NCBI GenBank assembly: GCA_018662405.1
Contig: JABJGE010000042.1
Location: 2,108 to 66,107, forward strand
Reading direction: 5' to 3'
DNA: 64,000 nt
Source of the DNA: Campylobacteraceae bacterium
GTDB taxonomy: Bacteria > Campylobacterota > Campylobacteria > Campylobacterales > Arcobacteraceae
Position 1 is the first letter of the stretch, and every line of letters starts with the position of its first letter. A model generated the notes under the pieces. The model worked only from the letters and a program-made list of their open reading frames with translations, was not told where the DNA came from and searched no databases. The position numbers and the translations under genes are program-made. Of the stretch, positions 1 to 64,000 are shown one piece after another.

Positions 1-1
1 A

Positions 2-184
2 GACCTTCGAAAGAAAAATTTAGAATTCTCAAAAGATAATATTACTTATAAATTATTATTATTTAGAGCTGAAGCTCAAAGTGTAGATATTGCTATTTAT
101 GAAGATGGTAAGTTTATAAAAGAAGATGAGATGGCATTTGCTCATATTCCTAAAGAATTAAAGAGGCTAGTTAAGCCTCTTTAG
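2..184 (+). CDS. 3' end of an ORF entering from upstream of the window (last ~60 codons only); function unassignable
   Basis: Frame open from the window edge to TAG 182-184 (...DGKFIKEDEMAFAHIPKELKRLVKPL*). An imperfect hairpin aagaggct/agcctctt at 161-181 spans the stop. Confidence 0.3.
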   Translation, partial: DLRKKNLEFSKDNITYKLLLFRAEAQSVDIAIYEDGKFIKEDEMAFAHIPKELKRLVKPL

Positions 185-220
185 TAAATTCGCGTTAAAT
201 TTTGATTTTTGGAATAATGC

Positions 221-763
221 TTAAAATTTGTAGTTAAGACCAATAAATAACGATGTCATTTTTTCAGCTTCTATAGATGCTTCTAATACAGCATTAGTTA
301 ATGAATAAGTACTTGATCCAATAGTTCCAGATTCAGTAGTCGCCACTGTAGAATCAGTTAATTTTGCATTACTTCTACTATGTCTTAAACCTAATTCAAA
401 TGATAAGTTATTATTAATTTGTTTAAGTGCTCCAACTTGAATACCATATTCAGTACCAGTGTTGTTATATCCTAAAACATCTAACTTCCCTTTCCCAATA
501 TGTGCTCCTAAATATGGTTTAAATCCATTTATATTTGAATCTAAAAATCTTTCATAATTTAAAGTAGTTGATTTATAAGATATACCATCAACATCATATA
601 TATCTCCTGATTGTATATAATATCTTGCATTCGTATTAACTATACCAAATTTAAAATTTATATTTGCATCTCTATCTGAATCACTTACGCTAATACTATC
701 ACCGGCAGTATATGATGTCCCATCAACTGTAGCTGAACCAGAAGTTATACCTAATGTAATGTT
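221..763 (-). pseudogene. 5'-truncated outer-membrane beta-barrel protein gene (C-terminal ~180 codons, no start codon or signal peptide)
   Basis: Minus-strand frame is open from 763 to TAA at 221-223. It encodes G/T/S/Y/N-rich alternating beta-strand-like sequence ending ...KMTSLFIGLNYKF*, with the C-terminal aromatic Phe typical of OM barrels. In-frame TAA at 764-766. The first ATG/GTG/TTG is only 41 codons from the end, which explains its absence from the ORF track. Confidence 0.55.
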
Positions 764-956
764 TTATATGAAATTAACTCAACAAGATATGGCAAGAATA
801 CTAGATATAGATGCACGAACACTTAGAAATTGGCGAAAAAATAAGCCGAAATTATATGATATTGTTATGAAAGGTTTTGCTGTGGATAAAGCTATTGATG
901 AGAGCAAGAAGAATTATGAAAATCTTAGGGATATGGTGGGGACTAAAAATAGTTGA
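759..956 (+). CDS. small Cro/XRE-like helix-turn-helix protein
   Basis: 65-aa ORF. MKLTQQDMARILDIDARTLRNWRKN reads as a classic HTH. The real start may be ATG 768. It begins exactly where the truncated barrel frame ends. Confidence 0.55.
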   Translation: MFYMKLTQQDMARILDIDARTLRNWRKNKPKLYDIVMKGFAVDKAIDESKKNYENLRDMVGTKNS

Positions 957-966
957 TTTTTATCTA

Positions 967-995
967 TTGACATAGTAAATATTATTTGATATAAT
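967..995 (+). promoter_or_regulatory. perfect sigma70-type consensus promoter (TTGACA, 17-nt spacer with TGn, TATAAT)
   Basis: ttgaca 967-972, a 17-nt spacer ending in tga (extended -10 TG at 987-988), and tataat 990-995. Confidence 0.6.
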
Positions 996-1001
996 TTATA
1001 T

Positions 1002-1088
1002 GTAACAAAATGAAGTCCTTAGATAAACTGATTATTTATCGTTTAAAGGGATGTTAAAAAGGGCAGGGGTTAAACTCTGCCTTTTTTA
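1002..1088 (+). ncRNA. candidate ~85-nt small RNA (consensus promoter to intrinsic terminator)
   Basis: Bounded by the promoter at 967-995 and the terminator at 1061-1088. Has an internal hairpin GATAAA/TTTATC at about 1022-1040. Contains only a 15-codon ORF (MKSLDKLIIYRLKGC) with no SD. Confidence 0.35.
1061..1088 (+). terminator. rho-independent terminator
   Basis: 8-bp stem GGGCAGGG/CTCTGCCT (two G-U pairs), loop GTTAAA, followed by T6 (1082-1087). Confidence 0.6.
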
Positions 1089-1125
1089 TTAGTGGGAACT
1101 TTATAAGTTAAGCGGTGGAGCTTTT

Positions 1126-1203
1126 ATGAAAGGCTTCATTTTGACAAAGCTAATTATTACCTTTGTAGTGGTTGTGTTTATACTCGTAGTACCACTTTAC
1201 TAA
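1126..1203 (+). CDS. 25-aa hydrophobic single-TM peptide (type I toxin-like or small membrane protein)
   Basis: ATG 1126 is preceded by GGTGGAG 5 nt upstream. Product is MKGFILTKLIITFVVVVFILVVPLY*, too short for the ORF track. Followed by the hairpin at 1214-1234. Confidence 0.45.
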   Translation: MKGFILTKLIITFVVVVFILVVPLY

Positions 1204-1213
1204 ATCTACAATA

Positions 1214-1234
1214 GGGGAAACTAATCATTTCCCC
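1214..1234. terminator. bidirectional hairpin shared by the peptide ORF and the convergent helicase gene
   Basis: GGGGAAA-ctaatca-TTTCCCC. The helicase stop codon (1225-1227) lies in the loop. T-rich sequence follows on the plus strand. Confidence 0.45.
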
Positions 1235-3276
1235 GCTTCTTTTGTTTTACCTACCAATCCTGCTTCTTCTAAAAATGGACTATGTATAAAATCCATCTTT
1301 TTAATTTTGTCATATTTAGCATAGCTTAGGTATAAAATATCTTTTGCCCTTGTAACTGCCACATAAAATAGTCTTCTTTCTTCTTCTAAGCTACCACCTT
1401 TACTCATAAGAGTTCTATTTGGAAATCTACCATCCATAAGATCAATTACATAGACTTCTTTAAATTCTAAACCCTTACTAGCATGAATAGATAATAAGTT
1501 TACACCTTCGCCTTCACTTAGCTCTCCTCCACCTAAAATCATAGCATTTATAAATTTTTGTAGGTTTGTATGATGAGTTGATAGGTGCTTTAATATTTCA
1601 ACTTTTCGTGTCACTTTAAATAAAGCAGTTTTTTTAATCTCTTCATTAATAGATCCATCTTTTTGTTTTGCACGAAGTGTACAAATAGAGTCACAAATAT
1701 CTTTAAAAAATTGATGTTTTTGAATATGAGATATCATAGATTTCGGATTTTTAATTCTTTTTAGTTCTTTTATAATTTTATAAAATTGAAAAAGAAAACT
1801 AGCCGAATCAAGACTTAATTTTGGATGTTTTAAAATTGGATTACTTAAAAAATCTTCATCGAATCCAAGTGGCTTAAATCTTCCTACACTTCCTAATTCT
1901 ATAAAATCATCAAAAAGCCCAAGTTGAACATTTTTAATTTTATCACTTTTGTATGGATTTTTAATCTCTTCATCTGGATACATAAGACCATCTATTAAAC
2001 TTCCATGACCTAATTTAATTAGAGCATCAAAAATTTCTTTTGCTATTGCTTTTCCAATATTTTTACCATATTCTATTAAATGAATAAATGCCATCATATC
2101 ATTATGATTTACCATTAAGACAATCATATCAAGGATTGCTTTTACTTCTCTTGCATCAAAAAAGCTATGACCACCTTTACGCTTTGATTTTATACCAAGA
2201 TCTCTTAGGTTTGCTTCTATACCATCTGCTGTTGAATTATTTCTATATATAATAGCAATCTCTTCATGTGGAGTTTGTGTTTTTAAAATATTGTGTGCAA
2301 TATAATCATATTGATCATAAAGCTCACTAAATGTTAAAAGTTTTGGATTGTAATTAGGCTCGGTTCTTACAACTTCTAATTTTTTTTCATACAATCTATC
2401 ATTATTTTTTATTACTTTTGTTGCAAGAGAAAGAATAGGGGCTGTAGATCTATAGTTCTTATTTAGAGTGAATACTTTTGTATTTTCATATCTCGTGGCA
2501 AATGATGAGATAATACCTATATCTGAGCCATTAAATGCATAAATACTTTGATCATAATCACCAACACAAAATAAACTATTTGATTTAAATGCATTAAGAA
2601 GTTTACCCTGTAATGGATTTGTATCTTGATATTCATCTACAAGTATCTCATCAAAAGTAAAATTATGTTTTGAGAGTTCTTTAATCATTAATAATAATAA
2701 ATCATCAAAATTTACATAGCCATATTGTAGTTTTAATTTATCAAATTCGTCTATTACATCTTGATATATTAGTGTATATTTTTTTTGATCTTCATTTTTA
2801 TTTCCAATCCATTGTTCGAAATTTTCATCATAAGTACTATTTAAAAATAAAGAATATAAATCATACAAATAGTTTCCATCATATGGTGGTGACTTTTCAT
2901 CAAATTCTGGAAATACTCGTTTTTCATAAATTGATTTAAAAAGTGTTTTTAATTCTCTTGGACTTTTTAGTGTTATTTTTATATTTAATTGTTTTAATAA
3001 TTTATAACTAACACTATGAAATGTACCTGACATAATAGCTTTTGCTGTTGTTTCTCCAAAGTACTTTGCTACTCTTGCTATCATTTCTGCAGCTGCTTTA
3101 TTTGTAAAGGTTAAAAGTAAGATGTTTTCTGGTTTTGAGCCTGTATTTAAAAGATGAGCAATTCTTCCTACAATAGTAGATGTTTTACCTGTACCAGCAC
3201 TAGCAATAATTAGATTATTTCCATTTTGACAAGTTGCTGAGTTAAGTTGTTCTGTATTTAGATTTTTTAATGGCAT
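1225..3276 (-). CDS. UvrD/PcrA/Rep-family SF1 DNA helicase
   Basis: 683 aa. Motifs: ASAGTGKTST (Walker A), LVDEYQDTN (II), VGDYDQSIYAFNGS (III), IHASKGLEFKEVYVI (V), FYVAVTRAKD (VI). Confidence 0.9.
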   Translation of the reverse strand: MPLKNLNTEQLNSATCQNGNNLIIASAGTGKTSTIVGRIAHLLNTGSKPENILLLTFTNKAAAEMIARVAKYFGETTAKAIMSGTFHSVSYKLLKQLNIKITLKSPRELKTLFKSIYEKRVFPEFDEKSPPYDGNYLYDLYSLFLNSTYDENFEQWIGNKNEDQKKYTLIYQDVIDEFDKLKLQYGYVNFDDLLLLMIKELSKHNFTFDEILVDEYQDTNPLQGKLLNAFKSNSLFCVGDYDQSIYAFNGSDIGIISSFATRYENTKVFTLNKNYRSTAPILSLATKVIKNNDRLYEKKLEVVRTEPNYNPKLLTFSELYDQYDYIAHNILKTQTPHEEIAIIYRNNSTADGIEANLRDLGIKSKRKGGHSFFDAREVKAILDMIVLMVNHNDMMAFIHLIEYGKNIGKAIAKEIFDALIKLGHGSLIDGLMYPDEEIKNPYKSDKIKNVQLGLFDDFIELGSVGRFKPLGFDEDFLSNPILKHPKLSLDSASFLFQFYKIIKELKRIKNPKSMISHIQKHQFFKDICDSICTLRAKQKDGSINEEIKKTALFKVTRKVEILKHLSTHHTNLQKFINAMILGGGELSEGEGVNLLSIHASKGLEFKEVYVIDLMDGRFPNRTLMSKGGSLEEERRLFYVAVTRAKDILYLSYAKYDKIKKMDFIHSPFLEEAGLVGKTKEAGK

Positions 3277-3329
3277 TAATTATAAGGGAAGATTAAAGCA
3301 ATAAGAAAAGAATCTTATTGCTTTTTGTA

Positions 3330-5267
3330 TTATGCTAGATAATTAGCTATATTTTGAGAAAGTTGTTCTTTAGTGAATCCGAATTTTTCAAATAATTCAT
3401 TCGCTGGTCCACTTTCACCAAATCCAGTCATACCAATAACATGATCAGCAAATTTATAGTATTCCATAGCTGTTGCCATTTCAACTGCAATTACAGTATG
3501 TGATGGATTAATAATAGTATCAATATATTCTTTATCTTGTTCACATAAAAGATCAAAACAAGGAACAGATACGATATTACATTTAATACCTTTATCTTCA
3601 AGTACACATGCAGTTTGTAAACATAACATAACTTCACTACCAGAAGCCATAAGTGTTACTGTTGCATCATCTCTTTGTGTTAATAAATATCCACCATTTG
3701 ATACATCACCATGTACTTTTGTAGGCTTTAATGTTTTTAACTTTTGTCTTGAACATACAAATGCAGTAGGTGCTGACATAGTTAATGCTTTTTCCCAACA
3801 TTTTACATTTTCAGTAGCATCAGCAGGTCTAAATGTATAAAAGTTTGGAATTGCTCTAAATTGAGATAATTGTTCAATTGGTTGATGTGTAGCACCATCT
3901 TCACCAACACCAATAGAATCATGTGTCCATACAAAATGTTGAGGAATATTTGCTAATGCAGCAACTCTAGCAGCTGGTTTTAAATAATCACTAAAGATAA
4001 AGAATGTAGCAGAAAATACTCTGTATAAACCATATAAGTTCATTGCATTTGCCATTGCTGCCATTGAGTGTTCTTTAATTCCAAAATGGATATTTCTACC
4101 TTTTGGAAAATCACCAAGACCAGTTAATTCAGTTTTATTTGAAGGTGCAAGGTCAGCACTTCCACCTAAAAATGATGGTACAGCTTTTGCAATTGCATTT
4201 AAAATTTTATGATTTGAATCTCTTGTTGCAATCTCAGCAGTTTCACTAAAATCTGGATATTGAACTTTTGAATAATCAGGATTTAAAAGAGCATTTAAAG
4301 TTTCATTTTGTTCACTTAAAGGTAAATCTTTTCTAACAAGTTTACCCCAAGCTTTACTTTGTAATGCACCAGTTTCAGTTTTATCAAATGCTGCTTTAAC
4401 TTCAGCTGGAACTACAAATGATTCTTCTGGATTAAATCCTGCTTTAGCTTTTGAAGCTGCTAATTCATCATTACCTAAAGGAGCACCATGTGTATGGTGG
4501 CTTCCTTCCATAGTAGCAGCACCTTTACCAATAGCAGTTTTAGCTATGATTAAAGTCGGGTTAGAAGACGTTCTTGAAGAAGTTAATGCATTTTCAATAG
4601 CATCAAAATCATGACCATCAATAGTAATAACATCAAAATTAATAGCTTCAAATCTTGTCTTTACATCTTCACTCCATGCAATTGAGATATCACCTTCAAT
4701 TGTAATGTCATTTGAATCATAGATTAATGTCATATTAGAAAGATTTTGGTGACCTGCAGTTGAAAGTGCTTCATAAGAGATACCTTCTTGTAGATCTCCA
4801 TCTCCACATAAACAATATACATGATGATCAATTACATCTGTATGCTGAGTATTTAAAGAAAATGAAGCATATTTTGAAGCCATAGCGAAACCTACAGCAT
4901 TAGCAATACCTTGTCCTAAAGGACCAGTAGTAATTTCTACTCCATGTGTATGACCAAATTCAGGATGACCTGGAGTTTTTGATCCAGTTTGTCTAAATTG
5001 TTTAATATCTTCAATTGTTACATTAAATCCCCAAAGGTGTAATAATGAATATACCATACTTGAAGCATGACCACCTGAGAATACTAATCTATCTCTATTT
5101 AACCATGAAGAATTTGCTGGATCAAGTTTTAAATGTTTGCTTAATACAGTAACAATATCAGCCATACCCATAGGTGCACCTGGGTGTCCAGAGTTTGCTT
5201 TTTGTACCATATCTGCAGCTAAAAATCTAATTGTATCTGCTTGTTTTTGTAAAAGTGTATTTGACAT
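3330..5267 (-). CDS. tkt: transketolase
   Basis: 645 aa. ThDP-binding motifs GHPGAPMGMADI and CGDGDLQEGISYEA. Confidence 0.95.
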   Translation of the reverse strand: MSNTLLQKQADTIRFLAADMVQKANSGHPGAPMGMADIVTVLSKHLKLDPANSSWLNRDRLVFSGGHASSMVYSLLHLWGFNVTIEDIKQFRQTGSKTPGHPEFGHTHGVEITTGPLGQGIANAVGFAMASKYASFSLNTQHTDVIDHHVYCLCGDGDLQEGISYEALSTAGHQNLSNMTLIYDSNDITIEGDISIAWSEDVKTRFEAINFDVITIDGHDFDAIENALTSSRTSSNPTLIIAKTAIGKGAATMEGSHHTHGAPLGNDELAASKAKAGFNPEESFVVPAEVKAAFDKTETGALQSKAWGKLVRKDLPLSEQNETLNALLNPDYSKVQYPDFSETAEIATRDSNHKILNAIAKAVPSFLGGSADLAPSNKTELTGLGDFPKGRNIHFGIKEHSMAAMANAMNLYGLYRVFSATFFIFSDYLKPAARVAALANIPQHFVWTHDSIGVGEDGATHQPIEQLSQFRAIPNFYTFRPADATENVKCWEKALTMSAPTAFVCSRQKLKTLKPTKVHGDVSNGGYLLTQRDDATVTLMASGSEVMLCLQTACVLEDKGIKCNIVSVPCFDLLCEQDKEYIDTIINPSHTVIAVEMATAMEYYKFADHVIGMTGFGESGPANELFEKFGFTKEQLSQNIANYLA

Positions 5268-5275
5268 TTTAATAC

Positions 5276-5836
5276 CTATTTAACTTTCTCTGTATATTCA
5301 CCAGTTCTAGTATCACATTTAACCATGTCACCTTCAACAATATGGAATGGAACTTGAACAACTGCACCACATTCTAAAGTAGCAGGTTTTTTACCACCTT
5401 GAGAATCACCTTTAAAGTTTGGTGGAGTTTCAACAACTTTCATATTTACAGAAAGGGGTGCTTCAACTGTGATTGCCTCACCTTTAAAGAACATCATATC
5501 TACATTCATACCATCAATAATCCATTTTTCTGTATCACCAACTTGTTCATAAGTAAGTCCAATTTGATCATAAGTAGAAGTATCCATAAATTGAAGCATC
5601 TCACCATCATCATATAAAAACTGCATAGTTTTTTGTTCTAAATCAGGAGTTCCAAATTTATCACCAGCATGGAAAGTTTTTTCAATTGTTTTCCCGTTTA
5701 GGTAGTTCCAAATTTTACATCTAACAAATGCAGCACCTTTACCTGGTTTTACATGTGCGTAATCTGTAATCTTGTATGGAATACCATCAACTTCAATCTT
5801 TAAACCTTTTTTTAAATCACTCATTCCTAATGCCAT
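5276..5836 (-). CDS. efp: elongation factor P
   Basis: EF-P-like sequence ([15 protein letters not shown]). Start placed at ATG 5834-5836 ([11 protein letters not shown]) behind an AAGGGG SD. The longer track ORF (to 5866) would overlap serA. Confidence 0.9.
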
Positions 5837-5847
5837 AATAATACCCC

Positions 5848-7434
5848 TTATATTTTTACGAAGCAAACAGATGTTGCTGCTTCTAAATTTTCTAATTTTG
5901 TAAGTGTTTCTTTTGTCACTTCATTATCTACTAAGATTACTGCTAATGCTCCAGCATCATTTCGACCTAATCTAAAGTCAGAAATATTAATGCTACTATC
6001 ACCAAGAGTTTTACCAACTTCTCCAATTACACCTGGTATATCAGAGTTTGTTACTAAAATCATTTTTCCAGATGGTTCAATATCCATTATAAAGTTATTA
6101 ATTGCAATAATTCTTTGTACATCTTCATTAAAGATTGTACCACTTACACTGTTTACACCATTTGTTGTAGTAATTTTAACAGTTACTTTATTTTTATATC
6201 CACTATTATTTGCTACTTTTGAAGCATCTAATTTAATATTCTTTTCATCTGCTATAAATGTAGCATTTACATAGTTTATTTTTTCATTACTAAGAGCAGT
6301 TGTAAGTGCTCCTACAGTTGCAAATGTATTAAGAGAATCAAGGTAATCACCAATTTCACCTTCTGCCTCAATTTTAATTGATTTTATAGCTGATTTATCC
6401 ATTTGAGCAATTAAGAATGCCATTTTTTGAGTTAACTCTAAATAAGGCTTTACAAATGCTGGAATTTTTGATTCATCAATTGGTAAATTTAATGCATGAG
6501 GATAACCAATACCTCTAGCTGCTTCTATTGCATTTTCAGCTGCTTGAGTTGCAATTTTCAATTGTGATTCTACTGTATTTGCTCCTAAATGAGCTGTAAC
6601 AATAATATTTGGTAAATCTAATAATGGATTATCTATAGCAGGCTCCTTATTGAATACATCAATACCAGCCATTGCAATTTTACCAGATTGTAAATTATTA
6701 AATAGTGCTTTTTCGTCATAAAGACCACCTCTAGCACAGTTTATTAAAATAACACCATCTTTCATTTTTGCAATTTCTTCTTCACTAATCATACCAAGAG
6801 TTTCTTCGTTTTTTGGCGTATGTATAGTAATGATGTCACAATCTAAAATATCATCAAAGTTTGTAGTATATGTTACATCTAAATCAGTTGCTTTACTAGA
6901 GTCAATATATGGGTCATATGTAACTACATTCATCTCGAAACCTTTTGCTCTTAATGCAACTCTATGTCCAATATTACCAAACCCAATAACACCTAGTTTT
7001 TTGCCAAATAATTCTTGACCATACCAGTCTTCTCTTTTCCAAATTCTTTGATCTTTAAGTTGAGCATGAGCATAAGGCATTTTTCTCATACAAGAAAGCA
7101 TATGTGTCATTGTAAGTTCAGTAGCAGCTAATGTATTTGCAGTTGGAACATTCATAGCAATTACACCTTGCTTGCTACATCCTTCCATATCTACATTATC
7201 ATATCCAACACCTGCACGTACTACTGCTTTTAAATTTGTAGCAGCATCTAAGAACTTTTGATCTACATCTGTAGAGCTTCTTGTAATACAAACATCAGCA
7301 TCCTTTATTACATCTAATAATGCTATTTTATCAATATCTGCAGCATAAACATAGTTAATATCGCTAGTAGTTTTTAAAATCTCTAAACCACTTTCGTGGA
7401 TATGGTCACATACAACAACTGTGTGTTTACTCAT
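5848..7434 (-). CDS. serA: D-3-phosphoglycerate dehydrogenase (long form with C-terminal ACT-type regulatory domain)
   Basis: 528 aa. NAD-binding [12 protein letters not shown], the 2-hydroxyacid dehydrogenase core, and a long C-terminal extension. Confidence 0.9.
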
Positions 7435-7510
7435 AATGGTTCCTTGTGTGAAAATTTATTTTTAAGTTTTATATTAAACTAAAAATAAGTATATATGTTT
7501 AGTTTAATAT

Positions 7511-7538
7511 AAATAGTGACGAAGGTTCGTCACTATTT
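7511..7538 (-). terminator. rpsA terminator hairpin
   Basis: Perfect inverted repeat atagtgacgaa/ttcgtcactat (7513-7523 and 7526-7536), immediately downstream of the rpsA stop at 7550. Confidence 0.55.
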
Positions 7539-7549
7539 GTAAGTTTTGA

Positions 7550-9208
7550 TTATTTTCTTAATTTGTCTTTTAGTGCATCACCAAAAGTCATTGAAGTATC
7601 ATCATTAACAGTTTTTAATAATTCTCTTTCTTGTTGAGATTCTAATCTTTTAATTGATAATCTAATTTTATTTCTTTGAGTATCGATATTTACGATAACT
7701 GCTTCAATCTCATCACCAACATTAGCTTCATCTTTTTCGAATGGTCCGAAATCTTCAGTTCTAACTAGTGCATCAATTTTATCAGTAATTTTTACAAACA
7801 TACCGAATTCTTTGAAGTCTTTAATTGTAGCTTTTACAATAGATCCTACTGGGTTAGCATCTTGGAATGCTTTTACTGGAGAATCAGTTAAGCTTTTTGT
7901 GCTTAAAGAAATATTTTCTTTATCTCTATCAATTCTAATAATTTTAACTTCAACTTCATCACCTTTTTTGTAAAGATCTTTACAGTTTGAGTTATTATCC
8001 CAGCTAGCTTCTTCATTATGTAATAGTCCGTCAACTTCACCTAAATTAATAAATGCACCAAAGTCAGTAACAGTTACAACTGTACCAGTCATTACATCAC
8101 CAGCTTTATGAGTTGCTGTGAAGTTTTCAAATGGTTTTGGAAGTAAAGATTTTAAAGAAACTCTTAATCTTCTTTTATCAGCATCTAATTCAAGAACTTG
8201 AACATTAATCTCATCACCAATTGTTAATACGTCTTTAGGGTTTTTAAGATTTTTGTTCCATGAAATTTCAGAAATATGAAGAAGACCTTCTACATCATTT
8301 CCTAAATCTACAAATGCACCATAAGATTCAAAATTAGAAACAGTAACACCAATTGTATCACCAGCTTCTAATTGATCTCTCATTTCATCCCAAGGATTAG
8401 AAAGACAAGCTTTAATAGATAAAGAGATATGACCTTTTTTATCATCATATCTTAGGACTTTAACTTCTACATGATCACCTTCTTTGTAATAAGAAGAAGG
8501 ATTTACAGGACCTTTGTAAGATATTTCATTATAGTTACATAAACCATCAATACCACCAAGGTCAATAAACATACCATAGCTAGTAATCTTTTTAATTGTT
8601 CCAACTACAGGCTTGTCTTCTGCCATGATTTTTTTGATTGTTTCTTCTTTTAATGCTTGTTTTGCTTCAATAAGAACTTTTCTAGAAATTACAATAGAGT
8701 TTTGTTCAGCATTTACTTTTAATACTTTTGCTTCAACTTTTTTACCAAGTGCATTATCAGCTTTTAAATAACCATGTCCCATTGGCATGAAGTATTCTAA
8801 ACCATTATCATCTTTAACAGTGAATCCAGCTCTTTTTTTAACATAAGTAACTACACCGTTAACAATAACGTTTTCTGGCTCTTCTCCATGTTCTTTAAAG
8901 AATGCATCTACAAGTTCTTTTTGTAAAACTTTTTGATGTGAAATTGAAGGTCTTTCCCCTCTAAATCCACTCATCATCACTGGTAAAGTATCACCAACGT
9001 TGTATTTTAATTCACCGTCAGCTGTTTTGATTTCAGAAAGATTAATTGAACCTTCGATCTTTTGACCTACATCAACTAAAACATTATCTTCATTAATCTC
9101 AACGATTACACCATCTACTACAGTATTAGTTTGTGTCTTTTTTTCACTCTCCTCAAACATTGCTGCGAAGTTTTCATCTTCACCTATTTCTATATCTTCA
9201 ATTCTCAT
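7550..9208 (-). CDS. rpsA: 30S ribosomal protein S1
   Basis: 552 aa built of repeated S1/OB modules (GxxVxGxVxxxxxFGAFVDLG-type repeats). Confidence 0.95.
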   Translation of the reverse strand: MRIEDIEIGEDENFAAMFEESEKKTQTNTVVDGVIVEINEDNVLVDVGQKIEGSINLSEIKTADGELKYNVGDTLPVMMSGFRGERPSISHQKVLQKELVDAFFKEHGEEPENVIVNGVVTYVKKRAGFTVKDDNGLEYFMPMGHGYLKADNALGKKVEAKVLKVNAEQNSIVISRKVLIEAKQALKEETIKKIMAEDKPVVGTIKKITSYGMFIDLGGIDGLCNYNEISYKGPVNPSSYYKEGDHVEVKVLRYDDKKGHISLSIKACLSNPWDEMRDQLEAGDTIGVTVSNFESYGAFVDLGNDVEGLLHISEISWNKNLKNPKDVLTIGDEINVQVLELDADKRRLRVSLKSLLPKPFENFTATHKAGDVMTGTVVTVTDFGAFINLGEVDGLLHNEEASWDNNSNCKDLYKKGDEVEVKIIRIDRDKENISLSTKSLTDSPVKAFQDANPVGSIVKATIKDFKEFGMFVKITDKIDALVRTEDFGPFEKDEANVGDEIEAVIVNIDTQRNKIRLSIKRLESQQERELLKTVNDDTSMTFGDALKDKLRK

Positions 9209-9266
9209 TGTTTCCCTTTTTACGTATACGTATTAATATTAAGGGTTGATTGTATCTAAAATATGC

Positions 9267-10100
9267 TTAAAGTTTTTCTATTTGATTAACTACTTTTTGT
9301 ATAATCCAATCAGGAGTAGATGCACCTGCTGTTACACCACAAAGATTTTTATTATTAAACCATTGTGAATTTATATCTAGTTCATCTTCAATAAGATAAG
9401 AGTTTATACAGTAGTCCTGTGCAATATTTAGTAATTGTTTTGTATTTGATGAGTTTTTACCACCAATAACAATCATAATATCTACTTTTTGTGCAAGTTC
9501 TTTTGTAGCTGCTTGATTTTCAAATGTAGCATCACAAATAGTATTAAATACTCTAACTTCTTTATATCTTAAAATTAGTTTATTTACTATTTGTAAATAT
9601 ATTTCTTTTTTTCTTGTAGTTTGTGCAACAGTAGCAATTTTTCCATATTTAAATACAATGTTATCTAAGTCTGATTCATCTAAAACTACGTGTACATCAC
9701 TTATATCTTTACCGTAACTCTTTACTCCTTTAACTTCTGGATGATTTTCATCTCCAAATATTAAAATAGAGTATTCTTCTTCGGACATATTTTTCACAAT
9801 TTGTTGAGGAGTTGTAACAAATGGACAAGTTGCATTTATTATTTTTGCATCTTTTTTCTTTAATTGTGTAAGATCATTCTTAGGAATACCATGTGTTCTA
9901 ATAATAACAGTATCATCTTTTTTAACTTCACCTAGAGTGTTATAAAGACCAACATCATAATTGTCTTGTAGTCTATTTATTTCATTTTGATTATGAATTA
10001 GAGGACCCATTGTTGAAGCATTTTGATTTTCTTCAGCTATTTTTATAGCTCGTTTAACTCCAAAACAAAATCCATAATGTGTAGCTAATTCAACTTTCAT
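9267..10100 (-). CDS. ispH: 4-hydroxy-3-methylbut-2-enyl diphosphate reductase
   Basis: 277 aa. LytB family with three cluster Cys contexts: YGFCFGV, ATCPFV, NTICDAT. Confidence 0.92.
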   Translation of the reverse strand: MKVELATHYGFCFGVKRAIKIAEENQNASTMGPLIHNQNEINRLQDNYDVGLYNTLGEVKKDDTVIIRTHGIPKNDLTQLKKKDAKIINATCPFVTTPQQIVKNMSEEEYSILIFGDENHPEVKGVKSYGKDISDVHVVLDESDLDNIVFKYGKIATVAQTTRKKEIYLQIVNKLILRYKEVRVFNTICDATFENQAATKELAQKVDIMIVIGGKNSSNTKQLLNIAQDYCINSYLIEDELDINSQWFNNKNLCGVTAGASTPDWIIQKVVNQIEKL

Positions 10101-10101
10101 A

Positions 10102-11382
10102 TTAAGCTCTTAGGCTTTCTAATATCTCCATAAAATTTGGAAATGACGTTTCAATACATTGTGTATCTTCAACTTCCATATCACATAATAGACCAGCTAT
10201 AGCAAAACTCATTGCAATTCTATGATCGCCATGAGAATTGATTGTAGCTTTATTTAATGTAGCATTCCCCTCTATTGTATAGCCATCTTCAAATTCAGTG
10301 AACTTAACTCCACATAATCCTAAAGAATTAACAACAGCAGAGATTCTATCACTTTCCTTTACTCTTAATTCTTCAGCATTTTTTACAGTACTAGGACTAC
10401 TAGCAATGCTCATAGCAATAGATAAAGCAGGAAGTTCATCAATAAGCCATGCAATATTAGATGATACTTCTACTCCATGTAGCTCATTATGCTCTACAAT
10501 AATATCACCAAGTGGTTCATATACGTCTTCTGTTTGAATATATGTAATTTTAGCACCCATCTTTTCTAGTACTTTATAAGCTTCAATTCTAGTAGGATTT
10601 AAAGTAAGATTTTTTAAAGTAACTTTAGACTTTGGTGTAATTGCAGCAGCTACAGCAAAAAAGAATGCTGATGAAGGATCAGTTGGTACTGTAATATTTA
10701 GAGGTTTTAGTGGCTCTTTTATTGGATTAATTTTAATCCATCCATCTTCTTGTGTAGATATATTTACTCCCATACCACTAAGCATTCGTTCTGTATGGTC
10801 ACGACTTAAAAGATTCTCTTTATAAAAGCTAGGCTCATCGCCTCTTAATGATGCTAATATTAAAGCAGATTTTACTTGTGCAGAATCAATTGGAGAATGA
10901 TATTTAAAAGATTTTAATTTTCCACCTCTTATATGCAATGGAGCTTTATTTCCATCTTCTCTTCCATCAATTTTAGCACCAATATCTCTTAATGGATTAG
11001 CAACTCTTTTCATTGGTCTAGATCTTAAGTATTTATCACCAGTAAGTACAAAACTACCTTCTGTACCAGCTAATAATCCAGCGTATAATCTCATACCTGT
11101 ACCAGCATTCCCACAATCAAGTATATCATCAGGTTCAGTAAGTTTTTCTGGTGGAGTTATGATTATAGTTTTCCCATGATCTTCTATTGTAGCACCTAAT
11201 TTAGCAGCAATATTTAGTGAATCCATAGTGTCTTCTCCACGAAGATAGTTTTGGATTGTAGATGGTTGATTGCTTAGTAAACTAAACATAGCACATCTAT
11301 GTGATATAGATTTATCACTGGCAATATTATCAATTACAATATTAAATGGTTTTAATAGTTTACTTATACTTAATTTATCCAT
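10102..11382 (-). CDS. aroA: 3-phosphoshikimate 1-carboxyvinyltransferase (EPSP synthase)
   Basis: 426 aa. Motifs [26 protein letters not shown]. Confidence 0.92.
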
Positions 11383-11412
11383 ACTTACATATCCTTTTTA
11401 ATTTATTTGTTC

Positions 11413-13749
11413 CTAATCCCTAAGACCAATATTTAATTTATCTTTTAGTTGTTCTAAAATTTTACTCATAATAGAAGTTATCTCTTCCTCTTCCATTGTT
11501 TTATCTTGAGATTGTAAAACAAATTTTATAGTAAGAGATTCATTGTTTCCTAATTTTTCGTCAGAATATATATCAACAAGATTAAACTGTTTAATTTCAT
11601 TGATTCTTAGAGCATTAATCTCTTTTTTAATTAATCTATATTCTAAATCTTTTGGTGCAATTACACTTAAATCTCTTTTAGAAGATTGATATTTAGATAT
11701 ATCTGTAGCTTGAATTAAATTGTCATTAATTAAATCAAAATCAATTTGAGATATAAATGTATCTGCAATATTATAATCACTAGCAACACTTGGATGTAAC
11801 TTAGATATAAATCCAATAGTTACTCCATTTACAATAATATTAGCATTTTGATATGGATGAATAAAGTCATTAGTTATTTTATTCATTGGTTCTAATTCAA
11901 AATCTCCAATAACATTAGATATATTAGATGCAAAAGTAAATAAGTCCATTATTTGTGGTTTACCATTATTTGAGATAGCTTCAGATTCCTTAAATCCACT
12001 ATGTACAAATGCTAATTTTTTAGATTCATTTCTATTTTTATCAAATACAACACCATTTTCAAATAATGAAACGCTATTATAACCATGTTTATAGTTATTA
12101 GCAGTTGCTTCAATTAAATTTAATAATAATGTAGTTCTAAATGTATCTAACTCTTTGGTAATAGGATTAGTAATATCTAACTTTTCAGATACAGTTTCAA
12201 ATCCATATTTTTTAAGTTTTTCTTTTGAAGAGAATACATAAGAAATAGATTCATAGAAACTATTTGAAATAGCCTTTAATCTGATTTTATTCTTTTTTAC
12301 AAGAGATTTAGAAGTACTGTTAATACTATTCATCTCTTTGATTTCTAAAGGTTTTGCTTTAATATTATCAATTCCAATTATTCTTACTATCTCTTCTGTA
12401 ACATCAGCAATATTTTTAATATCATGTCTAAATTGAGGAATAGTTAAACTAAGAACTTTATCTTGAGCTACTTTAATCTTAAATCGTAAAGATTCTAAGA
12501 TTTGTATAATTCTTTGAATTTCAATCTCTTGTCCAATGATAGCATTTATTTTTTTAACTTGGATTGTTAATATTTCTGGATTTTTTTCTGTTATAAAATG
12601 TTTTGAACTTTTATGTATTAATACTCCAGAGTTAGATAATATTGTATGTAAATATTCACTACCTTCGTCTATATTTGATTCACTACCTCTTGAACTTCTG
12701 TAGTATATATCTTCTGTTTTGATTTTTGTATCATAAACTTTTTGTGAAATATAGTCTGGATCTATATATGAAGATGATAATATAATTTTTCGAATATTAT
12801 CACTATCTTTTTCAACTATAATATCATTTGTACTAATACCAATTGTAGAAATTTTTTCTTTTCCATAAAAAGATTCAAAACCATTTTCATCTTCTTTTAT
12901 AATTAATTTACAAAGATCATAATCATCTTTGTCTAGCTTATGAGAAGTAGCATCATAAAGTACACCACAAGAATGTGTTGCATAAGCAGTTGCTGTTAGT
13001 ATTTCATTTTTGTTATAACATGATACTATTGCAGTTCTTAATGAATATAATACAGGAAGTTTAAAGTTTGTAAAGTCAGCAGCACTAACAGTCACATTTG
13101 CTTTTAAATGAGAATCTGATGTTACATTTAAAATTTGTCCAATTGTAGTCTTAGAAAAATTAATTTTTGCCTTGAAAGACTTTATTCGTATATTGAAATA
13201 GGCACTAAGATCTCTAGCTACACCATGAATACTTAGACAGTCTCCTCTATTTGCAGTTAGTTCAAGTTCAATAACTTCATCATTTAAAAGTTCAAGAGTA
13301 TTTAGATCTTGACCTAATACTAATTCTCCAATAGAATTATCAAGTTCTAAAATACCATCATTAGTAGAAGGTAATCCAATTTCACTACTACTACAAATCA
13401 TACCATGAGAATCAACACCTCTAAGTTTTGCTTTTTTAATTTTAAAATCATCACCTAAGACAGTACCTACCGTTGCAACAGCTACCGTTTGACCAGCTGC
13501 TACATTCTTAGCTCCACAAACAATTTGAACCTGGCTCTCACCTAAGTTAACTTGACATATATTTAATTTATCTGCATCAGGATGCTTTTCACATGCTTCA
13601 ACAAATCCGATTTTTACCCCATTTGGGATTTCAATTTTTTCTACACTATCAACCTCTAGACCTACAGAGTTTAAAGCAGAACAAATATCATTAGTACTAA
13701 TATCTTTTATATCGATAAATTCATTTAACCAATTTCTTGTAATAATCAT
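11413..13749 (-). CDS. pheT: phenylalanine--tRNA ligase beta subunit
   Basis: 778 aa. N-terminal tRNA-binding OB domain ([15 protein letters not shown]). 4-nt overlap with pheS. Confidence 0.92.
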
Positions 13750-14771
13750 TTTGCTGACCCTTTAAATTGTTCTAGTAATCTAATATCACTTTCAAAAAGT
13801 GATCTTAAATCACCTATTTTATGAATTAACATAGCAAATCTTTCAATACCTAGACCAAATGCATAACCACTAACTTTTTCATATCCAACTGCTTTGAATA
13901 CATTTTCATCAACAATACCACAACCTAGTACTTCAAGCCAACCTGTATGTGAACATACTCTACATCCACAACTCTTTCCAGTTGATGCATCTTTACAGAA
14001 GATACAAGAAATATCTACTTCGGCAGATGGTTCTGTGAATGGGAAAAATGATGGTCTAAATCTAACATCAATATCACCAAACATATGTTGTAAAAATTCA
14101 ACCATTACATGCTTTAAATTAGCAAAAGATATTTGATCTTCTTTGTCTACAACTAGTCCTTCAATTTGATTAAACATAGGAGTATGTGTAATATCAAAAT
14201 CTCGTCTAAAAACAGTTCCTGGAGCAATCATTCTAATTGGAGGCTTAGAGTTCATCATTGTTCTAATTTGTACAGGAGAAGTATGTGTTCTTAAAAGTTT
14301 CCCATCATTACAATAGAAAGTATCTTGCATATCTCTTGCTGGGTGAAATTTTGGTAAATTTAATGCTTCAAAGTTATGGAAATCATCTTCTACTAGAGGA
14401 CCTTCTTCTACGCTAAAGTTTAAATTTTGAAAGTATGAAGTTATTTTTTCCATTGTATCAGCAACTGGATGAGTAGCACCTACTGTTCCATTTGTAGTGC
14501 TGAATTTTGTAACATCTAAAAGTTCAGCTTTTAATTTTTGATCAAGTGCTAAAGCCATTAAAATTGTTTTCTTTGAATCTATTGCAGAATTTACTGCAGT
14601 TTTTTGTTTATTTAGATTTTGTGCAAATTCTTTCTTTTCTTCATTTGGCACATCTTTCATTCTTGCAAATTCTGCAGTTAAGATACCTTTTTTACCAAGT
14701 ATATCTATTCGTATTTGTTCTAAAGTATCTAGAGAATCTGATGATTCTATTTTATCTAGCCATTCTTGCAT
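13746..14771 (-). CDS. pheS: phenylalanine--tRNA ligase alpha subunit
   Basis: 341 aa. Class II motifs [18 protein letters not shown] and [10 protein letters not shown]. Confidence 0.93.
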
Positions 14772-14890
14772 TAAGAATTTCTCCTATGTTTTATAAATTG
14801 TTTATAATTATTTTATAATATATGGCGATTATATCTAAAGGCTTATTATAGTTTGGTTATACTTTTATTAGATAAAAACTAGGAGAAAAT

Positions 14891-15223
14891 ATGTGTATTT
14901 TTTGTAAAATAATTGCTGGTGAAATTCCAAATAAAACAATACTAGAGGATGAAAATTTTTTAGCATTTGAAGATATAAATCCTAGTGCAAATATTCATGC
15001 ACTTATAATCCCAAAGGTTCATATTCAGTCTTTTAATGAGATGACACCAAATATAATGGCCAATATGACAACATTTATACAAGAAGTTGCACTTACATTA
15101 GGTGTAAAATCTGATGGATATAGATTAATTACAAATATTGGTACTAATGGTGGACAAGAAGTTGAACATATTCATTTTCATATGCTTGCAGGTGAAAAGC
15201 TAGGCCCAATATATAAAAAATAA
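14891..15223 (+). CDS. HIT-family nucleotide hydrolase/transferase
   Basis: 110 aa. Histidine triad HIHFHML. Confidence 0.85.
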   Translation: MCIFCKIIAGEIPNKTILEDENFLAFEDINPSANIHALIIPKVHIQSFNEMTPNIMANMTTFIQEVALTLGVKSDGYRLITNIGTNGGQEVEHIHFHMLAGEKLGPIYKK

Positions 15224-16180
15224 ATGACTAGAAGATTATTGGGAGAATGGGAAGAACAAAGTTATGTACAACTTTGTTTTCCTCATAAAAATACAGATTG
15301 GAATGATTATCTTGATGAGATGATTCCAGTTTTTGACACTATTGCAAATATAATAGCAAAATATCAAAAATGTTTAGTATGTTTTGAAGATGAAGCTACT
15401 ATTAAAAATATAAAAAATAATCAAAATATAATTTTTAAAAAAGTATCTACAGATGATACTTGGTGTAGAGATTTTGGTGCAATTACAATAGAAGAAAATG
15501 ATTCTTTACAACTTTTAGACTTTACCTTTAATGGTTGGGGAAATAAATTTAACGCATCAAAAGATAATGATATAAATAAACAAATATTTAATGATACAAA
15601 GAAAATTGATTTTGTATTGGAAGGTGGATCTATAGATTCAAATGGATCTGGTGTTATTCTCACAACTAGTGATTGTTTATTAGAAAAAAATAGAAATCCA
15701 CAATTTACTAAAAAGCAAATAGAGCAAAAATTAAAATTTAATTTTGGAGCTAAGAAAATTATATGGCTTAATCATGGTTTTTTAGAAGGTGATGATACTG
15801 ATTCTCATATTGATATGCTAGCTAGATTTGTAGATTCTAATACAATTAGTTATGTAAAATGTGATGATAAAAATGATGTGCATTATGAAGAATTATCTAA
15901 AATGGAAGAGGAATTAAAGCAGACCAAATTTAATTTAGTGCCATTGCCTTGGATTAGTCCAAAATATTATGACAATGAAAGACTTCCTGCTAGTTATGCT
16001 AATTTTTTAATTATAAATGGTGCAGTTTTAGTACCTACTTATAGTGATAAAAATGATGAAAAAGCTTTAAATATATTTAGAGAATTATTCCCTGATAGAG
16101 ATATTATAGATATAGATTGTTCTAAGATTATCAGGCAGCATGGAAGTTTGCATTGTCTTACAATGCAATACTACCATTAA
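15224..16180 (+). CDS. agmatine deiminase-family protein (PAD_porph type)
   Basis: 318 aa. Motifs WCRDFG, DSHIDMLARF, and the C-terminal catalytic Cys context GSLHCLT. TAA-ATG abuts the HIT gene. Confidence 0.8.
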   Translation: MTRRLLGEWEEQSYVQLCFPHKNTDWNDYLDEMIPVFDTIANIIAKYQKCLVCFEDEATIKNIKNNQNIIFKKVSTDDTWCRDFGAITIEENDSLQLLDFTFNGWGNKFNASKDNDINKQIFNDTKKIDFVLEGGSIDSNGSGVILTTSDCLLEKNRNPQFTKKQIEQKLKFNFGAKKIIWLNHGFLEGDDTDSHIDMLARFVDSNTISYVKCDDKNDVHYEELSKMEEELKQTKFNLVPLPWISPKYYDNERLPASYANFLIINGAVLVPTYSDKNDEKALNIFRELFPDRDIIDIDCSKIIRQHGSLHCLTMQYYH

Positions 16181-16186
16181 TTTAGA

Positions 16187-17422
16187 TTAAGGTCTTGTTT
16201 GACCATTTCCTAATATTTTGAACTTATATGTTGTAAGTTCATTTATTCCCATTGGTCCTCTTGCATGAAGTTTATTTGTACTAATTCCAACTTCAGCTCC
16301 AAATCCAAATTGACCACCGTCTGTAAATTGCGTAGATGCATTTAAATATACACATGCAGAATCAACACTATTTAAAAAAGTTTCAGCATCTGTATAGTTT
16401 TCTGTAATAATTGCATCAGAATGATCAGAACCATATTGTCTAATGTGTGAAATAGCTTCTTTTACATTTTCTACAATTTTGATTGATAAAATATTATCTA
16501 AATATTCCTCTTCCCAGTCACTAGAATCTGCTTTATTTATATCTAGAATTGCTTGTGTTTTATCACAACCTCTAAGTTCAGTATTATACTTATCAAATTC
16601 ATCTTTTAGAAGAGGTAATATAGTCGTTGCTATTTCATTATCAACTAGCATTGTTTCCATTGCACCACAAATTCCAGCTCGCCTACATTTTGCATTTATT
16701 GATACATCAATAGCTTTTTGAATATTGGCATCTTTATGGATATATGTATGGCATAAACCTTTATCATGTTTTACAACAGGAACAGAAGCATTTGAACTTA
16801 TATATTTAATTAATGCTGATCCACCTCTTGGAATAATAAGGTCAACATATTCATCTTGTTTAATTAAATTTGCTACAGCTTCTCTACTACTATCTGGTAA
16901 TAAAGATACAAGAGCTTTAGGAAGATTATTTTTTATTAATGCTTCTTGTAAGACTTGTGCAATAATTGTATTACTATGTAACGCTTCTTTTCCACCTTTT
17001 AAAATACAAACATTTCCACTTTTTAAACATAAAGCAGCAGTATCACTTGTAACATTTGGTCTTGATTCATAAATAATACCAATTACACCAATAGGTACTG
17101 AAACTTTTTGTATATTTAATCCAGAATCTGTAGTCCAACCTTCATGTATTTTCCCTACAGGCTCTTTTAATGCTGCAATATCTCTAATTGCTGTAGCCAT
17201 ATCTGATATTCTTGTTTCATTTAAAAGAAGTCTATCCATTAATGCTGAACTAAGATTATTCTCTTTCCCAGATTCAATATCTTTTTTATTTTCATTTTCA
17301 ATTCTAGAAATATTTTCAAGTAATGAATCAGCCATATCGTTTAAAACTTTATTTTTAATAGCACCACTTAATGTAGATGCTATACCACTAGCATCTTTTG
17401 CATCCTTTAGAAATTGTTCCAT
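16187..17422 (-). CDS. proA: glutamate-5-semialdehyde dehydrogenase
   Basis: 411 aa. Aldehyde dehydrogenase fold with proA-type sequence (IYESRPNVT, catalytic Cys in RAGICGAMET). Confidence 0.9.
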   Translation of the reverse strand: MEQFLKDAKDASGIASTLSGAIKNKVLNDMADSLLENISRIENENKKDIESGKENNLSSALMDRLLLNETRISDMATAIRDIAALKEPVGKIHEGWTTDSGLNIQKVSVPIGVIGIIYESRPNVTSDTAALCLKSGNVCILKGGKEALHSNTIIAQVLQEALIKNNLPKALVSLLPDSSREAVANLIKQDEYVDLIIPRGGSALIKYISSNASVPVVKHDKGLCHTYIHKDANIQKAIDVSINAKCRRAGICGAMETMLVDNEIATTILPLLKDEFDKYNTELRGCDKTQAILDINKADSSDWEEEYLDNILSIKIVENVKEAISHIRQYGSDHSDAIITENYTDAETFLNSVDSACVYLNASTQFTDGGQFGFGAEVGISTNKLHARGPMGINELTTYKFKILGNGQTRP

Positions 17423-17440
17423 TAATATGTCCCTTATTTT

Positions 17441-17755
17441 TTAGTCTTGAATATAGCTACAGCAATAATCAGTAACAGTTTTTATTTTAAGATCAAAAGA
17501 CGAATTTGCTGGAACATTGAAAGATTCTGGAGTATTTAATGTTTTCCAATCCTCTCCTGGTAATTTAATATCAAGTTCACCACTCATCATTTCCATGATC
17601 TCTGCTTGAGCAGTACCAAAAGTATATTCACCTGGAAGCATAATTCCAAGAGATTGAACACTACCATCTTCTAATACGATACTTCTACTTGTAACTTTTC
17701 CATCATAGTAAATATTTGCTTCTTTTGTAATTGTTATGTTTTTTAATTCTGCCAT
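17441..17755 (-). CDS. ppnP: pyrimidine/purine nucleoside phosphorylase (DUF1255 cupin)
   Basis: 104 aa. YYDGKVTSRS...GEYTFGT pattern typical of PpnP/YaiE. Confidence 0.75.
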   Translation of the reverse strand: MAELKNITITKEANIYYDGKVTSRSIVLEDGSVQSLGIMLPGEYTFGTAQAEIMEMMSGELDIKLPGEDWKTLNTPESFNVPANSSFDLKIKTVTDYCCSYIQD

Positions 17756-17781
17756 TTTAATTTCCTTATATTTTAAATTTA

Positions 17782-18549
17782 TTAATTTTTTTGTTTTAAT
17801 TCTTTTGCTTTTTCATAAGCATCTTTAATTGCTTCGATCATTCCATGTCTAACATTTGCTTTTTCAAGTGCAGCATATCCTGCCGCTGTTGTACCACCTG
17901 GAGACATAACGCCATCTTTAATATTTGCTGGAGTATCATTTGCAATCAGACTTGCAAAACCATCAAAAAGACCAGCCACAAGCTTTTGACTATCATCTCT
18001 TTTTAGTCCAGCATTAACAGCACCATCTGCTAAACTTTCTGCTACTAATGCCAAAAATGCAGGACCACTTCCAGCAACTCCTGTAGCAATATCTATTTCA
18101 TTTTCACTACTAAGCCATAAAGTAGATCCAATCTTATTAAAAATTTCTAATGCAGTATTTTTTATATCTTCATCACCTGTTACTGTTGTCATAGATTTTA
18201 AGTATGCAGCACCAAGATTTGGCATAGTTCTAATATAGCTTTTTGAATCTATTTGAGACTTTATGCTAGAAATTGTTGTACCTGCAAGTACAGAATAAAT
18301 TGCATTTGCCTTTCCATTTAGCTTTGGTGCTAAATCAGGAAGAGAATAAGGTTTTACACAAAGAACAATATTTTTACCAGTAATATCTTCATCATCACTA
18401 ATTAATTTTACTTGTACTTTAGGTAATTCTTTTTTAATATCATCTAAAGTTTTTTGATTTCTTCCTATCACTTCAATGTCATATGTTTTAACTAAACCTT
18501 CAATTAAGGCTTTAGCCATATTTCCATTTCCTATAAATGTTAACATCAT
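17782..18549 (-). CDS. proC: pyrroline-5-carboxylate reductase
   Basis: 255 aa. N-terminal Rossmann fold (FIGNGNMAKA) and C-terminal SPGGTT motif. Confidence 0.9.
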   Translation of the reverse strand: MMLTFIGNGNMAKALIEGLVKTYDIEVIGRNQKTLDDIKKELPKVQVKLISDDEDITGKNIVLCVKPYSLPDLAPKLNGKANAIYSVLAGTTISSIKSQIDSKSYIRTMPNLGAAYLKSMTTVTGDEDIKNTALEIFNKIGSTLWLSSENEIDIATGVAGSGPAFLALVAESLADGAVNAGLKRDDSQKLVAGLFDGFASLIANDTPANIKDGVMSPGGTTAAGYAALEKANVRHGMIEAIKDAYEKAKELKQKN

Positions 18550-18645
18550 TTATTATTCCTAATTTTTAAATATATTAAGGATAACATAATTTATGTCAAA
18601 GTTATATTTAGTCAAACTTATATTAATAAATAAGTAGGATAATTA

Positions 18646-20094
18646 ATGAGTGAATTTTTTACAAGTATAAATAGTATATTAGAAGCTATGTTGTTTTTTG
18701 ACATATTATTTGGTCTAGTTGAAGGTACTACTATTCCATTTTTAGTTGCATGGTTAATTATTGGTGGAGTATATCTTACTTTTAAAATGAACTTTGTTGG
18801 TTTTAAATATTTTAAACATGCTTATCACATTATAATTGGTAGATACAAGACAAAAGATGACAAAGGTATTATTCCTCCATTTGGATCACTTACGACTGCA
18901 CTTAGTGCAACCGTAGGTCTTGGTAATATAGCTGGTGTTGCATTAGCTGTTTCGTTAGGTGGACCAGGTGCAACATTTTGGATGATTGTTGCAGGTTTTT
19001 TAGGTATGAGCTTGAAGTTCACAGAAGTAACATTATCTTTACAACATAGAGAATTCTTAAAAGATGGTACAGTTATGGGTGGTGCTATGGAGTACTTATC
19101 AAAAGGTTTGGCACAAAAAGGGATGCCAGTCTTTGGTAAATACTTAGCAATACTATTTGCAATTTTTATGATAGGTGGTGCAATAGGTGGTGGAAATACT
19201 TTTCAAGTTTCTCAAGCTGTAAGTGCTATAGGACAAGAAGTTAGTTTTTTTGATGAAAATCCAATAGTTTTTGGATTTATTATTGCTTCATTTGTAGGTT
19301 TTGTAATAATAGGTGGTGTTTCTAGAATAGCAAGTATCACAGAAAGATTAGTCCCTGTAATGGCAATTATTTATGTTGGTGCATCACTTTGGATATTAGG
19401 ATTTCATTATGATAAAATAGCCTATGCATTTGGATTGATTTTTACAGAAGCATTTACATCAAATGCATTATATGGTGGAATTATAGGATCACTTGTACAA
19501 GGATTTCAAAGAGCAGTATTTTCTAGTGAAGCAGGTATAGGATCATCTCCTGTTGCCCATGCACCTGCAAAGACTAAGTATCCAGTAAGACAAGGTATGG
19601 TTGCTCTTTATGAGCCATTTATTGATACTATTGTAATTTGTACTATGACTGCATTGGTTATTATTATTACTGGTGTATATGATCCAAATGGAGCTTATGC
19701 CGGCCTAATTAATAGTAGAGAAGGGGCTGCATTAACTGCAGTAGCATATGGAACTGTAATATCATGGTTTCCAGCTATTCTATCAGTATGTATTGCTTTA
19801 TTTGCATTTTCTACAATGATTTCTTGGGCTTATTATGGTGAGCGAGCATGGGTATATTTATTTGGTTCTAAATATTCTATAATTTATAAACTATTGTTTT
19901 TATCATTAACAATAATAGGGTCAGTTGTAAGTACAGATATATTAGTTAATTTTAGTTTCATGCTTTTACTAGCTATGGCATTACCAAATATTTTAGGTTT
20001 ATTTATATTAAGTGGGGATGTAAAAAAAGATTTAGTTGATTATGATAAAAAACTTAAGAGTGGGGAATTAGATAAGGAAGCAATTAGGGATTAA
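18646..20094 (+). CDS. sodium:alanine/glycine symporter (AGCS family)
   Basis: 482 aa, polytopic. Motifs GLGNIAGVALA and GGPGATFWM. Confidence 0.85.
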   Translation: MSEFFTSINSILEAMLFFDILFGLVEGTTIPFLVAWLIIGGVYLTFKMNFVGFKYFKHAYHIIIGRYKTKDDKGIIPPFGSLTTALSATVGLGNIAGVALAVSLGGPGATFWMIVAGFLGMSLKFTEVTLSLQHREFLKDGTVMGGAMEYLSKGLAQKGMPVFGKYLAILFAIFMIGGAIGGGNTFQVSQAVSAIGQEVSFFDENPIVFGFIIASFVGFVIIGGVSRIASITERLVPVMAIIYVGASLWILGFHYDKIAYAFGLIFTEAFTSNALYGGIIGSLVQGFQRAVFSSEAGIGSSPVAHAPAKTKYPVRQGMVALYEPFIDTIVICTMTALVIIITGVYDPNGAYAGLINSREGAALTAVAYGTVISWFPAILSVCIALFAFSTMISWAYYGERAWVYLFGSKYSIIYKLLFLSLTIIGSVVSTDILVNFSFMLLLAMALPNILGLFILSGDVKKDLVDYDKKLKSGELDKEAIRD

Positions 20095-20273
20095 TCCTTG
20101 TATTAGAAGATTTAGTTATTAAAAACTACAGTGATATAAAATTACGTATAATTTATATGTAGTATATGAATTTTTAGGTTCTTCAATATGATACAATATC
20201 CTAATTATAATTTCAATTACACTTTATAACAAAGTAATGAAATATATATTGTATATAGAAACAGTAGGTTTTA

Positions 20274-20373
20274 ATATTTAAAGAAGCCCTGAGGAAGAGT
20301 GTTAAAAAAATTATAAGGAAAAACTCTTCTTTAAAACTGGAGAAGTTATTGTTCTCAGGACTTTTTTAAATAT
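20274..20373. other. ~100-nt structured intergenic element (long closing stem plus internal hairpin, T-runs on both strands)
   Basis: tatttaaagaagccctgag (20274-20292) pairs with ctcaggacttttttaaata (20355-20373), with one mismatch and one G-U. Internal hairpin gaagagt/actcttc. Confidence 0.4.
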
Positions 20374-20482
20374 TAATAATTTAAATTATTTCTGTAGAAA
20401 TACAATAAAAATAACATATAAATACAAAGCAGAAAAAATGAAAAATGAAAACATGCTTTGTATTTATATATTACTTCTATTT

Positions 20483-20525
20483 TAAAAAGCAAGGTGAAAG
20501 GAGAGTAACACCTTGCTTATTTTTG
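20483..20525. terminator. bidirectional rho-independent terminator (ends the sulfur operon)
   Basis: Perfect 10-bp stem aagcaaggtg/caccttgctt (20487-20496 and 20509-20518), flanked by an A-run and a T-run. Confidence 0.75.
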
Positions 20526-20554
20526 ATCTATTCTATTTTTGAGTTATAAAAACT

Positions 20555-21025
20555 CTATTGCTTTAAAAAAGCTAATATTTTTTGTGTATCACTTGCTACT
20601 ATATCCATAACTTTTCTCTCTTCTCCACTAAAGAAGTTTTTCATTAAGCTAATATTCATAGTTGCAACATATACTTTACCGTTCTTCTCGTATACCCCAA
20701 CACCACAAGGCATCATTGTAATAATATGCTTGTGTGCATCATCTTTTAATATTCTATATGCTACTTTTCCATTACAAACTTTTATATTTGTAATATTTCC
20801 AATAGACGGTTTCCCTTTACTCATAAATGATTTATTAGTATCTTTGACTGTAAGAACACTCCAACCATTCTTTTTATAGCTATCTACAACAGCTTTAACG
20901 GTATCTTCATATGATAATTTACTCTGTACTTCAGAGAACATCATACTTGACCCTTTATCCATATTAGTATAACCTATAGCTACTATTAAAATAATACCAG
21001 ATATAAGTCCTGTTAAAAATTTCAT
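20555..21025 (-). CDS. DUF302-domain protein with N-terminal signal/anchor
   Basis: 156 aa. Hydrophobic N-terminus. The MMPCGVGVYEKNGKVYV segment is typical of DUF302. Confidence 0.65.
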   Translation of the reverse strand: MKFLTGLISGIILIVAIGYTNMDKGSSMMFSEVQSKLSYEDTVKAVVDSYKKNGWSVLTVKDTNKSFMSKGKPSIGNITNIKVCNGKVAYRILKDDAHKHIITMMPCGVGVYEKNGKVYVATMNISLMKNFFSGEERKVMDIVASDTQKILAFLKQ

Positions 21026-21037
21026 TTGCTATCCTTT

Positions 21038-22249
21038 CTAGAAAATAAATTGTGCCCCAAATGTTAGAACCTTATTTACACCCTCACCATCTACAGTTTT
21101 ATCAAATTCTGCAATATGTATTGAATATTTTTCTTTCATCCCTTTTGCATAATAATTTAAGCCTACACTTTTAATTGTTTGATTTCCAGCTGTACCATTA
21201 CCATATTCTTTTGCAGTAGTAAAATGATCTGTATCTAAATCTGTTACATCAGCTTTTGTATACATTGCAGCTGGCTCAATAACTTTTCCACCTGATAATG
21301 GAATATTATATCCAGCCCTAAATGTACTAACTTTAGCTTCACCACCATCTCTAACCAAAGAATCTAACTCTCCAGAAAAGTTGAAATTTCCATAATTTGA
21401 TAATACATCAACACTTCTTGAGATATTATGATTAAATTTATCAGTTTCACCTTGGTATGTATAATTTAGTCCAACTGTTGTACCATTCCTTTTCCCAAAA
21501 TAATTTGTTGTATATCCTAATTTAAATTTTTTCATTTCTTCATCACCGAATGAATATGCAACTCTAGCTGTATACATCCATGAAGATTCATTTGTTGCTT
21601 TAGCTACAACATCACCATCACTAGCGGCATCATCTGCACCAGTAATTGCCGTATGGTTTGGATTAAAAATACCAAAATTATAATTTAATTTTTTATCTAA
21701 TGTTAATCCGCCAAGATTTATACCAACTTCTCTACCTGGTCCTCTCCCTACTATATGTTTTCTATAGTAAAAGTTAGAAAGTCCTTTTTCATATGCATTA
21801 ATTGTAAATCCAGATGTAATAGATTCTTTACCAACTTGTGGTCTAAAATAACCAAATGCAACATTTGCATATTCTTTATTAAATGAATGCTCAAAATATG
21901 CATCCCAAATATAGAAATCTTTATTAGCATTTGTATCATCATGAGGTGTTCCCATAAGAATATTATTATTACCTTTTCCTAAATTATCATATGCAAACCA
22001 TACTTTATATTTTGTATCTGCATTAACTTTACCTTTAACACCAATACGACCTCTTCTGATATATAAATCACTTGAGTCTTCTGCAACATTAGAGTTGTCA
22101 TCTATTGTATTCATTCCCCAAACTTGAACCATCTGAAAGATCTCCATTGAGCTATCTCCATCATTCCAAGTTAATTTTGGGCCAGCATGTGCAGCTGATG
22201 CAACTAATGCAGCAGTTGCTAGTGATAATAATATTTTATTTGTTTTCAT
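21038..22249 (-). CDS. outer-membrane porin (OprO/P-like)
   Basis: 403 aa. Signal peptide ...ASAAHA, beta-strand-rich, ends FGAQFIF. Confidence 0.75.
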   Translation of the reverse strand: MKTNKILLSLATAALVASAAHAGPKLTWNDGDSSMEIFQMVQVWGMNTIDDNSNVAEDSSDLYIRRGRIGVKGKVNADTKYKVWFAYDNLGKGNNNILMGTPHDDTNANKDFYIWDAYFEHSFNKEYANVAFGYFRPQVGKESITSGFTINAYEKGLSNFYYRKHIVGRGPGREVGINLGGLTLDKKLNYNFGIFNPNHTAITGADDAASDGDVVAKATNESSWMYTARVAYSFGDEEMKKFKLGYTTNYFGKRNGTTVGLNYTYQGETDKFNHNISRSVDVLSNYGNFNFSGELDSLVRDGGEAKVSTFRAGYNIPLSGGKVIEPAAMYTKADVTDLDTDHFTTAKEYGNGTAGNQTIKSVGLNYYAKGMKEKYSIHIAEFDKTVDGEGVNKVLTFGAQFIF

Positions 22250-22260
22250 AATTAATCCTT

Positions 22261-23934
22261 TTATTTATTCTTTTTGCCAAAGGTTTTATTCATCCATTTA
22301 TCAAATGAACTTAACTTCTTATATTCGTCTAAACCAAGTCTTTCTGCCGTTTTTTCAAATGACTCGTCAACATAAGTCATATTATGTACATCTTCTGTAG
22401 ATTTATTTGCTACCACAGATTTTGTAGTTCCTAATGCTCTAGCACCTTTTTTAATTGCCCATACAAATAATGTAATTAACATTACTAACCATACAATTGC
22501 AATTACAACTTGTACCCAATGGTTATCACTAAATAGTTGAGGAAGGAAATATGTTCCACCTACATCACTAGTACCAGCTTTAAAAGCAGCATCAGCAATT
22601 TGTGTACCAAGAATATCTGTTTCGTAATACCAATTCATATGTTCTTTATAAAATAATGTGAACGGTAAATAACCTACAGCAAAACCTGCAAATCCAACCA
22701 TAGTATTTGTATATCCTAGACCAATTCTCATATATGACCTAATCTCACAACCAATTAGTAAAACAGCACCCATACCAAGGATAAATCCACCTACAGGCAC
22801 ACCTGCAGTTAGTGCATATTTAATACTTCCAGTAAACCCATGTTGATACTCAAAGAAACCCCATGTAATAATCATAAATATAGACACAACAACCCACATA
22901 GCTGAAATACCAACTAGTGGCATCATTCCTCTAAATAAAGTTTTTGTAATTTTTGGTAATTTAAAATTATCCATAACAGTATCATTCTTTGTACAAAAAT
23001 GATGTGCTTCTGCAGTTAATAATCCACATTCAGTACCAAATCCAGATTTAGCCATACCAAATCCACCTAAAATACCAGCACCAAGAGTTAATACTACATA
23101 CCAAATACCTTTATGATCAATAGCTTTACTAAAATCACTTAATACTTCAGGATTTGTAGCATCTTTTGCATACTGCAACATCTCTGGATTTAATAATCCA
23201 CCAACAATTCCTACACCAAAGAATATAATAGAAAATCCTAATCCAAATTTTCTAATCCAATCTTTTTTAGGGTTATAATCAGGATCGTAACAAACACACT
23301 CAGACATATTCCCTTTATCATATGATTCTTTAGCATATTCAAGTACTTCTTGATGTTTAAAGTATTTTGCTTTACCAATAATTCCCATTAGGAAAAATCC
23401 AAACAATCCACCAAGTGACATAAATACTACAGCTACAAGTGAGTGAATATTCATCATTGGTACACCACCTAATAAGTGGTTAAGTGTACATCCACCAGCA
23501 AGTCTTGTTCCATAACTAAAGAATGCTCCACCAATAAATGCTATAAGTAGAATTTGCCAATCGTATTTAGCCCATCCTCTTGTTTCTTTTTCTAGTATAG
23601 CTACTAATAAACCACCTAGCATCATTCCAACAATTGGCCATCCTACACCAGGTACAAATGCACCACCAGTTGTAGCAACCCAACTTCCATCAGCTAACAT
23701 AACAGAAGCACCGTATAAACCAGTATCAGAAATACCTAGAGCTTTACAAACCCATACTTCCATACCTCTAAACATTTTTCCAAGGTCTGTTGTTACAGTA
23801 ATTGGTTTTACTACTGGTATTTCACCATTTGCCCATTTAGGAGCAAATAACCCAACCATATAAATTATCTGCGCAAGTCCAAATACAAGACCTGCCCACA
23901 TAAATGACCATTGTTTTGTTAATATCTTATTCAT
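22261..23934 (-). CDS. YeeE/YedE-family sulfur-compound transporter (long form)
   Basis: 557 aa, polytopic. Three Cys-containing re-entrant-type motifs: LAGGCTLNHLLGG, GFGTECGLL, LIGCEIRSY. Confidence 0.75.
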   Translation of the reverse strand: MNKILTKQWSFMWAGLVFGLAQIIYMVGLFAPKWANGEIPVVKPITVTTDLGKMFRGMEVWVCKALGISDTGLYGASVMLADGSWVATTGGAFVPGVGWPIVGMMLGGLLVAILEKETRGWAKYDWQILLIAFIGGAFFSYGTRLAGGCTLNHLLGGVPMMNIHSLVAVVFMSLGGLFGFFLMGIIGKAKYFKHQEVLEYAKESYDKGNMSECVCYDPDYNPKKDWIRKFGLGFSIIFFGVGIVGGLLNPEMLQYAKDATNPEVLSDFSKAIDHKGIWYVVLTLGAGILGGFGMAKSGFGTECGLLTAEAHHFCTKNDTVMDNFKLPKITKTLFRGMMPLVGISAMWVVVSIFMIITWGFFEYQHGFTGSIKYALTAGVPVGGFILGMGAVLLIGCEIRSYMRIGLGYTNTMVGFAGFAVGYLPFTLFYKEHMNWYYETDILGTQIADAAFKAGTSDVGGTYFLPQLFSDNHWVQVVIAIVWLVMLITLFVWAIKKGARALGTTKSVVANKSTEDVHNMTYVDESFEKTAERLGLDEYKKLSSFDKWMNKTFGKKNK

Positions 23935-23940
23935 ATATAA

Positions 23941-24921
23941 CTACTTACCAGTAACATACGATAAATTAGCTGGTTTTGTAAACTTTTTCTTTTTCATTTG
24001 AGATATAAACATATCATTTACACCATAACTCATACCTTGAGCTTGATAACCTAATATATTCATCCATGAAGAAACACTAATTGCAGCATGACCTGTCCAG
24101 CAATACTGGACAATACTTCGATCAGCTGGATAATTATTTAATGATCCATGTCCTTTTTTAGGACTAATTGTAGGCCATTTAAATTGTTTTGCACCATCTA
24201 CTCTTCCAAATTTACCATATGCTTTTTTACTACCTTGATTTACAATGTAGTGTGAATTTGCATTAGCTAATAAATCTTTTGCTAATATTGTTTTAAAACC
24301 TTTATTTAAAAAGTTATCTACCCTAGTAGCTAAGATATCTTTACCAGTTGATGCTCCAGTATTAAGAGATGGATTTGAATATTTTTTAGGCTTTGAAGCA
24401 TCATTCTTTGTCCAATTCTTATGTCCAATTGATTGATCTGTTTGGTGTTCTGACCATACATCAAATTTATTATTCCAACCACTCATACCAAATTTTAAAA
24501 CTTTTGTTGTTGGATAACCACTAAGTCTTAATGCAACAGCTCCTGCTGCTGCAGCTTGTCCATCATGAGATACAACTAAAATATTATCTCTTGAATTTAT
24601 TTTTTTTGCTGTTTTTAATATATTCTTAAATGATGTATGTATTGCACCAGCAATATGCCCATCTTCAAAATCTTCTATACCATTTTTTGGTGCAATATCA
24701 CCTTCTCTAATATCTAAGATTGTATAATCTTTAATATTTTCTACAAGGACTGCTGCGTGTGGTATCCAAGTTTTTCTATCCATTACTTTATTCATGTCAA
24801 GATTATTTGTAGACATATATTTAGTTAATGTATCATATTCATTATTAGCAGAAATATTTCCTGCTAATAATGTCGAAGCTACTAAAGCTAATCCTAGTTT
24901 TTTTGAAACTTTATTTTTCAT
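23941..24921 (-). CDS. periplasmic tandem rhodanese-domain sulfurtransferase
   Basis: 326 aa with a signal peptide. The first domain lacks the active Cys (VVSHDGQAAAAG). The second domain has it (VQYCWTGHAA). Confidence 0.7.
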   Translation of the reverse strand: MKNKVSKKLGLALVASTLLAGNISANNEYDTLTKYMSTNNLDMNKVMDRKTWIPHAAVLVENIKDYTILDIREGDIAPKNGIEDFEDGHIAGAIHTSFKNILKTAKKINSRDNILVVSHDGQAAAAGAVALRLSGYPTTKVLKFGMSGWNNKFDVWSEHQTDQSIGHKNWTKNDASKPKKYSNPSLNTGASTGKDILATRVDNFLNKGFKTILAKDLLANANSHYIVNQGSKKAYGKFGRVDGAKQFKWPTISPKKGHGSLNNYPADRSIVQYCWTGHAAISVSSWMNILGYQAQGMSYGVNDMFISQMKKKKFTKPANLSYVTGK

Positions 24922-24945
24922 AATTACTCCAATTGTTATTTTAAA

Positions 24946-25881
24946 CTATTTATTTTTTGGTTTTTTATAAACTTGACCTACCCAACCTTTTTTACCAGGC
25001 CAGTTATTGTCAAATTTACCTTTTACAATATTTTCATTTCCAAATGCTGCAGTCCATGCTTTCATTCCACCATTTAAAACTTTAACATCATATCCTAGTG
25101 CAGCAAGTGGTACCGCAGCTGATGCAGCTAATACACCTGTTTGAGATACTAGAACAATTTTTGTTTTTGTTTGAGGTTTTGGCATAAGTTGAATACCATC
25201 TCTAGATAATAACTTATTTAGTGGTACTTGATAAGCAGTTTGTAATCTACCTTCTTCAAAGAATGATTTATATCTAAGGTCTATAACTTTAACTTTTTCA
25301 CCTTTTGCAAACCATTGCTTAAGAACTTCTGGTTCAGTTAACCATGCCACAGGATTATTTTTACCAGCAAATATTGTTTGTAATGGTTTATATACAGGAT
25401 TATGATTAACTACAGGAAGAGCTTTTTTATCCCATACAGGTTGACCTTCTTTATACCAATAAACATTTTCATATCCTCTTTTTACACTCTCTACGGCTAA
25501 CTTATATGATTTCCAACAATTAACACCCATACAATAAAACGCTACTGGTGTATTCTTGTCTTTTGGTAATACAGAATAATCCCAAGAATCTTTTGAAATA
25601 TCAAAGTTCTTATTCTTTTTTGACCATTCAGTAAATGGCACTGACTTTGCAAAAGGGATATGACCTTCAAATTCATATTCACTGTAATGCCATCTTACAT
25701 CAAATACTTCTCCACCATTATGAAATACATCCATAATATCTTGAGGTGTTGCAATTTTGACTCTATCATCTTGAGGAACTTGAGGTGTTGGAACTTTGGC
25801 TGCCGACAATTGCGATGCACCAAAAGATACCGTTAATATCGCAGCAGCTGCAACCTTACCTAATTTATTCATTTTATTCAT
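24946..25881 (-). CDS. periplasmic tandem rhodanese-domain sulfurtransferase
   Basis: 311 aa with a signal peptide ...SQLSA. The first domain has the active loop FYCMGVNCWKS. The second domain lacks Cys (LVSQTGVLAA). Confidence 0.7.
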   Translation of the reverse strand: MNKMNKLGKVAAAAILTVSFGASQLSAAKVPTPQVPQDDRVKIATPQDIMDVFHNGGEVFDVRWHYSEYEFEGHIPFAKSVPFTEWSKKNKNFDISKDSWDYSVLPKDKNTPVAFYCMGVNCWKSYKLAVESVKRGYENVYWYKEGQPVWDKKALPVVNHNPVYKPLQTIFAGKNNPVAWLTEPEVLKQWFAKGEKVKVIDLRYKSFFEEGRLQTAYQVPLNKLLSRDGIQLMPKPQTKTKIVLVSQTGVLAASAAVPLAALGYDVKVLNGGMKAWTAAFGNENIVKGKFDNNWPGKKGWVGQVYKKPKNK

Positions 25882-25943
25882 ATTTTACTCCTTAAATTTG
25901 AATATAGAATTATAGGATTGTATGAAAGTTTTTTGTAGGTAAA

Positions 25944-25976
25944 TATATGTTAATTAAATATATATTTATGTTAATT
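25944..25976 (-). promoter_or_regulatory. candidate LytTR-type operator: 12-bp direct repeat at 21-bp spacing, upstream of the rhodanese operon
   Basis: TATATGTTAATT (25944-25955) and TTTATGTTAATT (25965-25976), 11/12 identical. A minus-strand TATAAT lies at 25909-25914 and an AAGGAG SD precedes ATG 25881. Confidence 0.45.
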
Positions 25977-26103
25977 CATAATATTTATTTTTAATATTTA
26001 TTTAAGAATACAAAATAAATATTTGTCTAAAGCAATGTAGACAAGTGATTGAGGTATTTAGTATATATTATATGATAGATGTTTTAATATTGAAAAGTTA
26101 TTT

Positions 26104-26144
26104 AATAATAAGATAATGTAGGTTAAATGCATTATCTTATTATT
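26104..26144 (-). terminator. terminator of the two-component operon
   Basis: Perfect 15-bp inverted repeat aataataagataatg/cattatcttattatt with an 11-nt loop, directly after the stop at 26148. Confidence 0.55.
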
Positions 26145-26147
26145 ATT

Positions 26148-26456
26148 TCAAGAATGGTTTTCTTTATTTTTAAATATCCAAAATATACTAATTATTAAGA
26201 AAAATCCATTTAGTATTCCCCAAAACTGATCTGGAAAATTTAAAAATATAATAGGATTATATGCTATTATTGGTAATATAAAAAGCGCGGTAAACCTCTT
26301 ATCTATATTATAGCTTTTAAACGTGTAGTACCAAAATATTACCCACAAGATTACTTTTATAATTTCATATATTCTTATATCTATCGTAAATATTGTTGGT
26401 ATTAATAATAATAACACAGCAATAACCATTAAAAAATCTCTTTTTAAATTTTTCAT
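26148..26456 (-). CDS. small polytopic membrane protein co-transcribed with the LytS/LytTR pair
   Basis: 102 aa with 3-4 hydrophobic segments. 11-nt gap from the response regulator stop. Confidence 0.5.
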   Translation of the reverse strand: MKNLKRDFLMVIAVLLLLIPTIFTIDIRIYEIIKVILWVIFWYYTFKSYNIDKRFTALFILPIIAYNPIIFLNFPDQFWGILNGFFLIISIFWIFKNKENHS

Positions 26457-26467
26457 TTTAATCCTTT

Positions 26468-27172
26468 TTATATTTTATATATTTCTCTGATTAATTTAGC
26501 ACCAGTTCTACTTGTATATACTTTCTCTTTTATATCAATAAAACTAATTTCATATTTAGCTTGCTCAATTATACGTAAAGAATAAATCTTCTCTGAATTA
26601 ATAATTGTAGATCTATGTACCTTCAGATATTGATTTTGATTTAATATCTTTATAAATTCAGATAGACTTTTTTGTACACAATATTCTTTATCCTTGGTTT
26701 GTATCATTGTCTCAGTTAGATGTGCATTGATTATATATATATCTTCTAGTTTTATAAAAGTAAATTTATTATGATCTTTAGCGATAATTACATCATCATT
26801 GTCTTGTAGCATATCTACTTTAGAACTTAGTACCTTGTCTAGTGCTTTTTTAACTGAATCTTCAGAAATTGGTTTTAATAAAAAATCAATTGCATTAACT
26901 TTATATGAATCTACTGCGTATAAACTATATGCAGTAGTAAAGATAATAAATAAAGATGGATTTTGTAAAGATAGAATACTAGCAGTATCAATACCATTTA
27001 TTCCTTCCATCTGTATATCACAAAAGATAATATCAAATGATTTAACTTTTGAAACTTGTATTGCTTCTTCTCCGGAAGATACTTTTGTTATATCAAAATA
27101 TTCAAGTTCCTTTAATATGCGTTCACATCTATCGCGTGATAATGTTTCGTCATCAACTATTAAGATTCTCAT
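26468..27172 (-). CDS. LytR/AlgR-family response regulator (REC + LytTR DNA-binding domain)
   Basis: 234 aa. Receiver domain (ILIVDDE..., FCDIQMEG) and a C-terminal LytTR-like region (YLKVHRSTIIN). 20-nt overlap with the kinase. Confidence 0.85.
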   Translation of the reverse strand: MRILIVDDETLSRDRCERILKELEYFDITKVSSGEEAIQVSKVKSFDIIFCDIQMEGINGIDTASILSLQNPSLFIIFTTAYSLYAVDSYKVNAIDFLLKPISEDSVKKALDKVLSSKVDMLQDNDDVIIAKDHNKFTFIKLEDIYIINAHLTETMIQTKDKEYCVQKSLSEFIKILNQNQYLKVHRSTIINSEKIYSLRIIEQAKYEISFIDIKEKVYTSRTGAKLIREIYKI

Positions 27173-28751
27173 GACATTCCTTTATATTAATTTTAAAATA
27201 AGTATAATTATCTTCTCTCCAATAGCTTAATTCACCATGACAATACGACTTAATAACTTGTTCTAAACTAGTAAGTCCAAAGCCTTTATTGATTTCATTA
27301 AATCCTTTTCCATTATCAGATACAATTATTTCTATTCCATTTACAGTATTGTATTTTATCTCAATATTTATCTCAATATTTTTGTCTGCAATAATTGCAT
27401 GTTTAAATATATTTTCTATTAATAACTGTATTGAAAATTTAGGTATCATCCTATCCAGCATATTATTGTCTATATTCAAGTTATAATTTATTTTATTTTC
27501 AAATCTTATCATTTGAATATCAAGATAATTTGATACAAATTCAAATTCTTGTTTTAAACTAATTAGGCTATCACTTCCAAGTGAATTTCTAATAAATTTT
27601 GATAACTTAACAATAGTGATATCTGCTTTTTTAGGATCCTTATATATTAATTCACTTAATACACTTAAAGCATTAAATAAAAAGTGTGGATTTAAATTAC
27701 GAGAAATATTTTTTAGTTTCATTGCAATTTGGTTATAGTTTTGCTCTATCTTTTTAAATTCTTTTATATAGTTATCTAATATAATATAAATTAAAAATAA
27801 TATAATAATAAATAATAATGAATTTATGGTTACTGATATAAACATTTCATGATGTAAGTGGTAAAAATCTTCAGTAACATCGACTACATTTATAATTTTT
27901 CCTATTGTTATATTATTAAAATTATTAATAGGAAATGCATTATGTATAAGATACTTAGAGTTTTTATAGTTTACTATTTTATATTCTTGCCCTTGTAAAA
28001 TATCAAGATTAGTAGTTTGAATAATATAATTAATATAGTCATTATTTCTAGGATTAAAAACAATATTATTTTCAAATTCTATTATATTTTGACTAATATT
28101 AATATTCTTTTTTAATATATTTTTTTGGTTTAATAAAAGTAATGGAATACTATTATTAAGTACATATAGTTCATTCATTAAATCAGATAAGTTACTTCCT
28201 AAACCAAGTGAACCAATATGTTCAGTATCTTTATATATTGGATTTACTACTCTAAGATAAAATCCATAGTACCCTAATTCAAAACCATAACTTTCTATCT
28301 TATGTTTATTTACATATGATACAATAGGTCTAAAAGTAGATAAGTTATCACCATACTTATCTTTTTTATGCATTCTTAAGAAAGAGGTATTGTCTGGTAA
28401 ATAATAATGCATATTATTAAAGTCACTATTAATATTTTTAAGTTTATTAAAGTATTTTTTTGAATTTATGTATAAATCTTCTAGCTCTCTATTTTGAAAA
28501 GAAGAGATAAGTGATTCATCACATCTTAAATCACTGAAAAAATAATTAGCCAATTTAATTTGCTTATCTACATATAATGATATATACTTTGAAATTAATT
28601 TATTTTGTTTTTTAATATTATTTTCAATAATTTTCTTATGTTCATTATAAATAAATAATACATTTATTAATGATAATACAAATATAACTAAAGATAAAAA
28701 AATTAATGTTTTAAACTTTAAAATTTTATATGCATCTTTGAAATTTAAAAT
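27153..28751 (-). CDS. LytS/YehU-type sensor histidine kinase with N-terminal TM and Cache-like extracytoplasmic domain
   Basis: His_kinase H-box NPHFLFNALSVL plus a GHKL domain (DNGKGF...GFGL). The track ORF starts at TTG 28553, but the frame stays open to 28760. That upstream segment encodes a TM helix (KTLIFLSLVIFVLSLINVLFIY) behind AGGAG-N6-ATT (28749-28751). Confidence 0.7.
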   Translation of the reverse strand: MLNFKDAYKILKFKTLIFLSLVIFVLSLINVLFIYNEHKKIIENNIKKQNKLISKYISLYVDKQIKLANYFFSDLRCDESLISSFQNRELEDLYINSKKYFNKLKNINSDFNNMHYYLPDNTSFLRMHKKDKYGDNLSTFRPIVSYVNKHKIESYGFELGYYGFYLRVVNPIYKDTEHIGSLGLGSNLSDLMNELYVLNNSIPLLLLNQKNILKKNINISQNIIEFENNIVFNPRNNDYINYIIQTTNLDILQGQEYKIVNYKNSKYLIHNAFPINNFNNITIGKIINVVDVTEDFYHLHHEMFISVTINSLLFIIILFLIYIILDNYIKEFKKIEQNYNQIAMKLKNISRNLNPHFLFNALSVLSELIYKDPKKADITIVKLSKFIRNSLGSDSLISLKQEFEFVSNYLDIQMIRFENKINYNLNIDNNMLDRMIPKFSIQLLIENIFKHAIIADKNIEINIEIKYNTVNGIEIIVSDNGKGFNEINKGFGLTSLEQVIKSYCHGELSYWREDNYTYFKINIKECHENLNS

Positions 28752-28781
28752 AATACACTCCTATAACTATATAATATAATA

Positions 28782-28790
28782 ATTATAACA
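28782..28790 (-). promoter_or_regulatory. extended -10 element (TGtTATAAT) for the kinase operon
   Basis: The minus strand reads tgttataat, about 25 nt upstream of the AGGAG SD. Confidence 0.35.
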
Positions 28791-28800
28791 TATACTAAAT

Positions 28801-28816
28801 TATATATATATATATA
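28801..28816. repeat. (TA)8 dinucleotide microsatellite
   Basis: tatatatatatatata, read directly, just upstream of the kinase -10 element. Confidence 0.9.
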
Positions 28817-28844
28817 TTCCTTTATAATATAAATTTAACAAATA

Positions 28845-28878
28845 AAAAAGCTCCTATTAAACAATAGGAGCTTTTTTT
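28845..28878. terminator. bidirectional terminator after purF
   Basis: aaaaagctcctatt-aaac-aataggagcttttt, a perfect stem flanked by A and T runs. Confidence 0.75.
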
Positions 28879-28906
28879 AGATAATTAATTTTATAATAGT
28901 AAGTAA

Positions 28907-30259
28907 TTATACTACGAAGTAGTCTCCGTCAAAACTTACCATTGAATAGTTAGTATCACGACCTAATGATTCTTTTAAATTATCAATTGAAAGATATTCT
29001 AAGCTATCTGCTTCAATAAACTCTTGTACTTCATCTTTTGTCATCATAGCATTTATTAATTCTTCTTTTGTAGGAGTATCAATTCCATAGAAACAAGGAT
29101 GTTGGATCATAGGAGATGCAACTCTAAAATGTACTTCTGCTGCTCCAGCATCTTTTAACATTTTTACAATTCTTTTACTTGTAGTTCCTCTTACAACTGA
29201 ATCATCAATTACAACTAATGATTTACCTTCAATTAATGATCTCATAGGAGAAAGCTTCATTTTAACTTTCATATTTCTCATAGCTTGAGTAGGTTCAATA
29301 AAAGTACGACCTACATAGTGGTTTCTAATAATTCCTAATTCAAAAGGAATTCCAGATTCTTTAGCATAACCTAAAGCAGCAGGTACACCACTATCTGGAA
29401 CAGGAATAACCATATCTGCATTTAAAAGGGCAGCATCATTTTTGGCAAGTAATGCTCCCATATTTTCTCTTGCACTATATACATTTATACCATTGATATC
29501 ACTATCTGGTCTTGCAAAATAGATATATTCAAATGCACATGGTCTAAATTCTTTTGTATTATCAAGCATAATTGATTCAGGTTCGTTATTATCTTTAGAG
29601 AATATTAACATCTCACCTGGTTTAACATCTCTTATAAATTCTGCATCTACAAGGTCAAAACAACAAGTTTCACTTGCTACAATATAACCACCAGATCTAA
29701 GTTTTCCTAAACTTAATGGTCTAATACCATGAGCATCTCTCATTACGAATAATTTTGATCTACTTTGAATGATAAAGTTGTAAGCACCTTTTAATTTTGG
29801 TAAAGATTTAATAATTCTATCTCTTAGTCTATTTGCTGATGATTTTGCAATTAGATGAATTAAGTTTTCAGTATCCATACCTGTTTGAAAGATTGAACCT
29901 TCATCAATTAGTCTTTGCCTAACTTCATTTTTATTTACAAGATTACCATTATGTACAATAGAAATTTCACCTAATTTATATTTAGCGTGAATAGGTTGTG
30001 CATCAAATGTAGAATCACTTCCCGCTGTAGAATATCTATTGTGACCAATAGCCATATTTCCTTTTAAAACACTAAATGCATTTTCATCAAATACATCTCT
30101 TACGTATCCTCTATTTTTTACAGTGAATATCTTCTTGCTATCATCTCCACCACTACTAATACCAGTTGCTTCATGACCTCTATGTTGCATAGCAAATAGA
30201 GCAGCACTTGCTAGCTTTGAGGCATCTTCATTTCCATATATTCCAACTATAGCACACAT
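28907..30259 (-). CDS. purF: amidophosphoribosyltransferase
   Basis: 450 aa. Ntn Cys (MCAIVGI) and PRT motif VVIDDSVVRGTT. Confidence 0.93.
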   Translation of the reverse strand: MCAIVGIYGNEDASKLASAALFAMQHRGHEATGISSGGDDSKKIFTVKNRGYVRDVFDENAFSVLKGNMAIGHNRYSTAGSDSTFDAQPIHAKYKLGEISIVHNGNLVNKNEVRQRLIDEGSIFQTGMDTENLIHLIAKSSANRLRDRIIKSLPKLKGAYNFIIQSRSKLFVMRDAHGIRPLSLGKLRSGGYIVASETCCFDLVDAEFIRDVKPGEMLIFSKDNNEPESIMLDNTKEFRPCAFEYIYFARPDSDINGINVYSARENMGALLAKNDAALLNADMVIPVPDSGVPAALGYAKESGIPFELGIIRNHYVGRTFIEPTQAMRNMKVKMKLSPMRSLIEGKSLVVIDDSVVRGTTSKRIVKMLKDAGAAEVHFRVASPMIQHPCFYGIDTPTKEELINAMMTKDEVQEFIEADSLEYLSIDNLKESLGRDTNYSMVSFDGDYFVV

Positions 30260-30260
30260 A

Positions 30261-31037
30261 TTATAATCCTAAACAATCATTTATTGAATATAAACCAGGT
30301 TCTTGGTTTACAAGCCATTTAGCTGCTTTGATAGCACCTTTTGAGAAAGTATTTCTTGCTGTTGCTGTATGATTTAATTCTATAAATTCACCATCATTGT
30401 AAAAACCTGCAGTATGTCTTCCAACAATATCTCCACCTCTTAGTGCCATAACACCAATTTCATCTTTTGTTCTAGCTCCAATTACACCATCTCTACCAGA
30501 GATTCTTACTTTATCAAGATCTAAATCTCTAGCTTCTGCAGCATGTTCTGCTAAAGTTAAAGCTGTTCCACTTGGAGAATCAACTTTATGTCTATGGTGT
30601 TGTTCTACAATTTCACAATCAAAATCAGAAAGTGTTTTGGAAGCTAATGCCACAAGTTTGTTTAATACAGCAACTCCAAGACTCATGTTTGTTGCATAAA
30701 GAATAGGAACTAATTTACTAGCTTCGATTAAAAGATTTTTTTGATGCTCACTAAATCCAGTTGTAGCAATTACTAAAGGTAATCCACCACCATTTTTGAT
30801 AGTTGTTTCAAGTAAATCTTCAGTAGCTACTGGTGCAGAAAAATCAATTACTACTTCTGATGCATCTAAGAATGCATTCATATCGTTTGTAATTAAAGTA
30901 TCTTTTGGTACTTGTTTTTTTAATTCATCAAATACATGTAGAGCAGCTACTTGTGCTATCTCATCATTTTCTAAATCATCAATTAATAAAGAACCAACTC
31001 TACCTGTACTTCCTAGTATTCCAACTTTTAACATCAA
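30261..31037 (-). CDS. dapB: 4-hydroxy-tetrahydrodipicolinate reductase
   Basis: 258 aa. Motifs GILGSTGRVG and EQHHRHKVDSPSGTA. Confidence 0.92.
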   Translation of the reverse strand: MMLKVGILGSTGRVGSLLIDDLENDEIAQVAALHVFDELKKQVPKDTLITNDMNAFLDASEVVIDFSAPVATEDLLETTIKNGGGLPLVIATTGFSEHQKNLLIEASKLVPILYATNMSLGVAVLNKLVALASKTLSDFDCEIVEQHHRHKVDSPSGTALTLAEHAAEARDLDLDKVRISGRDGVIGARTKDEIGVMALRGGDIVGRHTAGFYNDGEFIELNHTATARNTFSKGAIKAAKWLVNQEPGLYSINDCLGL

Positions 31038-31049
31038 TTTCCTTTAAAT

Positions 31050-31979
31050 TTAACCTAAATATGCAATTGCACTAAGTGCAGCTGTTGCACCATCACCAGC
31101 TGCACAAACAACTTGTTTTGGTGCTTCTATTCTAATATCACCAGCTGCAAATAGCCCTGGTACTGAAGTTTTCATAGATAAATCTACAATAACTTCTCCA
31201 AAATCATTCATATTACATATAAATGACCCATCTTCTTGCTTTAATGTTTCATTTAAAACATCACGACCTACAAATACAAATACACCTGGTACATCTAAAT
31301 TAGAAATATCACCTGTGTCATTATTTTTTATTTTCATTCCTGTCATACCAGAAGTATCACCAATAATTTCATCAACACCTGAGTTTAAAATAAGCTCTAT
31401 ATTATTAGCTTTTTCCATATGTTCAATTGTATTTGGCGCAGCTCTAAAAGTATCTCTTCTGTGAATTACATGAACTTTTGAACAGATTTTAGATAAATAA
31501 ACAGCTTCTTCAATAGCAGTATCACCACCACCTAATACAGCAACTTCTTTACCTTTATAGAAAAATCCATCACATGTAGCACAAGTACTTACTCCTTTTC
31601 CAAAGTAAGTATCTTCACCTTTTACATTTGCTCTTTTAGGAACAGAACCTGTTGCAATAATTACAGCTTTTGCTTCTTGGCTTGTACCATCTATTAATGT
31701 TAATGTAAAAATATCATTAGATTTAGTAATTTTTGTTACTTCGTTCATCTCATGTTTTAATCCAAAAGCAGAACATTGCTCAGGCCAATCTTGCATAAGA
31801 TCCATACCTGTTACAACTTCTTTTTGACCAGGATAATTTTCTATCTCACTACTTTGAGTTATTTGTCCACCAGGAAAACCTTTCTCAAACATAGTAACAT
31901 TTTTTAATCCACCACGAGTTGCATATAGTCCTGCAGTAAGTCCAGCAGGACCTCCACCAATAATTGCTAAATCTAACAT
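31050..31979 (-). CDS. trxB: thioredoxin-disulfide reductase
   Basis: 309 aa. Motifs GGGPAG and the redox centre CATCDG. Confidence 0.93.
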
Positions 31980-32057
31980 TTTAATACCTTTTAAAAATTA
32001 AAAATGACAAGATTAATATAACCTTACCATTTTTATTTAATTAATCTAAAAATAAAC

Positions 32058-32375
32058 TTAGATTAAAGAGTTTAATTTTTCTTCGAATGCTTGTTTTGAA
32101 GAAGCTCCAACCATCTCATCAACTTTTTCACCATCTTTAATGAAAACAATTGTTGGAATTGATCTTACACCAAATTTAACTGCTAAATCTTGTTGCTCAT
32201 CAGTATTTACTTTACAGATATTTGCTTTACCTTCGTAAGCTTCTGCTAGTTCTTCAATTACAGGAGCGATCATTCTACAAGGTCCACACCATGGAGCCCA
32301 GAAATCTACTAATGAAACACCTTCTTTAGTTGTTGCTTCAAAATTTTCGTTTGTTAAGTCAATATATTTACCCAT
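32058..32375 (-). CDS. trxA: thioredoxin
   Basis: 105 aa. WCGPC active site. Confidence 0.95.
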
Positions 32376-32508
32376 ATTTATTCCTTTGTTATTTAAATTT
32401 AGAAGATTATACTCTTATAAACTTTAGGGGAAACTAAAGTGAAGAATGTACTTCAGTTTCTTTTGGATAAAATAACGAAAATACATATAAGTTAATAGGA
32501 ATATATAG

Positions 32509-35058
32509 ATGGATATTAGAAAAGAATTTTTAGAATATTTTAAATCAAAAGGTCATGATGTTGTAAGTTCAATGCCACTTATACCAGATGATCCAACATT
32601 AATGTTTGTAAATGCAGGAATGGTTCAGTTTAAAGATATATTTACAGGTGCTATACCTACACCTGCAAATCCAAAAGCTACATCTTGTCAGCTATGTTTA
32701 AGAGCTGGAGGAAAGCATAATGACCTTGAAAATGTAGGTTATACAGCTAGACATCATACTCTTTTTGAGATGCTAGGTAACTTCTCTTTTGGAGACTATT
32801 TTAAGCAAGATGCTATTAATCATGCATGGGAATTTATTACAAAAAACCTTGAATTACCGGTAGAAAAATTATGGGTAACAGTACACGATAGTGATGATGA
32901 AGCTTATGATATGTGGAAAGAGATTGTTGCAGAAGATAGAATTATTAGATTTGGTGATGCTGACAATTTCTGGTCTATGGGGGATACTGGAGCATGTGGT
33001 CCTTGTAGTGAGATTTTCTATGATCAGGGTGCTGAACATTTTGATGGCCCTGAAGATAAAATGGGTGGAGAAGGTGATAGGTTCTTAGAAATTTGGAATC
33101 TAGTATTTATGCAATATGATAGACAAAAAGATGGGACTTTAGTTCCTCTACCAAAACCATCTATTGATACAGGTATGGGGCTTGAAAGAGTAATTGCAAT
33201 TAAAGAGGGTGTTTTAAATAATTTTGATTCATCTCAATTTAAACCTATGGTAGAAAAAATTGAAGCACTTTGTGGAAATAAAGCTGTAGAAAAAAATATT
33301 GGTTCTTACCGTGTAATTGCTGACCATGTTAGAGCAGTTTCATTTATGCTTTGTGATGGTATATTATTTGATAAAGAAGGTCGAGGATATGTTCTTAGAA
33401 GAATTCTTAGACGAGCAGTAAGACATGGATATTTACTTGGATTTAGAAAACCTTATATGGGTCAAGTTGTTGATACATTAGTTGATACTATGTCTGGGCA
33501 CTACAGTTTCTTAAAAGAAAAACAAGAATATATAAAAGAGCAGATCACTCTTGAAGAAGAAAGATTTTTCAAAACAATAGAAAAAGGTATGAATTTATTT
33601 AATGAAGAATTACCTAATACAAAAGATAAATTTTCAGGTGAAGTTGCATTTAAACTTTATGATACATTTGGATTCCCTTTAGACCTTACAGAAGATATGC
33701 TTCGTGAAAAAGGTATGGAAGTAGATACTAATACTTTTGAAACATGTATGGGTGAGCAAAAGAAAAAGGCAAAAGCTGCTTGGAAAGGCAGTGGAGATGC
33801 TGCTAAAGATGGCGATTTTAAAGCTATTTTAGAAACTATTGGAAAGAATGAATTTGTAGGATACGATAGTACAATATCTAATACTAAAATTTTAACACTT
33901 TTAGATGATGACTTTAAACAAGTTACAACACTTGAAACTTCTGGATGGGTAATGCTAGATAAAACTCCTTTTTATGCTACATCAGGTGGACAAACTGGGG
34001 ATATTGGTGCATTAGAAGCTACAGATTTAATTGTAAGTGTTGAAGAAACTTCTAAATTTTTTGATATAAATTTATCAAAAGTTACAGTAGATAATGGAAT
34101 ATTGAATGTAGGTGATGAAGTTGAAGCTATTGTTATTCAAAGAGATGAAATTGAAAAACATCATAGTGCAACACATTTATTACAAAGTGCTTTAAAAATA
34201 GTATTGGGTGATACAGTATCACAAGCTGGATCTTTAAATGAATCTAATAGATTAAGATTTGACTTTACATACCCTAAAGCTATGACTTCAGTACAAATTG
34301 CAGAAGTTGAAGATTTAGTAAATTCAATGATTTCTAATAATTTTGAAGGTGATGTAGAAGAATTACCAATAGAACAAGCAAAGAAAAAAGGTGCTATTGC
34401 TATGTTTGGTGAAAAGTATGGTGATACTGTAAGAGTTGTTCAGTTTGGTGATGCTAGTGTAGAATTTTGTGGTGGAACACATGTAAAGCATACATCTCAA
34501 ATTGGAAGTTTTTATATTACAGCTGAAAGAGGTGTAAGTGCTGGTGTTCGTAGAATTGAAGCTGTATGTGGGCAAGCTGCATTAGAATATTCAAAATCAT
34601 TTATGAGTACAGTAAGTAAGATTGAAGCAGAAGTAAAAAATAAAGATGTTGTTCTAGGTGTAGCAAAATTAAAAGAACAAATTAAAGCACTTAAAAAAGA
34701 ACTTGAAGATGCGCACTCTAATGTATCAGCACCTTTAGGTGAATGTGAAATCAATGGTGTAAAAGTTGTTGTTGATATTGTAGAAAATGGTGATCTTAAA
34801 AAGCTTGTAGATGATATGAAAAATGGACATGAAAATGTAGCAATTTTTTTACTTCAAGCTAAAGGTGACAAAGTGATGATGGTATCTGGTGTAAAAGGTG
34901 CTAGTATCAAAGCTGGAGATTGGATTAAAAATATTGCTCCAATTGTACAAGGTGGTGGTGGTGGAAGACCAGACTTTGCACAAGCAGGTGGAAAAGATGT
35001 ATCAAAAATAAATGATGCAAAAGCTGCAGCACTACAATATGCTCAAGATAATATTTAA
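32509..35058 (+). CDS. alaS: alanine--tRNA ligase
   Basis: 849 aa. Class II core, editing-domain HSATHLL and CGGTHV, and C-terminal [14 protein letters not shown]. Confidence 0.95.
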
Positions 35059-35067
35059 GGGAAGAGT

Positions 35068-35538
35068 ATGATTGAAACAAATATGCACTTAATTGTATTT
35101 TTACATGTAATATCAGCTGTAATTTGGGTAGGTGGAATGATAGCAATTAGATTTGCTGTTCATTATGCTACTCCAAAAATAAAAGAACCAAAAGTAAAAC
35201 TAGAAATTACTCTTGAGATATTACGAAGATTCTTTAAAATTGTTTCAGTATTCATTATGCTACTTATATTAACAGCAGTAGCTATGAGTTTGGAATTTGG
35301 ATTAAATAAAAGTGAATTGTCTTCTATATCACATTCAAAAGAAGCTATATATATGATTATGACAATAATATTTATATATATAGTAAAAAAACGAAATCAA
35401 GCACAACAATTTTTTAATGATGGAAATATGCTTGAATGTAAGAAACAATTACTACCAATAGCAGGATATCTTATACCTATAAATATTACATTAGGTGTAG
35501 TAGCAATTTATTTAGGAATAGTTCTTAGAGGATTTTAA
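35068..35538 (+). CDS. 4-TM membrane protein (CopD/HemJ-like topology; function uncertain)
   Basis: 156 aa with a conserved-looking His in TM1 (FLHVISAVIWVGGM). 9 nt after alaS. Confidence 0.4.
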   Translation: MIETNMHLIVFLHVISAVIWVGGMIAIRFAVHYATPKIKEPKVKLEITLEILRRFFKIVSVFIMLLILTAVAMSLEFGLNKSELSSISHSKEAIYMIMTIIFIYIVKKRNQAQQFFNDGNMLECKKQLLPIAGYLIPINITLGVVAIYLGIVLRGF

Positions 35539-35562
35539 AATTACAAAATTTAATTATAATAT

Positions 35563-35596
35563 AAAAAAGGTCAGGAGAAATCTTGACCTTTTTTTA
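35563..35596 (+). terminator. rho-independent terminator
   Basis: ggtcagga-gaaa-tcttgacc stem followed by T7. Confidence 0.65.
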
Positions 35597-35659
35597 TAGT
35601 TTAATAAATTAGATTTAATTATTTATTTTCACATCAACTTCAAAAGTTAAAATCTAATT

Positions 35660-37096
35660 ATGAAAAATATAATAGTAAAAAATACTTATCTTGATAGCTT
35701 TGATAAGCTATTTTATAATTTAGAAAAAATATCACCTTTAAATGATGCAAAATTATTAAGTGCTAATCAAAGTGCAGCTAATTTAATAGATTTAAATTTA
35801 GAAAATATATCAAATGATGATATGAAAAAATTGTTAAATGGTGAAATATTATTGAATAATTCAAAACCATATTCAATGGCATATGCAGGACATCAGTTTG
35901 GTTCAAGAGTTCCACAATTAGGTGATGGACGGGCTATGAATATTGGAACTATAAATGGATGGCATTTACAATTAAAAGGAAGTGGACAAACAAAATATTC
36001 AAGGCAAGGTGATGGACGAGCAGTTTTAAGGTCATCAATAAGAGAATATTTAATGAGTGAAGCAATGCATGGATTAGGAATACCAACAACTAGAGCATTA
36101 GCGATAAATACATCTAAGCATGGAGTTCCAAGAGAATGGAAAACTGAAAAAGGTGCTGTAGTATTAAGACTGTCACAATCATGGATAAGAATAGGTTCAT
36201 TTGAATTTTTTTATTATAACGGCGGAAAAGAATCTGTACAAAAGTTAGCTAATTATGTAATCGAGGAAAACTATCCTTATTTAAAAGATAGTGAAACAAA
36301 ATATAAAGATTTTTATTTTGAGTTAGTTGATAAAAGTGCAAAAATGGTATCTCTATGGCAAAGTGTAGGCTTTATGCACGGTGTATTGAATACAGATAAT
36401 ACATCTGTAATTGGAGTTACTTTGGATTATGGACCATTTGCATTTATGGATAAATTTGAAAAGCATAATATCTGTAATCATACAGATAGCCAAGGTCGAT
36501 ATTCTTATGCAAATCAACCATCAATTATTCAGTGGAATTTAAAAGTTTTAGCAGTAACACTTCAAGGTATTGTAGCAAAAGAAGAACTAGATGAAATAAA
36601 TGAAATGTTTATGTTTTTATATACAAAATATTATTATGAGCAAATGTCAAAAAAACTAGGATTAGTTGATGGCTCAAATACTAATTCACATAAATTGCTT
36701 GATGGACTACTAGATATATTAGAAGAATGTGAGATTGACTATACAAACTTTTTCTATATCTTAAGTATATATACTTCAAAAGATGAGGTATTAGAACTTA
36801 CATTAAAAAAAGATATTTTAAATACTTGGTTTGATAAATATAATAATATTTGTCAAGAACAAGACATATCAAAAGAAGAAAGACAAGAACAAATGTCAAA
36901 AATAAACCCAAAATATGTTCTTAAAAATTATATGATTCAAGAAGCAATTGATAAGGCAAATGATGATGACTTTTCATTAGTTGAAGATTTATTAAAAGTT
37001 GCTCAAAATCCTTATAAAAATTATGAGGCTATGAATAAATATGTGAAAAATACACCAAGTGAACTTTCAAATTTAAGACTTTCTTGCTCGTCTTAA
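35660..37096 (+). CDS. selO: protein adenylyltransferase SelO (YdiU family)
   Basis: 478 aa. AYAGHQFG...LGDGRA...LKGSGQT pattern of SelO pseudokinases. Confidence 0.85.
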   Translation: MKNIIVKNTYLDSFDKLFYNLEKISPLNDAKLLSANQSAANLIDLNLENISNDDMKKLLNGEILLNNSKPYSMAYAGHQFGSRVPQLGDGRAMNIGTINGWHLQLKGSGQTKYSRQGDGRAVLRSSIREYLMSEAMHGLGIPTTRALAINTSKHGVPREWKTEKGAVVLRLSQSWIRIGSFEFFYYNGGKESVQKLANYVIEENYPYLKDSETKYKDFYFELVDKSAKMVSLWQSVGFMHGVLNTDNTSVIGVTLDYGPFAFMDKFEKHNICNHTDSQGRYSYANQPSIIQWNLKVLAVTLQGIVAKEELDEINEMFMFLYTKYYYEQMSKKLGLVDGSNTNSHKLLDGLLDILEECEIDYTNFFYILSIYTSKDEVLELTLKKDILNTWFDKYNNICQEQDISKEERQEQMSKINPKYVLKNYMIQEAIDKANDDDFSLVEDLLKVAQNPYKNYEAMNKYVKNTPSELSNLRLSCSS

Positions 37097-38181
37097 ACTA
37101 ATATGATATTTTGTCCAAAAGGAGTTTCAACTTCTTTTGAACTTAATGCCCAAATAATATCATACATAGGCTCTTCTTTTGGGAATGTTCCAAATCCATC
37201 TGTAAAATATATCATTAAATTAATTTGAGATATATTCTCATCGATATATATAAATGTATTTTCAAAATTAGTTCCACCGCCACCTTTTAAATTATAAGAT
37301 ATTTCATCTCCTGGATATAAAACATGATGCTCTTGAACCTTTGCATCAGCTATTAAAAGATCTATTTCATAGTTTGAAAAACTATTCATAATAGCATTTA
37401 CTTCAGATAAAAATTTTGACAAGAGACTAGGCTCAATAGATCCAGAACTATCAATAGCAATTATAATTTTTACTTTCTCGCCACTTAAAGATGGTAATGC
37501 AATACCTTGTGAAATATATCGTTTATTTGGTGGACTAAGTCTATAATCAAACTTTACAGAATTTTCAATGATTGTATAAAGTTCATCTTCCCAAGTGATT
37601 GTATTTGAATTAATATCTGGAACTAGCATCTCAATTCCTAGAGGTAAATCACCATGAAGTTTTGCTTTTGATAATAACTGTTGATTTATTTGTTCAATTG
37701 GATCGGTGTCATAATCATTAACTTCTGGCATTTTTTCATATTTTATTTTATCAACTTTTTGAGGAGTATGCTTATCTAAATCAATCTCACCTTCTAAAAT
37801 TGTATAAATAGACTCTGCACTATGTCCATCAAATAAATGATCATAATTTAATCCATCTGGCATATCTAATCCATTGTTTACAAGTAAAGAATTTATAGCA
37901 TAATCTTGTGCCATTTTCCAAAGCCAATCCATACGACCTTCTTTTCTAGAAGCTGAACCAAAAGCTTGATGCATTGCCGAATTAGTAAGAATAAATGATA
38001 ATTGTTCATCTGAAATATACTCAATATAGTCATCATTGTATTCGAAAAAATTTGGATTTGTTTCGAAAGTTTTTAAATCTTCATTTAGTTTTGACTTTAA
38101 AGATGATGCAATAGAACCAAAGTATGGCTGATCTAAAAGTAGTCTAGCTTTTACTTGCTCTATTCGTGTTTCAATAGTCAT
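37093..38181 (-). CDS. VWA-domain protein with DUF2201-like N-terminal region (MIDAS intact, HExxH absent)
   Basis: 362 aa. MIDAS IIIAIDSSGSI and downstream YFTDG. The N-terminal region resembles the putative-peptidase domain of DUF2201 proteins but reads AMHQAFGS (no HExxH). Confidence 0.6.
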   Translation of the reverse strand: MTIETRIEQVKARLLLDQPYFGSIASSLKSKLNEDLKTFETNPNFFEYNDDYIEYISDEQLSFILTNSAMHQAFGSASRKEGRMDWLWKMAQDYAINSLLVNNGLDMPDGLNYDHLFDGHSAESIYTILEGEIDLDKHTPQKVDKIKYEKMPEVNDYDTDPIEQINQQLLSKAKLHGDLPLGIEMLVPDINSNTITWEDELYTIIENSVKFDYRLSPPNKRYISQGIALPSLSGEKVKIIIAIDSSGSIEPSLLSKFLSEVNAIMNSFSNYEIDLLIADAKVQEHHVLYPGDEISYNLKGGGGTNFENTFIYIDENISQINLMIYFTDGFGTFPKEEPMYDIIWALSSKEVETPFGQNIILV

Positions 38182-38182
38182 G

Positions 38183-39187
38183 TTATTGTATTAAAAACCT
38201 ATGTGCATCTATCCAGTCTTTCCACATTGGATTTGATTCCACTTCTACACCTTCTTCTTGTAAATCTTTCATTAGAAGCATAGAAAATTCACCACTTAAT
38301 GTAATGGCAAATGATATAACATTAGATATTTGTTCTTTAGTAGCATTTTGTTTTAATGCATAAACAATACCAATTGTAAGTGCATACATAGCAGAATTTT
38401 TAGTAGGTAAATCTACTTCTATACCATTACAAATATCTTCAATACTAGGTAAGTCGTTCATGATTTTACAATAGTTTAAAAATTCAGTAGCACTATCTTT
38501 TCCAATAGCTCCAGAGATTACATTTTCAAGTAATTCTAACTCTAGTTCCGATTTTAGTACATCATCTACATACTTCCAAGATCTTGGAGTCGCAAATGAT
38601 TTTTCATTTGATTTTGGATCAAAAGTAAATAAATTTGATGGTTTATATGAAAGGTATGAGATGATTCTTTTATCTATATTTACAGAATATGCCCATTGTT
38701 TCCATGATGTAAAATCAATATCAAAATACATATGTATAAATCTATTTGCTAGTGGAGTTGGCATACGATATGTCACCCCTCTATCATTTTCATAATTTCC
38801 AGCTGCTATGATTGAATAATTCTTAGGTAAAGTATATTCACCAATTTTTCTATCTAAGATTAGTTGATATGCAGCAGCTTGAATAGTTGGTGGTGCTGAA
38901 TTTATTTCATCTAAAAATAATATACCAAACTCTTCACTATTGCTGTTTGGTAAAAATTCTGGTTTTGCCCAAATAGCAGTTTTTGTAGTTTGATCAAAAA
39001 ATGGAACACCCCTTAAATCTGTAGGATCAAGAAGTGAAAGTCTTAAATCTATAAATTCCATATTTGATTCTTGTGCAATTTGTGAGATTAAAGATGATTT
39101 TCCAACACCTGGGCTTCCCCAGATAAATGTTGGTATTTGTGATTTAATAAGAGGTATAAGTGATTTTTTTAGATCAATTGAATTCAT
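38183..39187 (-). CDS. MoxR-like AAA+ ATPase (AAA_5 type)
   Basis: 334 aa. Walker A GSPGVGKSS and Walker B ILFLDEIN. Single AAA module plus a helical C-terminal domain. Confidence 0.75.
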   Translation of the reverse strand: MNSIDLKKSLIPLIKSQIPTFIWGSPGVGKSSLISQIAQESNMEFIDLRLSLLDPTDLRGVPFFDQTTKTAIWAKPEFLPNSNSEEFGILFLDEINSAPPTIQAAAYQLILDRKIGEYTLPKNYSIIAAGNYENDRGVTYRMPTPLANRFIHMYFDIDFTSWKQWAYSVNIDKRIISYLSYKPSNLFTFDPKSNEKSFATPRSWKYVDDVLKSELELELLENVISGAIGKDSATEFLNYCKIMNDLPSIEDICNGIEVDLPTKNSAMYALTIGIVYALKQNATKEQISNVISFAITLSGEFSMLLMKDLQEEGVEVESNPMWKDWIDAHRFLIQ

Positions 39188-40541
39188 TGATTATTCCTAG
39201 TGTTTTTCTTGAAAATGCTCTATAAGTTTCATTTTCTGCTATTAATGATTTAAGACTATTATCTAGTTGTAATTGCATTAAAATATGTATTGGTGTTGCT
39301 ATATTTGTACTTAACGCTGTGTTAATATTAAAGTCATTTTTTAAATATAGTTTTTCTATTATTTCATTTGGTATTTGTATATTATATCCCAAAGATATAT
39401 CTACATCTAAATCATTTAAATTTAATAATTCTTGATATATTTTTGCATTAAGTGATTCATTGTGAGCTATTGTAATATTATATATTTTATTATTTAGATT
39501 TAAAAATTTAGAAATTTGTTTACTTGGGCATTGATTATTTTTCAATAAATTTATATTTGAATTTTCTACATCAAATTCAAAAAGCTTATTTATCATAGTT
39601 TGGTTTAGTGAATTATTTGATGATAAATATACAATATCAATATCTTGATTTAATATCTTAATAATAGTTTTAAAAATATCATCATCAAGAGTAGTATATT
39701 GTAGTATATTTTGTGAATATTTATCATTTGAAATATATTTTTTAATATCATCAGTTGGTAAATTATTTGATTTTATTAATGCTAAAATTATTTGTTCATT
39801 TTCATTCTCTAATAGCTTATGTACAATAGTTTTAGAAATACTTGTATTTTGTGCTAAAAATATTAGTTCCCTTAAATTCCCATTTGTTAATATTTGCATT
39901 TGTACTATTTTAGAATTGTTTGGATTTAGAGCAACCACTTCTTTTAATGTTAGTGGTTGGTCTTCTTTTGCATTTTTATCACTAATTTTATAGTTTGGCA
40001 TATTATAAATTACATCAAGAAGCTTTTCTTCAGTTGTTTCAAGTGCTGTATAATATACTCCAATAGGAGAGTGTTGGATATTATGATTTGTCTTGGTTAG
40101 TGTACAAAATCTAGTTGTAATAGCAGTTGATACATCACGATTGTCATCAGTATCATAAATGTCTGTATTTTCCCAATCATAAAATTTTAATAGTTTTATA
40201 AATGTTTCATTTGTAAAGTAGTGATTGTTTAAAAGCTTAATAAGCCTTTCTTTGTCTTTAGACATTTTAATAGCAATAATAACAGAATCACTATCTAAAT
40301 TAGCAGAAAACTGATGCTCTAATGTTTCAATTGAAACCACTTCAATACCATCTTTTGATAATGCATATATTTTATCTTCTAAATGTATTGGAGTAAACTT
40401 ACCTTCAATAATGATATCCGCTTCATCTAATGTTTCAACCATAGTAGCACTATTTTGTAAAAAGTATGTTTCTAACTCTTCTTTATCAATCTTGTCTCCA
40501 CGACCCATAAAACAAATTTTTTTATTATTCATATTTAACAT
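39174..40541 (-). CDS. BRCT-like N-terminal domain protein with leucine-rich-variant (LRV/HEAT-like) repeats
   Basis: About 455 aa from ATG 40541 (or 40532). KICFMGRGDKIDKEELETYF...EADIIIEG...LSKDGIEVVSIETLEHQF resembles BRCT. The C-terminal half repeats A/LxxNxS-type motifs (ALNPNNS, LAQNTSIS, LSSNNSLN, IAHNESLN, LSTNIATP, IAENETY). Confidence 0.5.
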   Translation of the reverse strand: MLNMNNKKICFMGRGDKIDKEELETYFLQNSATMVETLDEADIIIEGKFTPIHLEDKIYALSKDGIEVVSIETLEHQFSANLDSDSVIIAIKMSKDKERLIKLLNNHYFTNETFIKLLKFYDWENTDIYDTDDNRDVSTAITTRFCTLTKTNHNIQHSPIGVYYTALETTEEKLLDVIYNMPNYKISDKNAKEDQPLTLKEVVALNPNNSKIVQMQILTNGNLRELIFLAQNTSISKTIVHKLLENENEQIILALIKSNNLPTDDIKKYISNDKYSQNILQYTTLDDDIFKTIIKILNQDIDIVYLSSNNSLNQTMINKLFEFDVENSNINLLKNNQCPSKQISKFLNLNNKIYNITIAHNESLNAKIYQELLNLNDLDVDISLGYNIQIPNEIIEKLYLKNDFNINTALSTNIATPIHILMQLQLDNSLKSLIAENETYRAFSRKTLGIINEFN

Positions 40542-40575
40542 AAAAAGATAATATCTAATGTTTTTTAAATATATG

Positions 40576-42729
40576 TTAACTTGGTGAATTAAATTTAATT
40601 GTAAATATAGCACCTCTATTAGTATTTGATGCTTCTAATGATGCATTAAACTTTTCAATAATTTTATAAGACATGTATAGACCTATTCCTGTACCAGCAG
40701 ATTTAAACTTTGTAGTGAAATAAGGATCAAATATTTTAGGTAATATATCATCTGATATTCCTCCTCCATTATCTTCTATAGTAAGTATATTTTGATTATT
40801 TATCGTTTTAGTAGATATGAATACTTCTCTATTTTCTATATGCTGTTCTATAAAATTGTCATTTGCATTTTGTAATATTGTAATTAATACTTGATTTAAA
40901 TAACCTATATTTCCAGATACCTCAAAGTCTGAATATATATTTAGATTAATATTTATTTTGTATTTTCTAGAATTAAATTTAAAAATATTTAATGTCATAT
41001 TTAAGACTTTAGATATTAATAATATATCAGAGTGATTATTGGTATTATTAAATGATGAAAAATCAGAAATTGTATTATTTAAATAATTTGTGTTTGTGAT
41101 AATTTGATCTAACATATCTAGAATTTCGTTTTTATTTATACTAGCAGTATTTTGTACTTGAAATATTGATTCTAACGAGCTAGTAAGTAATAATATTACA
41201 CTTAAAGGTTGTCTATATTGATGAGTAATGTTTTCCATCATTTCACCAATAATTGCTTGCCTATATTGAATATGTATTAATTTATCTTTCTCTTTTATAT
41301 CTTCAAATTGTTTTACAACTTGATTTGCAAGATCATTTTGTAATTTCTTTAGCTCAGTAATGTCTGTTTGAAATCCAACCATCCTAATTGGCTTATTATT
41401 TGAGTCAAATTGAGCTTTTCCTCTATTTAAAATCCATACCCAATTTCCATTCTTATGTAGTAATCTGTAGACACATTCAAATATATCAGTTTTGCCATTA
41501 ATATGATCTCTAAGTTTGCCTTTAGCATTTTTCCTATCTTTATATGGAATTCTTGATGTCCATTCACTAAAATGATTTTTAATTTCATAATCTTTATATC
41601 CAATCATATATTTCCATCTTGGCGAATAGAATATTTCATTTGTCTTTAGATCCCAGTCCCAAAGGCCATCACTTGAACCTTCAATTGCGAGTTGAAATCT
41701 TGATTCTTCTTCGAAAGCTATATTTTGAAAATATATGTTAGATATATATTGTCTATACAATAAAAATAATATTAGTATAATAACAAAAGTTGAAATAGAT
41801 ACTTTAAAATAAAAATCATTTTTGAAAATTTCAATGGATTTAGCTTCTTGATGTGCTACATATAATGCTTGAATATTATTTTTAATATTTCTAATAACAA
41901 TAAATGTTACAGCATCTTTAACTTTATGATCATATATACTAAATGAATCAACATTAGATTTTAGTCTTTTTTTAACATCAAACTTAAATTCATTGTTGTT
42001 ATGTTTTAGTTGATGTCTAGTGATACCAATATCTAATTTTGTTCTCGTATCATAGTAATAATCTTTAAAAAATAGATGTTGTTCAAAATATTTTTTATTA
42101 TCTTTGGATAATGTATTATCTATTGAACTTTTTTTAGCCAAGTAAGCAATATCTGTTTTTAATGTATGATTTAAATTATTGATCATATCATTTAATCTAA
42201 TAGATAATTCAACACATCCTAAATATTCATTATTTTTATCAAATAGCGGAAATATATATCTCATCGCATTTGCATATACGCCTTGCTCATAGCCTTTAAA
42301 TGATTTTTTATTTTTATTTACGTAATCTATAGTATGCCGTATATTATTTAAATTATCACCAAACTTTTTTGGATTATGAAATCTTAAAAATGATGTTGAA
42401 TCTGGAAGATGAAAATGAAGAATGTTTAAATTATCTTTTTTGAGAATTTTATATGATTCTGTAAGATATTTATATAATGTATCTCTATTTTTATTTTTAA
42501 ATAATTTTTTAACTTCAGACGTATTAATATAAGCATTAAAATAACCTAAGGCTAATGCTTCTTTTGAAGCTAATAATATTCTATATTGATCTTTAATATT
42601 ATGAGTAGAATGTTCTAAATAGTTTTCTATATTTTGGTTTTTTAAAATATTAAAATAGTTAAAATTTATAAAAGATAAAACTAAAAAGATAATTATAGTA
42701 AGTGTTAATATATTACTTTTATTATTGAT
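40576..42729 (-). CDS. orphan sensor histidine kinase: TM, Cache-like domain, TM, PAS, HisKA, HATPase
   Basis: PAS (GLWDWDLKTNEIFYSPRW...), H-box ITHQYRQPLSV, and G-boxes DNGGGI and GTGIGL. The track ORF starts at ATG 42264, but the frame is open to 42738. That upstream segment encodes a TM plus a Cache-like sensor behind AGGA-N5-ATC (42727-42729). Confidence 0.7.
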   Translation of the reverse strand: MNNKSNILTLTIIIFLVLSFINFNYFNILKNQNIENYLEHSTHNIKDQYRILLASKEALALGYFNAYINTSEVKKLFKNKNRDTLYKYLTESYKILKKDNLNILHFHLPDSTSFLRFHNPKKFGDNLNNIRHTIDYVNKNKKSFKGYEQGVYANAMRYIFPLFDKNNEYLGCVELSIRLNDMINNLNHTLKTDIAYLAKKSSIDNTLSKDNKKYFEQHLFFKDYYYDTRTKLDIGITRHQLKHNNNEFKFDVKKRLKSNVDSFSIYDHKVKDAVTFIVIRNIKNNIQALYVAHQEAKSIEIFKNDFYFKVSISTFVIILILFLLYRQYISNIYFQNIAFEEESRFQLAIEGSSDGLWDWDLKTNEIFYSPRWKYMIGYKDYEIKNHFSEWTSRIPYKDRKNAKGKLRDHINGKTDIFECVYRLLHKNGNWVWILNRGKAQFDSNNKPIRMVGFQTDITELKKLQNDLANQVVKQFEDIKEKDKLIHIQYRQAIIGEMMENITHQYRQPLSVILLLTSSLESIFQVQNTASINKNEILDMLDQIITNTNYLNNTISDFSSFNNTNNHSDILLISKVLNMTLNIFKFNSRKYKININLNIYSDFEVSGNIGYLNQVLITILQNANDNFIEQHIENREVFISTKTINNQNILTIEDNGGGISDDILPKIFDPYFTTKFKSAGTGIGLYMSYKIIEKFNASLEASNTNRGAIFTIKFNSPS

Positions 42730-42828
42730 ACTTATCCTTTATTCTAAAATAATTATGTGAAATATTATATACCAAATAAACTTGAAAACATATCTAGATA
42801 ATTAAGTTATATTTGATACAATATAATC

Positions 42829-43341
42829 ATGAAAACATTATTATTAATAGCCATATTACTGAATGGGGCACTAGCTTCTAATTTGGTTGACTCAATTTCA
42901 ATGACAATTGGAAAGAGTAAGGAAGGTCATTCTTCTTCTAAAATTTCTTTACAACACAATTTTGATAGTATACTTTATACAACTGATTCTGGATATATTG
43001 ATGGTTTTTATGAACTTTCTTTTAGTAATTGGGGTACTTCAAATAATGTGAAAGTTGTATCATTTTCTCCTGTATTAATGTATAGTTTTGATACTGACTT
43101 TAAAAATATAACACCGTATATTCAATTTGGAATAGGTGGATGCTATCTTGCAGATTCTGTGGTTGGAGGAAAAGATGTATCTACACATTTTCAATTTGAA
43201 GATAGGATAGGTATTGGATTTAAAACAGAAGACTATAGGATTGATCTAAATTTTTTTCATTACTCGAATGCTGATATTGAAAAGCCAAATCCTGGTGTAG
43301 ATTTTTATATGTTAACATTTGTATATCCATTAGACTATTAA
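42829..43341 (+). CDS. lipid A deacylase-like acyloxyacyl hydrolase (PagL family OM protein)
   Basis: 170 aa. Signal peptide, small beta-barrel, and the HYSNA (His-x-Ser-Asn) catalytic motif. Confidence 0.65.
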   Translation: MKTLLLIAILLNGALASNLVDSISMTIGKSKEGHSSSKISLQHNFDSILYTTDSGYIDGFYELSFSNWGTSNNVKVVSFSPVLMYSFDTDFKNITPYIQFGIGGCYLADSVVGGKDVSTHFQFEDRIGIGFKTEDYRIDLNFFHYSNADIEKPNPGVDFYMLTFVYPLDY

Positions 43342-43499
43342 ATATAATATTAGAAGAAGGACTTAATATTAAAAAGCAAAATAATGAAAAATCAAAAGAT
43401 GATTTACTAAAAGAATATTTTGAGAATTTAAATAAACAAGATGAACCAGAACCAAAAAAAGAACCAGTAAGGATTAGGAATATTATTTTTCCTAATGTT

Positions 43500-43697
43500 A
43501 TGATGATGAATAAAAAACAATTTATAATAGCTTTTGGAACAATATTAGTTATTTGTATTTTATTATTGATCTTTGTTGATACTGATTCTGCAATCCCTGA
43601 GTTTGATAAATATCATGAAGATAATAAGCATTTAATTGAAAGAAGTGATTTTTATGATGATGGTGCTAGTCTGAAAAAAGATAGTAAAGAAGAATAA
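43500..43697 (+). CDS. small signal-anchored protein, unknown function
   Basis: 65 aa. MMMNKKQFIIAFGTILVICILLLIF anchor followed by an acidic tail. Confidence 0.4.
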   Translation: MMMNKKQFIIAFGTILVICILLLIFVDTDSAIPEFDKYHEDNKHLIERSDFYDDGASLKKDSKEE

Positions 43698-43734
43698 TTA
43701 ATATTTTCTAATACTTTCTTTTCATAGTAGTTAA

Positions 43735-44142
43735 TTAATCAGTAAGAAATTTTTCTTGAAACTCTTTTAAACTATAAAGTGTTGGTTCTACTGAATGTTC
43801 TGAATTTATTATAATGGTATTAGTATCTGATGCACTTATAGAATGTGCGTATTTACCTTTGTGTTTGTGAACAGACTGCATGGAACAATGAAGAAATTCT
43901 TCTTTTGATAACTCTTGTTTAATGATGTCTAACTCTTCTTGTTCTATAGCTGATTCGTTTGCGATACATTCTTGTTTATCAAATGGTTTTATTAACTTGA
44001 ATATAATATCCATCTCCATCGTTTCTTTATTTTTTACTTTGCCAGATACAATCACAAAATCATCCATAGTGTCATTTTCATAATCATCTTGAGTTAAAGC
44101 ACCTCTACCATAGTATATTGTTAATAGTTCCCATTTACTCAT
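43735..44142 (-). CDS. hypothetical acidic cytoplasmic protein
   Basis: 135-aa ORF with no recognisable motif. Confidence 0.4.
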   Translation of the reverse strand: MSKWELLTIYYGRGALTQDDYENDTMDDFVIVSGKVKNKETMEMDIIFKLIKPFDKQECIANESAIEQEELDIIKQELSKEEFLHCSMQSVHKHKGKYAHSISASDTNTIIINSEHSVEPTLYSLKEFQEKFLTD

Positions 44143-44268
44143 ATTTTAACCTTTTTAAATTTCATAATTGTATCTTATTGTCAATTATACTTTTCAATTT
44201 CTAAGTAGGTTTATTTTGCTAGATAGATAAATATCTTTAATTAAAGGATAAAAAAGAGATAATATTTA

Positions 44269-44676
44269 ATGGAAAAAATTATACTAATATCTTTATTGCT
44301 AGTATTAACACTAAATGCAAATAGCTTTAAAAAAATAAAAGAGTTTGAGAATATACAAAAAAATAAAAAAGTTTTTGTGATCTTATCTATGGAGTATTGT
44401 GGATGGTGTAAAAAACAAAAAAATGAAGTAAATAAATATATAGTAAATAAATATGATTATATGGAATATATAATTATTGATAAAAGTTCTAATGCTTTTA
44501 GAAAATTGGTTTCTACTGGTAAGTTTGATACTAGATTTTTCCCTTCAAGTTCGATAATAATCATAGATGATAAAAATGAAGTTAATGATATATTTGAGTT
44601 TGTAGGTTATCAATCAGCTGATAATATAATAGAAATATTAAATGATAAAGAGATAATGGAAATATATGATAATTGA
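44269..44676 (+). CDS. periplasmic thioredoxin-fold protein
   Basis: 135 aa. Signal peptide and CGWC redox motif. Confidence 0.65.
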   Translation: MEKIILISLLLVLTLNANSFKKIKEFENIQKNKKVFVILSMEYCGWCKKQKNEVNKYIVNKYDYMEYIIIDKSSNAFRKLVSTGKFDTRFFPSSSIIIIDDKNEVNDIFEFVGYQSADNIIEILNDKEIMEIYDN

Positions 44677-44735
44677 GAAATACATTTATTGTGTAAAGAT
44701 TAATTTGCAGTGATGGTTTACCCATCTACTACAGT

Positions 44736-44876
44736 TTATTTAAAAGATAAAAATTCTTTTGTAGATTGAATATCAAGTCCAGCTTTACTACAAGCTACTT
44801 CAATGTTTTCTTGATTATCTAGTAATCTTAAAAGTACTTTTACTTTTTCTGTCTGTTTTATATTTATAATTGACAT
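44736..44876 (-). CDS. 46-aa helix-turn-helix-like protein (not in ORF track)
   Basis: ATG 44874-44876 behind an AAGGAAA SD. Product is MSIINIKQTEKVKVLLRLLDNQENIEVACSKAGLDIQSTKEFLSFK*. The ENIEVACSKAGLDIQST segment looks like an HTH. Confidence 0.35.
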   Translation of the reverse strand: MSIINIKQTEKVKVLLRLLDNQENIEVACSKAGLDIQSTKEFLSFK

Positions 44877-45040
44877 TTATTTTCCTTTGTTTAAATATGA
44901 ATTAAATCATTTAACAATAGTAAGATAACAAATTGACGGGTTCTAAAAATATTTAATTGTGCTTAGTGATAGGATATTAAGTCTAGTTAAAGTGATTAAA
45001 AAAGATTGTTGTTATGCAACCAAAAGATTGATTTAAAAGT

Positions 45041-45117
45041 TGGTTGCGGGAGATGGATTTGAACCATCGACCTACGGGTTATGAGCCCGTCGAGCTACCA
45101 TGCTGCTCTATCCCGCG
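45041..45117 (-). tRNA. initiator tRNA-fMet (CAT)
   Basis: CGCGGGATAGAGCAGCATGGTAGCTCGACGGGCTCATAACCCGTAGGTCGATGGTTCAAATCCATCTCCCGCAACCA. Has the C1:A72 mismatch, GGG/CCC in the anticodon stem, and an encoded CCA. Confidence 0.95.
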
Positions 45118-45145
45118 ATATAAAAATATTTTTGCACTTACACAA

Positions 45146-45220
45146 TGGATGGGGTACCAGGATTCGAACCTGGGAATGTCAGCACCAAAAGCTGATGCCT
45201 TACCGCTTGGCGATACCCCA
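45146..45220 (-). tRNA. tRNA-Gln (TTG)
   Basis: TGGGGTATCGCCAAGCGGTAAGGCATCAGCTTTTGGTGCTGACATTCCCAGGTTCGAATCCTGGTACCCCATCCA. Anticodon loop TTTTGGT. Confidence 0.93.
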
Positions 45221-45238
45221 ATGTGTTTGTGTGGCGGA

Positions 45239-45267
45239 ATTATAATAGAAATTTAACATAATGTCAA
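45239..45267 (-). promoter_or_regulatory. perfect consensus promoter of the tRNA-Gln/tRNA-fMet operon
   Basis: The minus strand reads TTGACA (45262-45267), a 17-nt spacer, TATAAT (45239-45244), then the GC-rich discriminator TCCGCC. Confidence 0.65.
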
Positions 45268-45305
45268 GAGTAAATGGGTATAATTTTCAAAATTTAACAT
45301 AAAGA

Positions 45306-46343
45306 GTGAATATGTCGGCAATTCAAAGAGTAAAAAATGCAATTGAAGAGATCAAAAAAGGTAACATGGTTATCATGCTTGATGATGAAGATAGAGAAAA
45401 TGAGGGTGATTTAGTATATGCAGCTACATTTAGTGATGCAGCTAAAGTAAACTTCATGGCTACTCATGCAAAAGGTTTAATTTGCGTATCAGTTACAAAA
45501 GATACTGCAAATAGATTAGAATTAAATCCAATGGTTAGTTCAAATACATCATCTTATGAAACTGCATTTACAGTTTCTGTAGATTGTGCAAAAGCTAGTA
45601 CGGGTATCTCTGCTCAAGAAAGAGATGATACTATTAGAATCTTAGCAAACCCAGTAAGTAAAGAAGTTGAGTTAGTAAAGCCAGGACATATTTTTCCATT
45701 AATTGCTAAAGATGGTGGAGTATTAGTAAGAACTGGACATACAGAAGGTTCAGTAGATCTTTGTAAATTAGCTGGAATAAAAGAAGAAGCTGTAATTTGT
45801 GAAATCATGAAAGAAGATGGAACAATGGCTAGAAGAGATGATCTTGATATTTTTGCCGATAAGCATGATATGGTACAAGTATATATTTCAGATTTAGTAG
45901 AATATAGATTAGCTCATGAATCATTAGTAACTGAAATAAGTGATGAAGAAATTAGTTTCTTTGGAACAAATGCAAGAAAAAGAGTATTTCAAGATCACTT
46001 AGAAAACCAACATACTACAATTGAATTTAATGAATTAGGATCTACAGAGAATGTAAAATTCCATACAGTTGCTGCTGATATAAATTTATTTTTAAATGAT
46101 AGTAAATTATCAAATATGATGGAAAGTATCCATTATTTACAAGAAAATGGTGGAGTACTAATTTTCTTAGATCAAAATCTTGAAGCAAATAATATAATGA
46201 AAGACTTTGGTATTGGAGCACAGATTTTAAATAAATTAAATATTTCAAATATTAATCTTCTTACAAGTGGATCAGGGGCTCATTCTTTTGTAGGTATTCA
46301 TGGATTTGGATTAACTATTGATAAAGAGATTGTAATAGATTAA
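45306..46343 (+). CDS. ribBA: 3,4-dihydroxy-2-butanone-4-phosphate synthase fused to a degenerate GTP cyclohydrolase II-like domain
   Basis: 345 aa. RibB motifs DDEDRENEGDL and RTGHTEGSVDL. The C-terminal about 140 aa contain no Cys. Confidence 0.85.
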   Translation: MNMSAIQRVKNAIEEIKKGNMVIMLDDEDRENEGDLVYAATFSDAAKVNFMATHAKGLICVSVTKDTANRLELNPMVSSNTSSYETAFTVSVDCAKASTGISAQERDDTIRILANPVSKEVELVKPGHIFPLIAKDGGVLVRTGHTEGSVDLCKLAGIKEEAVICEIMKEDGTMARRDDLDIFADKHDMVQVYISDLVEYRLAHESLVTEISDEEISFFGTNARKRVFQDHLENQHTTIEFNELGSTENVKFHTVAADINLFLNDSKLSNMMESIHYLQENGGVLIFLDQNLEANNIMKDFGIGAQILNKLNISNINLLTSGSGAHSFVGIHGFGLTIDKEIVID

Positions 46344-46356
46344 TTTCTAACTACAT

Positions 46357-48315
46357 ATGGCATTAATAGATCTACAAAATATAAACAAACAGTATGACAT
46401 TAAAGTCATACTAAAAGATGTAAACTTTACACTTCAAGAGCAACAAAGAATAGCAATTATTGGCCAAAATGGTCAGGGTAAATCAACATTGATGAAAGTC
46501 ATTACTGGAGCTGAACAAGCTGATAGTGGTGAGATTGCTATTGATAAATCTTTAAAAATAGAGATGTTAGATCAGCATCCAAAATTCAAACCAGGTTTAA
46601 TTGTCCGAGATGCAATTGAAGAACAGCTTGTAGATATTAAAAAAGCTAAAAATAGATATGAAGAAATATCTACACTTTTGGCTACTGAATTTGATAATGA
46701 AGAACTCTTACAAGAACATGCAAATTTAGGTACATTTATTGATCACCATAGTGCATGGGATATAGATAATAAGATAGAAAGAGTACTGCAAGAATTTCAT
46801 TTAAAAGAATATGAATTTAAAAGTATTGACCTTTTAAGTGGTGGGGAACAGCGTAGAGTTTCTCTGGCTGGTTTAATTTTAAAAAAACCAGATATATTAT
46901 TATTGGATGAGCCTACAAATCATCTTGATGTATATATGGTTGAGTTTCTTGAACAAATATTATTAAAAGAAAAATTCACATTATTATTTATATCTCATGA
47001 TAGATATTTTATTGATAATATTGCTACGGGAGTAGTAGAAATTGATAATGGAAATCTAAGAAAATTCAATGGTGGGTATAAAAAATACTTAGAACAAAAA
47101 GAACAATTAATTCTAAATATGCAAAAAGATCATGAAAATTTAATTCGACAGCTTAAGGCTGAAGCTCATTGGATGCAACATGGTGTAACAGCTAGACGAA
47201 AAAGAAATGAACGAAGAAAATCAGAATATTTTGAACTAAAAAAACAAGTTAAATCAAATCCTGGAAAAATTAAAAAAATGACGGTTGATTTACAAAGAGA
47301 GCAAAAATCTTTTAATCATGGTGGTGTATCTCAAAATAAAAGAAAAATGCTTTTTGAACTAGATAATGTTCATAAAAAACTAGGTAATAAAGTACTGATA
47401 AAAGATTTTACAGCGAGAATATTACAAAAAGACACTATTGCAATTGTAGGTCCAAATGGATGTGGAAAATCTACAATATTAAAAATATTACTTGGTCGAA
47501 TGGATATAGATAGTGGTAAAATTAAAAAAGGTGATTTTAAAGTAGGGTATTTTGATCAGCATAGAGAGATGCTAAATGATGAAGATACTATTGTAAATAC
47601 ATTTTGTCCTAATGGTGGCGATCAAGTGCTTCTTAATGATGGAAGATATATGCATGTATTTGGATATCTTAAGAATTTTCTATTTCCAAAAGAATATCTT
47701 ACTAAAAAGATTGGTGCATTAAGTGGTGGAGAAAAAAATAGAGTTGCTTTGGCATTGTTGTTTACAAAAAGTATAGATGTAATGGTACTAGATGAACCTA
47801 CTAATGATTTAGATATCCCGACAATTAATATTTTAGAAGAATATTTAGTTAATTTTCAAGGTGCATTAGTATTTGTATCTCATGATAGATATTTTGTAGA
47901 TAAAATTGCTAAAAAACTATTCGTATATACTGGTGGTGGAGAGATTATGGAAAGTTTCCAACCATATACAGAATATCTTGAAATAGAAAAAGAGATTAAA
48001 GAATTAGGTAATTTAGAAAAAGATATCAAAAGTGAAATCTTAGAAGAAACTGTTCAAGAAGAAGTTACAAATAAAAAAGTAGTAACAAAACTTACATACA
48101 AAGACCAAAGAGAATATGATAATCTACCTAAAGAGATTGAAGAGTTAGAATTTAAAATATTTGATTTAGAAAAATGTGTAATGGATCCACTTTGTTTTGA
48201 AGAAAAAGGATTATTAGCAGTTTCTAAAGAATTGGATGATGCAAATAAACTTTATGAACAAAAAGTTGAAAAATTTTTAGAACTAGAAGAGTTAGTTGAG
48301 AGTTTTAACTCTTAA
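46357..48315 (+). CDS. ABC-F family ATPase (Uup/EttA-like; no membrane domain)
   Basis: 652 aa. Two cassettes (GQNGQGKST and GPNGCGKST, each with an LSGGE signature), a basic linker and a C-terminal coiled coil. Confidence 0.88.
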   Translation: MALIDLQNINKQYDIKVILKDVNFTLQEQQRIAIIGQNGQGKSTLMKVITGAEQADSGEIAIDKSLKIEMLDQHPKFKPGLIVRDAIEEQLVDIKKAKNRYEEISTLLATEFDNEELLQEHANLGTFIDHHSAWDIDNKIERVLQEFHLKEYEFKSIDLLSGGEQRRVSLAGLILKKPDILLLDEPTNHLDVYMVEFLEQILLKEKFTLLFISHDRYFIDNIATGVVEIDNGNLRKFNGGYKKYLEQKEQLILNMQKDHENLIRQLKAEAHWMQHGVTARRKRNERRKSEYFELKKQVKSNPGKIKKMTVDLQREQKSFNHGGVSQNKRKMLFELDNVHKKLGNKVLIKDFTARILQKDTIAIVGPNGCGKSTILKILLGRMDIDSGKIKKGDFKVGYFDQHREMLNDEDTIVNTFCPNGGDQVLLNDGRYMHVFGYLKNFLFPKEYLTKKIGALSGGEKNRVALALLFTKSIDVMVLDEPTNDLDIPTINILEEYLVNFQGALVFVSHDRYFVDKIAKKLFVYTGGGEIMESFQPYTEYLEIEKEIKELGNLEKDIKSEILEETVQEEVTNKKVVTKLTYKDQREYDNLPKEIEELEFKIFDLEKCVMDPLCFEEKGLLAVSKELDDANKLYEQKVEKFLELEELVESFNS

Positions 48316-48353
48316 GAATAATATAAAGTATAATCTTAAATAAAAGGAATAAT

Positions 48354-48797
48354 ATGAGCTTAAAAGAACAATTGAAAACAGATATGAAAGATGCTATGAG
48401 AGCAAAAGAGATTGTAAAAAGAGATACAATTAGATCTATAAATACTATGATTAAACAAATTGAAGTTGATGAAAGAATTGATCTTGATGATGATGCAGTT
48501 GTTAAGTTAATTCAAAAAGGTATTAAACAAAGAGAAGAAGCAATATCTCAATACAAAGAAGCAGATCGTAATGATTTAGTAGATGTTGAGCAAGCTCAAA
48601 TTGATATCTTTAAATTATACCTTCCCAAACAACTTACAGATGAAGAACTTGAATCAATGACACAAGAAATTATAAAAGAAGTTGGTGCTACATCTATGAA
48701 AGATATGGGAAAAGTTATGCCTGTATTAAAAGAAAAAGTAGGTACAAGTGCAGATGGTAAGAGAATGAGTGGAGCAATTAAAAAGCTTTTAGGCTAA
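48354..48797 (+). CDS. GatB/YqeY-domain protein
   Basis: 147 aa with the typical YqeY sequence (LKEQLKTDMKDAMRAKE...). Confidence 0.8.
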   Translation: MSLKEQLKTDMKDAMRAKEIVKRDTIRSINTMIKQIEVDERIDLDDDAVVKLIQKGIKQREEAISQYKEADRNDLVDVEQAQIDIFKLYLPKQLTDEELESMTQEIIKEVGATSMKDMGKVMPVLKEKVGTSADGKRMSGAIKKLLG

Positions 48798-48856
48798 AAG
48801 TATTGCAATCTGTCATATTTTTAGTATATTTTAATTTAATTGGTTAAAATTCCACT

Positions 48857-50668
48857 ATGAATATGACAAAACAACAAGAGGATATTTTATCTTCTATAAA
48901 TAATTATAAATCTATCAAAATAAATGCCTTTGCAGGTACTGGAAAAACTTCAACATTACGATTAATTGCTAATGAACATAAAGAAAAAAAGATATTATAT
49001 TTAGCATTTAATAGTGCAATTAAAAATGAAGCTCAAGGCTTATTCCCTAATAATACATCAATAAGTACAACTCATGGATTGGCATATAGTGCAATAAAAA
49101 ATAATACAAATATAAATCTTTCAGAACTAGTAAACTATAGAGCAATAGATATATCAAAAAGATTTAAAATTACATATACAAAAGCGATAACGACACTTAA
49201 AATATTTGAAGCTTTTTGTAACTCATCAAAGCTAGAAATTAGTAAAGATGACTTAGAACATAAAACAGCACAATTTATGTTTGATAGTATGTGTGATGGA
49301 AGTATGAAGCCTACACATAGCTTCTATTTAAAATATTATTTCTTATTACTAACTCAAAATAAGATTCAACAATTTAAATATGATGTTGTAATGCTTGATG
49401 AAGCACAAGATACAAATGATGTTACATTAGGAATATTTGAAGCTTTAGATGTAGATACTAAAATATATGTAGGAGATCAACACCAACAAATATATTCATT
49501 TCGTGGTAGTAAAAATGCACTTAATAAAATTCAATGTGATAAGGAACTATATTTATCATGTAGTTTTAGGTTTAATAGTGATATTGCATCATATGCAAAT
49601 ATATTACTAAGTAATTTTAAAAATGAAACAGTAGCTATAGATACTCTTGATTCACAAGATAATGATATTCAAACCCATGGATTTATATCTCGTACAAATG
49701 CTACATTAATTGCAACTATTGCAAAAAGAATTGATGATAGAAAACCGTTTGTAACTATACGAGAACCAAATGAAATATTTAATTTAACATCTGAGGTCTA
49801 TTATGCACTTAATAATCAAAGAGATGATATTAAAAGAAATAGATTTTTAAAAGATTTTAGTGATGAAGAAGAGATGGCTGAATATGCTAAAGAGGTTGAT
49901 GATTATGAATTAAAAACAGCAATAAAGGTTGTTAAAGAGCATAAAGAAAAGATATTTGAATTTAAAGATATTGCACAAAAATTCTATAATGCTTGGAAAA
50001 ATAAAAAAAATAATGGCTTTGAAAATAGAATTAAAGAAATACTATTTTTAACCACTGCACATACAGCAAAAGGTTTAGAGTGGGATGAGGTAATTATTGC
50101 AGATGACTTTACAGACTTTGCAGATATTATTGCAGACTTGGAATGTGACAATTTAAAACAATATCAAGAACAAAAAGAATTTTTAACAAATCAAGAGTTA
50201 ATTGATGAGTTTAATTTATTTTATGTTTCTATTACTAGAGCAAAAAAGAAGTTAATAAAAGATAGTGAAAATTTCCATTATCTTATGGCTACTGATATTG
50301 AAAAGTTATTAGATCAAAGAATTAAAGATACACAACAAGATGTTAAATCTATGGCAAGAAATAAAAAAGTAAAAATATCTAAGTTAGAAAAAGAAGATAA
50401 ACAAGCAGTAAGACAAGTAAAAAATGCAGAAGCAGGTAAAGCTAAGAATAGTGGTTTAAAATGGACACTTGATGATAGAATAAAAGTAAAGAGTATGTTT
50501 AAAAAGAATATGTCTATTGGTCAAATAGCAAGAAAACTAGAACGAACTGCTGGTGCTATATTAGGTGAACTATTTAAAAGTGAAGTGATAAATAAGGATA
50601 ATCAGATAAAATTATCCCAAATGTTAAAAGAGGATCCATCAAATGCAAATAAACAGAGTATACTTTAA
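48857..50668 (+). CDS. UvrD-like (Fbh1-like) SF1 helicase with C-terminal Myb/GcrA-like HTH extension
   Basis: 603 aa. Motifs AFAGTGKTS, VMLDEAQDTN, VGDQHQQIYSFRGS, TAHTAKGLEWDEVII, FYVSITRAKKKL. C-terminal segment WTLDDRIKVKSMFKKNMSIGQIARKLERTAGAILGELFK. Confidence 0.75.
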   Translation: MNMTKQQEDILSSINNYKSIKINAFAGTGKTSTLRLIANEHKEKKILYLAFNSAIKNEAQGLFPNNTSISTTHGLAYSAIKNNTNINLSELVNYRAIDISKRFKITYTKAITTLKIFEAFCNSSKLEISKDDLEHKTAQFMFDSMCDGSMKPTHSFYLKYYFLLLTQNKIQQFKYDVVMLDEAQDTNDVTLGIFEALDVDTKIYVGDQHQQIYSFRGSKNALNKIQCDKELYLSCSFRFNSDIASYANILLSNFKNETVAIDTLDSQDNDIQTHGFISRTNATLIATIAKRIDDRKPFVTIREPNEIFNLTSEVYYALNNQRDDIKRNRFLKDFSDEEEMAEYAKEVDDYELKTAIKVVKEHKEKIFEFKDIAQKFYNAWKNKKNNGFENRIKEILFLTTAHTAKGLEWDEVIIADDFTDFADIIADLECDNLKQYQEQKEFLTNQELIDEFNLFYVSITRAKKKLIKDSENFHYLMATDIEKLLDQRIKDTQQDVKSMARNKKVKISKLEKEDKQAVRQVKNAEAGKAKNSGLKWTLDDRIKVKSMFKKNMSIGQIARKLERTAGAILGELFKSEVINKDNQIKLSQMLKEDPSNANKQSIL

Positions 50669-51596
50669 TCAAAATGAACCAATAAACTTTAGTTTTGTTC
50701 AAAATGTTGATGACTTTAGAGTTGATGAAATTGGAATTAGTAAATATGTCAGTCATGGTAGATTTGCAATATGTAAAATTAAAAAAACAAATATCACTAC
50801 ATGGGATATGATTAAAGAGCTATCAATACAATTAAATATCAGTGAACAACAAATAGGTTATGCTGGATTAAAAGATAAAAGTGCAACAACTACACAATAT
50901 GTAAGTATACCTGCACAAATAGCACAAAATATTAATGTATTTAAACATAAAAATATACAAATTGAAGATTTACAATATAGTGATTCTTCTATTCAAAAAG
51001 GTGATTTAGATGGAAATAAATTTACTATTAGATTACATAATATAAATCCAGAAGATCTACATAAGATATATCAAAATATATCACATATTCAAAAACATGG
51101 CTTACCAAACTATTTTGGATATCAGAGGTTTGGATTTGATGATAAATTTGAAAAAACACAAGCAGTAGCATATGGTGAAGAGATTATAAAAGATAAAAAG
51201 CTACAGCATATGTTAGTTTCAATTTATCAAAGTTATATATTTAATTCATGGTTAGTAAAAAGAGTTGAAATATCAAAAGAAAATGGATTAAAAAAATTAC
51301 AAGAATTAGATGGCGATATATATGACTATAAAAATAAAGATATTATTACTGGAATAATGCCTGGAAATAAAATTCCTAGAGCAAAAAAAGAAGCAGGTAA
51401 ATTAGAATCTGAATTTGATGATGAATTAGTTGTTGATTTTAAAGGATATAGAAGAGCAGCAGTTATTAAACCACAAGATATAAAAAATAAATTTGATGCT
51501 AAAGATAATTCTATGTTATTAGAATTTACATTACCAAAAAGTTCTTATGCCACTGTATTTGTAGAATGTTTAGCTAATAAGAATTTTGGATATTAA
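50643..51596 (+). CDS. truD: tRNA pseudouridine(13) synthase
   Basis: 317 aa. GYAGLKDKSATT catalytic Asp context. 26-nt overlap with the helicase 3' end. Confidence 0.85.
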   Translation: MQINRVYFNQNEPINFSFVQNVDDFRVDEIGISKYVSHGRFAICKIKKTNITTWDMIKELSIQLNISEQQIGYAGLKDKSATTTQYVSIPAQIAQNINVFKHKNIQIEDLQYSDSSIQKGDLDGNKFTIRLHNINPEDLHKIYQNISHIQKHGLPNYFGYQRFGFDDKFEKTQAVAYGEEIIKDKKLQHMLVSIYQSYIFNSWLVKRVEISKENGLKKLQELDGDIYDYKNKDIITGIMPGNKIPRAKKEAGKLESEFDDELVVDFKGYRRAAVIKPQDIKNKFDAKDNSMLLEFTLPKSSYATVFVECLANKNFGY

Positions 51597-52168
51597 TCTT
51601 TTAAAATAATACCAAGGGGAAGTTGTAAAGAAAGACTTTCAAATTCCTCTTTACTTGCACAAAGAGTTAAAATAACATCAGATGTAAATTCTTTCTCTTT
51701 TATAATAATTTTCTCTTGAGTTAGAAGATATTCGATTTGCCCTAACTTATCATAATTAATAGTTAAGGTTTTTGTGGCAAGTTTTTTATACTCTTTAAAT
51801 TCACTATTTTCTAATACTAAATTCACTGCATCTCCATAAGCCCGGACTAATCCACCGGTTCCTAATCGTATCCCACCAAAATATCGTACAATTATTACTG
51901 CGCTATTAATAATATCAGAACCTCTTAAAACACTTAATGATGGCTTTCCCGAAGTTCCTTTGGGTTCTCCATCATCACTTGAGTTTTCTACAATTTGATC
52001 AAATTCATTAAGATACCGATATGCATATACAAAATGTCGACCCTTTGGATGTTCTTCTTGTAGTCTTTTCATCATTGAATTGAATTGATTATAAGGGCAT
52101 ATATGTGTTATAAATTTTGATCGTTTGATTTCTAAAGTATAGCTAAACTCATTTTCAACAAATTTCAA
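51593..52168 (-). CDS. YigZ/IMPACT-family protein
   Basis: 191 aa. UPF0029 N-terminal domain (RSKFITHI...DDGEPKGTSGKP...RYFGGIRLGTGGLVRAY). Confidence 0.8.
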   Translation of the reverse strand: MKFVENEFSYTLEIKRSKFITHICPYNQFNSMMKRLQEEHPKGRHFVYAYRYLNEFDQIVENSSDDGEPKGTSGKPSLSVLRGSDIINSAVIIVRYFGGIRLGTGGLVRAYGDAVNLVLENSEFKEYKKLATKTLTINYDKLGQIEYLLTQEKIIIKEKEFTSDVILTLCASKEEFESLSLQLPLGIILKD

Positions 52169-52181
52169 GTAAAATCCTCCT

Positions 52182-52898
52182 ATGAGATTAGATATATATA
52201 TAACACAAAATTATAATATTCAAAGCCGAAATAAAGCAAATGAATTAATTAAAGCAAAAAAAATAAAAGTTAATGGTGACATTATAACTAAAGCATCATT
52301 TAAAATCTTAAGTGATGATGTAAAAATTGAAATACTAGAAGATGATTTTTATGTAAGTAGATCTGCATATAAATTGAAATATTTTATAGAGGAATTAGCA
52401 GATAAAATTTCTATAAAAGATAAAATAGCTTTAGATATAGGTTCATCTACTGGTGGTTTTACACAAATACTTTTAGAAAATAATATTAAAAGTGTTGATT
52501 GTGTTGATGTAGGATCAGATCAATTACATGAGAATATTAAACATGATGATAGAATATCTATGTATGAAAAAACAGATGTAAGAATATTTGATAGTTTAAA
52601 AATATATGATATTGTAACCTGTGATGTATCATTTATTAGTATTCACAATATATTAAATGATATAAATAGATTAGCATCAAAAGATATAATTATTTTATTT
52701 AAGCCACAATATGAAGTTGGAGCAAAAGTAAAAAGAGATAGAGCTGGTGTAGTACAAGATCAGAAAGCTATAAAAACAGCAAGAGATAAGTTTATACTAA
52801 CAACAACATATTTAAAATGGAAATTAGTTTATTCAAGCCAAAGCCAAGTTGAAGGTAAAAATGGGAATTTAGAGGAGTTGTTTTATTTTGAAAAATAA
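52182..52898 (+). CDS. tlyA: TlyA-family rRNA 2'-O-methyltransferase
   Basis: 238 aa. S4-like N-terminus (RLDIYI) plus an FtsJ-type SAM fold (LDIGSSTGGFT). Confidence 0.85.
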   Translation: MRLDIYITQNYNIQSRNKANELIKAKKIKVNGDIITKASFKILSDDVKIEILEDDFYVSRSAYKLKYFIEELADKISIKDKIALDIGSSTGGFTQILLENNIKSVDCVDVGSDQLHENIKHDDRISMYEKTDVRIFDSLKIYDIVTCDVSFISIHNILNDINRLASKDIIILFKPQYEVGAKVKRDRAGVVQDQKAIKTARDKFILTTTYLKWKLVYSSQSQVEGKNGNLEELFYFEK

Positions 52899-53700
52899 TA
52901 TTACAAGTATTGCAATTGGTGGCTTTGATGGTATGCATAGAGCTCATCAAGGCTTATTTAAAAATCTTGATGAGAATGGTGCTATTGTTGTAATTGAAAC
53001 AGGATATGCAAATCTATCTCCAAAAGAATATAGAGAAGATTATACTTCTTTACCTATATTTTATTATCCACTTGAAGAGATAAAGCATCTTCATGCAGAT
53101 GAGTTTATAGCGTTATTGATGAAACAATATCCAAAATTAAAAAAGATAGTCGTAGGCTATGATTTTCATTTTGGTACAAAAGCAAAATATTCTACAGATG
53201 ATTTAAAAAGATTATTTTCTGGAGATGTTACTGTTGTTGATGAAATTACATATAAAGACATAGCAATACATTCAAGAATTATAAGAGAGTTTTTAAAAAA
53301 TGGTGATATTAAATTAGCAAATGAACTTTTAAATAAACCATATAAAATTCAAGGTAATAAAATTCAAGGACAAGGTCTTGGTAAAAAAGAATTTGTACCT
53401 ACAATTAATCTTGACGTTAGTGAATTTTTATTACCAAAAGAAGCTATATATTCTACAAAAACAATAATAGATGGTAAATCTTATGAATCAGTTTCTTTTA
53501 TAGGACATAGAGTTACTACAGATGGTAATTTTGCTGTTGAAACACATTTATTAAATACGGATATTAGTAGTATAAATTCAAAAGTAAGTATAGAATTTTA
53601 TGAGAGGATAAGGGATAATAAAAAATTTGAATCTTTTAAAGATTTAAAAATACAAATTTTAGATGATATCCAAAAGGCAAAATTGTATTTTAAAAAGTAG
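52888..53700 (+). CDS. ribF: bifunctional riboflavin kinase/FAD synthetase
   Basis: 270 aa. Motifs GGFDGMHRAH and GQGLGKKEFVPTINL. Confidence 0.85.
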   Translation: MKNNITSIAIGGFDGMHRAHQGLFKNLDENGAIVVIETGYANLSPKEYREDYTSLPIFYYPLEEIKHLHADEFIALLMKQYPKLKKIVVGYDFHFGTKAKYSTDDLKRLFSGDVTVVDEITYKDIAIHSRIIREFLKNGDIKLANELLNKPYKIQGNKIQGQGLGKKEFVPTINLDVSEFLLPKEAIYSTKTIIDGKSYESVSFIGHRVTTDGNFAVETHLLNTDISSINSKVSIEFYERIRDNKKFESFKDLKIQILDDIQKAKLYFKK

Positions 53701-53752
53701 TATATATGAAAAAAATTATAATATTAATAGAAAATAGTATATAATCCACCTT

Positions 53753-54463
53753 ATGAATAAAGATAAAGTATTTGAAAAACCAATTGTAAAACAATTTGAA
53801 TTTGATGAAGAGGTAGCAAGTGTATTTGATGATATGCTTGATAGATCAGTACCATATTATAAAGAGAGTTTAGATCTTACAATAAACTTTGCACTTAAAT
53901 ATTTAGAAGAGGATGATAAAGTTTGTGATTTAGGGTGTTCAACAGCATCAACTTTAATTAGCCTTGCACAACATTCAAATAAAAAACTAAATCTTATAGG
54001 AATAGATAATTCACATGCTATGCTTCAACGAGCTAAGAGAAAAACAAACGCTTATGGATTAGATATAGATTTTATATGTGATGATATTTTTAATGTATCG
54101 TTAGATAAATCTAAAGTAATTATTTCAAATTATACTTTACAGTTTATACGACCATTACAAAGAGAAAAGTTAATACAAAAAATTTATGATTCTTTGGATG
54201 ATGGTGGAATATTTATATTTAGTGAAAAAGTAATATCTAATGATAAGGTATTTAATAAACATTGTATAGATGAATATTATGACTTTAAAAAGACACAAGG
54301 TTATAGTGAATTTGAAATTGCTCAAAAGAGAGAAGCCTTAGAGAACGTATTAATTCCATATAGTGAAGATGAGAATAAAAATATGATTAAAAATGCTGGA
54401 TTTAAAAGCTGTGATACAATTTTTAAATGGGTAAATTTTGCTACATTTATAGCAATAAAATAA
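53753..54463 (+). CDS. cmoA: carboxy-S-adenosyl-L-methionine synthase
   Basis: 236 aa. [12 protein letters not shown] start and SAM-MTase motif DLGCSTA. Confidence 0.85.
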
Positions 54464-54474
54464 GGATAATGAAG

Positions 54475-54981
54475 ATGTTAGAAATAGGAACTAAAGCACC
54501 AGAGTTTTGTATACCAAATCAAGATGAAGTTGAAATATGCTTAAGGGATTTACTTGGTAAATGGATAGTATTATATTTTTATCCAAGAGATAATACTCCA
54601 GGATGTACTACACAAGCTTGTGATTTTACTGCACAGCAAGATACTTATGAAGATTTAGGTGCGGTTATACTAGGTGTTAGTCCAGATAGTCCTAAAAAAC
54701 ATCAAAACTTTATTGAGAAAAAAGATCTTGAAATTACACTTCTTTCAGATGAAGAGAAAGTTGTTTGTGAAGCATATGGAGTTTGGCAATTAAAAAAGTT
54801 CATGGGTAGAGAAAATATGGGTGTAGTTAGATCAACATTTATTATTAATCCTGATGGAAATATTGCTGCAGCTTGGGAAAAAGTAAGTGTGAGAAAAAAG
54901 CGCAAGAAAAATGGTGAGACTATTGAGACATTACATGTTGATGAAGTTAGAGAAAAATTAGAAGAATTAAAAAAAGCATAA
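54475..54981 (+). CDS. bcp: thiol peroxidase Bcp (peroxiredoxin)
   Basis: TPGCTTQAC peroxidatic motif. Start set to ATG 54475 (AAGGA-N8) rather than the track start, which overlaps cmoA. Confidence 0.85.
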   Translation: MLEIGTKAPEFCIPNQDEVEICLRDLLGKWIVLYFYPRDNTPGCTTQACDFTAQQDTYEDLGAVILGVSPDSPKKHQNFIEKKDLEITLLSDEEKVVCEAYGVWQLKKFMGRENMGVVRSTFIINPDGNIAAAWEKVSVRKKRKKNGETIETLHVDEVREKLEELKKA

Positions 54982-54990
54982 GGAGATAGT

Positions 54991-55698
54991 ATGGGTAGAG
55001 CATTTGAATATAGAAAAGCAGCGAAAGAAAAAAGATGGGGAAATATGTCAAGAGTATTTCCAAAATTAGCAAAAGCTATTACAATGGCCGCAAAAGCAGG
55101 AGTTCCAGATCCTGAAATGAATGCGCCACTTAGAACAGCAATTGCAACTGCAAAAGCACAAAATTTACCAAAAGATAATATTGATGCAGCTATTAAAAGA
55201 GCAACTGCAAAAGATGCTGCAAATCTTGCTGAAGTAAATTACGAAGGTAAAAGTGCAGGTGGTGTACTTGTATTTGTAGAGACGGCAACAGATAATACTA
55301 CAAGAACTGTAGCAAATATAAAAGATATATTTAAAAAAGCAAAAGGTAGTGTTGTACCAAATGGATCTTTAGAATTTATGTTCGATAGAAAGTCTGTATT
55401 TGAGATTAAAAAACCAGAGATGGATATTGAAGAACTTGAATTGGAGATGATTGACTTTGGTTGGGAATCTTTCGAAGAAGATGAAGAAGTAATTTATGTA
55501 TATGGTGATTATACAGACTTTGGATCTTTAACAGAAGGATTTGAAAAACTTAGTATTGAAATATTAAAAGCGGATCTTCAAAGAATACCTAATAATCCAA
55601 AAGAAGTAGATGATGAGCAAATGGCTGATCTTGAAAAGCTAATTGAAAAATTAGAAGATGATGAGGATGTTCAGACTGTATATACTAATTTAGCTTAG
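54991..55698 (+). CDS. YebC/PmpR-family transcriptional regulator
   Basis: 235 aa. [23 protein letters not shown] is a canonical YebC N-terminus. Confidence 0.9.
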
Positions 55699-56351
55699 TC
55701 TAAATTCTTTGAAAGCTTGAAGAATTTCTTTAAGCTTTTTCTCTCTTTATACCCAATAGCATATGATATTTTATCAAGATAATCTAAAATTTCATATGTA
55801 GAAATATTTGCTCTTTTAGCATATTTTTTTAATATATATTGTGGGATTCTTACTTTTGTTCTTACAAAATTATTTGCTAATTTTGTAATATCTTTTCCAT
55901 TTTTAGTAAAGCATAATCTTGCAAATACAAATGGTAAATCATATTTATTATTCCATTCTTGTGCTAAATCTATAAAGTCATCATTAGTATTTTCATAATA
56001 ATATTTTAAAGCCTTATCTCCAATAATTATTTTACCTTCGCATTCTAGAACACGAGCTAATATATTTGAAGTATCTGATTGGATATCTTTTGTATAAACT
56101 CCAGGAATTGATAAAACAGATAAAACATCTTTTTTAGCAACAATTCCTATATCTGTAGATTTTTCTTTTTGTGATTTAATACTAGATATAAATGCACCAT
56201 CAATTCTTCTTTTTTTAAAATCTTGATTAATCTTTGATGGATAAGATTTTTTATAATTTATAATAGCTTTTGTCTGTGAAGATGATATATTCTTTTTTAC
56301 ATATATATAAAATGGTAATAAATTTATAAAGTCAATTTTGGCAAATATCAA
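55695..56351 (-). CDS. mqnA: chorismate dehydratase-like MqnA/MqnD-family protein (futalosine pathway)
   Basis: 218 aa. INLLPFYIY...IDGAFISSI...IIIGDKAL...DLPFVFA pattern of MqnA. Confidence 0.65.
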
Positions 56352-56431
56352 TATCTTAACCTTCTAGGCAATATGCCCTTTAATTTATTTTATGTATAAT
56401 ATCTTAAAATTATTAAGCAAAAGGTAAAGTA

Positions 56432-56653
56432 ATGGTTACTATTGAATTCTTAGGTCCTATTGGAAAAGATAATATGAGTGTTGATATAAATAACTTATCA
56501 CAATTAAGTGCAATATTAAAAGAAGAGGCTGATGTATCTACATGGCTTGAAAGTTGTGCAGTTGCTGTAAATGATGCTCTAGTATCTTCAAAAGACATAT
56601 CTCTAAGTGATGGTGATAAAGTATCATTATTACCTCCAGTTTGTGGTGGATGA
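56432..56653 (+). CDS. moaD: molybdopterin synthase sulfur-carrier subunit
   Basis: 73 aa. Ubiquitin-like, ends in PPVCGG. Confidence 0.85.
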   Translation: MVTIEFLGPIGKDNMSVDINNLSQLSAILKEEADVSTWLESCAVAVNDALVSSKDISLSDGDKVSLLPPVCGG

Positions 56654-57111
56654 TAATGGATGCTTCAAATATAAAAGTAGAATTATTTGATGGTGATTTA
56701 CCAGTAGAGCAAATTACAAATGCATGGTATGATCAATTTAGATTATCAAATTATGGTGCTATAATTACATTTGTAGGTGTTGTAAGAGATGAAGATGGGA
56801 TTGATGGATTAAGCTTCGATATATATGAACCAATATTAAACTCTTGGTTTGATGCTTGGCAAAAAAAAGCAAATGAAAAAAATGCAATAGTATTAATGGC
56901 ACATAGTCGTGGTGATGTATTAAATCATACGAGTAGTTATATAGCTGCTGTTTGTTCTCCTAAAAGAAGAGTGGCATTAGAGATGATTGATGAGTTTGTA
57001 GAAGATTTTAAAGCATCAGCTCCAATATGGAAATATGATATTATTAATGGATCTAGAGAATATGCTGAAGATAGAAGTACAGCTATTTCTGGTGCAGGTT
57101 TATTAAACTAA
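56650..57111 (+). CDS. moaE: molybdopterin synthase catalytic subunit
   Basis: ATGA start/stop overlap with moaD. MoaE-like sequence (GAIITFVGVVRD...APIWK). Confidence 0.85.
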   Translation: MIMDASNIKVELFDGDLPVEQITNAWYDQFRLSNYGAIITFVGVVRDEDGIDGLSFDIYEPILNSWFDAWQKKANEKNAIVLMAHSRGDVLNHTSSYIAAVCSPKRRVALEMIDEFVEDFKASAPIWKYDIINGSREYAEDRSTAISGAGLLN

Positions 57112-57114
57112 AAT

Positions 57115-57939
57115 ATGAGAATAGATTTACATAATCATACAACACTTTGTAATCATGCTGTAGGTACTACAGATGAGTATATAAAAAGAGCTATAGAATT
57201 AGGAATAGATGTATATGGTTTTAGTGATCATGCACCTGCAAAAAATGGATTTGATCCAAAGTATAGAATGCAAGAATCATCTCAAGAAGATTATGAAAGA
57301 GAAGTTTTAAATTTAAAAGAAAAATATAAAGATGATATTAAAATACTTTTAGGATATGAAGTTGATTTTTTAAAAGGTGATTATCTTTTAGATAGTGTTC
57401 TTAATTCAAAAGTAGATTATCTTATTGGTTCAGTGCATTTTATACCAGAATCAGATCCTAAATATTCACTTTTTAATTCTAATTTCTGGGGCTTTGATAA
57501 TCCTGAATTTATAGATCAATATGAATCAAAAGATATTGATAAAATTTGGGAAGATTATTTTGAAGCTGTTACTCTTATGGTAAGAAGTGGAAAATTTGAT
57601 ATTGTAGGTCATCTTGATCTGATAAAAGTTTTTGGGTTTATGCCAAAAAAAGATATAAAATTAATAGCTTTAAATACATTAAAAGAGATTAAAAAGTCAA
57701 ATATGGTTCTAGAAATAAATCCAGCAGGTTTAAGAAAACCAGTTAAAGATCAATATCCATCAAAATCACTTTTAGAATTAGCATATGAATTAGATATACC
57801 TATAACATTTGGGAGTGATGCTCATAAATTAGATGATATTGGATTTAAATATAATGAAGTGATATCCTTAGCTAAGGATATTGGATATTCTAAATGCATT
57901 ACATTTGAGTCTAGATCTAAAGAATTGGTTACTTTCTAA
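57115..57939 (+). CDS. PHP-family histidinol-phosphatase (HisK/HisJ type)
   Basis: 274 aa. Metal ligands DLHNHT, SDH, GSVH, GHLD, GSDAH. Confidence 0.8.
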
Positions 57940-58009
57940 CCAATTCTTTAATAAAAGTTTTTATTATTTTAGATACAATTATTACATTAAATATTTAAGG
58001 AGACTTTAC

Positions 58010-59437
58010 ATGGGTAAATTTGTAAATAACACAGCAGAATTTTTTGAATTTTGTGAAAAAAATGAGGTTGAATTTGTAGATTTTAGATTTACAGATATTA
58101 AAGGTGCTTGGCACCATATTAGTTATAGAATGAGTGCTGTAACTCAAGGTCAATTAGATAATGGTATGCCATTTGATGGTTCATCTATTGAAGCATGGCA
58201 ACCAATTGAGAAATCAGATATGATTCTTAAGCCTTCAGTTGAAACTGCATTTATGGATCCGTTTACTGCTGATTCAACTGTAATTGTTATTTGTAGTGTT
58301 TATGATATCTATAAAAATGAAATGTATGCAAAATGTCCAAGATCTATTGCAAAAAAATCATTAGAATATTTAGCAGAAGCTAATGTTGGTGATGTTGCTT
58401 ACTTTGGTCCAGAAAATGAATACTTTGTTTTTGAAGATGTTAAAGTTAAAGATACTCCAAATGAAGCACATTATTATGTTGATACTGAAGATGGTGAGTG
58501 GAATACATATAAAGATATTGATGGTGGAAATATGGCTCATATTGCTGGAACTAAAGGTGGTTACTTCCCGGTAGCTCCTATAGATAAAGGTGTAGATATG
58601 AGAGCAGAAGTTATGCAACTTCTTGAAGAAGTTGGATTAACTGTAATTCTTGGTCATCACGAAGTTGCACAAGGTCAACATGAGATTGGTATTGTTTATG
58701 ATACTTTAGTTGAAGCTGCAGATAATGTTCAAAAACTTAAATATGTAGTAAAAATGGTTGCACACTTAAATGGTAAAACAGCTACATTTATGCCAAAACC
58801 AATTTTTGGTGATAATGGTAATGGTATGCATGTACATCAATCAATTTGGAAAGATGGAGAAAATACATTCTATGAAGAAGGTGCATATGGTAACCTTTCT
58901 GATGCTGCTAGACATTATGCTGGTGGTGTATTTAAGCATGCTGCTGCAGTTGCTGCATTTACAAATGCTTCAACTAACTCATATAAAAGATTAGTACCTG
59001 GTTATGAAGCACCAAGTATTTTAACTTATTCTGCTCAAAATAGATCAGCTGCATGTAGAGTTCCTTATGGAGCTGGAGCACCTGCTACTAGATTAGAGAT
59101 GAGATTCCCAGATTCTACTGCAAACCCATATTTAGCATTTGCTGCACTTATGATGGCTGGTATTGATGGTATTAAAAATAAAACTGAACCAATGGGTCCA
59201 ATGGATGAAGATTTATTTGAATTATCTTTAGATGAGATTAGAGAAAAAGGTATTCCTCAAATGCCTGCTACTTTAAGAGAATCATTAGAAGGTTTAATTT
59301 CTGATAACGATTTCTTAAAACCAGTATTTACTCAAGATATGATTGATACTTACCAACATTATCAATTCGAAAGACAAGTTTGGCCTGATGAAGCTAGACC
59401 AACAGCATACGAGTTTAAGTCAACTTATTCTTGTTAG
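58010..59437 (+). CDS. glnA: glutamine synthetase type I
   Basis: 475 aa from ATG 58010 behind TAAGGAG ([14 protein letters not shown]...). GS motifs [29 protein letters not shown]. Confidence 0.93.
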
Positions 59438-59456
59438 TCATTTAATCTTTATAAGA

Positions 59457-61424
59457 TTAGAAAGGGAGAGGTGTTTTCATCTCTCCCTTTTTTTGTATAG
59501 TTTGTTTTGAATTTTCATTTGGAATATCTGAAATATTTGTAAAGTATTCAGTCTTGCCATTAATATTACTAGTAAATACTTCTTGTGGTTGTTCAAATTT
59601 TCTTTGAATCTCAGGATGTAGTTTTAACCATTTTTTATAAAAGTAGGAAAATACAGGTGCAGCACTTCGTCCACCAGTTTCACTTCTTCTCATAGGTTTA
59701 TTATCATCATTTCCATACCAAACAATAGTTTGAATTGTAGGTGAGTATCCGCAAAACCATGCATCAATATTATTATTTGTAGTACCAGTTTTTCCTACAG
59801 TTTCAAGTCCATTAACTTTTGCTTGCCTACCTGTACCTCTTGTAACTACATCTTTTAATATAGAAGTCATTAAAAATGCTTGACCAGGTGTCGTAATATA
59901 TTTACTTTGTGATTCAAAGGTAATTACTTGTTCATTGGAATCTGTAATAGAAGATATGAGATATGGTTTATTTTGAATACCTTGATTTGAAAATATTGTG
60001 TATTGTTCACTAAGATTAAGTGGTGATATTCCAAAACTTCCAAGAGTAATAGATAAATCAAATGGAATATCTTCAAATCCGTAGTATTTAAGTCTATTAT
60101 ATAATATATCAATTCCCATTTCTGTTACTAGATTAATGGTAGCTAAGTTTCTTGAGTGAATAAGTGCTTCATTAAATTTAATTAAACCTTTAAAATCTTT
60201 TTCATAATTTTTTGGTTGCCATGTTTTTAAATCTTCTTTCTGTCCATAATTATATGTTCTACTAATATCTATAAGATTTGATACTGTAGAATATCCAAGA
60301 TCAAGTGCAGTTTGATATAGAAAAGGTTTAATAGATGAACCAGGTTGTCTTCTACTTTGTGTTGCTCTATTAAATGAGGATTTTCTATAATCTACACCAC
60401 CTACTTGAGCAATAATTCTACCTGTATTATTTTCTAAAATTACTATTGCTCCATTAAGTGTTGCAGTATTACTTTTTTCTGTTCCATTGTACTTATCTCT
60501 TTTGATTATCTTTTTGTAACCAAACTTTAATGCCTCTCTAGCAATACTTTGTGCATTTAAATCAATTGTAAGATCAACTTTGTATCCACCATATTTAATA
60601 TCTTTTACACCTTTTTTTAATATTTTTAAGGCACTATCAATAATATATGGAGCCTTATTAAGACTTAGTGTTTCTTTATAAATAGTTGGTACTTCTGTAA
60701 TAGCTAGATTATATTCATCTTCGTTAATCCATCCAAGTGTATTTAATCTTTTAATTACTTGATTTGCTCGTCCAAGAGCATGTTTTAGATTTTTTGTGGG
60801 ATCGTAAAAGCTTGGAGCTCTAGGAAGTCCTACTAGCATTGCAATCTCTTTTAGTGTTAGTTGATTTAATTGTTTATGAAAATATCCTATAGCAGCAGTT
60901 TTGATACCATAATATCCATGTCCAAAATAAACTTGATTAAAATATCTCTCAAGTATTTCTTCTTTAGTTAACAATGTTTCAAGTCTTAATGATAATAATA
61001 TTTCCTTTATCTTTCTTATAATCTTTTTTTCTCTACTTAATATCATGGTTTTTACTAGTTGCTGAGTTAAAGTACTCGCTCCCTCAACCAATCGCATAGA
61101 TTTAATATCTTTTACTATAGCCCTTAAAATAGCTTCAGTATTTATACCATTATGTTCAAAAAACTGTGTATCTTCAATAGCAACTAACGCTTCAATAGCA
61201 CGAGCAGGAAGTTCATCAAATTGAGTATATAAACGATGTTCATTATCAAATACATTTGCTATAAGTTTTTGATTTTTATCATAAAATTGTGTAGTTAGTT
61301 TTGGTTTATAATCAATAATCTTATTTATATCAAATCTTACTTGTGAATATAAATACATTAGCCATATTAAAAGCATAATACCAAGAGCTAATCCAATTCC
61401 AAATAAATATTTTAATATTCTCAT
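59457..61424 (-). CDS. class A penicillin-binding protein (PBP1A-type transglycosylase/transpeptidase)
   Basis: 655 aa. TM anchor, GT51 domain (EDTQFFEHNGI), and transpeptidase motifs SSIKP, HSRN, KTGTT. Confidence 0.9.
   Translation of the reverse strand: MRILKYLFGIGLALGIMLLIWLMYLYSQVRFDINKIIDYKPKLTTQFYDKNQKLIANVFDNEHRLYTQFDELPARAIEALVAIEDTQFFEHNGINTEAILRAIVKDIKSMRLVEGASTLTQQLVKTMILSREKKIIRKIKEILLSLRLETLLTKEEILERYFNQVYFGHGYYGIKTAAIGYFHKQLNQLTLKEIAMLVGLPRAPSFYDPTKNLKHALGRANQVIKRLNTLGWINEDEYNLAITEVPTIYKETLSLNKAPYIIDSALKILKKGVKDIKYGGYKVDLTIDLNAQSIAREALKFGYKKIIKRDKYNGTEKSNTATLNGAIVILENNTGRIIAQVGGVDYRKSSFNRATQSRRQPGSSIKPFLYQTALDLGYSTVSNLIDISRTYNYGQKEDLKTWQPKNYEKDFKGLIKFNEALIHSRNLATINLVTEMGIDILYNRLKYYGFEDIPFDLSITLGSFGISPLNLSEQYTIFSNQGIQNKPYLISSITDSNEQVITFESQSKYITTPGQAFLMTSILKDVVTRGTGRQAKVNGLETVGKTGTTNNNIDAWFCGYSPTIQTIVWYGNDDNKPMRRSETGGRSAAPVFSYFYKKWLKLHPEIQRKFEQPQEVFTSNINGKTEYFTNISDIPNENSKQTIQKKGEMKTPLPF
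59461..59495. terminator. bidirectional terminator for convergent glnA and PBP1A, embedded in the last PBP1A codons
   Basis: aaagggagag-gtgttttcat-ctctcccttt followed by a T-run. The same DNA encodes ...KKGEMKTPLPF* on the minus strand. Confidence 0.65.
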
Positions 61425-62113
61425 ATTCGAAATTCTCTTGAGTTAAAACTTGATTTTATTAAATTATTTGTATATTCGTTAGAACTATTCTGTAATACAT
61501 CTGATGTTTTGCCTGACTCTACAATATAACCATCTTTTAAAATTATGATATCTTCACAAATATCTTTAATAGAGGTGATATCATGTGTTACAAATAATAT
61601 TAAAAACTCTAATTTATTTTGTAAATCTTTGATAAGTTTTAATATTGTTTGTTGAGTATCTTTATCTAATGCAGTTGTTGGTTCATCTAATAATAGGAGC
61701 TTAGGTGTTTTACTAAGTACAATTGCAATTACTACTCGCTGTAGTTGACCTCCACTTAATTGAGATGGAAATTTATTTAATGTATCTAAGTCAAGATTTA
61801 CAAGTTTGATCATATGTAATTGTTGTTCTTTATTACAAAAAAATTGATCTTTAATTTTTGTAAGAGGACTTAATGATGTAAATGGATTTTGCGGAATAAA
61901 TCCAATATTATGATGATTCAAATCAAAACTGGATTCATATTTAAATGTAGATTTAAGATTTGATGGTATGAGTTGTAGTATTGATTTAAGTGTAAGTGAT
62001 TTTCCACTACCACTTTGTCCAACTAATGCAGTTGAACTAGTAATAGTGAAGTTGATATCAACTAAAATATTATCATTGTTAGTAATATATAGTTTTTTAG
62101 TATAAAGGTTCAT
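61421..62113 (-). CDS. orphan ABC transporter ATP-binding protein (Dpp/Opp/Nik-ATPase-like)
   Basis: 230 aa. Motifs GQSGSGKSLT, LSGGQLQR, LLLLDEPT. Overlaps gpmI by 17 nt and PBP1A by 4 nt. No permease gene nearby. Confidence 0.8.
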   Translation of the reverse strand: MNLYTKKLYITNNDNILVDINFTITSSTALVGQSGSGKSLTLKSILQLIPSNLKSTFKYESSFDLNHHNIGFIPQNPFTSLSPLTKIKDQFFCNKEQQLHMIKLVNLDLDTLNKFPSQLSGGQLQRVVIAIVLSKTPKLLLLDEPTTALDKDTQQTILKLIKDLQNKLEFLILFVTHDITSIKDICEDIIILKDGYIVESGKTSDVLQNSSNEYTNNLIKSSFNSREFRI

Positions 62114-63578
62114 CCATCTCTTCTGGAATAGGTAAATTCATTAATTTTAATACAGTAGGTGCAATATTATTTAGACTACCATTATTGATTTTATCAACTC
62201 CATTTGCAATTATAAAACAAAATACATCACCAACGGTATGATTTGTAAGCATATCTCCATTTTCATCTTTCATTTTTTCACAGTTTCCATGATCACTAGT
62301 AATTATTACATTATAGTTTTGTTGTTTAGCATTGTCTAGTAGAATTCCTAATTGAGTATCTACACATTCAACAGCTTTTATTCCTGCTTCAAAGTCTCCT
62401 GTATGACCTACCATATCTCCATTTGCAAAGTTAACTACAATGAAATCTTCATTATCATTCATAGCATTTGATACTGCTTGACAAACTTCTACTGCACTCA
62501 TTTCAGGCTTCATATCATATGTAGCTACATTTGGACTTGGGATTAGTACTCTTTTTTCACCTTTTAATTCATCTTCAACTCCACCATTAAAGAAGAATGT
62601 TACATGAGCGTATTTTTCAGTTTCAGCAGTATGAACTTGTGAAAGACCAGCTTTTGAAATTACATCACCAAGTGTATTTTTTGGAGCCTCTTTTGGAAAC
62701 ATTACATCAAGTGGAAAGTTTTTATCATATTGAGTAATTGTTGCAATATTTAAATTTTTATGATTTTTACTAAACTCATTAAAGTTAGAATCAGCAATTG
62801 CTTTACTAATTTCTCTTGCCCTGTCACTTCTAAAATTACAGAAAATAACACCATCACCATCATCCATACCTTTGTAATCTTTTATAGAAACAGGTTTAAT
62901 GAACTCATCTGTAATATCTTGTTCATATGAAGATTTAATATAGTCAGCAGCACTTAGATCAGTTTTATTTGCAGCATCTACAATTGCTCTATATCCTGCC
63001 TCTACTCTTTCCCATCTAGTATCTCTATCCATTGTATAAAACCTACCACCTATTGATGCTATTTTGATTTTATCATTACAAATATTTTCTATTTGCTTTA
63101 TATAAATTGGTGCAGAAGTGGGAGATACATCTCTTCCATCAGTGATTAAGTGTAAAGCAACATTATTTCCTTTTGCTTCAATAATTTGTGCGATACCGAT
63201 GATATGATTAATATGAGAGTGAACTCCACCATCACTTAATAAACCAATTAAATGAATAGTATTTGAATTTTCTACTACATTATTCATTACATTATTTTCT
63301 TCTATAGATTTATCTTCTATAGCCATAGTAATTTTTACTAAATCTTGATATAAAACTCTACCACTACCAATAGTCATGTGACCAACTTCACTATTACCCA
63401 TTTGCCCTTCAGGAAGTCCAACACTCAATCCATGAGTATGTATAAGTGAATTTGGAGTATTTTCAAATAGATAATCATAAGTTGGTTTATTTGCATTACA
63501 AAATGCATTATATTTACATGAGGAATTGTGTCCAATTCCATCAGTAATAATTAAAAGTGTTTTGTTATTATTTTTCAA
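62097..63578 (-). CDS. gpmI: 2,3-bisphosphoglycerate-independent phosphoglycerate mutase
   Basis: 493 aa from TTG 63576-63578 (AAGG-N6-TTG; MKNNNKTLLIITDGIG). The catalytic Ser region NSEVGH is present. The longer track ORF would overlap the mraY start. Confidence 0.9.
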   Translation of the reverse strand: MKNNNKTLLIITDGIGHNSSCKYNAFCNANKPTYDYLFENTPNSLIHTHGLSVGLPEGQMGNSEVGHMTIGSGRVLYQDLVKITMAIEDKSIEENNVMNNVVENSNTIHLIGLLSDGGVHSHINHIIGIAQIIEAKGNNVALHLITDGRDVSPTSAPIYIKQIENICNDKIKIASIGGRFYTMDRDTRWERVEAGYRAIVDAANKTDLSAADYIKSSYEQDITDEFIKPVSIKDYKGMDDGDGVIFCNFRSDRAREISKAIADSNFNEFSKNHKNLNIATITQYDKNFPLDVMFPKEAPKNTLGDVISKAGLSQVHTAETEKYAHVTFFFNGGVEDELKGEKRVLIPSPNVATYDMKPEMSAVEVCQAVSNAMNDNEDFIVVNFANGDMVGHTGDFEAGIKAVECVDTQLGILLDNAKQQNYNVIITSDHGNCEKMKDENGDMLTNHTVGDVFCFIIANGVDKINNGSLNNIAPTVLKLMNLPIPEEMDEPLY

Positions 63579-63638
63579 TTTATACCTTAATAATTTTTTA
63601 GTTACAATACAATTATTATAGCATAAAAAGGTTTTTAT

Positions 63639-64000
63639 TTGTTTTACTGGTTTTATAGACATCTTGATATTAATATTTTTCAGTATATATCAATTAGAGC
63701 AGGGATAGCATTTTTTATAGCATTTGTTTTGACATTAGTTTTGATGCCAAAATTTATTAAATGGGCACAATCAAAAAAACATAGTCAACCTATATATGAT
63801 TTAGCTCCAGATTCACATAAACAAAAGGTAGGAACTCCTACTATGGGTGGAGTTATATTTGTTTTTTCTACATTAATAGCAGTAATACTTACTGCAAAAT
63901 TAAATAACTATTATGTTATTGGAGCAATGATTTCAATCTTTTTATTTTCTCTTATTGGTATAAAAGATGATTTATCCAAAATTCAAGAGAGTAAAAATGA
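63639..64000 (+). CDS. mraY: phospho-N-acetylmuramoyl-pentapeptide transferase, 5' part (runs off the window)
   Basis: TTG 63639 behind AAAGG. ...YISIRAGIAFFIAFVLTLVLMPKFIKWAQSKKHSQPIYDLAPDSHKQKVGTPTMGG matches the MraY N-terminus. Confidence 0.85.
   Translation, partial: MFYWFYRHLDINIFQYISIRAGIAFFIAFVLTLVLMPKFIKWAQSKKHSQPIYDLAPDSHKQKVGTPTMGGVIFVFSTLIAVILTAKLNNYYVIGAMISIFLFSLIGIKDDLSKIQESKN

Follow-up and report, generated by a model that had tools for sequence, protein, structure and literature searches.

Three adjacent minus-strand genes are found by ORF reading of the window (the whole 64,000-nucleotide stretch of contig JABJGE010000042.1 that was analysed). They encode a protein with a BRCT domain and LRV repeats (protein 1), a MoxR-type AAA+ ATPase and a VWA adaptor (Table 1). 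The close packing of these ORFs, as put forward in the original prediction, is confirmed by direct reading of the sequence. The protein 1 gene (stop codon TGA at 39174-39176) and the ATPase gene (ATG at 39187) share a 14-nt overlap, ATGAATTCAATTGA, with AGGA located 7 nt upstream of the ATPase ATG, and the TAA stop codon of the ATPase gene is followed by a single base (38182) and then by the ATG of the VWA gene. The mechanical ORF of protein 1 extends to a GTG at 40613; its start is placed at the ATG at 40541, because 35 homologues align from there.

Table 1. Genes, domains and motifs of the trio (positions in the window).
Feature	Residues	Position	Strand	Basis
Protein 1, 455 aa: BRCT, conserved helical domain and LRV-repeat solenoid		39174..40541	-	ORF, homologue alignment, AlphaFold
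BRCT domain	1-82	40296..40541	-	AlphaFold model, Foldseek, homologue Pfam score
Conserved helical middle domain	83-198	39948..40295	-	Column conservation
About 9-10 LRV-type repeats of 26 residues each	199-447	39201..39947	-	Register, model, Foldseek, Pfam
MoxR-type AAA+ ATPase, 334 aa, phage N4 gp24 type		38183..39187	-	Pfam, PHROG, PDB sequence matches
Walker A, GSPGVGKSS	24-32	39092..39118	-	Translation
Walker B, ILFLDEIN	89-96	38900..38923	-	Translation
VWA adaptor, 362 aa: zincin-like DUF2201_N and DUF2201 VWA domain		37093..38181	-	Pfam, PHROG
Degenerate zincin motif NSAMH, at HExxH position	67-71	37969..37983	-	Alignment
MIDAS DxSxS, DSSGS; also T304, D328	244-248	37438..37452 (DSSGS)	-	Alignment

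Conservation of the trio in Campylobacterota

The gene immediately upstream of the trio codes for a PAS histidine kinase (40576-42264, with a gap of 34 nt), and not for the PagL-like protein that had been named as the direct neighbour; pagL is found, together with purF, dapB, trxB, alaS, selO and ribBA, among the housekeeping genes around the trio. The neighbours include no integrase and no other defence genes.

The check for conserved neighbours shows that the order of the three genes is kept in about 29 of the 40 assessable Campylobacterota loci, including those of Arcobacteraceae, Hydrogenimonas and other Campylobacterales in which the identity of protein 1 is as low as 25%, and that the flanks differ. 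In 25 loci gene 1 either overlaps the ATPase gene or lies no more than 20 nt from it; a further 4 loci have a gap of 99-146 nt. The ATPase and VWA genes are both present in 31 loci and are adjacent in 24 of these (in 6 of the 24 by an ATG-only start call). The linkage is not absolute: kb-scale inserts of ordinary genes lie between gene 1 and the ATPase gene in 6 loci, and in 5 loci there is no ATPase gene within 6 kb of gene 1. When the arrangement is split, all three genes are still present in the same genome, as in OY782822, where about 33 kb separates the ATPase–VWA pair from gene 1. Between the three proteins, the matrices of pairwise identity are correlated at r = 0.95-0.96 (0.86-0.89 within Arcobacteraceae), the correlation between protein 1 and the ATPase being as strong as that between the ATPase and the VWA protein, and such a correlation is expected too for any three vertically inherited genes. 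The trio is far beyond chance, because each gene has more than 100 homologues and the order is conserved.

Domains of the BRCT/LRV protein

Protein 1 itself has no match in Pfam, NCBIfam, PADLOC or PHROG, and it is absent from the viral contigs scanned in IMG/VR. Its 129 homologues are all from Campylobacterota wherever the source names the organism, and among these homologues the Pfam cut-offs of BRCT, LRV and LRV_2 are exceeded. The predicted succession of a BRCT-like N-terminus and LRV repeats is upheld by these scores and by Foldseek searches with the AlphaFold model (pLDDT 90, pTM 0.76), and among the proteins examined here BRCT, helical domain and LRV repeats occur in one chain only within the protein's own family.

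In the model the BRCT domain has a beta-alpha-beta-beta-alpha-beta-alpha fold, and Foldseek matches it to the BRCT domain of RFC1 (2ebu; rmsd 1.9 Å over 72 columns, prob 1.0), with further matches to the BRCT domains of LigA, PARP1, Rev1, LigIV and Sir4. This is in agreement with the score of homologue P0166 on Pfam BRCT (27 bits, cut-off 21.3) and with the NCBI name of two homologues, 'BRCT domain-containing protein'. The original prediction had pointed to LigA as the best-known bacterial BRCT protein, which holds at the level of the fold and not for the DNA-binding reading. In the BRCT domains of LigA and RFC1 a lysine is phosphate-binding, whereas in protein 1 this position is occupied by D/E (DEAD) in a by-eye alignment from sequence inspection. 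The domain is also acidic (pI 4.5, with 8 K+R versus 16 D+E), as is the whole chain (pI 5.0). Because of this acidity, and because the lysine looks absent by eye, the BRCT domain is not to be taken as DNA-binding.

The helical middle domain has no fold match of its own in Foldseek, and it is the best conserved part of protein 1 (mean column conservation 0.60 versus 0.46 elsewhere). Within it, residues 129-136 (DTDDNRDV) form an acidic loop that is invariant, and residues 152-154 an NHN motif. Residues R99, N106, Y121, R135 and R144 are invariant, and D132, D136, F145, N152, H153 and N154 are nearly so. A naturally truncated homologue of 245 aa (locus L050) consists of the BRCT and middle domains only and adjoins the ATPase.

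The repeat region is modelled as 22 helices, and its sequence shows a 26-residue register with h-h-x-N-x-x-h motifs. The LRV type of the repeats stands as predicted, and their number, given as at least six, is revised to that of Table 1. Pfam LRV and LRV_2 are above cut-off in homologues P0124, P0131 and P0148, and Foldseek matches the region to BFVD 'Leucine rich repeat variant' proteins (E 3e-8) and to the Azotobacter vinelandii LRV protein (1lrv, prob 1.0), a fold-level likeness from which protein 1 differs in having no Fe-S cluster domain.

The ATPase–VWA pair and its relatives

Judged from its sequence, the product of the second gene is an AAA+ ATPase of the MoxR clade, as predicted, and both Walker motifs (A and B) are intact. 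The protein passes the Pfam thresholds of AAA_3 (37.6 bits, cut-off 27, E 2.5e-9) and AAA_5 (7e-5) but not that of bpMoxR (11 bits, cut-off 27). It matches phrog_1297 over its full length (1e-101), with identities of 39% (Thermus phage phiFa_34) and 30% (N4 gp24), and the best PDB sequence matches are the AAA modules of midasin and the MoxR structure 2r44.

The assignment of the third ORF as a DUF2201-like VWA protein with an intact MIDAS is borne out by the matches to DUF2201_N (3.3e-22, residues 4-232), DUF2201 (2.8e-19, residues 239-360) and phrog_1314 (3e-67), and by the presence of DSSGS and FTDG (326-329). The alignment with the phage homologues shows no variation at D244, S246, G247, S248, T304 and D328, and all three MIDAS motifs are recovered by a simple pattern match in 103 of 120 homologues. 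The earlier remark was that no protease motif is visible; the N-terminus does hold a zincin-like peptidase domain, with a degenerate HExxH. Its NSAMH aligns with HELLH of selecase MJ1213 and with HELWH/HELLH of N4 gp25 and phiFa_30. The domain is probably inactive in the Campylobacterota clade, because, of the 120 closest homologues in Campylobacterota, about 95% have TN[SAC]xMH instead of HExxH, whereas phage and plasmid homologues retain HExxH.

On sequence grounds the pair belongs to a large phage and plasmid family, whose members occur in 523 phage records, among them N4 (gp24/gp25) and jumbo phages, and on 106 plasmids. The family was noted computationally before, as a 'MoxR - metallopeptidase-vWA' pair of group 2.2 jumbo phages (Iyer et al. 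2021, PMC7824862), and N4 gp24/gp25 are listed as 'unknown' (PMC2784036). The view that the trio cannot be assigned to a characterised system holds, but the ATPase and VWA protein do have a family. The pairs of N4-like, jumbo and Thermus phages are full-length homologues of both trio proteins (identities of 30-39% for the ATPase and 26-29% for the VWA protein) and share the gene order with the ATPase first, the two-domain VWA architecture and the intact MIDAS. The N4-like phages carry the pair in a region of middle, nucleotide-metabolism and replication genes, and in phiFa the two genes flank an RNase H gene; virion assembly has been proposed as the role of the phage pair, as a proposal only. 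Unlike the phage pair, the trio genes are chromosomal and vertically conserved, and no BRCT/LRV partner is found in phages by the PHROG match search or the IMG/VR scan.

Plasmid operons of Burkholderia, Ralstonia and Rhodovastum have the layout AAA - (beta-clamp-like) - ~300-aa protein - VWA-like protein. Like the trio, they have a three-component layout with a lineage-specific extra protein, and their ATPase (27% identity, E 6e-42) and VWA protein are homologous to those of the trio. They differ in the position of this protein, between the ATPase and VWA genes, in its sequence (unrelated to protein 1, hhalign probability 0.3%) and in the intact HExxH. The operons adjoin T4SS, toprim and ParB genes; the beta-clamp-like gene is within the Burkholderia operon, and toprim and ParB genes are nearby on another plasmid.

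Possible function of the trio

MoxR-VWA pairs studied so far are mostly maturation or cofactor-insertion chaperones. Like RavA-ViaA, CbbQ-CbbO, NorQ-NorD, CoxD-CoxE and midasin/Rea1, the trio couples a MoxR/midasin-clade AAA+ ATPase to a MIDAS-bearing VWA protein, and by analogy it would share their probable action of gripping an acidic residue and then pulling. It differs from the characterised chaperones in having no match to their NCBIfam models, no conserved client gene and another VWA architecture, and no BRCT/LRV partner is known for any of these systems. No paper in the literature collection that was searched combines BRCT and MoxR, and a BRCT/LRV protein as the partner of a MoxR-VWA pair is previously undescribed.

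It is about evenly balanced, in our judgement, whether the trio is a lineage-specific, non-proteolytic MoxR-VWA remodelling machine with the BRCT/LRV protein as adaptor or client, and this same weight covers, jointly with that reading, the trio as a chromosomally inherited, conserved module of Campylobacterota. The originally offered option of a client-specific remodelling machine fits the domain identities and the conserved neighbours. Solely from synteny we infer that protein 1 may contact the ATPase and the VWA protein. The ATPase would form a hexameric ring pulling on the VWA adaptor, by analogy with midasin-Rsa4/Ytm1, CbbQ-CbbO and NorQ-NorD, and the MIDAS would grip an acidic residue of its ligand, for which the invariant loop of the middle domain (D132/D136) is, as a guess, the best candidate. 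ATP hydrolysis would then alter the BRCT/LRV scaffold, either in its conformation or in its partners; the scaffold could itself be the client, or could use its BRCT and repeat surfaces to recruit the real one. Proteolysis would not be involved, the former peptidase groove at most holding a peptide. Most likely the module originates from a domesticated mobile-element MoxR-zincin-VWA pair, and its task would be housekeeping assembly or remodelling rather than immunity.

It is possible that the trio instead matures, or inserts a cofactor into, one metalloenzyme or respiratory complex, with protein 1 as docking scaffold. Experiments have established such a role for most of the MoxR-VWA pairs studied (NorQ-NorD, CoxD-CoxE, CbbQ-CbbO and RavA-ViaA, summarised in PMC7159879). 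Enzymes of this kind abound in the chemolithotrophic Campylobacterota that are the hosts, and in one genome the ATPase–VWA pair adjoins hypF and NiFe-hydrogenase genes. We consider it unlikely: the flanks are different in each locus examined and contain no conserved enzyme gene, there is no NCBIfam match to the NorQ/NorD, CbbQ/CbbO, RavA/ViaA or CoxD/CoxE models, and the closest relatives are phage and plasmid proteins, for which a host metalloenzyme client is less obvious. A replication or repair accessory, in which the remodeller, recruited by the BRCT domain to nicks, DNA ends or the replisome, evicts or loads proteins there, is suggested by the nearest BRCT structures and by the replication-related genes near the phage and plasmid pairs, but seems quite improbable given the acidic BRCT domain with D/E in place of the lysine (by eye), the unrelated third protein of the plasmids and the fact that no replication or repair gene is a conserved Campylobacterota neighbour.

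The original prediction also allowed for a defence or conflict module, in which the BRCT/LRV protein would sense an invader and the MoxR-VWA couple would be a thresholding switch. Ternary MoxR-vWA conflict systems of the VMAP, iSTAND, FtsH and beta-propeller types, enriched in multicellular lineages, were predicted by Kaur et al. 2020 (PMC7159879), and they share with the trio the couple and a lineage- or system-specific third protein. Phages and plasmids commonly carry relatives of the pair, the flanks of the trio vary between genomes, and the ATPase has PADLOC AAA matches (DolB 3.5e-5, PDC-S01 5e-5). These matches are weak and generic, however, and protein 1 and the VWA protein have none. 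The trio ATPase is of another MoxR subfamily (below cut-off for bpMoxR), protein 1 is none of the defining third components, and the VWA protein has an N-terminal pseudo-zincin where the conflict-system vWA proteins have C-terminal effectors. No effector domain is present in any trio protein, the sole enzyme-like domain appearing inactivated. The phyletic pattern differs as well: the hosts are outside the multicellular lineages, and the trio co-diverges with taxonomy down to 25% identity, is not sporadic, tolerates splitting by ordinary genes and has housekeeping neighbours without integrase or other defence genes. With this evidence a defence role, too, is rather improbable. A decaying remnant of an integrated phage or plasmid, having no cellular function, would agree with the best matches of the ATPase and VWA proteins being phage families and with the lost peptidase motif, but this is very improbable and already largely refuted because of the conservation: there are three intact ORFs with more than 100 clusters each, the MIDAS and Walker motifs are conserved, and loci of different families, at 25-50% identity, retain the gene order. 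Near the trio there are no further genes of phage type, no integrase and no repeats, and its G+C resembles that of the surrounding DNA.

Gene organization and domain structure of the three proteins

Three minus-strand open reading frames of 455, 334 and 362 codons, encoding protein 1 (the BRCT/helical/LRV protein), a MoxR-type AAA+ ATPase and a VWA protein, lie between selO and the gene of a PAS/HisKA/HATPase histidine kinase (see the table), and the junctions read in the sequence are those of the original prediction: gene 1 and the ATPase gene share ATGAATTCAATTGA, which holds the stop codon of the former and the ATG of the latter, with an AGGA 7 nt upstream, and a single base lies between the ATPase stop and the start codon of the VWA gene. 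The mechanical open reading frame of gene 1 opens at a GTG, and the alignments of its homologues begin at an ATG. Regarding the flanks, selO is found as predicted, but the immediate upstream neighbor is the histidine kinase gene and not the PagL-like gene. It is possible that the kinase gene is co-transcribed with gene 1 at this locus, because both are on the same strand, the gap is short and the terminator scan found no terminator-like site within the trio region. As a fourth member of the module the kinase is ruled out, not being a conserved neighbor in other genomes. The promoter scan gave 63 promoter-like sites compared with 54.5 expected, which is not above background; both scans are uninformative because the DNA is AT-rich. 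The 3' ends of the convergent selO and VWA genes overlap, with no terminator-like hairpin between or near them.

The G+C content of the trio (0.23-0.29) resembles that of the surrounding DNA, and the neighbors in the window are housekeeping genes (purF, dapB, trxB, alaS, selO, pagL and ribBA). The Rfam scan around the trio returned two tRNAs only, at a distance of 4.5 kb. These follow the stretch with the lowest G+C of this neighborhood (0.21-0.24), which contains the PagL-like gene, a thioredoxin-like gene and several small open reading frames without family matches.

Coordinates of the features of the trio locus and of the comparison loci
Sequence	Feature	Position	Strand	Remark
Window	selO	35660-37096	+	
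Window	overlap of selO and VWA gene	37093-37096		4 nt
Window	VWA gene	37093-38181	-	362 aa
Window	base between ATPase stop and VWA start	38182		1 nt
Window	ATPase gene	38183-39187	-	334 aa
Window	overlap of gene 1 and ATPase gene	39174-39187		14 nt
Window	gene 1	39174-40541	-	455 aa
Window	ATG of gene 1 (start of homologue alignments)	40541	-	
Window	GTG of gene 1 (mechanical open reading frame)	40613	-	
Window	gap between gene 1 and kinase gene	40542-40575		34 nt
Window	histidine kinase gene	40576-42264	-	
Window	stretch of lowest G+C	42300-44700		
Window	tRNA-Met and tRNA-Gln	45041-45220		
L002 (Campylobacterota MAG)	cassette between ATPase and VWA genes	8508-12372		four genes
L034 (Hydrogenimonas)	run of N joining the gene 1 and ATPase frames	~1850-1965		assembly artefact
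L043	zincin-VWA protein	4980-6122		labeled as endonuclease
L050	shortened gene 1	4250-4987		245 aa
L051 (plasmid)	AAA to VWA genes	3092-7194		
L052 (plasmid)	AAA to VWA genes	3918-7209		
L053 (plasmid)	AAA to VWA genes	3952-7182		

The ATPase is apparently an active MoxR ATPase with a single AAA module, matching Pfam AAA_3 with 37.6 bits (cut-off 27) and AAA_5 with 23.3 bits (cut-off 22). Its Walker A (GSPGVGKSS, residues 24-32) and Walker B (ILFLDEIN, residues 89-96) motifs are intact and conserved in the phage relatives, and its best sequence matches in the PDB are the AAA modules of midasin and the MoxR structure 2r44. The VWA protein matches DUF2201_N (79.8 bits, cut-off 23.2; 3e-22) and DUF2201 (69.9 bits, cut-off 26.4; 3e-19) of Pfam, and this architecture is full length, the match to phrog_1314 (3e-67) spanning residues 3-359. 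The MIDAS motif (DxSxS...T...D: D244, S246, S248, T304 and D328) is invariant when compared with the phage homologues and is retained in 103 of 120 Campylobacterota homologues. The N-terminal domain aligns weakly to the minigluzincin selecase MJ1213, with NSAMH opposite HELLH; the HExxH motif of an active zincin is therefore not present in the window protein, and the downstream histidine is also gone (GSASR compared with LxHExR). Of the 120 nearest homologues in Campylobacterota, ~95% carry TN[SAC]xMH at the HExxH position, and HExxH is absent too from the distant members at loci L033 and L047, whereas the phage and plasmid proteins retain it (HELWH, HELLH, HEVWH and HEVLH). Since the motif is lost in nearly all of these homologues and in the distant members, the peptidase domain is very probably catalytically dead throughout the Campylobacterota clade.

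Protein 1 has no match in Pfam, NCBIfam, PADLOC or PHROG, and nothing was found among the PDB sequences with a profile of 18 homologues, even at E = 10. Its AlphaFold model, made with 36 homologues, is confident (pLDDT 90, pTM 0.76) and consists of three parts. Residues 1-82 form a beta-alpha-beta-beta-alpha-beta-alpha domain (pLDDT 78-89), for which nearly all Foldseek matches are BRCT domains (prob 0.95-1.0, rmsd 1.9-3.4 Å over ~70 columns, E only 0.003-0.5), including those of RFC1 (2ebu; rmsd 1.9 Å, 72 columns), LigA, PARP1, Rev1, LigIV and Sir4. The Pfam BRCT model does not match the window protein even at E = 1, but it matches the full-length homologue P0166 with 27 bits (cut-off 21.3), and two homologues are named 'BRCT domain-containing protein' by NCBI. 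Of the features of a BRCT phosphate-binding pocket (S/T-G after beta1 and a conserved lysine), the domain has a nearly invariant glycine, G13, with R/K as the next residue, but the residue before it varies (M/S/T/A/E). The middle helical domain (residues 83-198) has no fold match: when residues 1-218 were modeled separately and submitted to Foldseek, the BRCT part alone was matched. It is the best conserved part of protein 1 (0.60 compared with 0.46 elsewhere), and its conserved acidic loop DTDDNRDV contains the invariant R135 and the nearly invariant D132 and D136. The third part is a modeled solenoid of 22 helices (residues 199-447), matched in Foldseek by 1lrv (prob 1.0), by ARM/HEAT proteins and, in BFVD, by phage 'leucine rich repeat variant' proteins (E 3e-8). 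The repeats have a 26-residue register and number ~9-10, where at least six had been predicted; Pfam LRV does not match the window protein itself, and LRV (30.5-32.8 bits, cut-off 21.6) or LRV_2 (41.2 bits, cut-off 27) is found in the homologues P0124, P0131 and P0148. Of the domain families in the original prediction, AAA+ and VWA are matched by profile in the window proteins themselves and LRV via homologues; its BRCT-like N terminus is supported by the modeled fold and by the homologue P0166, and its reading of the ATPase motifs and the intact MIDAS is borne out.

Conservation in Campylobacterota and relatives on phages and plasmids

The 129 close homologues of protein 1 are all from Campylobacterota where the source names the organism, and distant full-length relatives (23-27% identity) are present in Hydrogenimonas, a Sulfurimonas MAG and Nitratifractor. 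Linkage was counted in 41 loci from species-representative genomes together with further loci retrieved through their proteins. In 25 loci the ATPase gene overlaps the end of gene 1 or begins no more than 20 nt after it, and in another 4 the gap is 99-146 nt; kb-scale insertions split the two genes in 6 loci, and in 5 the ATPase gene is absent within 6 kb of gene 1. Both the ATPase and the VWA gene are present in 31 loci, and in 24 of these they are direct neighbors. The gene order is conserved among neighborhoods, a point on which the original prediction could have failed, and gene 1 is genetically tied to the ATPase and VWA genes. The flanking genes are different in every locus examined, and the domain architecture of the proteins is constant across >100 homologues. 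Matrices of pairwise identity, computed for each of the three proteins over 23 genomes, correlate with r = 0.95-0.96 (0.86-0.89 within Arcobacteraceae). This is consistent with inheritance of the trio as a single unit, but much the same would be seen for any genes that are passed on vertically.

In OY782822, gene 1 stands alone, ~33 kb away from the ATPase-VWA pair. The insertions between the trio genes were checked for defense content and are ordinary: judged from the translations, there are short-chain dehydrogenase-like, MarR-like, chemoreceptor-like, MetE-like and MATE-like genes, in addition to a RhuM-family gene confirmed by Pfam and unknown cassettes without a PADLOC match. The cassette at L002 looks like membrane and coiled-coil proteins; PADLOC matches none of its four genes, and one of them has a weak MotA/ExbB-like match (E 0.007). 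At L050, protein 1 is complete with the BRCT and middle domains, the LRV half is gone, and the gene stops 7 nt short of the ATPase gene. The search of representative genomes also gave many ~240-aa N-terminal-half and ~170-195-aa C-terminal-half matches, and some of these may represent genuinely split or shortened genes and not just fragments from contig ends. The 827-aa protein 1-ATPase fusion at L034, which resembles a Rosetta-stone protein, was rejected, as a run of N joins the frames.

Homologues of the VWA protein were found by tblastn in 523 phage records, including N4 (gp25), N4-like phages, jumbo phages (PA5oct and Bacillus phage G) and Thermus phage phiFa. The N4 gp25 gene adjoins the AAA gene gp24; the match to phrog_1297 (1e-101) covers the whole ATPase, whose identity is 39% with phiFa_34 and 30% with N4 gp24. 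Judged from these sequence matches, the ATPase-VWA pair belongs to an N4 gp24/gp25-type family, which is known from annotation and comparative remarks only: both N4 proteins are recorded as of unknown function (PMC2784036), and for the 'MoxR - metallopeptidase-vWA' pair of jumbo phages a role in virion assembly was proposed without test by Iyer et al. (PMC7824862). Homologues of the pair are also carried by 106 plasmids. In Burkholderia, Ralstonia and Rhodovastum plasmids (L051, L052 and L053) the order is AAA, a ~300-aa protein and then VWA, with a short beta-clamp-like gene also after the AAA gene in the Burkholderia plasmid, and the plasmid operons are near T4SS, toprim/DUF3991 or ParB genes. 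The ~300-aa protein, which has no Pfam or PHROG match, is not a relative of protein 1 (profile-profile probability 0.3%), and a scan of IMG/VR found no protein 1.

Proposed remodeling function and alternative explanations

By analogy with midasin, CbbQO and NorQD, the MoxR-VWA precedents reviewed in PMC7159879, there is about an even chance that the trio is a non-proteolytic MoxR-VWA remodeling machine with protein 1 as its partner. In such a machine the ATPase ring would pull the VWA adaptor, whose MIDAS would hold an acidic residue of a ligand. For this ligand, the middle domain of protein 1 with its loop DTDDNRDV is the best candidate, because it is the most conserved part, has the conserved acidic loop and is kept in the truncated L050 variant. 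Binding of the real client, or localization of the machine, would then fall to the BRCT and LRV surfaces, and the action of the machine would not involve proteolysis.

Maturation of a metalloenzyme is the commonest proven role of MoxR-VWA pairs, and one locus is beside hypF and hydrogenase genes, but a client gene is conserved in no set of loci and no NCBIfam model of RavA-ViaA, CbbQ-CbbO, NorQ-NorD or CoxD-CoxE matches the ATPase or the VWA protein (E <= 1), such that a maturation chaperone appears unlikely. The nearest BRCT structures and the replication and transfer contexts of the pair on phages and plasmids would suit a DNA-linked remodeler, which is nevertheless given little chance: protein 1 is acidic (pI 4.5 for the BRCT domain), and what is presumably the position of the phosphate-binding lysine of LigA and RFC1 falls, when aligned by eye, in the acidic stretch DEAD, so that this lysine is seemingly absent. 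A remnant of a decaying mobile element is contradicted by the conservation and is extremely improbable.

The defense or conflict module offered as an option in the original prediction has the right three-part logic, and it is nonetheless rather improbable, as no effector domain is found in the trio with Pfam, NCBIfam or PADLOC, the neighbors are housekeeping genes and divergence tracks taxonomy. A defining third component is also missing, bpMoxR is below threshold (11 bits, cut-off 27), and PADLOC gives weak generic AAA matches only. In the ternary systems of Kaur et al. 2020, the third component is VMAP, iSTAND, a double FtsH AAA+ protein or a vWA-fused beta-propeller, and variable effectors are present on the vWA or third protein; in the trio, protein 1 has BRCT, helical and LRV parts, the VWA protein is without a propeller, and an effector-less architecture is constant. 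By sequence criteria, the trio is outside these conflict systems and outside the RavA, CbbQ, NorQ and CoxD families, in agreement with the earlier statement that it could not be assigned to a characterized system. It is also conceivable, with a small probability, that Campylobacterota domesticated an engine from a mobile element and rewired it with a BRCT/LRV sensor, the trio acting either in effector-less immunity or exclusion, where for example the replication proteins of an invader would be stripped or trapped, or as a remodeler associated with the replisome or repair.

Relevance for MoxR-VWA machines

Few AAA+ machines are as widespread, or as poorly understood, as MoxR-VWA couples. That such a couple works with a specific partner is the expected general principle, and if the trio is only another client-specific chaperone, the gain is modest. 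For the remodeling machine favored here, the fixed lineage-specific third subunit offers a conserved acidic loop as a concrete candidate MIDAS ligand, and the grip-and-pull model is therefore testable by mutagenesis. The natural pseudo-peptidase version, when compared with the active-looking zincin of the phage records and plasmids, suggests that remodeling is separable from a proteolytic role. The combination of this pseudo-peptidase with the third subunit is notable to the specialist and experimentally tractable, the setting being cellular and genetically accessible in cultured Poseidonibacter and Arcobacter isolates, with Poseidonibacter lekithochrous and Arcobacter sp. YIC-464 among the carriers. 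In the literature on DUF2201, COG3864, PF13203, BRCT with MoxR, and N4 gp24/gp25, a functional study was not found, and neither the clade-wide loss of the zincin motif nor a fixed BRCT/LRV third subunit is described in the papers found. Work on the trio could illuminate N4 gp24/gp25, which are conserved in N4-like phages, and, if it were a domesticated engine acting as a replisome- or repair-associated remodeler, would also reveal the role of the pair in hundreds of phages and plasmids. In phrog_1314 and RefSeq phage records the zincin-VWA protein (N4 gp25, L043) is labeled 'HNH endonuclease' or 'homing endonuclease'; this is evidently a propagated annotation error, as neither domain of the protein supports the label.
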